Source of the DNA: Macrostomum lignano
Lineage: Eukaryota
Direction: 5' to 3'
DNA: 64,000 nt
NCBI GenBank assembly: GCA_002269645.1
Contig: NIVC01000150.1
Location: 800,781 to 864,780 of the forward strand
This document shows, in pieces, positions 1 to 64,000 of the stretch. Below the pieces are notes generated by a model. The model made no database searches. It was not told the origin of the DNA and saw only the letters and a list, made by a program, of their open reading frames with translations. The translations under genes and the position numbers were made by a program. Position 1 is the stretch's first letter. Each line of letters starts with the position of its first letter.

Positions 1-1545
1 AGTGTAGAGTTACTAGTAATAGTGTAGAGTTACTAGTAATAGTGTAGAGTTACTAGTAACAGTGTAGAGTTACTAGTAATAGTGTAGAGTTACTAGTAAT
101 AGTGTAGAGTTACTAGTAATAGTGTAGAGTTACTAGTAATAGTGTAGAGTTACTAGTAATAGTGTAGAGTTACTAGTAATAGTGTAGAGTTACTAGTAAT
201 AGTGTAGAGTTACTAGTAATAGTGTAGAGTTACTAGTAATAGTGTAGAGTTACTAGTAATAGTGTAGAGTTACTAGTAATAATGTAGAGTTACTAGTAAT
301 AGTGTAGAGTTACTAGTAATAGTGTAGAGTTACTAGTAATAGTGTAGAGTTACTAGTAATAGTGTAGAGTTACTAGTAATAGTGTAGAGTTACTAGTAAT
401 AGTGTAGAGTTACTAGTAATAGTGTAGAGTTACTAGTAATAATGTAGAGTTACTAGTAATAGTGTAGAGTTACTAGTAATAGTGTAGAGTTACTAGTAAT
501 AGTGTAGAGTTACTAGTAATAGTGTAGAGTTACTAGTAATAGTGTAGAGTTACTAGTAATAGTGTAGAGTTACTAGTAATAGTGTAGAGTTACTAGTAAT
601 AGTGTAGAGTTACTAGTAATAGTGTAGAGTTACTAGTAATAGTGTAGAGTTACTAGTAATAATGTAGAGTTACTAGTAATAGTGTAGAGTTACTAGTAAT
701 AGTGTAGAGTTACTAGTAATAGTGTAGAGTTACTAGTAATAGTGTAGAGTTACTAGTAATAGTGTAGAGTTACTAGTAATAGTGTAGAGTTACTCGTAAT
801 AGTGTAGAGTTACTAGTAATAGTGTAGAGTTACTAGTAATAGTGTAGAGTTACTAGTAATAGTGTAGAGTTACTAGTAATAGTGTAGAGTTACTAGTAAT
901 AGTGTAGAGTTACTAGTAATAGTGTAGAGTTACTAGTAATAGTGTAGAGTTACTAGTAATAGTGTAGAGTTACTAGTAATAGTGTAGAGTTACTAGTAAT
1001 AGTGTAGAGTTACTAGTAACAGTGTAGAGTTACTAGTAATAGTGTAGTGTTACTAGTAATAGTGTAGAGTTACTAGTAATAGTGTAGAGTTACTAGTAAT
1101 AGTGTAGAGTTACTAGTAATAGTGTAGAGTTACTAGTAATAGTGTAGAGTTACTAGTAATAGTGTAGAGTTACTAGTAATAATGTAGAGTTACTAGTAAT
1201 AGTGTAGAGTTACTAGTAATAGTGTAGAGTTACTAGTAATAGTGTAGAGTTACTAGTAATAGTGTAGAGTTACTAGTAATAGTGTAGAGTTACTAGTAAT
1301 AGTGTAGAGTTACTAGTAATAGTGTAGAGTTACTAGTAATAGTGTAGAGTTACTAGTAACAGTGTAGAGTTACTAGTAATAGTGTAGAGTTACTAGTAAT
1401 AGTGTAGAGTTACTAGTAACAGTGTAGAGTTACTAGTAATAATGTAGAGTTACTAGTAATAGTGTAGAGTTACTAGTAATAGTGTAGAGTTACTAGTAAT
1501 AGTGTAGAGTTACTAGTAATAATGTAGAGTTACTAGTAATAGTAT
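1..1545. repeat. 20-bp satellite (AGTGTAGAGTTACTAGTAAT)n, ~77 copies, extends beyond the window start
   Basis: Near-perfect 20-bp period; each unit contains the palindrome TTACTAGTAA. Confidence 0.98.
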
Positions 1546-2220
1546 AAATTCACTAGTTAAATATGACAAGCTTCACTCGCTCAACAATGCCAGTTTTCAA
1601 CAAATTTACATCTCTTTAGTATAATAACCCCATTACTAAGTTTTTCACTCTACATATCGGCAACCTGAGACTTCTCAGTTGTTGGAACTTAAAAGAAACA
1701 GACATGCAAAGCATGGGTCATAAAAACCCTCTCAGCTCTCAACTCGGATCAATGAATGAGCTGGTCCTCTGCCAGCGCCAGGCACTCAGGCTAAAAAATT
1801 CCTTTGTAAGGGCTGGCTAAAAGGCAAGGAAGAAAACATTCAAAGCCCTCCAGCCATTGGCGGCCTTTTCTGTGTCTTTTAGTTAAAGGCGGAGGGAGAG
1901 AGAAAGGAGATTCTTTTTTAAAGGCCAGCGATTCGCAGTTGGGTTCGCCAAAAGCAGACCTCGGTGGGGCGGCGCAGCGTTCCTGAAATCCATTTGAGCT
2001 TCCAGAGCCAGCGGGCGGGGGCACTGCGAAGCATCTCCGCGTGATACTCTGCTCAGCTTTGCAAGGCACACTCCCTGCGGAACTAGCAGAAGTAGAGTTG
2101 CGCAAAAGATATTAATTCTGGAGACTAACTGATATATATCTATATATTAAAGCATAAGTAAATTCACGAGGTGAACCCGTGCTAGAAGGCAACTCTGATC
2201 GATCAGTAAGTACCTGTTTT

Positions 2221-2662
<442 letters not shown>

Positions 2663-3214
2663 GTCTGTCCAGTTGACATTCCAAACCACATGTCCCGAGC
2701 GCCATTAAGCATGGCATTTGCAGTGTTTATTCAAACTACATTAGGCTCCGCTTGCGTACCAAATCATTCCCCACAATCCCTAGCAGGCTCCCATAATCCC
2801 AGCTGATGACAGCTGTAAATCGTGCAGATTTTCCAGCTGCCAACATGCACCGCATCGGATTCTGCGCCCAGTTTTGTTTATTTTCTTTCCAATTTCCTCG
2901 GAATCTGACAGCGGGATTTCGAGGACGGATGAGCGGCTTACGGAAATCCCTTGGGAAAAATTGGACTAACAGATTGCTGGCCTGGGAGACTATTTGAGGA
3001 TATCAGATGCAGCAGCCACTCTCTGAGAATTTGCATTGACTCTTGGAGTTTCTGCACTGCGCGAAATGTGCAGGGCAGCTCCCTGCTGCTGCTGCGGCTC
3101 TCCCAGCAGCTCAGCAATTCTCTCAGATCTCCGCTGGGCCTCGGTTGCTTCTCTGTACTGCCTTCACTCACTCCAACCGTCTGCCTGCTTCCTTATATCT
3201 CTGCTCTGTACCTT

Positions 3215-4229
3215 TCCTCCCTGCCCTCCCTCCCTACCCTCCCTCCCTTCCCTCCCTCTCTACCCTTCCTCTCTACCCTCCCTCTGTACCCTTCCTCCCT
3301 ACCCTCCCTCTCTGCCCTTCCTCTCTACCCTCCCTCTGTACCCTTCCTCCCTACCCTCCCTCTCTACCCTCCCTCTCTACCCTCCCTCTCTACCCTCCCT
3401 CTCTGCCTCCCTCTCTACCCTCCCTCTCTACCCTCCCTCTCTACCCTCCCTCTCTACCCTCCCTCTCTGCCTCCCTCTCTACCCTCCCTCTCTACCCTCC
3501 CTCTCTACCTCCCTCTCTACCCTCCCTCTCTACCCTCCCTCTCTACCCTCCCTCTCTACCCTCCCTCTCTACCCTCAATCTCTACCCTCCCTCTCTACCC
3601 TCCCTCTCTACCCTCCCTCTCTGCCTCCCTCTCTACCCTCCCTCTCTACCCTCCCTCTCTACCCTCCCTCTCTACCCTCCCTCTCTGCCTCCCTCTCTAC
3701 CCTCCCTCTCTACCCTCCCTCTCTGCCTCCCTCTCTACCCTCCCTCTCTACCCTCCCTCTCTACCCTCCCTCTCTGCCTCCCTCTCTACCCTCCCTCTCT
3801 ACCCTCCCTCTCTACCCTCCCTCTCTACCCTCCCTCTCTGCCTCCCTCTCTACCCTCCCTCTCTACCCTCCCTCTCTGCCTCCCTCTCTACCCTCCCTCT
3901 CTACCCTCCCTCTCTACCTCCCTCTCTACCCTCCCTCTCTACCCTCCCTCTCTACCCTCCCTCTCTACCCTCCCTCTCTGCCTCCCTCTCTACCCTCCCT
4001 CTCTACCCTCCCTCTCTACCCTCCCTCTCTACCCTCCCTCTCTACCCTCCCTCTCTACCCTCCCTCTCTACCCTCAATCTCTACCCTCCCTCTCTACCCT
4101 CCCTCTCTACCCTCCCTCTCTACCCCCAATCTCTACCCTCCCTATCTACCCTCCCTCTCTACCCTCCCTCTCTACCCTCCCTCTCTACCCTCCCTCTCTA
4201 CCCTCAATCTCTACCCTCCCTCTCTACCC
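3215..4229. repeat. 13-bp C/T-rich minisatellite (CTACCCTCCCTCT)n
   Basis: 13-bp period gives the same peptide in all three + frames, so the ORFs are artefacts. Confidence 0.95.
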
Positions 4230-5295
4230 ATGCACATCCTCTTGTATAGCATCCTCTTCCCCTCATTCGTTAACTCCCCCGAGGCTCTCTGATAACTCCA
4301 TCAAATGCCTTGCCTGCGTCGGGTCACTGCCTAAATCGATCTTTCCCATCGCCGCAAATGTTATTTTACATGTTGAGCATTAGATTTATGTGTGTGCCCA
4401 AGCGAGATTTATCCTAGCCAGACTTTATCGAACAGCTGGGGTTGGACACACAAATACACATTATTAGCTTTTCCAGCCTTCCATGCCACCTGTTACGCAA
4501 TCAACACCCCAGTGTAGGTGTGAATTCGTGTGAGGACCTGCGGGGCATGCATGCCGGATTGATAGAGAATTAGCGCTTTCAATGATGACTCATCGCTGGA
4601 AAAACTCTAGTTACACGAAAATAATATATCTAAATGACGGGAATTCCAACAGGGACTCCCAGAGAAAGAAACACACACAGTTTCCTGGATTGGAAGCCAG
4701 TCAACAAAGAGAGAAGAAATTCAATACCGTCATAACGATTTGATTTCACATAGTTACTTGTTTCCAAGAAATCTATTGGGGATTTGGAAGCAGATTGAGA
4801 GTCCGGGAGGGCAGCTGGAGGCGGCCGACTGGCACAGCAACTCCCTCTTCATCACACCCGCAAAGATGATGGCCGTGGCGGCCTCCGGGTGGGGGATCTC
4901 TGCAATGAATTATGAATGCTGCATGCTGAGCAGCGGGGGGGACGCCTCATCATTTTTCCACTCGCACGGCCGATGGGAGAGCAGCTGAGTGTGCGCCGGG
5001 GACTGCAGCTCAGGGACTCCATGATTCCCGCTTTTCTGTGCATAAAAAAGCCACCAGGCCAACACGCTGTGAGAGCCAGTCAAATCTGAGTCACTCTGAA
5101 TGAGCTTTTCTGTCAGTCAGTCAGTCTGGATGGCGGGGTGTGAGGAAATTTTTTCCTAGAAAGATACTCAAATGGTGCTCACATCCTGTCTACTCACGAC
5201 CGACTTGGGGAGTTTTTTGTTTCAGAAAAATTCTCAAAGTGGAAGGACTGGGGGTATTGGCCAGGGTAAATCCCTTGCACAGTGCCTCTCACCCT

Positions 5296-8200
5296 CCGCT
5301 ATCTTCCTGTCTGCCAGTCTATCTTCCTGTCTGCCAGTCTATCTTCCTGTCTATCAGTCTAGCTTCCTATCTACCAGTCTAGCTTCCTATCTACCAGTCT
5401 AGCTTCCTATCTACCAGTCTACGAGTATCTTCCTGTCTACCAGTCTATCTTCCTATCTACCAGTCTATCTTCCCCTATCAGTCTATCTTCCCCTGTCTAC
5501 CAGTCTAGCTTCCTGTCTATCAGTCTAGCTTCCTATCTACCAGTCTAGCTTCCTATCTACCAGTCTAGCTTCCTATCTACCAGTCTACGAGTATCTTCCT
5601 GTCTACCAGTCTATCTTCCTATCTACCAGTCTATCTTCCCCTATCAGTCTATCTTCCCCTGTCTACCAGTCTAGCTTCCTGTCTATCAGTCTAGCTTCCT
5701 ATCTACCAGTCTAGCTTCCTATCTACCAGTCTAGCTTCCTATCTACCAGTCTACGAGTATCTTCCTGTCTACCAGTCTATCTTCCTATCTACCAGTCTAT
5801 CTTCCCCTATCAGTCTATCTTCCCCTGTCTACCAGTCTAGCTTCCTGTCTATCAGTCTAGCTTCCTATCTACCAGTCTAGCTTCCTATCTACCAGTCTAG
5901 CTTCCTATCTACCAGTCTACGAGTATCTTCCTGTCTACCAGTCTATCTTCCTATCTACCAGTCTATCTTCCCCTATCAGTCTATCTTCCCCTGTCTACCA
6001 GTCTAGCTTCCTGTCTACCAGTCTATCTTCCCCTGTCTACCAGTCTATCTTACTGTCTATCAGTCTATCTTCCTGTCTATCAGTCTATCTTCCTGTCTAC
6101 CAGTCTATCTTCCTGTCTATCAGTCTATCTTCCTATCTACCAGCCTATCTTCCTGTCTACCAGTCTATCTTCCTGTCTATCAGTCTATCTTCCTGTCTAT
6201 CAGTCTATCTTCCTGTCTACCAGTCTATCTTCCTGTCTATCAGTCTATCTTCCTGTCTGTTAGTCTATCTTCCTGTCTGCCAGTCTATCTTCCTGTCTAC
6301 CAGTCTATCTTCCTGTCTACTAGTCTATCTTCCTGTCTACCAGTCTATCTTCCTGTCTATCAGTTTATCTTCCTGTCTACCAGTCTATCTTCCTGTCTAT
6401 CAGTCTATCTTCCTGTCTACCAGTCTATCTTCCTATCTACCAGCCTATCTTCCTGTCTACCAGTCTATCTTCCTGTCTATCAGTCTATCTTCCTGTCTAT
6501 CAGTCTATCTTCCTGTCTACCAGTCTATCTTCCTGTCTATCAGTCTATCTTCCTGTCTGTTAGTCTATCTTCCTGTCTGCCAGTCTATCTTCCTGTCTAC
6601 CAGTCTATCTTCCTGTCTACTAGTCTATCTTCCTGTCTACCAGTCTATCTTCCTGTCTACCAGTCTATCTTCCTGTCTATCAGTCTATCTTCCTGTCTAT
6701 CAGTCTATCTTCCTGTCTACCAGTCTATCTTGCTGTCTATCAGTCTATCTTCCTGTCTACCAGTCTATCTTCCTGTCTACCAGTCTATCTTCCTGTCTAT
6801 CAGTCTATCTTCCTGTCTGTTAGTCTATCTTCCTGTCTACCAGTCTATCTTCCTGTCTACCAGTCTATCTTCCTGTCTACCCGTCCATCTTCCTATCTAC
6901 CAGCCTATCTTCCTGTCTACCAGTCTATCTTCCTATCTACCAGCCTATCTTCCTGTCTACCAGTCTATCTTCCTATCTACCAGCCTATCTTCCTGTCTAC
7001 CAGTCTATCTTCCTGTCTACCAGTCTATCTTCCTGTCTATCAGTCTATCTTCCTGTCTATCAGTCTATCTTCCTGTCTGTTAGTCTATCTTCCTGTCTAC
7101 CCGTCCATCTTCCTATCTACCAGCCTATCTTCCTGTCTACCAGTCTATCTTCCTATCTACCAGCCTATCTTCCTGTCTACCAGTCTATCTTCCTGTCTAC
7201 CAGTCTATCTTTCTGTCTACCAGTCTATCTTCCTGTCTATCAGTCTATCTTCCTGTCTATCAGTCTATCTTCCTGTCTATCAGTCTATCTTCCTGTCTAT
7301 CAGTCTATCTTCCCCTGTCTATCAGTCTATCTTCCCCTGTCTATCAGTCTATCTTCCCCTGTCTATCAGTCTATCTTCCCCTGTCTATCAGTCTATCTTC
7401 CCCTGTCTATCAGTCTATCTTTCCCTGTCTATCAGTCTATCTTCCCCTGTCTATCAGTCTATCTTCCCCTGTCTATCAGTCTATCTTCCCTTGTCTATCA
7501 GTCTATCTTCCCCTGTCTATCAGTCTATCTTTCCCTGTCTATCAGTCTATCTTCCCCTGTCTATCAGTCTATCTTCCCCTGTCTATCAGTCTATCTTCCC
7601 CTGTCTATCAGTCTATCTTTCCCTGTCTATCAGTCTATCTTCCCCTGTCTATCAGTCTATCTTCCCCTGTCTATCAGTCTATCTTCCCCTGTCTATCAGT
7701 CTATCTTCCCCTGTCTATCAGTCTATCTTCCCCTGTCTATCAGTCTATCTTTCCCTGTCTATCAGTCTATCTTCCCCTGTCTATCAGTCTATCTTCCCCT
7801 GTCTATCAGTCTATCTTCCCCTGTCTATCAGTCTATCTTCCCCTGTCTATCAGTCTATCTTCCCCTGTCTATCAGTCTATCTTTCCCTGTCTATCAGTCT
7901 ATCTTCCCCTGTCTATCAGTCTATCTTCCCTGTCTATCAGTCTATCTTCCCCTGTCTATCAGTCTATCTTCCCCTGTCTATCAGTCTATCTTCCCCTGTC
8001 TATCAGTCTATCTTTCCCTGTCTATCAGTCTATCTTCCCCTGTCTATCAGTCTATCTTCCCCTGTCTATCAGTCTATCTTCCCCTGTCTATCAGTCTATC
8101 TTCCTGTCTATCAGTTTATCTTCCTGTCTGCCAGTCTATCTTCCTGTCTACCAGTCTATCTTCCTGTCTACAAGTCTATCTTCCCCTGTCTATCAGTCTA

Positions 8201-8415
8201 TCTTCCTGTCTATCAGTCTATCTTCCTGTCTATCAGTCTATCTTCCTGTCTATCAGTCTATCTTCCTGTCTATCAGTCTATCTTCCTGTCTATCAGTCTA
8301 TCTTCCTGTCTATCAGTCTATCTTCCTGTCTATCAGTCTATCTTCCTGTCTATCAGTCTATCTTCCTGTCTATCAGTCTATCTTCCTGTCTATCAGTCTA
8401 TCTTCCCCTGTCTAC
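5296..8415. repeat. 20/22-bp minisatellite (CAGTCTATCTTCCTGTCTAC / CAGTCTATCTTCCCCTGTCTAT) with a 166-bp higher-order block
   Basis: Unit is 20 bp to ~7310, 22 bp from ~7310-8100, then 20 bp again; marker ACGAG recurs at 5421, 5587, 5753 and 5919. Confidence 0.95.
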
Positions 8416-8919
8416 CACTCTGTCTTGAATCCTTCTTCATTTATCACTCCACTCTATACCCCATACAATACTTACTCTACAAAATGCAGCTCTCACAGAC
8501 AGGCCTGTTTATACGCCCAAGGTTTCAAGTTACATCTCAGCTTTCAGCATTTTCTCCCTCACTCTAAAATCTCATTCACTCAGTGGGGGGGGGGGCTTTT
8601 CCTCGTTGGTTTTCTCACCAATTGCTGTTAAGCTGGCAGAGCTTAAGTAAGTGGTTTCGAATTCAGCCCTCCCTGTGACTCAACTGCGCTCAGCTTATTT
8701 AAATGAGATCGCTCTGAATTCATTCACTATTTCTCTTGCCTACTGAGCTTTACATAGAATTTCTGAATGAAAGTGCCGAACTTAGCGGATTCGAGGGGCC
8801 CTGATCTGACACTTGGCTGACACTGCATTTCGTTTAGAGTTCTGACAGTTAAAATCGTCTAAAAGTTTGGGCGCTATTAGGTTGTGGTCCTATGAGGTTC
8901 TGACACTCATAGGCTCTGA

Positions 8920-9645
8920 CCCTGACAGTACTGACATTCTCAGCTCTGACACTCTTAGGCTCTGACACTCTTAGGCTCTGACACTCTCAGGCTCTGACAC
9001 TTTCAGGCTCTGACACTCTCCATAGGTTCTGACACTATTAGGCACTGAAACTCATAGGTTCTGACACCATTATTAGACACTGACACTCATAGGTTCTGAC
9101 ATTATTAGATACTGACACTCATAGGCTCTGACACTCTCAGGCTGTGACACTCTCAGGCTCTGACACTCTCAGGCTCTGACACTCTCAGGCTCTGACACTC
9201 TCAGGCTCTGACACTCTCAGGCTCTGACACTCTCAGGCTCTGACACTCTCAGGCTCTAACACTCTCAGGCTCTGACACTCTCAGGCTCTGACACTCTCAG
9301 GCTCTGACACTTTCAGGCTCTGACACTCTCCATAGGTTCTGACACTATTAGGCACTGAAACTCATAGGTTCTGACACTGTTAGACACTGACTCTCATAGG
9401 TTCTGACACCATTATTAGACACTGACACTCATAGGTTCTGACATTCCAGGCTCTGACACTCTCCATAGGTTCTGACACCATTATTAGACACTGACACTCA
9501 TAGGTTCTGACATTATTAGATACTGACACTCATAGGCTCTGATACTCATAGGCTCTGACATTCTCATGCTCTGACACTACTCGGCTCTGACACTACTCGG
9601 CTCTGACACTACTCGGCTCTGACACTTTTAAGTTCTGACACTCTT
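8920..9645. repeat. ~16-bp minisatellite (AGGCTCTGACACTCTC)n with variants
   Basis: CTGACAC core recurs throughout. Confidence 0.9.
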
Positions 9646-9706
9646 AGGCTGAAGAATTTCAGTTTATTTTGCAAGCCAATGTCCCAACATTGTCCCGCAC
9701 CTTCAG

Positions 9707-11231
9707 TGGCAGCCATCCCTGATGTATCCACGGCCACCATTGCCATCGTTGGCGGCTGCTGCGCCGGCCTTATCGTGCTGCTCTCCATGGTGCTGCTGTA
9801 CTTCTGCTGCAGACGGAGGCGCCACTACAAGGAGATGGAGCCGGGCACTCAGCAGCAGTGAGTTTGAGCATTGTGGCTTTTCTCCACTTGTTCTCTTGGT
9901 AGCTTTGGAGACTTCCTCTTTTGCCGGCTATTTTGTTGTATTTGTATTAGAGAAAATTAGACAAAACCCTTGAAGTGCTACTTACTAATTTACTCAGTAG
10001 AGTGATGCGATCGAAATAACCTGACGCCTGTAAAATCTGCCAAAAGCAGATAAGATGCGTACTAACCAAGCCCAACTATTGCTTCACCTGCCTGTCACAC
10101 CGCTTACCCTACTCCAAGTGCTCTATTTTGCCGCCAACTTTTGTACAGCCCTCTGCTTACGCGCAGGCGGCAACAGCAGCAGCAACAGCAGCAACACCTG
10201 CAGCAGCAGGACAGCCCGACCGAGTCCAGCCTGCAGCAGCCCGGCCGCTACCACATAGCCTCCGATGGCAAGCCGTACGCCCTCGTGCCGCCGCACCCGT
10301 CCATGTCGGCTGACAATGTCACCTGCATCAGCGGCTCTCGCCGGAGCAGCTCGCTGGTCACATCGGCGGCGGTGGTCTCCAAGGCTCCGGAGTCCGGCGA
10401 CGGAATCGACTTGGGAGCTGCTGGCCCACCTGTCCCTGCGAGGGGAGGCGGCGTCTTCGCCACTTTGCGGAGCGGCCACAATCCGCTGGACTGTGAGCTC
10501 AACTGTGAATCCTCACCCACCTCACTCCGCACCCACCTCACTCCGCACCCACCTCACTTCGCACCCACCTTACTCCGCACCCACCTCACTTCGTAGCGAC
10601 CTCACTCCAGAGCCACCTCACTCCGCAGCCACCTTACTTTGCACCCATCTCACTCCGCATCCACCTCACTCCGCACCCATCTCACTCCGCACCCACCTCA
10701 CTCAGCACCCACCTCACTCCGCAGCCACCTCACTCCGCACCCACCTCACTCCGCACCCACCTCACTCCGCACCCACCTCACTCCGCAGACACTCCACTTC
10801 GCAACGACCTCACTCCGCAACCACCTCACTCCGCACCCACCTCACTCCACAGGCACCTCACTCTACACCCACCTCCCTCCACAGCCACCTCACTCCACAG
10901 CCACCTCACTCCGCACCCTCACTCTCTCACGAACCTTTTATATCTTGATGTACTCCAAAACGCCTGCCCAGCTACATAAATCTAATTCAGATAATCCCTG
11001 AAAATTTTTCAGCGTCAGCATCAAACCCAGCGATCTTCAACTATTCGCAAGATTATCCAGACGACAATAGAAGTGAGTAACAAAATTATTAATTGCATCT
11101 GCGATCCTCTTACTGTTGTTATTTGTTTAAATACATGGCTTTGATTGTTTATGATTCCAGACACGGACCCGTACAACTTCGAGTCCGGGTACCGAAGCAG
11201 CAGGAAAATTGTGTACGAAGTTGTTGTCTAG
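9707..11231 (+). CDS. 3' exons of a single-pass membrane receptor/adhesion protein (exons 9707-9857, 10149-10492, 11161-11231); 5' exons not identified
   Basis: TM helix IAIVGGCCAGLIVLLSMVLLYFCC followed by RRRR stop-transfer; AG/GT junctions are phase-compatible (2 then 1); ends ...YTDPYNFESGYRSSRKIVYEVVV*, a PDZ-binding-type tail. Confidence 0.8.
10505..10925. repeat. 16-bp intronic minisatellite (ACCCACCTCACTCCGC)n
   Basis: Direct repeats within the 10493-11160 intron. Confidence 0.9.
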
Positions 11232-12183
11232 CGGTTGCCTAGCTGCCAGTGGGACCAAATAATCATTTATTGGTCAATAACGATCGCTGCTTCAAGTCTT
11301 TCTTATCAAAATTTAACTATCTATCTAACTGATATTGATTGATTTTATAATATCTGAAGGGGACACTAAATAACAGACTATAGACTGCACCCACCCGTCA
11401 ATTTGAACCCCGATATCAAGGCTGATTCTGTACAATGCTTATCATTTATCTACTAAACCAGCAGGCAGTCTGTTGTGCCTTCTTGGAAGTGCAGTCTTCT
11501 CGCGTTATTTACATGCAACATGCAGGCACCCAGCAACTATGTACAGATACTTAAAACACTTTTTTGGACTGCGAATCTTCTATATTATAGTTCTGAATGC
11601 TTTTTGCTATAATGCTTTGCTTGTTGAGTATTTGCAGCACTCTGCTCTGATTAAGCTTGCATGAATGTACATGTAAAAAGTACATCGCTGAATCTATATG
11701 TGCTGATAGCGCTTTGCAATGCCCTCTCGCGATTGCCAGAATTAGTCATTGTGCAATAATATACACTGGATTAACCATATCTGACTTTGATGAATTCAAC
11801 CTTAAAGTTTAATCTCTAAGCAAGGTTCTGAATTGTTACGATTTTGTAATTTTCGATTTTACGCATTTTAACTAGATGGACAGAGGTCAGTCATTCTCGT
11901 TTCACCTTTTCCTAACAATGGGATAAATTTTGCAAGTTTTCTTCCATTGCAAATAACAGCTGGCTCTGTAGTCATGTCGAGTGCCACTTCAACAAGAAGA
12001 CCTACCAGTATCACACAAGCTGAAGTTTCTCAGTGCCCTTAGTTCAGTCAATAATTGGCATCAATCATTAGGGAATAGCAGGTGCTTGGTTACAATAGTC
12101 GGTTCACACGCACAATTAGTATAAAGACCCGTCCTGCTTGGAACCATATAGACTGATCGAGAAGTTTAATCGAGAAAGTAACA

Positions 12184-13191
12184 ATGTCTCTGCTATGGCT
12201 GCTCCTGCTGCTGGCTCCGCACTCGGTCATAAACAGCTGCGGCAAGCGATTTCGCAGTCTCGACACCACCATTGACTGCCTACCGGACGCACTGACCGTA
12301 GCTCAGACACCTGGCATGCCGGACAGCCTCAGCTGTTTGGTTCATGTATCGGGCATGGCCGAGTTGAACTGCGACCTGTGCGTCATCCAGTACCGCAGGT
12401 ACGGTCGGCAGTGCAAGGCGTTTGCTCTGCAGGATGTTTGCGCTCGGGTGTTTCCAAATGCGTCGCTGAGCCGATTCCCATTTCTACTTTGCCACACCTA
12501 CTTGGACTCGGCCGCGCTGGCTCTCCGTCAGCTGTTCGATGGCGTCTGGATTCCCGGCGTTCGAGCCGACCAGGGCCTGCGCAACCTGATCTGCCGCAAC
12601 GGCGTCCAGACCAACTTTGCTGGAGAAAATGTTGTCTACGACTATGTAGGCGCGCCGCCAAGGCTTAACGGCCAGAATTCGTTTCTTAATTTGGTGCCGG
12701 CCAGCGACTTCCACTGGACCGGCGGCCTGGCCTGGCTTTACCGAATCAAGCGAGTTCCGCAGTCGCAGCCGTACTTGGACTTCTACAACTGCGACAACGG
12801 GGCGATAGGCGCGAGCACGTGGGAGTGGGACGGGCCGGGCACGCTGTTCTTTGACTCCTACGGCCGTCTGAAGCCGCTGGTCAAGGTGGAGACCCGAGCC
12901 AACCGAAGGCTGGTAGTTGAGACTAGAGAGCAATGGGTTGACCTGGGCGTCTCAGTGTCCAATCTCAGCGGGAACGCCTTCATGTACTACAATGGGAGCT
13001 TCCTTGACAGGGCCTTCTTCAACTACTCGCGCAGGGCTTATCTCGGAGCACCTGCTCGACGGTGCATTCGTTTCGGCTCGTCGGACAGCGCGAATTCGTT
13101 CTGGTTTAGGGGGCAGGTGAAGCTGATAGCCGTGGCCAACAGCTACCGCAGTGCGGACCAGATAAACTGGCTGTTCGACTTGTTCCGTTGA
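12184..13191 (+). CDS. Intronless secreted protein, 335 aa: Cys-rich PAN/apple-like N-terminus plus LamG/concanavalin-A-like domain
   Basis: Signal peptide MSLLWLLLLLAPHSV; C-terminal WVDLGVSV...MYYNG and RFGS...FRGQVKLIAV...DQINWLF pattern resembles LamG_3/pentraxin folds; GC-rich codon usage. Confidence 0.75.
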   Translation: MSLLWLLLLLAPHSVINSCGKRFRSLDTTIDCLPDALTVAQTPGMPDSLSCLVHVSGMAELNCDLCVIQYRRYGRQCKAFALQDVCARVFPNASLSRFPFLLCHTYLDSAALALRQLFDGVWIPGVRADQGLRNLICRNGVQTNFAGENVVYDYVGAPPRLNGQNSFLNLVPASDFHWTGGLAWLYRIKRVPQSQPYLDFYNCDNGAIGASTWEWDGPGTLFFDSYGRLKPLVKVETRANRRLVVETREQWVDLGVSVSNLSGNAFMYYNGSFLDRAFFNYSRRAYLGAPARRCIRFGSSDSANSFWFRGQVKLIAVANSYRSADQINWLFDLFR

Positions 13192-13425
13192 CCGAGTTTT
13201 ACGCCCCAAAGTGCATAAATCTGCACTGAATATTCGAAACGAAGTTTCGATTTGCAATTTAATTCGAATTCAGACAGCGAATTGAGTAAACAAATTCTGA
13301 TAACAATGTTACTTCTGATTGACCAAAGAGACGACAAATATATTGCTTGTATAAGAAGTATCTGATATTTCGACTAATGAAGAAAACATACATGTATGTC
13401 TAAAAATCTGAACCTACACCTAAAT

Positions 13426-13668
13426 CAAGGGTCGACAAACTATTTAAACTGAAGGAGGGCCAGATAGAGAACCCAATGCAAGACTGCGGCACAGAGAGAG
13501 GAGAGCGGAGGAGAGAAGAGAGAAGTGAGAGGGGAGATAAGAAAGGAGAGAAGGTTAGGGAAAAACTGAGAAGACACCAACCTTGGCTTGAGCGGGCCGG
13601 ATTGCTATTGTGAAGTTTCAAAGGACCCGGAGGGCAAACCCCGGCGGGCCGGAGTTTGCCGACGCCTG
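13426..13668. mobile_element. hAT-type MITE, 243 bp
   Basis: TIRs CAAGGGTCGACAAACT / rc CAGGCGTCGGCAAACT; 8-bp TSD ACCTAAAT at 13418-13425 and 13669-13676. Confidence 0.9.
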
Positions 13669-13700
13669 ACCTAAATGAACCAACGCAAAACAAAAAAATG

Positions 13701-16479
13701 TTATACAAAAGTAGCCGTCACAGCCGTCATTGCCGCGCTTGAAGAAGTTCGCGATGAGGTCCGCGATCTTGATGGTCCGACGCGTTGACCGCGTCGATGG
13801 CGCAGCGATTGCCTATGCGCGTCGCCAGAGCCGTTCGCAGGAATCGTCGCGACGGCCAGCGTCAGGAGGCAGGCGGAGCGCGAGAAGTCGGCCAGCGAAC
13901 CGACAGCACCGGCGACTGCGGCTGCTGCGCCTGCGGCGGCAACTGCGGCAGCCGCTCGAAGGCCGAGCAGAGCCAGAAGACTCGCCAGTAATCGCTCAGT
14001 CGCTTTCGGTGACGTTGCAGCCGAGCTGCACCAACGACGACGCGATTGACGAGCGGCGAGTAGCCCGACGCCGAGGGCGAGAAACGCTGCCCAGACGGAC
14101 AGCTGAGCAGCAGTTGCGGCGGCGCTGCCCATCATCGACACGGTCGGGCCGGAACCGGAAGCGACATCCAGGAGGCCGGCAACTCCGGCAATTCCGAGAG
14201 CGCCAAGCCAGATGGCGGCAACAGCGATGCCGCTGGTGAGTTCTGCGGCCAGTTCGGTGCCGCGGTGCGCCAGCAGCTGCACTGGCGATGCCGCTGACTG
14301 GACCAGCATGGCGGTGCGCCAGGCCACTACGGCAAGTGCGGACTGTGGCGTCAGCGAATTCGTTCCAGATCTGTCGGCGAGGAGTTCGGACAGCACCTGA
14401 ACAGCGAGTCCGCAGCAGTGAACACCCAGAATCAGCGGGATAGGGCTGTCTGTTGCCCCTGGCAACGGTGAATGCAGACGGTGGTGGCAACGGCAGTGTT
14501 GATGGCACCTGAGAGCGATCAGCTGCGGCAGGCAGGCAGCGCCAGCAAGCAGCAGGGTGGCGGCACGCAGTCCCGGCCTGATGCTGTCCATGAAGGACGA
14601 AACTGCGAATGGCGGAGCAGCGGCTTGATCCGTGGTGCAACTGCAGGATGATTGGTTGGTTTGGTTTGGAAGAAGAACTGTAGAATTACATGCAGTTCCC
14701 TGCTGCATAAGGATAAAAGCATGCAGACAGTGTTTCAGAACAATAGTGCCATGTGGAATGTGCAATGTGGGTTCCCATAGCCAAACTGTTTAACTAACCA
14801 CCCGACCGGCTTATTGACAAGCTGTAGTCCTGACAGGCTGTGATCTGCGGATTGATATGATTAGTGTCGACTTGTCGGCATGCGTCAAGCCTCTCTCCCC
14901 AGCTCAGAACCAAGGAACTCCACCCCCCCCCCCCTAGGTCGACACAGATATTCCCCAGTTCAGGCAGTTAAAAGCGCCCACTATGCTAAAGAGGAGGCAA
15001 TTTGCATTTTAATTTTCCTAATGTAAATCCTGTTATCGCGTGCGGCCCCCTGCCCCGGCCCAGTCCATTGCTAGTTATTAACTAAACGAGCCGAGAGTGA
15101 CTGCAATAAAGTCGGCCTTTATAAAGCAAACCAAAAAAATTATACTCATCTGACGAGTTTACATCGATTTCAAGCATGATTTGATGATGGATGGTTTTGA
15201 CCTGCACAGAGATCAACCTGTTCTGTTCCAAAATCTGTTCTGTTCTGTACCCCCCGTTAATGGCAAATGGACTTCTTAATGGACGTCGTCATTTTTTATT
15301 ATGCTGTGAATCTCTCACGGATAACTCCCGCGGATTGTTCCTCCGCAGAAGGTCCATGGGTTAGGACGCAAATCTGCCAATACCTTTACAAAGACAATGG
15401 CCAGAGATTCCACCATTCGCGAGTCGCGATTCCAGGAAATCCAAGATGCATTTCACTTACCTCAAGGTGTCCCAGCTGAATTCGGCGCTGGGGTGACGGG
15501 ACTGATTACAAACGCTGCTCGCTGCGGCCCGAGCTGCAACTTTTTCAGCCTCGTCCGCCGTGAACCTCCGACTGAATCTGGCCGATCCTACGGACAGCCG
15601 ATCTGGGCTGGGAATCGTGCTGCCCAGCTGACAGTCGGTTGGAGGACGCAGCGGTACGCTGACGCGGTGGCATAGGGCGCAGTGGAGGTTCCGGTAGATG
15701 CCGCCAGTTTGGTGATTCCGCAGCAGCGCCGAATCCGGAGCGGCCAATCGGCTGTCGAACACCGGATCGAACGGGCCGGCTCGGCACTGCTTCTCAAACT
15801 CAGCTCGCTGTCGCCGCAGCTCAGGTGACACGAAGACTAAGAACCTGTCCGGATCGGCAAGTCGGCAGTCGGCGACCGGCCGATCGAGCCAGCAGAGCCG
15901 AGGCGTTGAGGTTGGCAACGCAAACTCCAGCCGGCAACCTGATGGAGGCGGCAGCAACGACTGAGAGTCTGGGACGGCACGCTCGACTCTGTCGCAGACA
16001 AGTCGGCCGGGCAGGTGGCGGAAGTCCCCGACGCCGCTGCAGGCTGCGCAGGCGGCACTGCGGAAAATCATCGCCGGTGACGATTGAGCAGCCGACGCCG
16101 TCACTGGCAAGAACGGGGACTCGGAGCACAGGCGCTGCAGCTGCGGTCTGGCCGATCTCGGACAGCCAGAAACCACGCCGATGCCAAGACGGCGATGCAG
16201 GCTAAGCGGCGGTTCTCCGGCCGCAACGGCTCGATGAACGGCACCGTTGCTGTGGCCGAATACGACGAAGTGTCGGGCGTCGGTGCACTCGACGCTGGCA
16301 GCCAACGGCAGAGGTGGCTTAGGTGAGGAGCAGCAATCGCTCAGGTGGTGGCAGAGCTGGTCACATTTGCAGCCGCCAGGTGAGCAGCCGGGGCTGCAGG
16401 CAGTCTCATTTTGGTTCGAGTTCCACTGCACGGCTGGTTGGAGCAGCAATTGCAGAAGCAGAGCAGGTAAAAGCCGCAT
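13701..16479 (-). CDS. Somatomedin-B-domain family-B/Mth-like 7TM receptor, ~652 aa (exons 16479-15461 and 14640-13701)
   Basis: Signal peptide MRLLPALLLQLLL; SMB motif CKCDQLCHHLSDCC; two (F/Y)R(S/N)xxCAxC motifs; phase-2 GTAAGT donor at 15460 matches the phase-2 CTGCAG acceptor at 14641; about 7 hydrophobic segments in exon 2. Confidence 0.75.
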
Positions 16480-17795
16480 TTCCACACCGGTGAGGCGCAG
16501 GCTTGGCAGCTGCCGATTGCTATGAATTTATTCCCTGTGAGCGGCATTCAGATTGGATGCCGGGGCAGAGGCCACAGTTGAGGCAGGCAGGAAGCGGAAG
16601 AGGGCGGAGAAGTGGCGCTCTTCCTCATCTGCCAAACAATATCCGGCTCAATGGGAGCTTGCGCATCCCAGAGTCACGATCAGCTTCCGATAGATTTGAT
16701 ATTATAAGCAAAGGTGAGAAAGAGGACTGAAGTTGAAGAGTTTTTTTCATTTCCTGCCTTGATGCGGGAAATTAATCCTAGAGAACCTGGTCACAGTTGG
16801 GTCATTTCCTGTCGGAAGCTGCGCAGCTGCATTCATGCTGCAATATGCAACAGCCTCTGCATTGAGACCGCTGCATCACGCACCGGACTTCTTCTAAGGA
16901 AGTTTATTGACAGCAGGAATACAGAAATTATTGTACTTCAAATAGTAAATTGGGTTTAAATATACCTACTTTTCAATTTTCAGATCGCATCTTTGAAAGT
17001 AAGATCTTCTTCTAGAGATCCCTAAGGTCCGTCAGGTTCAAAATTTTACCTCAATACCTCTAAAGTGCTGAATGACCTCGTTTTGAGAGTATCAAAATCT
17101 CAAGTTTTTTTAGTACGAGTATATTGGATTTTGTGGGACTTTTCTTTCTAGCCACATAGCGACCAGAAAAGTACGAGTAAGCCAATCTATTCGAACTCGA
17201 GGGGCAAATAGCGAAAAGTCACTGTAAGAAAGCAAGTCATTTCACGGCATGACTGAAGCAGTAATTTGAACCGATGTGACTAATTATTTCCTATTAAAGT
17301 ACTGACGTGTTCTCATAGGCACTTATTTGTAACTACTGAAGTATATACTGAAGATATTTAAGTATATGATTAGTTTCATGAGTCGTGCATTCGTTAAAAT
17401 CTAAATAAGAAATGTTAAAGAAACTGATTAACAGAAAGCACTCTCACCTGCTCATATAGCACCCAGTCACCCTGAACGTACTCAATAATTTTATAGCACA
17501 CAAGTACGAGTACTGTCTTTGCCTTGTTACTACATTTCAAGGGCAGGCGGGAGGTGGAGGTGGGGGCTTTGCATGAACCCTCTCAGCGACTCCAAACTCC
17601 AAATGCTGCCATTGTACCACAGTACAGTTTCACAGTTCATGCAAACCGAAAGTACTTGGGTGTAGAGTTGCTGCACACAGAGCCAGACTGGTCTTGAAAA
17701 CTGGAGAGGTTGTAGATAAAGAGAAAAAGTTTTTAATAAGACGGCGCAAGCAGGACAGGAAAGGACAATTCTGCAGTTTGATCCAAAGCGAAAGC

Positions 17796-19310
17796 ATGGA
17801 TTTACTCAGCATTACAGTTGGCCTGCTAGCCGTGCTGGCAGTTGGCTGGTTAATCAGCTACCTGAGTGGGCAGCGCCGCCTGCCGCCGGGCCCGCCCGTG
17901 GTGCCGATTCTCGGCAGCTTCCCATTCATGAAGTTTCCATTGCGCAACTGGCTGCGCCAGGCCAAGCAGCGGTACGGAGCGGTGTGCAGTTTCCAGTTGA
18001 ATGGTCGCCAGGTCGTCTTTCTCAACACCTACGAAGCAGTGAAAGAAGCATTCGTCACGCAGGGGGCCTTGTTCTCCGGACGGCCCAGGCACATTTTCTC
18101 CACTCGGGTCATGGGAAACAGCGGCCTGGTCATGACTGACGGGCCCAGCTGGAAACGGCATCGCAGATTCAGCCTGCAGGTGCTGCGGGACTGCGGCTTC
18201 GGCAAGATCGGATCCGAGGACAGCATCGTCAAAGAGGCGCTCGAGCTGGCGGCGGCGCTCGAGGAGACGCGGGGACAGCCGGTCAGCACGGGAAACCCGT
18301 TCGGCAAGGCCGTGTCGAACGTCATTTGCATGCTGGTATTTGGCAGACGCTTAGCAACGGAAGATCCAACCTTCGATGAGAAGCTGGCCCTCATCAATAA
18401 GATAACGCAGCAGGGGGTGTCCCATCCAACCCTGCGATCGAGTGTGCTGGTACCTCTGCTCACCAGTCTCGCGCCGAACTTCCTCATGAGCATGGAAGCT
18501 GTCAAGAAGAGCGTCAAACTTTTTGACGAAATGTTCACCTTTTGTCAGGATGAGATTGAGAAGAAAAGGTCCGCTTACAACCTGAGCGACGAGCCGGCGG
18601 ACTACATTGAGGCTTACCTGGCAGAGCGAAACCGCATTGAGCAGCGCGATCCTTCCGAGGCTGCCGAGTTCTACGGCGACAAGAAGCTCCAGGTCAGCAT
18701 TGCGGACCTGTTCATGGCCGGCACGGACACCACCTCGAATAGTCTGCGATGGGCTGCGCTGCATCTCGCCAAGGACCAGCAGATGCAGGATCGGCTGTTC
18801 AAGCACGTGCGAGACTGTCTGGGAGGCCGGCCGCCAACCATGTCGGACCGGTCTCGGCTGCCCCTGATTGAGGCCTTCTTGTTGGAATCGCAGCGAGTTT
18901 ATACGCTCATACCGGGCGGCGTTGCGCACCGAGCTATTGAGGACACCGAACTATTCGGTTATCTGGTGCCGAAGAACTGCAATGTCATGCCAAACATTGA
19001 GGCGCTGCACTCTGACCCGGAAGTATTTCCTGAGCCTGAAAAGTTCCGCATTGAGCGCTTTATTGATGCGAATGGCAAGTTCGCGCCATCGGAACGCGTC
19101 ATTCCGTTCTCTATCGGCAAGCGCTCCTGCCTTGGCGAGAGCCTGGCTCGCATGGAACTCTTCATCTTCGCCATAATCATCATTCAGCGATTTCGCATCG
19201 AGCTTCCCGACGATGAAGCGTCAAGAATGGCGGAAATTCTCGAAGGCACGCCAGGCACCGTTAAAGCGCCGGCTGAGCACAAACTGATTTTTAAATTGCG
19301 GGAGGAATGA
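17796..19310 (+). CDS. Cytochrome P450, clan 2 (CYP2-like), intronless, 504 aa
   Basis: N-terminal anchor, PPGP, WxxxR (WKRHRR), I-helix AGTDTT, ExxR (ESQR), haem motif FSIGKRSCLG; likely start is MDLLS at 17796. Confidence 0.95.
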   Translation: MDLLSITVGLLAVLAVGWLISYLSGQRRLPPGPPVVPILGSFPFMKFPLRNWLRQAKQRYGAVCSFQLNGRQVVFLNTYEAVKEAFVTQGALFSGRPRHIFSTRVMGNSGLVMTDGPSWKRHRRFSLQVLRDCGFGKIGSEDSIVKEALELAAALEETRGQPVSTGNPFGKAVSNVICMLVFGRRLATEDPTFDEKLALINKITQQGVSHPTLRSSVLVPLLTSLAPNFLMSMEAVKKSVKLFDEMFTFCQDEIEKKRSAYNLSDEPADYIEAYLAERNRIEQRDPSEAAEFYGDKKLQVSIADLFMAGTDTTSNSLRWAALHLAKDQQMQDRLFKHVRDCLGGRPPTMSDRSRLPLIEAFLLESQRVYTLIPGGVAHRAIEDTELFGYLVPKNCNVMPNIEALHSDPEVFPEPEKFRIERFIDANGKFAPSERVIPFSIGKRSCLGESLARMELFIFAIIIIQRFRIELPDDEASRMAEILEGTPGTVKAPAEHKLIFKLREE

Positions 19311-19860
19311 ACGCGGGTGGCAAATTTTTGTTATAAACTACATCCATTTACGTACTTTCTACGACTATGCGATGCATCTGCCTAAAAATGGCGATCAAGC
19401 GGTCCAGTTCAAGTACCCGTAGCATCAGAGTCCGATTCGGTTTCGAGTTTATTTTTTTAAAGTCTTTGTATAAATCATTATGATTAGTATAAACAAAGGT
19501 ACTTTGCGATGAACGAACTTAATCTACGAGTGCGCATGAACCCGGATGCCTGAATGGGATGTGTTTAAACTTGCAGTTTTGTGGGAATTTTTTTCAGTAA
19601 ATATAAAGTGACATTCTAAGTTTTGATAACTTTTAAATTTAACTGTAGTCATTAATAAACCCAATTCGTTATTTACTTCTAATGTATATTTTGCAAACAC
19701 GATGATGTACATGTAACATCGTAATTTTCTTACATGTAAAAGTGCCAGCGGTGTCGGAACATACAAAGTGGGGGGAGGGGCTATTGGTGGGAGGGCACAT
19801 TGCACATACGTTTTTGTAATCTAGGGCACCCTAACTCTTGCGGTTATGTATATTATGTAT

Positions 19861-20320
19861 GACTTACTTGACTTAGCTGCAGGGGGCTCCGTGCGTCCGG
19901 AAACAGCAAGGAGGCGTTGCCGCCCATTTCGCTAACCCCTGGCGACCACGGGCAGCTAGTGCTGCGGTGTCGCGCAGGAAGTTCCGGTGGCGCCGGCGTC
20001 CGCAGCGCGGTCCCCCTCCGGAGAGTCCAGGAGGTGGATTGTCGCTCGCCCGGTAGCCCTTAGGTAGCGGACGAGCTGGCAGAGATTCTCTGAAAACGTC
20101 AGAAAGGTCCGGGTCTGGGCCGAAGTAGGTCAGCCTGTCCTGAGTAAAGGTGGGGCACTCTCAGATGAAGTGCTCCGCATTCTCGACACCGGAGAGGCAG
20201 AAAGGGCATTCCTCACTGCGGATTTTCTCCTGGAGGTAACGATGCCTGGCAAAGCAGCCATGACCCGAGAGGGCCATGGTAACCGCCCTGATGTCCCCGC
20301 GGTTGAGTCAAAGCAGGGCG
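19861..20320 (-). mobile_element. 5'-truncated non-LTR retrotransposon 3' end (R1/LOA/I-like)
   Basis: Minus frame LSGHGCFARHRYLQEKIRSEECPFCLSGVENAEHFI*ECP contains a C-X2-C-X8-H-X4-C knuckle; TAAG-like tail; 12-13 bp TSD (G)TATATTATGTAT on both sides. Confidence 0.85.
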
Positions 20321-20569
20321 TATATTATGTATATGTAATATATGTATATTATGCGGTGACATTATGACAACCAGGCCAATATTCGATTCTGTGTTGGAAG
20401 TAGCCAAAGTCTGAAAATGTTCGAATTTTCAACTGATTGAAACTTATTCAAACTTAATTTATTTAGTAAGTACCCCAAATGAATGAAAATTGCAAGGGCA
20501 AGACCAACTATTTAATTTTCCGGATTCGGAATGTCGATCAGAGTAAAATAAAAGGGCTAAACACTAAAA

Positions 20570-21030
20570 CAGGGGTCGGCAAACTCCGACCCGCCGGCGA
20601 CATGCGGCGCCCGCAAAGCCTCTCTATCCGGCTTCGGATCCTTTGAATCTTCACAACAGCAATCCGACCCGCTCGATGTTTGTGTCTCTTCTCAGCTCTC
20701 TTGTCTCACCTCTCTCTTCTCATCTCCTCACCTCTCTCCGCTCCTCTCCTCTCTCCTCTCCTCTCCTCTCCTCACCTTTCTCCTCTTCTCTCATAGCTCC
20801 CTTTTCCTCTCCATTTTCTTCTCTCTTCCCTCCTCTCTCTCTCCTATTTCATCTCTCCTCTTCTATTTCGTCTCTCCTCGATCCTATTTCATCTCTCCTT
20901 TCGTCTACTATCTCTTCTCCTTTATTCCATCGCTTCTCCTATTTCTCTTTTCTATTCCTTCTCCTCTGGCCCACAGTCATGCACTAGATTCTTAATCTGA
21001 CCATTGAGGCAAAAAGTTTGTCGACCCCTG
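20570..21030. mobile_element. hAT-type MITE, 461 bp, same family as 13426-13668 in the opposite orientation
   Basis: TIRs CAGGGGTCGGCAAACT / AGTTTGTCGACCCCTG; TSD CACTAAAA on both sides; CT-rich interior. Confidence 0.9.
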
Positions 21031-22430
21031 CACTAAAAGCACTAAGCCCACAAAATATTTTAATATTACATGTACGAGGGTACATTGATCTCTAAGGGTG
21101 TGGATAGCAACGGTGCTCTCTCGCTCCAGCTTGTACCCTTAGTTCCCAAGACTAAAAAAGCCAAAGCCCAAAACCCCAACACTTGTTTAAAATTCAAAAA
21201 GGGGCACACGCAGGATCATGCTAAAAGGGGGGGGGGGCTAGTGCCCCCCGAGCGCGGTTCCGACGCCCCTGAAAAGTGCTGAAAATCTTTTAAATGTAAT
21301 GTACATGTGGTACTGTTTTCTGAAATAAATGCACACCAATTTTTGCACAGAAATATGTGGTGCTCGCATATTTTAGGACGCCTCTGTGAATGCACAATGT
21401 ACATTACATATTGTGAATTCTCTGCCAGAAGGCCAGCAGTCATCAATTCTTCGTTGAGATCAGTAAAAAATTATAAACAATATAGATATGTATATGTTGT
21501 ATGTACCCACGCAATTTCGCTGCAAGAGCTTGACTGACTTTGACACAAATTGAATACGCAGGCTAAACGACTTTAAACATTAAAACAAATGTTATTAAAA
21601 GCTACTATATCGTGACCCTTTTTCCAGACCAAACTGATCGTACGTAAATACAAATATGTACATATGTTTTACGTTTATTATTTAATTTAGCTTACTTTTT
21701 AGTTTTTTAACAGTTTTATTTGTTTGGTTTAGTCCGCCCCACACAGCAGAGAGCGCTCGAGCGGCCGGCTATAAGTTTAATACTTTTGGTACCATGGTTT
21801 GCATTTGATTTAAGCCAAGAGAAAATCTAAAATAAACCAGATTGAGTGACACTACACAGACCTATTCATTGACACTTTTAGTTTTATCTGTAGATTATAC
21901 AACTTTTCACCATAAAATAAAAATGATTTACTTACCCTACCCTAGCCTGGCCCTGGTCTATTGAAGCATTGTCTGGCGATCCAGATCTGCTCTAGTAGTC
22001 TATCCTTATCCATAGGCCTATCCATTATCCATAGCTAATTTTAATTATTTATCTTCCCATATCTTCCCATAATTTTTAAAGATTTTAAATCCAGTGGGCA
22101 ACACTGAATAGTTTCTAGCTAGGCCTATTCTATATATATATAAGCTATCAATCAATTTTCAAGGCCCGAATTTCAAGGCCTAGCAATAGCAAGGAAAGTA
22201 AATAACAGCAATTCAACCTACTCATATTAGTATTACTTTTTTACAATGTTTATTTGGGGTATTGCTATCGCTAGGCCTATGCTATTCTGCAGATCCAGAA
22301 TCCATCTAAATATACTAAATCTCTAAGGTTTGTATGCTTAAATGAATGAATGTCCATAATGCTCTAGAGCAAGCAATTTGTCACCGATTTTGATTGCATT
22401 TTCGCCAAAATCTAATATAAATAAAAAATA

Positions 22431-23118
22431 GGCAATCTTCAAGTTTCGTTCGTTAAATTATTTTTTCAATGATTTCTGAACTATCTTGCTCTGAGATGAT
22501 TATTTTCAAGCTCTCCAGTGTGCCCAGCCCTTTCCTAGCTTTCCTAGCATGGAGTAATATCATAAGCAGTTAATAGACAAGCAGCTAATACACTATAAGA
22601 CTAATACACTACGGCAGGATGACCAGCGGCACCCACTTTTATTGTACTAGTAGCACAAGTGCAACCAGCTGCAGCTTTGTGCGACATCACCTTGACAATG
22701 CGGGAACTGGCTGTGATTACGGCAACAACAAGGGATACCATGAATTGGATGGCCAAATATACCATCTAATTGCCAACCAGCAAGTGTGTGCCAATTGTCC
22801 GGCCACTCAACTTTGGCTGCAGCTCCATCAAGGTGACCGCTTTACTGACGGCTACGCTTGGGCTTGCACCAACTGCCATGCGCAGGTGTCCATCCAAAAG
22901 GGGTCAAAAGGAGTCACCTCAAGCCATGTCCGGCTTTATATTTCCGGCTGTATATTTCCAGCTTTATGGTACGTTAGAGGTTAATATTAACAAAGCTGCT
23001 ACTTTCTCAGCTAGGAAAAGGCTGGGTACACTGGAGAGCTCAAAAACAATCATCTCAGAGCAAGATAGTTTAGAAATCATTGAAAAAATAATTTAACGAA
23101 TGAAACTTGAAGATTGCC
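22431..23118 (+). mobile_element. Merlin/ISXO2-like DNA transposon deletion derivative
   Basis: ~110-bp TIRs starting GGCAATCTTCAAGTTTC; 8-bp TSD AAAAAATA; interior encodes a zinc ribbon VCANC...DGYAWACTNCHAQVSIQKGS typical of Merlin transposase N-termini; no DDE domain. Confidence 0.8.
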
Positions 23119-24269
23119 AAAAAATATATTATATACATATATATAATATATATATAATACATATATATAAAATGGTTTGTCAGTAGGTATCTATCTATAT
23201 GATAGATTAGAAAAAAAATGGCTTAACCAATTTTCATGAGACTTGCACTGTTTAATTAGAAATTTTCCCGTGACAATACATATGTCTTGGCTAATAAATG
23301 CTCAATGCTAAAGGGATAAAATATTCAATAAACATGCTTTTTTGCAAAGGTCAAGCAGTACTTTTGATTTGAAATGCATTGTAAGAATGCAAAAAATGGA
23401 CTGGTTGAATTCTAATTCTGAAATAGATTGCATCACAATAGGCTTTTTATTTATTGTCTATGTGATTGTATATTAGCCATAGTCCAGATCATGGTAGGCA
23501 TATGCTAGAATGAAAATTCATGTTTTTTAAATTTTATGTTGATGTAAAATAAAATAAAATTTTTACACCAAGACTAAAATTGTTTATATGCCATTTTTAA
23601 CAAATATATATTTTTAGGAACTCAAAACTTTACTAAACTTTAAAACAGCTATTTTTGCTAAAAACTGATATTCTTTGTTTTAATTTTGATTTTCTTGTGA
23701 TTGCATTTATATTTTCTATTTTAGTTTCCAAATATTTTTAAAGAGCCTTTAATGTTGGTTGATATTTAACTATATAATTACATTAGCCTTGAACTTGGCT
23801 ATTTTTTGTATGCCAAATGTGTACACTTTATATTGAACCTGAAAATTCTATACGCTAAGTGTACACCAAGATTGTCAGCGAGAGCAAAAATACGCCAGAA
23901 AATTCCAGTGTAAAGGCCAACTTCTGGACTATGGTATATTAGCTGAATTTTGACACTGAATTGAATTGCGTCAATGTTAAATATGTAGTGAAAAAGCATA
24001 TAACACTAGACTTGATTTAGATTATGTAACCATATTGTCAACTTAAATTGAGACTATTATTGACTTGCCTAAAAAATTGATTATGTCATAACTGCTTCGT
24101 AAGTGAGTATTGAATTATATAAGTGCTACAATTTCATTTATAAATTCAATAAGAGCTAGCCTTAGCCTAGATGTGAACAGACTAGACTGCAAATACAATA
24201 ACCTAGCTTTGAATCTTGGTAGTGAAATTTTTTTATTGAAAGCTTTTAATAAAGGACAAATAAAGGACT

Positions 24270-25060
24270 AAAGGCATCATGTAAAAAATCATAGAAATGT
24301 CATGTAAAATTATAGAAACATCATGTAAAGAATAATAGAAGTGTCATGTAAACAATCATAAAAGCATTATATAAAGAATCATAGAAACATCATATAAAAA
24401 TCATAGAAGCATCATTAAAAATCATGAAAGTGTCATATAAAGAATCATAGAAGCATTATGTAAAGAATCATAAAAGCATCATGTAAACAATCATAGAAGT
24501 GTCATATAATGAATCATAGAAGCATCATATAAACAATCATAGAAGTGTCATATAAAATTATAGATGTATCATGTAAACAATCATAGAAACATCATATAAA
24601 AAGCATAGAAGCATCATGTAAAAAATCAGTAAAGCATCATGTAAACAATCATAGAAGCATTATGTAAAAAATCATAGAAGCATCATATAAAGAATCATGG
24701 AAGCATCATGTAAAAAATCATGGAAGTGTCATGTAAAGAATCATAGAAGCATTATGTAAACAATCATAGAAGCATCATGTAAAAAATCATAGAAGCATCA
24801 TGTAAAATTATAAGAGCATCATGTAAACTATCATAGAAGTGTCATATAAAAAGCATAAAAGCATTATGTAAAAAATCAGTGAAGTATCATATAAAAATCA
24901 TAGAAGTGTCATGTAAATAATCATAAAAGTGTCATATAAAAAAGCATAAAAGCATTATGTAAAAAATCAGTGACACATCATAGAATAATAAAAGAAGCAT
25001 AATGTCAAACATGAAAGAAGTATCATGTAAAAATCAAAAGAAGTGTCATATCAAAATTGA
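24270..25060. repeat. Degenerate ~21-bp AT-rich minisatellite (AATCATAGAAGCATCATGTAAA-like)
   Basis: Recurrent ATCATAGAAG/CATGTAAA motifs. Confidence 0.85.
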
Positions 25061-26881
25061 ATGAAGTGTTGTATAAAACTATACTGTGGCTCTTGGGAGA
25101 ATACTAAGATATCAAGGCTCACGGAGAATAACTGAGATGTAAATGATTACGGGAGGATTTCTGAGATGTCAAAGCAAAAGTCAGAAGCTACATATAGTGT
25201 ATTCAAATTTTGTATTACATTCTTTGTTGGCTCAACATGGTGGGTGCTGATAGAAGAAGAGTCATATAAAAAAGAAAAGGAGCACTACGTAGACATAAAA
25301 GAAGTGACATGTCAATGTTGAAAGATTCATTTGCAAATTGCTATGATGTCAAGGCTTGGAAGGAATTGTTATAGTGCTGTGATTCTTAGGGAGGAATCAC
25401 TAAAATGTCAAGGCTTAGGGGAGAAGAATTGCTGAAATTTTAAGGCTTTAGAGTTGGATTAAAGTTAGGTTTAGGTCAGGTTTGGGTTTTGGGTTTAATG
25501 GGTTTCAAGGTTGACAGGGGATTTTTCAGATTTCAAGGTTTATGGGAGGCATTGCTAAGATGTCAAGGGGGAAGTTGATATGTTAAGGCTTGTGGGGGGG
25601 AATTGCTGACATATCAACACTTACAAGGGACTGCTAAGGTATATTGCAAAGAGATGCTACATGTAGTTTATTAAAAAAAACTTGTATTATATTCCTAAGG
25701 TAAGGATAAGGAATAAATTGGGACAAACATTGAAAACATTAAAGTTTTTGTATTATAGATAATTATTTTCTAATCTAATTATCTAATATTATACTAATAT
25801 TTTATAAATATAATTGATTAGACATAATTGACTAATTATTGCAACAATAGCTATTATATTACAAATAAATAGTAGAGACAGACTAGATATAATAGAGATT
25901 CAATGCTGTAGCCATCTTGGTATGTGGCCTTCTTGGTCTTATACTTATACTAAAAAAACTTGCATACTTATATACATATTGTTGACCATAGTCTCGTGGA
26001 TACACCAGCCACACAAGAACATTTTTTGGCTACCAGAGAAGTTGTGTGTAAAATCACCACGCAAAGATTCTATCTTAACAATCAGGATTCCCAAAATAGG
26101 TTTTGGTTGTTTTAGTAAGAAGTTATTTTGTTTTGATAATAGACATTTCAATGACAAATAGTCTAGTATATATTTCATACATCAAGCATGTAAAACAAAA
26201 ATGTTGACCAAGAAAGGACGTGTACAGAATAGTGGATTTTTGCCAGAAAAGTGCATGATATATTTTTGGAATTAAATGTAGCAATAGTAATATTAGCACT
26301 AATATTAAATTACTAAAGCTCCTTCAGTGCCAATTTATTTTCATGTTTTTTATTCACATGCACTTTTAATTTTTTACTTTTTATGCAGAACATGTCATTT
26401 ATTTTTGGGATGAATTTCACCTGGGCAAATAGTCACTTTGATGACAAGTTGCTTTGCCTCTAGTTACAAATATACTATAACAAAGGGAATATGTTTGGTT
26501 TGGTTAATGGCCATTTAGTAATAGGGATTTTATAATATTGATAGTCTAGTTTGTAATTTTTTGTTCACATGTATATTTTTATAGCCTATTTAAAAATATA
26601 TATTTAAATACTATCTAAATATACTAAATCTCTAAGGTTTGTATGCTTGCTTTAAAATACTATATATGATGTAGCAAAAACACTGTATGTAGCTAAAATT
26701 AAAAACTGTCCTTATTAGATCCTTCAACTATTTCTCATAGTTTTATTTTCTTTAAAAACATTTGCTCAACTAAATGCATTCAAAAAATTCAAAATAGGCA
26801 TAACATATTTGACTAATAGCCTTAGCTCAAATAGTGATTTTTTATGATTAATATTCATAATCAATCCTAGTCAAGGATTAG

Positions 26882-27732
26882 GGTCTGTTCCTTGTGTAAG
26901 AGACCATTTTTAAGGCCAATATTCACATGAGTTTTGAGGTCTGTTCCTTGTGTAAGAGACCATTTTTAAGGCCAATATTCACATGAGTTTTGAGGTCTGT
27001 TCCTTGTGTAAGAGACCATTTTTATGGCCAATATTCACATGAGTTTTGAGGTCTGTTCCTTGTGTAAGAGACCATTTTTATGGCCAATATTCACATGAGT
27101 TTTGAGGTCTGTTCCTTGTGTAAGAGACCATTTTTAAGGCCAATATTCACATGAGTTTTGAGGTCTGTTCCTTGTGTAAGAGACCATTTTTATGGCCAAT
27201 ATTCACATGAGTTTTGAGGTCTGTTCCTTGTGTAAGAGACCATTTTTAAGGCCAATATTCACATGAGTTTTGAGGTCTGTTCCTTGTGTAAGAGACCATT
27301 TTTATGGCCAATATTCACATGAGTTTTGAGGTCTGTTCCTTGTGTAAGAGACCATTTTTAAGGCCAATATTCACATGAGTTTTGAGGTCTGTTCCTTGTG
27401 TAAGAGACCATTTTTATGGCCAATATTCACATGAGTTTTGAGGTCTGTTCCTTGTGTAAGAGACCATTTTTATGGCCAATATTCACGAGTTTTGACGTCT
27501 GTTCCTTGTGTAAGAGACCATTTTTAAGGCCAATATTCACATGAGTTTTGAGGTCTGTTCCTTGTGTAAGAGACCATTTTTAAGGCCAATATTCACATGA
27601 GTTTTGAGGTCTGTTCCTTGTGTAAGAGACCATTTTTAAGGCCAATATTCACATGAGTTTTGAGGTCTGTTCCTTGTGTAAGAGACCATTTTTATGGCCA
27701 ATATTCACGAGTTTTGAGGTCTGTTCCTTGTG
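26882..27732. repeat. 56-bp tandem array (~15 copies) directly upstream of RPL9
   Basis: Unit GGTCTGTTCCTTGTGTAAGAGACCATTTTTAAGGCCAATATTCACATGAGTTTTGA. Confidence 0.95.
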
Positions 27733-27788
27733 TGTATGAATAACACAGCCTCACTCAGCATCCTCATGTTACATCGCATGCAGTCATC

Positions 27789-28361
27789 ATGAAGGTGATA
27801 AAATCCTCGCTCAGCCTGAAGATCCCTGAGGGTGTCACAGTGACCGCGAACTCGCGCATGGTTCGCGTCAAGGGCAAGCGAGGCGCTCTGTCCCGCTCTT
27901 TCCGCCACCTGTCGCTCGACATCAAAGTGTCTCCGAACGGGCGCACACTGACCGTGGAGAAGTGGTTCGGCGTGCACAAGGAGCTGGCCGCGGTGCGCAC
28001 CGTCATCACCCACGTGCGCAACATGATCAAGGGCGTCACTTACGGCTTCCGCTACAAGATGAAGTCCGTGTACGCCCACTTCCCCATCAACATGGTGATC
28101 AGCAAGGCCGGCGACTCCATCGAGATTCGCAACTTCCTCGGCGAGAAGAACAATCGGACGGTGAACATGCTGCGCGGTGTCACCGTGTCCCAGACTGGCG
28201 TCAAGGACGAGATCCAGCTTGAAGGCAATGATGTCGAGGCCGTCAGCCACGCTGCCGCTCTAATCCAGCAGTGCTGCTGCGTGAAGAACAAGGACATCCG
28301 AAAATTCCTTGATGGCGTCTACGTTAGCGAGAAGACCACCGTGACCGAGGCTGACGATTGA
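27789..28361 (+). CDS. RPL9: 60S ribosomal protein L9 (uL6), CDS without introns
   Basis: FRYKMKSVYAHFPIN, IEIRNFLGEK and VKNKDIRKFLDG motifs; 190 aa; AATAAA ~100 bp downstream. Confidence 0.97.
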   Translation: MKVIKSSLSLKIPEGVTVTANSRMVRVKGKRGALSRSFRHLSLDIKVSPNGRTLTVEKWFGVHKELAAVRTVITHVRNMIKGVTYGFRYKMKSVYAHFPINMVISKAGDSIEIRNFLGEKNNRTVNMLRGVTVSQTGVKDEIQLEGNDVEAVSHAAALIQQCCCVKNKDIRKFLDGVYVSEKTTVTEADD

Positions 28362-28629
28362 ATTGATTGACTCGATTTTCGGATTGCCGGACTGACTGGT
28401 GCCCATCAGGTTGCTAAGGATTTAAGCTTGGCCTATTAGAGCGAGCCTGCTGATTAGCCGATAATAAAATCGTTGGATTAAGAAAAATTGCAATTCTTGA
28501 CTTATGCTTTGGCTTCTTTGTAAACTCCTTGCTTGAACTAATGATGAGCATGTTAAGCATCTGTGGTCGTAAGTTTAAAAAGGATATTGTCTCGTTAATC
28601 TTCGAGTAGCTTCGAGTCCCAGATTAGCG

Positions 28630-28995
28630 AATCTAAGTCCCATCTATACCTGTGAATCTCGGTCCTATACCTATGATTCCCAGTCCTATAACTGTAATTC
28701 CCAGTCCCATACCTGTGATTGCCAGTCCCATACCTGTGATTGCCAGTCCCATACCTGTGATTGCCAGTCCCATACCTGTGATTGCCAGTCCAATACCTGT
28801 GATTGCCAGTCCCATACCTGTGATTCCTAGTCCCATTCCTGTGATTCCCAGTCCCATACCTGTGATTGCCAGTCCCATACCTGTGATTCCCAGTCCCATA
28901 CCTGTGAATCCCAGTCCCATACCTGTGAATCCCAGTCCCATACCTGTGATTCCCAGTACCATACCTGTGAATCCCAGTCCCATACCTGTGATTTA
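28630..28995. repeat. 21-bp minisatellite (CCCATACCTGTGATTGCCAGT)n
   Basis: Direct repeats; source of the 7-aa periodic ORFs. Confidence 0.93.
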
Positions 28996-29018
28996 CATCC
29001 CATCCCAATTGTATTCTC

Positions 29019-31922
29019 ATGGCAACCTTTAACGGGTTTGAGCCTCCTAGCGAGGCCGCAGCCTCAGTGCAGCTGCATCGGCAGCAGCGCCACCTACCGG
29101 ACGGCGGCACCTTCGTGCAGGTCGATCGCAGTCGCAACGGCTACGACGTTTACGAGTTCGACTCCAAAGGCGAAAGAGGTGGAAGCAATTGCGGAGGCTG
29201 GGATGCCGCCCCATCAGCTTCGAACTTCAACATCTCTTCTTTGCCTACGAGCGCGCCAGTTCAGTCGTTGCGCCGTTCCTCTTCGTGCGCCGAGTCGTTG
29301 CAGCAGCCGCGGCGTCAGCAACAGCAGCAGCAACAACTCAAAGACACGGTGTCAGACCTGTGGAACTCGTTTCGGTACTCGTTGAATTTGAGCACAGGTC
29401 TCAGATTGTCCAAGTCTCAGCCGGTTTGCTGCCTGGGCGCTTTCTATGATACGAACCAGCCAGACCAGACCAAGCAGCTCGCCTCCGATATGGGCTCGCG
29501 GTTTTTTGCCTGCTACAGGTGAGAATCCCACCTTCGGAATCGGCAGGTTTTTTATAATGCTTCGCTCCCGTGCATCACACATCCCCTGAAAATATTTCTG
29601 TATTTTCTGAAGGTTTAAAACAATCTTTTTAATAGTTTAAAGAAATTGCCAAAAGAGTTTTTCAGAATCGCCCTGAGAGTTTTTTCAGAATCGCCCTGAG
29701 AGTTTTTCAGAATCGCCCTGAAAGATTTAAAAAATCGCCCTGAGTGTTTTTCAGAATCGCCCTGAAAGATTTAAAAAATCGCCCTGAGTGTTTTTCAGAA
29801 TCGCCCTGAAAGATTTAAAAAATCGCCCTGAGTGTTTTTCAGAATCGCCCTGAAAGATTTAAAAAATCGCCCTGAGTGTTTTTCAGAATCGCCCTGAAAG
29901 ATTTAAAAAATCGCCCTGAGTGTTTTTCAGAATCGCCCTGAAAGATTTAAAAAATCGCCCTGAGTGTTTTTCAGAATCGCCCTGAAAGATTTTCAGAATC
30001 GCCCCGAAAGATTTAAAAATCGCCCTGAGAGTTTTTCAGAATCGCCCCGAAAGATTTAAAAATCGCCCTGAGAGTTTTTCAGAATCGCCCTGAAAGATTT
30101 TAAGAATCTCCCTGAGAGTTTTTCAGAATCGTCCGAAAGATTTTAAGAATCGCCCTGAGACATTTTAAGAATCCCCTGATGAGAGTTTAAAAGAATCGCC
30201 CCGAGAGTTTTTAAGAATCGCCCTAGGAGTTTAAAAGGATCGCCCCGAGAGTTTTTAGGAATCGCCCCGAGAGTTTTTAGGAATCGCCCCGAGAGTTTTT
30301 AGAAATCGCCCTGTTTAAAAATTTAAGAATCGCGCTGTGAATTTTTATCTTGAAAATTCTCTTGCTCTACTGTCAGTAATATACAACTTCAAGTATTATA
30401 TAACTGCGCATATTAACATCACAGGAAGAATTTCGAGCCAATCGTGCTGTCGCCCCAGCAGTCAAACATGGCCAAGAGCGGCAGTGGCGCCAGAGAAGTC
30501 ATCGGCCGCCGGCAGTTCAGCACAGACGCCGGCTGGGGCTGCATGTACCGTTGCGCTCAGATGCTGCTTGGCAACGCGCTGCAGATGCTTCATCTCGGCA
30601 GAGGCTGGCGAGTGCAGCAGGAGCAGCGGCAGAGGCAGCAGCCTGCCGGTCAGCAGCTGGTTGGCCAGCTGTTGAATCTGTTCAACGAAAGCACCGGCCA
30701 GTTGTCGCTGCGTCGGCTGCTCCAGTGCGCTAGCGGTGCTCCCCCCGGCCGGTTCATCGGGCCCGCCACCGCTGCCGAGGCTGTTCGACAGGCTGTGCAG
30801 GTGCGACCTGAATTACTGATTACCTAGGATGGGATTCTGATCCCCTTTCATGGGATTCTGATCCCTTTCATGGGATTCTGATCCCTTTCAAGGGATTCTG
30901 ATCCCCTTTCATGGGATTCTGAACCCTTTGATGGGATTCTGATCCCTTTGATGAGATTCTGATCCCCTTTCATGAGATTCTGATCCCCTTTCATGGGATT
31001 CTGATCCCCTTTGATGGGATTCTGATCCCCTTTAATGGGATTCTGATCCCCTTTAATAGGATTCTGATCCCCTTTGATGGGATTCTAATCCCCTTTGATG
31101 GGATTCTAATCCCCTTTCATGAAATTCTGATCCCCTTTGATGGGATTCTGATCCCCTTTGATGGGATTCTAATCCCCTTTGATGGGATTCTGATCCCCTT
31201 TGATGGGATTCTGATCCCCTTTAATGGGATTCTGATCACCTATGCTGGGATTCTGATCCCCTTTGATGGGATTCGGATCCCCTTTGATGGGATTCTGATC
31301 CTTTTTCCTGGCTTTCTGATCCCCTTTTCATGGAATTCTGATCCCCTCTCTTGGGATTCTAATCCCTTTCATGAGATTTTGATTTGATTCTCTTATATGG
31401 GATTCTGATCCCCTTACATTAGATTCTGGTCCCCTTTCATGGGATTCTGATCCCTAATACTGAAAGTCTAATGCCACAAAGCGAGATTTTTTTATATCCA
31501 TTCGGGGACTTAATCCAATAGAGAGGCTCGACTAGATTCAGGTTTGCAGACGCAGTATTGAGGTGGTTATCAGCATTCGAGTCGAAATGAAATAAGCCGA
31601 TGCAACACCCTCTGAATCAAGGAGGCGTCCTACGAGCCGATGCTGGCCACGCTGAGCGTGCTGGTGGCCCGGCAGTCCTGCATCAACCGGGACCAGCTGG
31701 CCGAGATGCTGCGACCCAACGCGTTCCGTGACAATCGGGCGGTGCTGCTGCTGCTGCCGCTCTGGCTGGGCGGGGCCCGCCAGGCCAACCCCATGTACCT
31801 GGCCGCGCTGCAGGTGAGGAGGCGGCCCGACTGACATGGGGCTTAGATACAGATAGACAGAGAGAGACAGACAGACAGATAGACAGAGGCAGAAAGGCAA
31901 ACAGACAGACAGACAGACAGAC

Positions 31923-31954
<32 letters not shown>

Positions 31955-31981
31955 CACAGACAGACAGACAGACAGAAACTA

Positions 31982-32062
<81 letters not shown>

Positions 32063-32651
32063 GGCAGGCAGAGAGACAGACAGACAGACAGACAGACAGG
32101 CAGGCAGGCAGGCAGAGAGACAGACAGACAGACAGCCGCTTCTCTCAACATTCCATTCTTTTAACCGCCAGGTTCTCCTAGGCGACGAGGCCTGCGTCGG
32201 CATGCTGGGCGGCCGGCCCCGCCACTCTGTTTACATATTCGGTTACCAAGGCGACCGGCTGCTATACCTGGACCCGCACGTGTGCGAGCCGGCCAGCGCG
32301 GGCCCCGGCCTGCACTACCGAGCCCGACCAAGGCTGGTGCGCCTGCCCGAGCTGGACCCCAGCTGCGCCCTGGGCTTCCTGCTGCGCTCCTGGCCCGAAG
32401 CCGACAGCTTCCTTCGGCGCGTTGACGTCTGCGCGGCCAGCCCGCAGGATCGAGCAGCGGCAGCCAGCGCCAGCGGATCCTACTCGGCAGCGGCCACCGC
32501 CCTGCCGCTGTTCTCCATCGGTACAGACGCCAGCCAGCGGGAGCACGAGTCCTACACTGAGCTGGAGGAGTCCCTGCTGCGGGTGCACCAGATCAGCTTT
32601 CACAGCGATGGCTACGCCACTCTGTCTACTGACGAATACGTGTTCCTTTGA
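29019..32651 (+). CDS. ATG4: Autophagy cysteine protease ATG4 (C/D-like), exons 29019-29518, 30425-30800, 31622-31813, 32172-32651, ~515 aa
   Basis: YR|KNFEPI across a phase-2 junction; catalytic Cys in DAGWGCM; Asp/His in YLDPH; [10 protein letters not shown]; C-terminal LIR-like DEYVFL*; all junctions GT-AG and in phase; the start codon is less certain. Confidence 0.92.
29650..30335. repeat. 22/45-bp minisatellite in ATG4 intron 1 (AATCGCCCTG core)
   Basis: Alternating AATCGCCCTGAGTGTTTTTCAG and AATCGCCCTGAAAGATTTAAAAA units. Confidence 0.92.
30828..31455. repeat. 21-bp minisatellite in ATG4 intron 2 (ATGGGATTCTGATCCCCTTT[C/G])
   Basis: Direct repeats, each with an internal GGGAT..ATCCC inverted repeat. 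Confidence 0.92.
31846..32135. repeat. (CAGA)n microsatellite in ATG4 intron 3
   Basis: Direct tetranucleotide repeat. Confidence 0.95.
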
Positions 32652-33317
32652 TGTTCGCCTCGTCTGTCCATGCCCTGTCGCATTGATTTTTATCATTCTC
32701 TTAGCATTCTCAGATCTCTTTGCTTAGTTGCTAGTCCACCTTGAAAACTAAATTTATTCACTAATCCTCCCTAGTCCCCAGGATTAACCGCTAATCCCTC
32801 CTTATGTCCAGGACTACGCACGAAACCTTCATTGTCTCCAGGATTAACCGCTAATCCTCCCTAATCCCCAGGATTAACCGCTAATCCTTTCTAATCTCCT
32901 GGACTATTCGCTAATCCTTTTAATTAAATGAATTACCCATAAATCATCCCTAATACTCAGGATTCTTTGCTAATCCTTCCGAATGTCAAGGCTTGGTCAA
33001 CAGCGCTAAAAAATTTATGTTCACACCTGTCTTCTGTCTACAGGTTTCGCATAAAATGGGCTTGTTTTTTTAACCTGCAGGCGCAATTTGTATCAGTTTT
33101 GTTTAAACATGAATTCGAACATTTATTTTTCATTCATCGGATTCCCCCCCTGAGTTCTTGGCATTGTTCTTGTGTTGCTTGTTGGTCTGGGTCTCCATGA
33201 CTCACCGGATTTTTTTCTTGCTTCTGTCAATTTTGCGACTTGCTTTCTGTCGTCAGGGCCATTCATTTTGCTATTAAGTCTGACCTCGATTGGGCCATCT
33301 AAATTTGTTATGAGTAT

Positions 33318-33765
33318 CTTTCATCATCAAAATCTACTGTCTAAAATCTGCCATCATCGAAATCTACCGTCTAAAATCTGCCATCAACAAAATCTACCGT
33401 CTAAAATCTGCCATCAACAAAATCTACCGTCTAAAATCTGCCATCATCAAAATCTACCGTCTAAAATCTGCCATCATCAAAATCTACTGTCTAAAATCTG
33501 CCATCAACAAAATCTACTGGCTAAAATCTGCCATCATCAAAATCTGCTGTCTAAAATCTGCCATCAACAAAATCTACTGGCTAAAATCTGCCATCATCAA
33601 AATCTGCTGTCTAAAATCTGCCATTATCAAAATCTACCGTCTAAAATCTGCCATCAACAAAATCTACTGTCTAAAATCTGCCATCATCAAAATCTACTGT
33701 CTAAAATCTGCCATCATCAAAATCTACCGTCTAAAATCTGCCGTCATCAAAATCTACTGTCTACA
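33318..33765. repeat. 30-bp minisatellite (AAATCTACTGTCTAAAATCTGCCATCATCA)n
   Basis: Direct repeats giving a 10-aa periodic ORF. Confidence 0.93.
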
Positions 33766-34241
33766 AACTGCAGTATTAGAGAAGTTGCCATCTGTAATAT
33801 TTTTGCTATTCACAAAAATGAATATATTTGATTCGATTTCATTCATAGAGTTTGATAATCGCAAATGCTTTGTGTGATTCTCCGCGCATTAAATTCATTC
33901 TTGCTTTGAAGAATCCAACCCACCGTGAGTCTTTCACTTAATGAAAAATACACGAAAAAAGTACTATATAAATTATGAGACTTTGAGCATATTTATTATG
34001 CTAATGTACTTTTGTAATTATGATTATGTACACTCGCTGTATTTCTATTTGCTTCATGTAATATGTGATTAATCGATCTAGTATTTGAAAACAGTTAAAT
34101 ATACATTAGTTGCTATGCGGAACGTAAGATAAGGAATACAAGCAGATTCTGAAAACCATCTTTGTATGGTGTGAAAGAGTTCGTACACAGGTTCCAAAAA
34201 TTTCTTGTTAGTTATTATTAAGTTAAATATTTGCTAGACTA

Positions 34242-34567
34242 GGTTGTAGCCTAGTGGTCAGAGCGTCGGATTCACGACTTAAAGGTCGGGGGTTCGATTC
34301 TCGACCCCACTCGGAACAATTTGTGTCCTTGAGCAAGAGACACTGAACTCTGCATTGCTTCAGTTCGCCCAGCTGTAAAATGGGTGCCAGCATTAGCTGG
34401 GGTAATTGAGGCTGTGTGTGGCGACCCCCCCAGTCCTTGGACTGAACAGCCGTACGCAGCCTTCAGATGCGCCGCGCAATAGCTGCGGCTGAGCTGTCGG
34501 TTGCACATCTGGCCATTAGGGCGGGTGAATCAATTATTGTTATGAATATTATTATTATTATTATTAT
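34242..34567 (+). mobile_element. tRNA-derived SINE with a CORE/V-like central domain
   Basis: A box TAGCCTAGTGG, B box GGTTCGATTC (34291); TGTGTCCTTGAGCAAG...CAGCTGTAAAATGGG resembles the CORE/V-SINE domain; (ATT)n tail. Confidence 0.8.
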
Positions 34568-34587
34568 CAGACTCCATGTTTACAGCT

Positions 34588-34660
34588 CTTACCTGACTTA
34601 GCTGCAGGGTGGTACGTAGACACAGCGGGGAGGCGAGGGTCGCCCATTCCGCTAACCACT
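34588..34660 (-). mobile_element. Very short 3'-end fragment of the same LINE family as 19861-20320
   Basis: GACTTAGCTGCAGGG...CGCCCATT(C/T)CGCTAACC is shared with 19868-19940. Confidence 0.6.
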
Positions 34661-34932
34661 AATCTTAATTACCTCCACTCCAGGCTAAAAATCTTACTAA
34701 CATTTCCGTAAACTACTAACAGTAGCGTTAAGGCAAATCGACCTCAGACCTATGATTCCCGACTACAATTGCTTCGTTAATTAATTAAAAATGTGATCAT
34801 TTTTACGAATTATATAGATTTATTTTTTGTTCATTAAAAATGAGGAATTGTACAGAGGGCGGGTATTATTAATCCTGGTTAATAGGCAATATAATATAGT
34901 TATTATGCAAGTTCACTATGCAATTATACAAA

Positions 34933-35490
34933 TCAGCGAGTTCGCCGGAACTCCTTGACCAGCCGGCTGAGCTCATGCATGGATTCGTAGATGCCGTCGC
35001 CTGTCGTGGCCGTGGCGCCCTGGATGTGCCACTGCCGGCCAGTCAGCTTGTGCAGCCCCAGAGCTCCGGCCAGCTCCGACACGCTGACGGCATGCGGCAG
35101 GTCCTGCTTGTTGGCGACCACCACCACAGGGACTCGGCGCATCTCGTCCGCCTCCAGCACGCCCAGGAGCTCCTGGCGGGCCTCGGCGAATCTCTCGCGA
35201 TCGGCGGAGTCGACGATGAACAGCAGGCCTTCAGAGTTCTGGTAGTAGTGCCGCCACAGGGCGCGGATCCGTTCCTGGCCGCCGACGTCCCAGACGGTGA
35301 AGCTGACGCCTTTGCAGGGCCTGACCTCTTCAACGTTGAAGCCGATTGTGGGAATTGTGGTGACCGTCTCGTTGAGCTTTACCTTGTACAGGATGGTGGT
35401 CTTGCCTGCCGCGTCCAGGCCCAGCATCAGCACCCGGGCCGGCGGGCCGTCGGCGAAATTCTCCAGCAGTTTTGACAGCCAGACGCCCAT
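34933..35490 (-). CDS. ADP-ribosylation factor family small GTPase (ARF/ARL-like), intronless, 185 aa
   Basis: Gly2 myristoylation site, [25 protein letters not shown]. Confidence 0.95.
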
Positions 35491-36661
35491 AACTTCGAAT
35501 TGTAGTTTTTACTGCTTAAAGGCTTAAAAGGCTTGTTAGCTTTGGCGGCTTGTTCTTGCTCCCTTCAAACTTGGGAGGCTGGTCCTATATTTATGCTGTT
35601 CGTGCTCTCTGGGGTTGGCATACTCCTCCAGCACAGTTTCCTCCAACGCGTAACCCGCCATGCCGCTGTGAGCTTTTGCAATATTGCCAGCGTGGAAGAC
35701 TGTGTTAAAGCTTTGGTAATGCTCTGTTGCTAAAAATAGATCTTTCAGACCGCTGCCGGGCTGGCTTCGTCGCTTGAGCTAAAAATAGCCTAGCTCTTGC
35801 CTCCAGAGTGGAAGGGAATTGCCAAAGTGCCACGCTGGATTGCTGGAAGATAACCTCTGATGGGCGCGAACCACTGCATTTCAGATTAACCCAAGGAAAA
35901 AGGGAATTAATTTAAAGATTTTATTGAATTATCTTTATTAGCATTAAATTGCCACTTGATTGCAGAGTTCGAAGATGGAGGAGAGGGTAGATAAGAGAGG
36001 GAGACGGGGGAGAGGGGAGAGAAGTGAGAACAGCAAAGTGTGGATCAGCAGTTTGCCGCATCAGAGAAGAAAATAACAGTAAGCATGCTAATCACGGGTC
36101 TCTGGACCGGTCCTGTTTATCTCGCCTCAAACGGAAAGCGTGCCGCAAAAGACAGGAAAGATTTCTATAGAAATTGGGTGTCGAAAACTGCAATAGCCGT
36201 ACGATTTTCTGCTTGATAAAAAGTCTGTCAAAGAGGAGCCGCGGCAGCGAGGCGCCACTGGACCTGCGGGGCAGAAACTAATGAGAGGACAGACAGTCAA
36301 AGGCGCGTGACCGAGCATGCACCTGCGGCGGTGTCCGGTGAACTCAGGAAGGCTGAGAGAAGTCGCGGTGCCCCTTTTTAGTCGAACAAAAGAAGACGAA
36401 AGGAAGCTTTCCAGTTTCGAATTTCGCTCATTCCCCAGGAGCAGCAGAGGGGAGTAGAGGGATAAAAAGAATGAGCTCGGGCCTCCAAATTGCTTCTCCG
36501 CTGTTCCCAGTCTGTAATTTCCAGTTTGAACTGGTCATATATAAACGCTTTTTTCTCCGAGGCTGGAAAAGTGGAGCCACTCTAGCGCGGACGGCAACCT
36601 TCTATATAATAAGTTGGTTATTTCGCAGATTTGCCAACCTCTTGTGGCAGATGCAGGCGGA

Positions 36662-49346
<12,685 letters not shown>

Positions 49347-50571
49347 CAACTGCGAGTTTTTTCTCTACCCGAGATGCGTGTTTGACGGCTGTAATTTTTC
49401 TGCCCTGGCAGACCACAGGGCTATTGATTGATTGACAAAGCAAAACATTGTTTTTGTTGTGAGTTGGACTTGTTTTCATTAGGTCTCGCACCTAATAAAC
49501 CTTATTAGGTCTCGAACAGCTCAAGTCGAAGGATTCTGCACTCTCTCGCAAATCACAGGAGGACCGGTTCTCGCTGCAAATGCAATAGTTGATTAGGGAT
49601 TTCTTCGTTGTGATGTAACTTTTGACCTTGCACAGTCGCTATGGTTAGTATCCCGAGAAAAAATGATGTTTAAGGCAAAAAAATCAGCCCTGAAGGCCAG
49701 CTATCTAGCCTAAGATATCAGCATCTCCTGTGAGACTTGGAATCAAAGCCTCTTGAGCATTGGCATCTCAGCAATTCCCCTCAGCAAAAGGCAAGCAGGC
49801 GTTTTCTCGATGGGCTATCCATATGATATTCTAGAAACACTACCGAAGACAGGCAGGTCAAGCAATGCTCCCATCAACTGTCTCCATCAACACACGCTTT
49901 ATACTCGTATTTCGCAGGTTTTCAATCATTTTTTATCAAAACTCAACTAGAATAGAACAACTTGTGATGCAGTCCTTTTACTTTAGTTGTCCATAGCGCC
50001 AGTGTTCCATGTTGTTGCTTTTGAAATTACTCTGTAGTTGGCACGCTGCCAAGTAGGGTCAGTACCGCTGCTACACAAGGCTGAGCCTGTTAGATTTGTT
50101 GATAGGAAATTTCCTTGTTTATTAATATAATGAACAAGAAAATTTTTTTATAGAAAGTTTGTCCCCAAGCCGCCGTAAAAAAGCAGGTTTGGAACTGGCT
50201 TCACAACCTCTGGCATGAAGTTGCACATCTGGCATGCTCAGATTTCAATAAAGTTGATTCTACTTATAAACTGACGTTGCTATAGCAACAGTCAGTGCAC
50301 TATTTTCCATTCTGCTTCGAGTTTCTTAGTATTGCTGCACAATGCATTAAAAATTGTTTTTAACTTTTTAACTTTTTGAATTAAAAATTTTATTAACTTT
50401 TCAACAAGAATTAACAAAACTACCGGGCAGATTTTACTCAAATACGTCGTAAAATGACGACGGAGTTATTGTTAGCCATAGTATTGTAAGAAGCAGCACA
50501 ACACACTGAGGTACCAATAATTACTGCTTAGTAGTGAGTTGCGAAAATCATTCGCAAACGAAAGAAATCCC

Positions 50572-53500
50572 TCAGGCCCAGCTGGTCATGCTTGAGTAGC
50601 GCAGAAACAGGCTCTGGTCCTCGAAACTAAGCGGGTCGAACAGCCTGGCGCGAAGGTCGAACAAGTCCAGCTCGGAGAACTGGCCTCGCCAGCTGCCGGT
50701 CTAAAAAATATTTATTCGAACTTTCTTGAACCTTGACGGGGAATTAGGTTGAGAAGATACTCGAACTTTATTTGAAAAAAATTGTAGCACAATTTGATTG
50801 CTTTCGCCAAGGATTCATGCTGTCAAGCAGTCTAGAGATGATGGGAGACGGTGTCAAGGAATCTAGAGATGATGGGAGACGGTGTCAAGGAATCTAGAGA
50901 TGATGGGAGACGGTGTCAAGGAATCTAGAGATGATGGAAGACGGGTCAATAAATCTAGAGATGATGGAGTTTTAGAAGTTTTCCGAATTTCGACTCAACT
51001 TTGAATTTCCTAAAATCCTATATACGCTAGGATTAGACATGTTAACCACCTTCCCATTCCGATAGATCTCTATTGCCGTCTTGCCAGAGTGAGCTTGGCG
51101 CATGTGCTCAAACTCGGTGAGCTGTTGCACCCGTTTCATGAAGGCCTCGTCGAGCCGGCAGCGCTGCTCCGGGGTCAGGAGGAAGCTGGCCAAACTGTCG
51201 ATGGCTCCTCGATGGTCGGCCAGCATGCCCTCGTAAGTGAGGTGCAGCACATTGTCTGGCTGTTGTTTGAGACATCCTTCGTGCCAACCCTTCAAAGTTG
51301 AGAGTTGATGTTGGTGTCGGCAACTTAACTAAAAGCAATGCTTACTTTCCTTTCGGTGAAACCTGGTGTCACACTGTAGTGATCTATTTTTCGGCTATGA
51401 AGTTTCTATCCAGTTTTTAATGCATTACCAACCGATGAACTGCTAAACCTCAGTCTCAGCCATTAGGAAGCAGGACCGTGATGTTCAACGGAAACGTCTC
51501 CACACTAGAAAGACCCTTGTGATTGTATCATCAGGAAAAGTCAGTTGACTCAGTTATTTGGCTCTAATACTGGTACAAGAAATCATAAACAGAGGCACAG
51601 TAGTGAGAGTCCCAAACGTGCATCATAGGTCATTTCAACAGAAAGTCATGCAGTCATACCAAGCGAAGGAAACGAACTCAGAAACCGGTCCTACAACGCA
51701 CGAATCTGACTTTAAGCATTCGTGCGCTACCAAACAGTAATGGCAAACCTTGATGTAATCAAACCAGGAGCCGTTTTGCGAAAGTCCCTTGCAGAATGTG
51801 TCGAGATGGGCCTGCCAGGTGGTGTCGTATCGAGTCAGGTTGTCAGCAGCTCGGGTTCGCTGGTGGTGAAACAACGAAACCGCCACATCGCGGACGTCTC
51901 TGGTGACGAAGATGATCTTTCCTTTCCTGGCGGAGAGGATCTGCTCGGGCAGCTGGCTGAAGTGCAGGTGGGTGTTCATCAGCCTCGGACTGGGCAGATT
52001 CTGCAGCACTTCGCAGTCGACTCTCTCAAGCATGAACTCCTCCTTGGCTTTGGGTGCCTCCGTGCTGCCCTGAATGGTGAGTTCAGTTCAGAGGAGCATC
52101 AGACATGGACAGCTAAAATAGAAGGACACTTTTACCCAGTAAAATTCACACGACACGCGGACCTAGTGCTTACCCTGAGCAGCATGTGAGCTATCTCGTT
52201 CACCCAGTGTGTGCCGGACTTGACGAACGCGCACACCCACACATCTGACTGTCTCGGCCGGAAGCTGTCCCAGTAAGTCTGCAAAGTTGTTTAATCAAAA
52301 AGAATATGCACTACAAAGTCAAGGTCAGTTTTGACTTTTAACAAAATTTGCAAAGCTATGAGTCTTACTGAAATCAATAACTGCAAACCTAAGAGTCTCA
52401 CCCAAAACCCAAGAGTGTCAATCTAAATCCAAGAGTCTCACCCAAAACCCAAGAGCCTCACTCCAAACCTGTGAGTCTGATGGATATCTGTCTCTCCTAC
52501 ATTTAGGCACAATAGCTATCAGAATCACGCTGTCATTGCATGTTCATCTTAGGCCTAAAATCTTAGGCCTAAAACCCTTAATTTGGGACTAAATTGGAAT
52601 CTAGGCTTGGCTCTGCTAGTGCAGTTAACGCCCTTGAAAGCCAAACCCCAATGTACATGCCTAACGATTGTAGTAACTGAGTCAGAGGCCGTGTTTGCTG
52701 TGTAGCCAAACTCTTACAAATCTTGCCGCGCTGGGCACGAGTCTATATATTATGGAGTTAGAATTGGGGTGGCGGCACCCACCCCACTCCGCAGCCAATC
52801 AGACTGCCCGGGCGTACCATACTGTGCGTACGCACACTACATCTCTCCCCTTTCGAATAGAGACTGAGAGAGAAGAAAATCGATTTAAACGTAACTCGAA
52901 AATACAAAGTTCGAAAGATTCACCGATGATGCGCATTGAAAATGGAGATTAAAATATTGAGGAAATAAAATATTTGAATTGAATGCAGCAAAAACGTAAA
53001 AAAACTTCAGTCCGCATATTACGGAAAAGAAAGTCAGTTAATTTCAGTCATTGCAGGATTTCAAATTCAGTCCTTGTAGATTTTCACGCCCGCCCGAGCA
53101 GCGCGGGGGTGCGGGCGCAGCGCCACGGGGGAGGCGGGTGGATCTCGGGCCGCCTCGCCCGAAGCTCTCGGTGCAGCGGTCTGCGTCTGGGCGCCGGCGT
53201 CGGCCAAGTCGGGGCTGACGACTTTGACCGCCGTGCAGTGCCGCCAGCAGGTCGTGCCGTCCCGGCGTAGCAGCAGCGAGTTGCCGGCCACCCGCTGGAC
53301 TGTCCAGGCACCGCTCTCGAATGGCGTCTGCGTCTTGCTGGCACCGACCCGCCGTCGTAGCACCGAGTCGCCGACCTTGACGTCGTGCCGCCGTGGTCGC
53401 CTTTTTGCGTCCGCGTGCTGCTTCATCGCCGCCTTGGCGCCAGCGTCGGCTTCTCTCAGCCGCTGCTCGTTGATGCGGACTCGCTGGGACGGCCGGGCGG

Positions 53501-56500
53501 CGGGGATGATGTCGTTTGGCCGCCGGCCCATCAGCAGCTCGACTGGTGCGCGCCCGGTGGCCGTGTGCGGCGTGTTCCTGTAGGCCAGCAGCCACTCGTC
53601 CAGAGCGGCCCTCCAGTCCCGCCGCTCCTCGATGGCTGCTCGCACGACTTTGTTGATGGAGCGGTTCAGTCGCTCTGTCATGCCGTCTGTCATGCCGGCG
53701 CAGCTGCGGCATCGACTGACGAATTCCTCCGCTTGAGTTGCCATCCTCGGCCACCAGACCTTCGTGCAGAGTCTGGCGATCGTCTTCTGCGAGCACTGGT
53801 GCCCTTGATGCGCTAATTCGAGCATCTGCTGCCGCAGATCAGCTGGCACGACGATTCGGTGGTGTCGAAGGAGGACCCCGTCAACCGCAGACAGCTCCTC
53901 TCGCAGCGCGTGGAGCGAGCGCATCTCGGGGTTGGAGCGATCCCACCGACCGCCTTGCGTCGCCGCTATCGCCGCCCGGATGACTGGGTCGCTGGCAGAG
54001 CTCTTGCGTATGTCTTGGAGTGTCAGCGCCATCGGCACAGCCGCCTGCGCTACCTCGTTGATGTAGGCCTCCCTCCGCTGCTCGCCAAAACTTCCGTCGT
54101 GCTCGCTCAGGGGCTGCCTGCTGAGTACATCTGCAGCATTGGAGGCTCCCGGCTGGTACTCGACCTTGAACACTAGGTGCTGGATCCTCAGCGCCATTCG
54201 CTCGACTCGTGGAGGCGGCCGCGACCCAGGCGCGAACATGGCCGTCAGCGGCTTGTGATCAGAGACCACTGTGAACTGGGGCGATCCATGCAGGTAGTAC
54301 TCAAACTTCAGGCAGCCGAACTTCACGGCGAGTGCCTCTTTCTCGGTCTGCGAATATCGCCGCTCGACATCGGAGAGGGTCCGGCTGGCGTATGCGACCG
54401 GCCTCGAGCTGCCGTCGCGCTGCACCTGCGCCAGGATGGCGCCCAGTCCGGTCGGTCCCGCGTCCACAATCAGCTGCGTGTGTAGCCGCTTGTCGTAAAA
54501 AGCCAGCGTTGTCGGCTCCGCGATGCTGCGCTTCAGCTGCTCAAAGGCGCTGGCCTGGTCGGCGCCCCACTGCCAGTCGACGGTCTTCCTGGTCAGGCGC
54601 CGCAGCGGCTCCGCCACCTTGGCCAGCTGTGGCGTGAACACGGCGAGGTAGTTCACGAGGCCCAGGAATGAGCGAAGCTGCCCAATCGACTCGGGCTCCT
54701 TGAAGTCTTGAACGGCGGCGACCTTGCTCTCCGTGGCCTGGACCCCTTCCGCCGTGAGCCGCATTCCCATGAACTCGATGCTGCTGCGCGCCAGTCGGCA
54801 TTTCCGAGCGTTCAGCGTGATGCCATGCTGCGCCAGGCGGGCCAGACATGCCTCGAGGCTGCTGTTGTGCTCCGCCATCGTGCGGCCGAACACGACCACG
54901 TCGTCGTGGATCCATTTGACGTTGGGCAGGCCTGCCAGCACTCGACTCATCACATTCTGCAGGATCTCCTGGGAGGTGGACAGGCCCATGCACAGCCGGG
55001 TGAGACGGCGAAGCCCGCGAGGCGTCGAGAATGTTAGCAGGTTGCGGCATTTCTCGGCGACAGGCACCTGGTAGAACGCCTTCGCGATGTCCAGCTCTGA
55101 GAACACTGTGCTGCCGGCCATGTCCCCGGTCACCTCCTCGAAAGTCGGAATCTGGTGTCGCTCGCGGATGACAAAGCGGTTGACATCGCGGAGGTCCTGC
55201 GTGATGCGCACCTCGCCCGGCTCCTTCTTGGGCACGACGACCATCCGCGCGACCCACGGCGCCGGGCCGTCGACGGGCTCAATGATCCCGAGCTGCTCTA
55301 ACAACTGCAGTTCCTTGTCCACCGCGTCTGCCAGGTGGATCGGCACCTTCGAAGGCGCATGGCAGACCGGGCGGGCGCTGTCGGTGAGGTGGATGTCGGC
55401 AGGCGGCCCGGTGAAGCAGCCGATTCCGCTGAACACGCTGGCGTGCTTGCGCAGCACCCTGCCGATGTCCTCGACGTGTCCTTGAGGCACTCCGCTGGAT
55501 CTCGTGCCGCTGAGAAGGCCATCGACCGCCGCCTCCGCTTCAGCGACCTGCAGCACCTGCTGTCCGGCTGTCGGTGGTAGCCCGACCCGCAGGATGTCCA
55601 TCTGAGTGGCCGTCTGCCTGCCGATGATGGTGATGCCTCTCCCTTCGACGACGTGGAACGTGGCGACTGCCTGCCGGCCGAAAATGCGGACGTCCATCGC
55701 CGCCTTGCCCAGCAGTTGCATCGGCCTGTCCGACCCGTACGCGAACAGCCTGTCCGAGGTGGTCTGCAGGTGCGGCCGCTGTCTCAGGCTCTCGAACGTG
55801 GCCCGGTTGATCACATTTCGAGCCGCACCGCTGTCAATCAACACCGACAGTCTGGAGCCGTTGATCTCGGCTATTGTGTGGGCCGACTGCTCACCCTGAT
55901 CGACCTCGAACACGCCGGAGTCCGGGTGGTCCACCTTCTGGTAGCTGGTCTCGCCTTGCAGCGTTGCGACGGCGTCGGCGCCGCTCTGCGGGGCGCCCTG
56001 CTTGGACCTGCAGGCTCGCGCGAAGTGGCCCGGCTTCCCGCACTTTCTGCAGCTCTTGCCCTGCGCTGCGGTGCACGTGGGGTGCCCTGGCCTGCCGCAG
56101 CGATCGCACGATACGTGCTGCGTTGGTGTCTGCGGCATCTGTGGCTTCTGGTCTCTTCTGACCGCTGCGAGCTGCTGCGGTTCCCCTGGTCTGTCGCTCT
56201 CCATCGCGGTGGCCTGCTGCTCCGCGGCTTCTTTCGCCCTCGCCTTTTTGAGCACATCTGCCAGGGAGATATTGTTGGTCTGCAAGAAGTCTCTCCTGAG
56301 TCTCTCAGATTCGCAGTAGGCGACGATTTTGTCACGGATCAGCGAGTCTCTGAGGGTCCCGAACTCACACAGCTCCGCCGTCTTGCGCAGACGCTGATAC
56401 CACTGGTCGATCTGCTCGCCAGGCTGCTGTCTGCAGGTCTCAAACTTGAAACGCAGGAACACAATGTTATTCTTCCCGTCCCAGAACGTCTGGATGTTTT

Positions 56501-57400
56501 TCGCGAGGCTGCTGTAGTCCTCTCCAGAGGCGATCTCGTTCTCTTCGACTACAGCCTGCAGCTCCTCTCCTGCGGCGTACAGCAGCAGCTGCTGCCCTCG
56601 AGTCTTGTCGGTGATTCCAGCTGCATTGATGTACGTGGCGAAGCGACGAGTCCATGCAGTCCAGCGCTGTGCTGTGGAGTGGCAGTCGCTATCGATTGTA
56701 AACGGCCCGGGTGGCGCGAGTGAAATTTGCTGAGTCATGATTTTTAAAGGTTCAGTTCTTGCGACGCCATTGTAGTAACTGAGTCAGAGGCCGTGTTTGC
56801 TGTGTAGCCAAACTCTTACAAATCTTGCCGCGCTGGGCACGAGTCTATATATTATGGAGTTAGAATTGGGGTGGCGGCACCCACCCCACTCCGCAGCCAA
56901 TCAGACTGCCCGGGCGTACCATACTGTGCGTACGCACACTACAACGATAAATAAAGTTAGGGCCGCTGTGCACTCCTGTGTGAGTGTGTGCCTGTGCGTA
57001 TGACTGCGTACGTATCCGCGCGCTTGTGTGCCTGCTCAGGGGAGTCGGCGGAATGGGCAGTAATGCCTCTCGCCGGTTGTGTGATAATGTCGCTTAAAGT
57101 GCGCCAGGTTGTGTACATCCATCCTGTCTATGATAAAATGTGTCCTATAAAATACGGTACACGACACGCCATTTTCACTAGGCTGGGGGCAGACGACGCG
57201 GCATGTTGGCATCAATCTGAAAAACATTCGGTTACCTGCAGGCGCCTCTTTACTCCGGGAAAAGGGCACACGGGAACGCCGCGAAACAGCACGAACCGGT
57301 ATTCCACGCCAGCAATGTCTAGCAGAGAAGACAGTTCTCTTCGGTGCCGCTCCCTCTCGCCCGGGCTATTGTAGGCGCTCTTCTTTGACAGCGACGACAT
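50572..57400 (-). CDS. Cytosolic sulfotransferase (SULT1-like fold), 319 aa; exons 57400-57236, 52278-52174, 52069-51749, 51289-51050, 50700-50572
   Basis: 5'-PSB FVKSGTHW, catalytic His in NTHL, 3'-PB RDVRDVAVS, C-terminal RNGK|TGSW; all junctions are phase-0 GT-AG; total 960 nt. Confidence 0.9.
50830..50972. repeat. 31-bp minisatellite in sulfotransferase intron 4
   Basis: TCTAGAGATGATGGGAGACGGTGTCAAGGAA, ~4 copies. Confidence 0.9.
52669..56943 (-). mobile_element. Ty3/Gypsy LTR retrotransposon, 4275 bp, within sulfotransferase intron 1
   Basis: 173-bp LTRs at 52669-52841 and 56771-56943 (TGTAGT...ACTACA), identical by eye; TSD ACGAT; PBS-like TGGCGTCGC at 56769 downward; PPT AGGGGAGAGA at 52851-52842. 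Confidence 0.97.
53067..56738 (-). CDS. Gag-Pol polyprotein, 1223 aa, with an internally deleted integrase
   Basis: Zinc knuckle CRKCGKPGHFARAC, protease LIDSGA, RT (ELDIAKAFYQ, IHDD), RNase H (VDAGPTGLGA, EKEALA, DHKPL), integrase HHCC followed almost directly by ERLNR. Confidence 0.95.
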   Translation of the reverse strand: MTQQISLAPPGPFTIDSDCHSTAQRWTAWTRRFATYINAAGITDKTRGQQLLLYAAGEELQAVVEENEIASGEDYSSLAKNIQTFWDGKNNIVFLRFKFETCRQQPGEQIDQWYQRLRKTAELCEFGTLRDSLIRDKIVAYCESERLRRDFLQTNNISLADVLKKARAKEAAEQQATAMESDRPGEPQQLAAVRRDQKPQMPQTPTQHVSCDRCGRPGHPTCTAAQGKSCRKCGKPGHFARACRSKQGAPQSGADAVATLQGETSYQKVDHPDSGVFEVDQGEQSAHTIAEINGSRLSVLIDSGAARNVINRATFESLRQRPHLQTTSDRLFAYGSDRPMQLLGKAAMDVRIFGRQAVATFHVVEGRGITIIGRQTATQMDILRVGLPPTAGQQVLQVAEAEAAVDGLLSGTRSSGVPQGHVEDIGRVLRKHASVFSGIGCFTGPPADIHLTDSARPVCHAPSKVPIHLADAVDKELQLLEQLGIIEPVDGPAPWVARMVVVPKKEPGEVRITQDLRDVNRFVIRERHQIPTFEEVTGDMAGSTVFSELDIAKAFYQVPVAEKCRNLLTFSTPRGLRRLTRLCMGLSTSQEILQNVMSRVLAGLPNVKWIHDDVVVFGRTMAEHNSSLEACLARLAQHGITLNARKCRLARSSIEFMGMRLTAEGVQATESKVAAVQDFKEPESIGQLRSFLGLVNYLAVFTPQLAKVAEPLRRLTRKTVDWQWGADQASAFEQLKRSIAEPTTLAFYDKRLHTQLIVDAGPTGLGAILAQVQRDGSSRPVAYASRTLSDVERRYSQTEKEALAVKFGCLKFEYYLHGSPQFTVVSDHKPLTAMFAPGSRPPPRVERMALRIQHLVFKVEYQPGASNAADVLSRQPLSEHDGSFGEQRREAYINEVAQAAVPMALTLQDIRKSSASDPVIRAAIAATQGGRWDRSNPEMRSLHALREELSAVDGVLLRHHRIVVPADLRQQMLELAHQGHQCSQKTIARLCTKVWWPRMATQAEEFVSRCRSCAGMTDGMTERLNRSINKVVRAAIEERRDWRAALDEWLLAYRNTPHTATGRAPVELLMGRRPNDIIPAARPSQRVRINEQRLREADAGAKAAMKQHADAKRRPRRHDVKVGDSVLRRRVGASKTQTPFESGAWTVQRVAGNSLLLRRDGTTCWRHCTAVKVVSPDLADAGAQTQTAAPRASGEAARDPPASPVALRPHPRAARAGVKIYKD

Positions 57401-58802
57401 GAGGACTGAGAAGCAAAAGAAGAGTTTGCCAAGAATACTGGATTCGCTCAGCACTTGGCTAATTATATATCGCAGTCAAATTCCAGCGCCGATAAGCGCC
57501 ACACGAACTGGTCATTGCGCAAAATCTGTCAGCATAAATTGGCCGGCTTTCGACTTATAGATAGTAAGCACAGCAGCACCGGCTTCTGTTGATAGCAGTT
57601 CGTTGATAAGCCTGAAAGTCACTTTGAAGGCGGAATCTCAACTTTGAACCAACTTTGCCAGTCTGTCGTATTAATTAAAGTAGTCCTCCGGCACGAACGG
57701 AAATGTTTGAATTTAGACTGATTTTTAAGTCACCCAATTAAATTACCGCTAAAACTTATAATTATTGATTAGTTAACTTTTATGCACCTGTACTCAATAG
57801 ATTATTTCTGTGGCGTTAAACCTATATTTGCAGCTATGCCCACCAGCACCAGACCATTAGATCAATCAAGCTGGTCCGCTGGTTTCAATGCATTATCTAC
57901 ATTGTTTTTAACTAAAAATTTTCAATCTATTAGCTAAGATTGCTTTCACAATATGCAAAAAAGCAACCATAAAATTATTATTTTCTTTATTATCAATAAT
58001 TTTTTATTACTAGTGAGGGAAAATAGCTGTTATAGGAAAATCTGCTGTGTATTTCGTCTATAAAAAAAGATACTTTATAGTGCCTTTTTAAAAATATACA
58101 GCTACTTTGTAGTTAAAACAAAATTTGCCCTAATGGGTACGTGTTAATAATTTTAGAAATTTAGAAATGTAAACTCTTATTAGATGGGTAGCTACTCAGT
58201 ATAGTGAGTAATAAATATGGTGTGTTAGAATTCTACTGTTTCTGAATGACAGAAAAAATATCTAATTGATCATGGCCAGGTCGCCATAGAAGCGCAGCTT
58301 CAGGCGCTTTTTTACGGAGTAACTTCAGATGGGCGTGAGCCGTTTGAGCAAAGCTTAGATTTCGTAAATTCAAGAATGCAAGTCATTTTTCCCTTTGACA
58401 TAAAACCCTTTTAAAATTAAAAATAGTTTCTTAACTTTACACCTTCAATTACTTTTGTTCAAACGGCCGAAACAACATTATAAGCGAAGCGCTGCTTCTC
58501 AGCTGTTGAATCACAAGATGGTCTCAAGAAACTCGTTTTTACGAGACCTCGTAGACCTCGGAAATAAATATCGAATTCATTTCCGCGCTGTGATGCACAC
58601 TATCAGGTATTGAGCACTCGGAACCCCGGTAAAAATCATTAGCGGATCAAATAAGTTGAATCTAATAAGTTATAGAACTTTCGGAATAATCTACTTCTAC
58701 TAGCTAGCGTAGGTTAGAAGGGTAAGAAGCAACTACTGTACGAACGGGTTCATCATTGTTTCAGTCCATTAAAAAACGGGCCCACGTCTCCAGCACAGGT
58801 GT

Positions 58803-61800
58803 CTAGTCTGACAGGTTCAGCATGCGACCCTCCAGGGTGGAGAGTCGAGTAATGCCGCTGTTACTTTCGCCTACGCTCACCATGGAGGCCAGGGCTGCCT
58901 GCACACTGCCATCAGAGCCGTCGATTCCAGAGACCGATCGGTAAACGCTGGACAGGCCGTCCCCAGACACTGCGAAGCCTCGCGAACCGGAGCTGACCGT
59001 CTCAGACATATTGACGATGCCGCTGCCGCTGCTCTGCGTCACGATCCTTTCACCTGAACGGCCTGACGACTGCCGCTGAATAGCAGACGTACCGCTTGCA
59101 GAACTGATCACACCGGACAGGTCGGAAACATCGGCATGTGCACCAGAAAAATTATTAAATTCTATTTGTCTCTGGACTGATGGAAGCCTGGTGGCGAACG
59201 AACTGGACAGGTCCAACATTTCTCCTTCTGATCCGCCAATGCTGACTACACTTGATCTAGGATCTCCAGATGCAACTCCCTGGATACCACCAGGAACCGA
59301 TTCTGTTCGTGAGCCAAATGACGTAAACTCGTTGCTTCCATTAATCCTCACGACTCCAGATGTTCCGGATGACTGTCTCTGGATAGTCGAGATCCTGCTG
59401 GTGTTCGTATCAGAAAGGTCTAACATCCCACCGCTAGATCCACCAATGTTGACAACACCAGATCCATAGACACGAGACGCACTCGACTGCGACTCAAACG
59501 ACCTGCTCTGAATGAGATTGGCGCTTCTGGATGACGCCGTCGCGAATCCGACTTCCCCTCCTTCGCCAACTTGCGTTGCAACGTTTCGAAATTCGCGAAG
59601 TAACATGTACTCGCGAGCGAAAGCTTCGACTCCGAAATACGAAACTATGAAGGAGAGGTTGACGTCAACGCGACCGTTCTTCAATACAAACATGTTCCAC
59701 AATGCGGACTTGTAGTTCAAATCAGTCTGCGCCTCGGAGGTCCTGGTCGCCCTACTGGCAGAACTGCTCTGACCGACGCTTAGTGCATATCTAAAATGCA
59801 AAATCTCGCGTGTTGTGAGGAACGTTCGGAAACGAAAAAGAAACTTAGAATTGAAGTATTCAATAGGAACCCATAATCCACGAAACTTACATGCTGCTAC
59901 TGTGCTGCTGCTGAACTTGTCTTTCGTCAACGCGACTTTCTGAAATGAGTTCAGCAGTCGATCCAACGAACTCGCAGCCCGAATCAACGATTGGCATGCT
60001 TCGTATGACTGGCATCGAAGGCGGTGTGCTTATTTTTAACTCTTCAACAGCGACTCGCTCGTTGAACGTTCCGGATGCCGTAGTTGGCAGTTGGAAGAGA
60101 AATCTTGCAGACGATGTGCTCCTCTGAATTTCCTTGAAACATCCACTTGAAGCCATCTCAGACTTAGAGGATTCTTCATGGAAGCAACCAGAAGCAGAAA
60201 CTTTTGTTGAAACATCAGTAAATTTGACGACCGAAGATGAGAAAGAGGACTCACTAAAGAATCCAGAGGCAGCGACTGTCACATTTGCGGTCGCTGTCAC
60301 CGACGAATTATCAAATGAAAGCTCTTTAAGGCAGCCCGACGCAGTTACATCGACTTTTGGCACAAATATAGCAGCAGAGTTTTGGTAAGATGATTGCTTG
60401 AAACAGCCGCTTGCGGTAAGCGTTGGCGCCGGTAAGATGAACTTTGCGCTACTGGCTTGGTAACTTGTCTCGTAGTAGCAGCCGGAGTTGTCATATTTCG
60501 GCCTCCAATCGCACGTCACGGAAGCCGGCTCGAGCGTGATTTGCTTGAAACAGCCGCTTGCGGTAAGCGTTGGCGCCGGTAAGATGAACTTTGCGCTACT
60601 GGCTTGGTAACTTGTCTCGTAGTAGCAGCCGGAGTTGTCATATTTCGGCCTCCAATCGCACGTCACGGAAGCCGGCTCGAGCGTGATTTGCTTGAAACAG
60701 CCGCTTGCGGTAAGCGTTGGCGCCGGTAAGATGAACTTTGCGCTACTGGCTTGGTAACTTGTCTCGTAGTAGCAGCCGGAGTTGTCATATTTCGGCCTCC
60801 AATCGCACGTCACGGAAGCCGGCTCGAGCGTGATTTGCTTGAAACAGCCGCTTGCGGTAAGCGTTGGCGCCGGTAAGATGAACTTTGCGCTACTGGCTTG
60901 GTAACTTGTCTCGTAGTAGCAGCCGAGTTGTCATATTTCGGCCTCCAATCGCACGTCACGAAGAAGCCGGCTCGAGCGTGATTTGCTTGAAACAGCCGCT
61001 TGCGGTAAGCGTTGGCGCCGGTAAGATGAACTTTGCGCTACTGGCTTGGTAACTTGTCTCGTAGTAGCAGCCGGAGTTGTCATATTTCGGCCTCCAATCG
61101 CACGTCACGGAAGCCGGCTCGAGCGTGATTTGCTTGAAACAGCCGCTTGCGGTAAGCGTTGGCGCCGGTAAGATGAACTTTGCGCTACTGGCTTGGTAAC
61201 TTGTCTCGTAGTAGCAGCCGGAGTTGTCATATTTCGGCCTCCAATCGCACGTCACGGAAGCCGGCTCGAGCGTGATTTGCTTGAAACAGCCGCTTGCGGT
61301 AAGCGTTGGCGCCGGTAAGATGAACTTTGCGCTACTGGCTTGGTAACTTGTCTCGTAGTAGCAGCCGGAGTTGTCATATTTCGGCCTCCAATCGCACGTC
61401 ACGGAAGCCGGCTCGAGCGTGATTTGCTTGAAACAGCCGCTTGCGTAAGCGTTGGCGCCGGTAAGATGAACTTTGCGCTACTGGCTTGGTAACTTGTCTC
61501 GTAGTAGCAGCCGGAGTTGTCATATTTCGGCCTCCAATCGCACGTCACGGAAGCCGGCTCGAGCGTGATTTGCTTGAAACAGCCGCTTGCGTAAGCGTTG
61601 GCGCCGGTAAGATGAACTTTGCGCTACTGGCTTGGTAACTTGTCTCGTAGTAGCAGCCGGAGTTGTCATATTTCGGCCTCCAATCGCACGTCACGGAAGC
61701 CGGCTCGAGCGTGATTTGCTTGAAACAGCCGCTTGCGGTAAGCGTTGGCGCCGGTAAGATGAACTTTGCGCTACTGGCTTGGTAACTTGTCTCGTAGTAG

Positions 61801-64000
61801 CAGCCGGAGTTGTCATATTTCGGCCTCCAATCGCACGTCACGGAAGCCGGCTCGAGCGTGATTTGCTTGAAACAGCCGCTTGCGGTAAGCGTTGGCGCCG
61901 GTAAGATGAACTTTGCGCTACTGGCTTGGTAACTTGTCTCGTAGTAGCAGCCGGAGTTGTCATATTTCGGCCTCCAATCGCACGTCACGGAAGCCGGCTC
62001 GAGCGTGATTTGCTTGAAACAGCCGCTTGCGTAAGCGTTGGCGCCGGTAAGATGAACTTTGCGCTACTGGCTTGGTAACTTGTCTCGTAGTAGCAGCCGG
62101 AGTTGTCATATTTCGGCCTCCAATCGCACGTCACGGAAGCCGGCTCGAGCGTGATTTGCTTGAAACAGCCGCTTGCAGTAAGCGTTGGCGCCGGTAAGAT
62201 GAACTTTGCGCTACTGGCTTGGTAACTTGTCTCGTAGTAGCAGCCGAGTTGTCATATTTCGGCCTCCAATCGCACGTCACGAAGCCGGCTCGAGCGTGAT
62301 TTGCTTGAAACAGCCGCTTGCGGTAAGCGTTGGCGCCGGTAAGATGAACTTTGCGCTACTGGCTTGGTAACTTGTCTCGTAGTAGCAGCCGGAGTTGTCA
62401 TATTTCGGCCTCCAATCGCACGTCACGGAAGCCGGCTCGAGCGTGATTTGCTTGAAACAGCCGCTTGCGGTAAGCGTTGGCGCCGGTAAGATGAACTTTG
62501 CGCTACTGGCTTGGTAACTTGTCTCGTAGTAGCAGCCGAGTTGTCATATTTCGGCCTCCAATCGCACGTCACGGAAGCCGGCTCGAGCGTGATTTGCTTG
62601 AAACAGCCGCTTGCGTAAGCGTTGGCGCCGGTAAGATGAACTTTGCGCTACTGGCTTGGTAACTTGTCTCGTAGTAGCAGCCGGAGTTGTCATATTTCGG
62701 CCTCCAATCGCACGTCACGGAAGCCGGCTCGAGCGTGATTTGCTTGAAACAGCCGCTTGCGGTAAGCGTTGGCGCCGGTAAGATGAACTTTGCGCTACTG
62801 GCTTGGTAACTTGTCTCGTAGTAGCAGCCGGAGTTGTCATATTTCGGCCTCCGCAATCGCACGTCACGGAAGCCGGCTCGAGCGTGATTTGCTTGAAACA
62901 GCCGCTTGCAGTAAGCGTTGGCGCCGGTAAGATGAACTTTGCGCTACTGGCTTGGTAACTTGTCTCGTAGTAGCAGCCGGAGTTGTCATATTTCGGCCTC
63001 CAATCGCACGTCACGGAAGCCGGCTCGAGCGTGATTTGCTTGAAACAGCCGCTTGCAGTAAGCGTTGGCGCCGGTAAGATGAACTTTGCGCTACTGGCTT
63101 GGTAACTTGTCTCGTAGTAGGCAGCCGGAGTTGTCATATTTCGGCCTCCAATCGCACGTCACGGAAGCCGGCTCGAGCGTGATTTGCTTGAAACAGCCGC
63201 TTGCAGTAAGCGTTGGCGCCGGTAAGATGAACTTTGCGCTACTGGCTTGGTAACTTGTCTCGTAGTAGCAGCCGGAGTTGTCATATTTCGGCTCCAATCG
63301 CACGTCACGGAAGCCGGCTCGAGCGTGATTTGCTTGAAACAGCCGCTTGCGTAAGCGTTGGCGCCGGTAAGATGAACTTTGCGCTACTGGCTTGGTAACT
63401 TGTCTCGTAGTAGCAGCCGGAGTTGTCATATTTCGGCCTCCAATCGCACGTCACGGAAGCCGGCTCGAGCGTGATTTGCTTGAAACAGCCGCTTGCGTAA
63501 GCGTTGGCGCCGGTAAGATGAACTTTGCGCTACTGGCTTGGTAACTTGTCTCGTAGTAGCAGCCGGAGTTGTCATATTTCGGCCTCCAATCGCACGTCAC
63601 GGAAGCCGGCTCGAGCGTGATTTGCTTGAAACAGCCGCTTGCAGTAAGCGTTGGCGCCGGTAAGATGAACTTTGCGCTACTGGCTTGGTAACTTGTCTCG
63701 TAGTAGCAGCCGGAGTTGTCATATTTCGGCCTCCAATCGCACGTCACGGAAGCCGGCTCGAGCGTGATTTGCTTGAAACAGCCGCTTGCAGTAAGCGTTG
63801 GCGCCGGTAAGATGAACTTTGCGCTACTGGCTTGGTAACTTGTCTCGTAGTAGCAGCCGGAGTTGTCATATTTCGGCCTCCAATCGCACGTCACGGAAGC
63901 CGGCTCGAGCGTGATTTGCTTGAAACAGCCGCTTGCGTAAGCGTTGGCGCCGGTAAGATGAACTTTGCGCTACTGGCTTGGTAACTTGTCTCGTAGTAGC
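58803..64000 (-). CDS. 3' part of a giant tandem-repeat protein (exon from beyond 64000 to 59891; exon 59790-58803); unknown family
   Basis: Phase-2 GTAAGT donor at 59890 and phase-2 TTTTAG acceptor at 59791 join the 308-aa and 394-aa ORFs; the repeat grades in frame into degenerate unique copies; single-base indels interrupt the array. Confidence 0.65.
60390..64000 (-). repeat. 147-bp coding tandem repeat, >=24 copies, 49-aa unit TCDWRPKYDNSGCYYETSYQASSAKFILPAPTLTASGCFKQITLEPASV
   Basis: Period is 147 bp (e.g. TTGCGGTAAG at 60411 and 60558), a multiple of 3, open on the minus strand. Confidence 0.95.

Follow-up and report, generated by a model that had tools for sequence, protein, structure and literature searches.

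A giant repeat-built gene of Macrostomum lignano with a predicted plakin domain and an amplified module of about 24 residues

At one end of the window, by which we mean the whole stretch of 64,000 nucleotides of Macrostomum lignano DNA analyzed here, the minus strand carries the following features, in the order of transcription for the exons and the intron:

60394..64000, minus strand: 147-bp (49-codon) tandem array, cut by the window edge (TRF: 24.6 copies, 99% matches)
59891..60393, minus strand: 3′ end of the giant exon, with ~6 diverged single modules (VTASGCLKE ... TASGTFNE) and a unique linker to ...QQQHSSS (translation of ORF 59887..60813)
59791..59890, minus strand: intron, GT..AG, 100 bp, phase 2 (read directly: GTAAGT...TTTTAG)
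58803..59790, minus strand: last coding exon, 329 codons including the split Ile codon, followed by the TAG stop at 58803-58805 (spliced translation)
59577..59729, minus strand: conserved ~50-aa C-terminal module QTDLNYKSALWNMFVLKNGRVDVNLSFIVSYFGVEAFAREYMLLREFRNVA (BLASTP to P0004)
58806..59486, minus strand: Ser/Gly-rich region in which a 69-aa unit (..FGSRTE..VNIGGSxGEMLDLS..) occurs in ~3 diverged copies (BLASTP to the gene A tail)

The array is a portion of a single giant exon, and its consensus unit, which has an open frame in only one of the six possible readings, translates on the minus strand into PKYDNSGCYYETSYQASSAKFILPAPTLTASGCFKQITLEPASVTCDWR, that is, into 49 residues formed by two ~24-aa modules with the motif G-x-[FY]-x-E. 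Each unit has three Cys, a content unusual for a cytoplasmic rod. The array and its two-halved, three-Cys unit had both been described in the original prediction and are real, as is the reported synonymous nature of the ACC/ACT variant, a C/T change at the third base of a Thr codon that is the sole recurrent substitution among units. What had been overlooked is that, within the window, the array does not form a continuous frame: a unit-by-unit alignment revealed 1–2-bp indels in 13 of the 23 complete units (~15 events), mostly single-base deletions in CC or GG, seven of which fall exactly at the C/T site. The longest ORFs in this part of the array encode 147–308 aa, and the longest in-frame run consists of three units plus the tail.

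Contig NIVC01000460.1 of assembly GCA_002269645.1 (L002) carries this locus too, and over 2,248 unique bp the window aligns with it with 0 mismatches and 10 single-base gaps. There, the array holds 58.2 units, with 55 of 57 unit spacings being exactly 147 bp, when a paralogous copy (L001) holds 44.1; the at least 24 units first counted are therefore a minimum imposed by the edge of the window, rather than the size of the array. These 58 units also rule out an array start just beyond position 64000, as suggested by P0016 (~27 units). The ORFs running through the array reach 1,568 aa and 1,140 aa in L002 and 1,582 aa in L001, and L002 has frameshifts of its own, at other places than those of the window. 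Since the window and L002 differ only by single-base gaps and the L002 spacings stay in frame, the frameshifts of the window array are technical, that is, assembly errors. One could instead see in the many indels, and in the absence of a long ORF spanning the array, a window copy that is decaying into a pseudogene through real frameshifts. However, indels of this number accompanied by no substitution besides the C/T polymorphism are the signature of consensus error, L002 lacks the indels of the window while showing no mismatch to it in the unique sequence, and the unique coding sequence of the window is intact, which makes such a decay very unlikely.

Several observations indicate that the array is protein-coding. 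Diverged modules lie in frame on both sides of it, and the five diverged copies announced by the original prediction (VTASGCLKE, AASGFFSE, SASGCFHE, ASSGCFKE, and TASGTFNE) are all present after the array in ORF 59887..60813. The 3′ end of the giant exon (59891..60393) shows 0 indels relative to L001, as does the unique coding sequence as a whole, when the 3′ flank shows 12 gap openings. Across 2,913 nt, with the pre-array ORF included, pN/pS amounts to 0.41 (one-sided p=0.03), a weak signal resting on 24 substitutions in all. The 100-bp phase-2 intron, whose donor is overlapped by an in-frame TAA, had been correctly called: its GT..AG borders can be read directly, and the public model A0A1I8GPT7 (P0001) has the identical junction (...HSSSIYALSVGQ...). 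Compared with L001, this intron accumulates 4 substitutions per 100 bp versus ~1% in the exons.

Past the intron, the spliced translation remains in frame down to its C-terminal end (...LEGRMLNLSD*), and the Ser/Gly-rich C-terminal exon that had been proposed is homologous to the C-terminus of the neighboring paralogue A (E=8e-32). Within this exon, the conserved C-terminal module is 33% identical to P0004, the C-terminal fragment of a distant paralogue (BLASTP, E=5e-8), and the Ser/Gly-rich region matches the exon tail of gene A at 37–44% identity over 133–219 aa (BLASTP, E=1e-30 to 8e-32), up to the extreme C-terminus. The 69-aa unit of this region is amplified 17–24 times in paralogue A, which shares the tail repeats with the gene described here (gene B), and 207-bp arrays are found in L001 and L002. 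It could still be argued that the array is a non-coding satellite merely resembling coding sequence, in a window saturated with minisatellites and given that any open unit of a length divisible by 3 automatically repeats its open frame. Yet, we consider this extremely improbable, since the frame is kept by the diverged modules of both flanks, the module recurs in the paralogues with 30% identity, homologues exist for the flanking exons, and only a synonymous variant occurs within the array.

The ~24-aa module itself appears to match no described family. Indeed, the protein formed by the repeats and the C-terminus had no match among Pfam and PDB sequences, and the best hit of a profile of 22 modules against the PDB was an unrelated protein at E=1.7. 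When 1.84 billion representatives were scanned in full by HMMER, with P0001 as the query, M. lignano relatives alone came up, besides P0005, a prokaryotic repeat protein whose match was judged spurious, and word-indexed searches starting from P0003 or from the N-terminal alignment A2 also returned M. lignano matches only. Within the family, an iterative HMM approach recovered no modules beyond the closest copies, being insensitive because the module is only 24 aa long, and a motif scan did better. Pfam matches in the repeats of paralogues or of gene A (VQ, DUF4853, Microp_apicomplexa_17, and others) were dismissed as repeat-summed noise with no single significant stretch. The fibronectin type III label of A0A1I8GPT7, an automatic UniProt name, is not supported either: for the equivalent protein of the window, Pfam has no fn3 at E≤10 and the PDB no sequence match. 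AlphaFold2, run on 307 aa of repeats with a 4-row alignment, gave no usable fold (mean pLDDT 32, pTM 0.27), a confidence too low to speak for or against the beta-solenoid or metal-binding scaffold proposed at first. In the paralogues, the core of the module reads SGVF, MGAF, or TGTF, and this non-conservation of the core Cys argues against a Cys chemistry as the defining property of the family.

The N-terminus lies outside the window, and the upstream exons of L001 and L002 encode there a predicted plakin domain, with tandem spectrin repeats and an inserted SH3. This prediction lies on sequence comparisons, with Pfam SH3_10 scoring 41 bits (cut-off 22.8) and phmmer retrieving plectin (3pe0, 3e-8) and desmoplakin (3r6n, 6e-8), and on an AlphaFold model (pLDDT 66) for which Foldseek ranked 3r6n first (5e-9 over 443 columns), 3pe0 being found at 5e-7. 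The domain spans ~470 aa and resembles SR3-SR6 of desmoplakin, its SH3 being embedded in a spectrin repeat; the first exon of gene B starts with MSFMLAAHQQEVEKW..., already within helical repeat sequence. The original statement that the protein matches no family thus holds for the repeat, when it fails for the protein as a whole. Outside of this domain, no plakin repeat (38 aa, PF00681; the type that binds intermediate filaments) was found in the repeat and C-terminal protein (E≤10) or in the paralogues (E≤0.1), Pfam matched no spectrin in the middle region, where AlphaFold (pLDDT 32) places short strands and no helices, and the last exon has no Pfam match. In the N-terminal models, Pfam finds SH3_10 only, and none of the features of spectraplakins such as MACF1, dystonin, Shot, and VAB-10, be it an N-terminal calponin-homology domain, C-terminal EF-hands, or GAS2/GAR, was detected.

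Past position 64000, where the original prediction proposed to look for a signal peptide, the locus has a plakin domain instead: the N-terminus is not hydrophobic and has no signal peptide and no membrane segment, with no 19-residue stretch exceeding a Kyte-Doolittle mean of 1.25, from which we infer that the protein is intracellular rather than secreted. A secreted adhesive protein, as first suggested, or one of the extracellular matrix would have a genuine likeness in its favor, for the known adhesive proteins of M. lignano, Mlig-ap1 and Mlig-ap2, are also very large, repetitive, and Cys-rich (PMC6410801). However, these are secreted by the adhesive glands and combine Lys/Arg-rich regions with vWD, TSP-1, EGF, lectin, and LDL domains (PMC6410801), a quite different architecture of which every element is absent here, Pfam detecting none of their extracellular domains (vWD, TSP-1, EGF, C-type lectin). 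Together with a plakin N-terminus of cytoplasmic type, this leaves secretion with very little credit, when the idea of a giant, repeat-built structural protein is supported.

Overall, these comparisons identify this region of the window as the 3′ third of an M. lignano gene predicted to encode a cytoplasmic plakin-domain protein of ~4,000–4,300 residues, whose full length combines public gene models that are all partial and do not cross the array. In this combined protein, the N-terminal plakin domain is followed by a single helical module of 83 aa and by several ~24-aa modules that have diverged, then by the homogenized array (58 double modules at this locus, ~2,850 aa) and more diverged modules, and finally, past the 100-bp intron, by the ~50-aa conserved module and a tail rich in Ser, Gly, and Arg that is formed of 69-aa-type repeats.

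The gene belongs to a family. BOX15_Mlig024865 (PAA91320.1), Mlig017584, Mlig031564, and the adjacent gene A have in common with it the plakin domain (35–86% identity), the helical YV/YIEEN motif, the ~24-aa module, and/or the C-terminal modules; P0003, P0004, and P0008 each combine the plakin N-terminus with the G-x-[FY]-x-E module, to which P0004 adds the C-terminal module. The amplified unit differs from one paralogue to another, being of 24 aa, of 57/103 aa, of 83 aa plus 69 aa, or, here, of 49 aa. The earlier proposal that the periodicity of the protein predates the homogenization of the DNA is supported, as diverged modules flank the array and the ~24-aa module is also found in the paralogues. 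The uniformity of the array is probably maintained by unequal exchange or gene conversion, and copy number therefore differs between gene copies (58 vs. 44). In support of such homogenization, the C/T variants of the L002 array are clustered in blocks (14 runs, p=0.0005).

From a comparative perspective, desmoplakin and plectin likewise have an N-terminal plakin domain that is built from spectrin repeats and encloses an SH3, a likeness seen in both sequence and predicted fold, and a similar layout in which a docking domain is followed by a long middle region and a repeat-bearing, Ser/Gly/Arg-rich C-terminus; desmoplakin also lacks a calponin-homology domain. Unlike them, the M. lignano protein has no plakin repeats (PF00681) and, in the Pfam and PDB profile searches, no recognizable coiled-coil or spectrin rod, its middle consisting instead of arrayed ~24-aa modules (G-x-[FY]-x-E), and its tail resembles GSR tails in composition only. 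Two other members of the plakin family, epiplakin and the Drosophila Short stop, have one very large exon with a long series of repeats, as is the case here, and the final copies of human epiplakin are near-identical even in their DNA. The repeats of both are nonetheless bona fide 38-aa plakin repeats organized in PRDs, when the M. lignano module shows no sequence relationship to them, has fewer residues, and varies far less among its copies (58 at 99%). As for Short stop, a large shot exon is described as coding for plakin repeats (PMC2173965).

On this basis, the reading that we favor, with a probability of roughly 0.6, is that of a lineage-specific plakin-like cytolinker, a function deduced from architecture. 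If the protein works as plakin cytolinkers do, its N-terminal domain would attach it to a junction or to a membrane-associated complex. The long repeats would then serve as an extended rod or spacer, or else as a multivalent surface for binding filaments, and the Ser/Gly-rich tail would contact cytoskeletal filaments or regulate binding to them. Since neither the repeats nor the tail have any detectable similarity to plakin repeats, to rods of the coiled-coil or spectrin type, or to GAR domains, this functional analogy rests on the N-terminal domain and the overall layout. The data establish the coding status, the gene architecture, the plakin-domain homology, the lack of secretion signals, a paralogue family with module-specific amplification, and the technical cause of the frameshifts, when the cytolinker function, its binding partners, and the module fold are inferences.

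The same architecture could also serve a different end, with the Cys-rich array being the cross-linkable material of a stiff intracellular structure, such as the fiber core of the anchor cell, the stylet, or the sperm bristles, rather than part of a general linker. The ~170 Cys of the array (3 per 49 aa), a family seen in M. lignano alone, in which each paralogue has rapidly amplified its own unit, and the existence in this species of cell-type-specific cytoskeletal specializations, such as an anchor-cell intermediate filament (PMC4016567), would all fit. However, the Cys of the module core are not conserved in paralogues and no paper connects a plakin-like gene with these structures, hence we hold this reading to be possible but unlikely. 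Slightly more doubtful still is the speculation that the ~24-aa module could be a new cytoskeletal repeat that replaced the plakin-repeat and rod regions in a Macrostomum-specific radiation, the array of each paralogue building or anchoring a different intracellular structure among those just named and Cys cross-linking stiffening the 49-aa version.

If the architecture behind the plakin-like cytolinker is right, the filament-binding or rod part of a plakin-type cytolinker would have been exchanged for an unrelated short module, amplified here to ~58 near-identical copies, with sister genes having amplified other modules. The family would then offer a natural experiment on how giant linkers evolve by module amplification, and on what a plakin domain can be coupled to. 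RNAi, in situ hybridization, and transgenesis are established in M. lignano, which makes this function testable.

The protein is already in public annotation yet unstudied, and in the literature searched no paper pairs Macrostomum with plakin, plectin, or desmoplakin, or names these gene identifiers. The locus also shows how single-base consensus errors at repeat arrays leave public M. lignano gene models truncated or chimeric, the NCBI models here joining exon 1 of paralogue A to the remaining exons of gene B. For the detection of the protein by proteomics, YDNSGCYYETSYQASSAK is the repeat peptide named, along with peptides of the unique tail.

Tandem Repeats Finder (TRF) delimits a 147-bp array at the end of the window, and the gene to which it belongs (hereafter gene B) is represented there by its 3′ part, with the following features:

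60394..64000, minus strand: 147-bp tandem array, 24.6 copies, 99% matches, truncated by the window edge
59890..59791, minus strand: 100-bp GT..AG intron of phase 2 (...AGCAGCAT / GTAAGT...TTTTAG / ATATGC...)
59577..59729, minus strand: module of ~50 aa matching P0004, a C-terminal fragment of a distant paralogue (E=5e-8)

The minus-strand translation of the consensus unit is PKYDNSGCYYETSYQASSAKFILPAPTLTASGCFKQITLEPASVTCDWR, the remaining five frames each containing one to four stops per unit, and the sole recurrent substitution in the alignment of the 23 complete window units is a synonymous C/T change in the third position of a Thr codon (ACC/ACT). At the end of the array, the frame runs on from three consensus units into single modules that have diverged (VTASGCLKE, AASGFFSE, SASGCFHE, ASSGCFKE, and TASGTFNE). 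TRF, translation, and unit alignment thus bear out the array, open frame, synonymous variant, and diverged in-frame copies of the original prediction. A non-coding satellite is unlikely, given the diverged modules that stay in frame on either side of the array and the homologues of the flanking exons.

With the spliced product as a protein query, matches were limited to Macrostomum lignano, namely P0001 (UniRef A0A1I8GPT7) and P0002 (PAA76993.1, BOX15_Mlig010347g1), and the contigs of the matching proteins led to two loci of GCA_002269645.1: L002 (NIVC01000460.1), which represents the window locus itself, and L001 (NIVC01000773.1), a second copy, either paralogue or homeologue, with 1.3% substitutions relative to the window in unique sequence. 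The array comprises 58.2 units in L002 and 44.1 in L001, and the C/T variant is distributed in blocks in both L002 (14 runs, p=0.0005) and the window (p=0.007); the uniformity of the array reflects unequal exchange.

What had been overlooked at first is that the window array is not a single reading frame. About 15 small indels leave 13 of the 23 complete units at 145, 146, 148, 149, or 150 bp; the longest ORFs inside the array reach 147–148 aa, and a 308-aa ORF (59887..60813) covers the tail plus only 3 units. These indels are mostly one-base deletions in CC or GG, seven of them exactly at the polymorphic C/T base, and substitutions between units are essentially absent outside that site. Indels without substitutions, concentrated in CC/GG, match long-read assembly consensus error and not evolutionary decay, and a pseudogene, as the broken frame could suggest, is accordingly an unlikely reading. 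Across 2,248 bp of unique sequence, the window and L002 show no mismatch and 10 single-base gaps, several of which disrupt the frame of L002 where the window is intact. The converse applies to the array: in L002, units follow each other at exactly 147 bp in 55 of 57 cases, giving ORFs of 1,568 and 1,140 aa, and in L001 a 1,582-aa ORF runs across 29 units and the tail. Since the same locus in two assemblies differs just by scattered one-base indels, these comparisons show that the frameshifts of the window array are technical, that is, assembly errors. At the boundary between array and unique sequence, window 60386..60396 and L002 43407..43415 are set apart by a pair of one-base indels that compensate each other: FKQSSYQN is encoded in the window and in L001, FKQIIYQN in L002.

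Removal of the intron yields 329 in-frame codons that terminate in LEGRMLNLSD and a stop at 58803. The intron is supported because the unspliced upstream frame hits a stop at the donor yet the downstream exon has homologues, and because P0001 carries the identical splice junction; junction sequence and spliced translation therefore agree with the phase-2 intron and C-terminal exon initially proposed. The last exon shares homology with the C-terminal end of gene A, a tandem plakin-type neighbour (E=8e-32 over 219 aa, extreme C-terminal motif included). Between the window locus and L001, we counted 20 substitutions and no indel in the unique coding sequence (1,911 nt), vs 4 substitutions in the 100-bp intron and 12 gap openings in the 3′ flank. 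When the portion of the exon before the array (L002 vs L001) is added, pN/pS is 0.41 (10 synonymous and 14 non-synonymous; one-sided binomial p=0.03), a weak signal that points to purifying selection on the coding sequence. P0001 lacks ~60 aa of the Ser/Gly-rich region relative to window 59210..59420 (VVNIGGSS / VSIGGSDGEMLDLS), a stretch close to one 69-aa-type repeat; the difference is due to variation in copy number or else to an artefact of the gene model.

Upstream of the array, in the same ORF, L001 and L002 encode diverged modules (NVTASGCHAS, VVSSGCHKE, KSAGCFIEK, SHGAFKERT, and TGSGCYSEW) and one 83-aa helical module. The upstream exons, the first of which starts MSFMLAAHQQEVEKWLQDN..., contribute ~450 aa that include a plakin-type SH3 (Pfam SH3_10, 41 bits for a cut-off of 22.8), and residues 126–315 match plakin-domain crystal structures (plectin 3pe0, 3e-8; desmoplakin 3r6n, 6e-8). 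Modelled with AlphaFold2 (pLDDT 66), the first 473 aa form long helical repeats into which a small beta domain is inserted; among PDB structures, Foldseek ranks desmoplakin SR3-SR6 (5e-9 over 443 aligned columns) and then plectin SR4-SR5-SH3 (5e-7) as closest to this model. On this basis, we class gene B as a plakin-domain protein bearing an undescribed repeat module. Summing the parts of L002 (~450 aa of N-terminal domain, ~410 pre-array, 2,850 array, ~170 post-array, and 329 in the last exon), we estimate ~4,200 residues, with an array that no public model spans. The 2.7-kb intron before the giant exon contains, in L001 (28956..30067), helix-turn-helix ORFs resembling DDE-type transposases.

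Gene A lies immediately upstream and has the same plakin-type N-terminal exons (L001 10001..19925; L002 about 10001..20805). Its single large exon (2,089 aa) carries ~9 copies of the 83-aa helical module and 17 (L001) or 24 (L002) copies of a Ser/Gly-rich unit of 69 aa, the latter being present in gene B as only ~3 diverged copies in the last exon. Further matches to the 83-aa module occur at L001 4637..5738. The NCBI models P0002 and P0016 are chimeric, fusing exon 1 of gene A to later gene B exons (L001 10001..33123; L002 10001..35644), and end at the first frameshift, in a frameshifted repeat (...TKPVAQSSS.../...QAAVSSKSRSSRLP); their truncation is therefore due to assembly errors.

A HMMER search with P0001, scanning 1.84 billion representative proteins in full, recovered only M. 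lignano relatives and one spurious match, and word-indexed searches with P0003, one of these relatives, and with an N-terminal alignment found none outside the species. The plakin N-terminus is common to the relatives, most of which bear the same short module as gene B, spaced by ~24 aa: the C-terminal part of P0003 and P0004 (Mlig024865) is pure 24-aa repeats (VTGSGCFRETSYNESRVRFKEEIA), P0008 and P0010 (Mlig017584) have 57/103-aa units with GAMGAFDE and EMGSCEQ, and older copies read SSGVFRE, STGVYRE, or ATGTFIE. The shared core, G-x-[FY]-x-E, follows small residues (alignment A3), and the 49-aa unit of gene B is a pair of such modules, so that the suggestion that the periodicity predates the homogenisation proves right. 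The emphasis on cysteines in the proposed "SGC repeat" was excessive, Cys being unconserved in the core, whereas the repeat itself stands. Its attribution to no known family also holds: Pfam and PDB sequences gave no match to the repeat-bearing protein, nor did the PDB to the module profile, plakin-repeat structures included. AlphaFold2 modelled 307 aa of repeats from a shallow alignment at pLDDT 32; the short strands of this poor model and the polar/hydrophobic alternation are a hint, not evidence, that the modules might form beta-hairpins.

The plakin domain docks plectin, desmoplakin, and relatives to junctional or membrane complexes. Like these cytolinkers, gene B has a layout in which a docking domain precedes a very extensive repetitive middle region and a tail of Ser/Gly/Arg-rich repeats. 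Because this domain is the sole recognisable one and the layout is cytolinker-like, we consider it most likely (probability roughly 0.6) that the protein is an intracellular structural linker or scaffold, in which the array would act as an extended spacer or multivalent binding surface. The main rival, for which we see a much smaller chance, retains the same architecture and makes the Cys-rich array a cross-linkable material of a specialised structure. The secreted or adhesive protein originally envisaged is unlikely: no stretch resembling a signal peptide or a transmembrane segment occurs in the first exon of gene B or in any family member, from which the protein is predicted to be cytoplasmic. 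Mlig-ap1 and Mlig-ap2, the giant repetitive proteins so far known from M. lignano, are secreted and differ in architecture from gene B (PMC6410801).

Public databases already list the products of gene B as hypothetical proteins or under automatic names, that given to P0001 by UniProt ("Fibronectin type-III domain-containing protein") being without Pfam support; we found no paper mentioning this gene or any Macrostomum plakin. If giant repetitive genes are unsurprising in a genome so rich in minisatellites, the module, the distinct amplification in each paralogue, and the suitability of the species for experiments are grounds for follow-up.

The rest of the window (1..58000) has an extreme minisatellite density (57 TRF rows), with strong strand-composition skews in the first 10 kb, and includes:

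1..1543: minisatellite, 20 bp x77 (TRF)
3204..4229: minisatellite, 13 bp x80 (TRF)
5299..8426: minisatellite, 20 bp x151 (TRF)
26882..27733: minisatellite, 56 bp x15 (TRF)
40820..41799: minisatellite, 44 bp x22 (TRF)
17694..19310, plus strand: cytochrome P450, apparently intron-free ORF (E=2e-102)
27789..28361, plus strand: L6/uL6-family ribosomal protein, apparently intron-free ORF
34933..35490, minus strand: Arf-family GTPase, apparently intron-free ORF (E=2e-63)
45647..46270, minus strand: helix-turn-helix fragment resembling a transposase N-terminus, apparently intron-free ORF
53067..56738, minus strand: LTR-retrotransposon gag-pol, 1,223-aa ORF encoding domains of reverse transcriptase, RNase H, and integrase (zinc-binding)

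The similarity between the window and L001 stops at 56943, beside the gag-pol element, which may thus be an insertion specific to the window copy.
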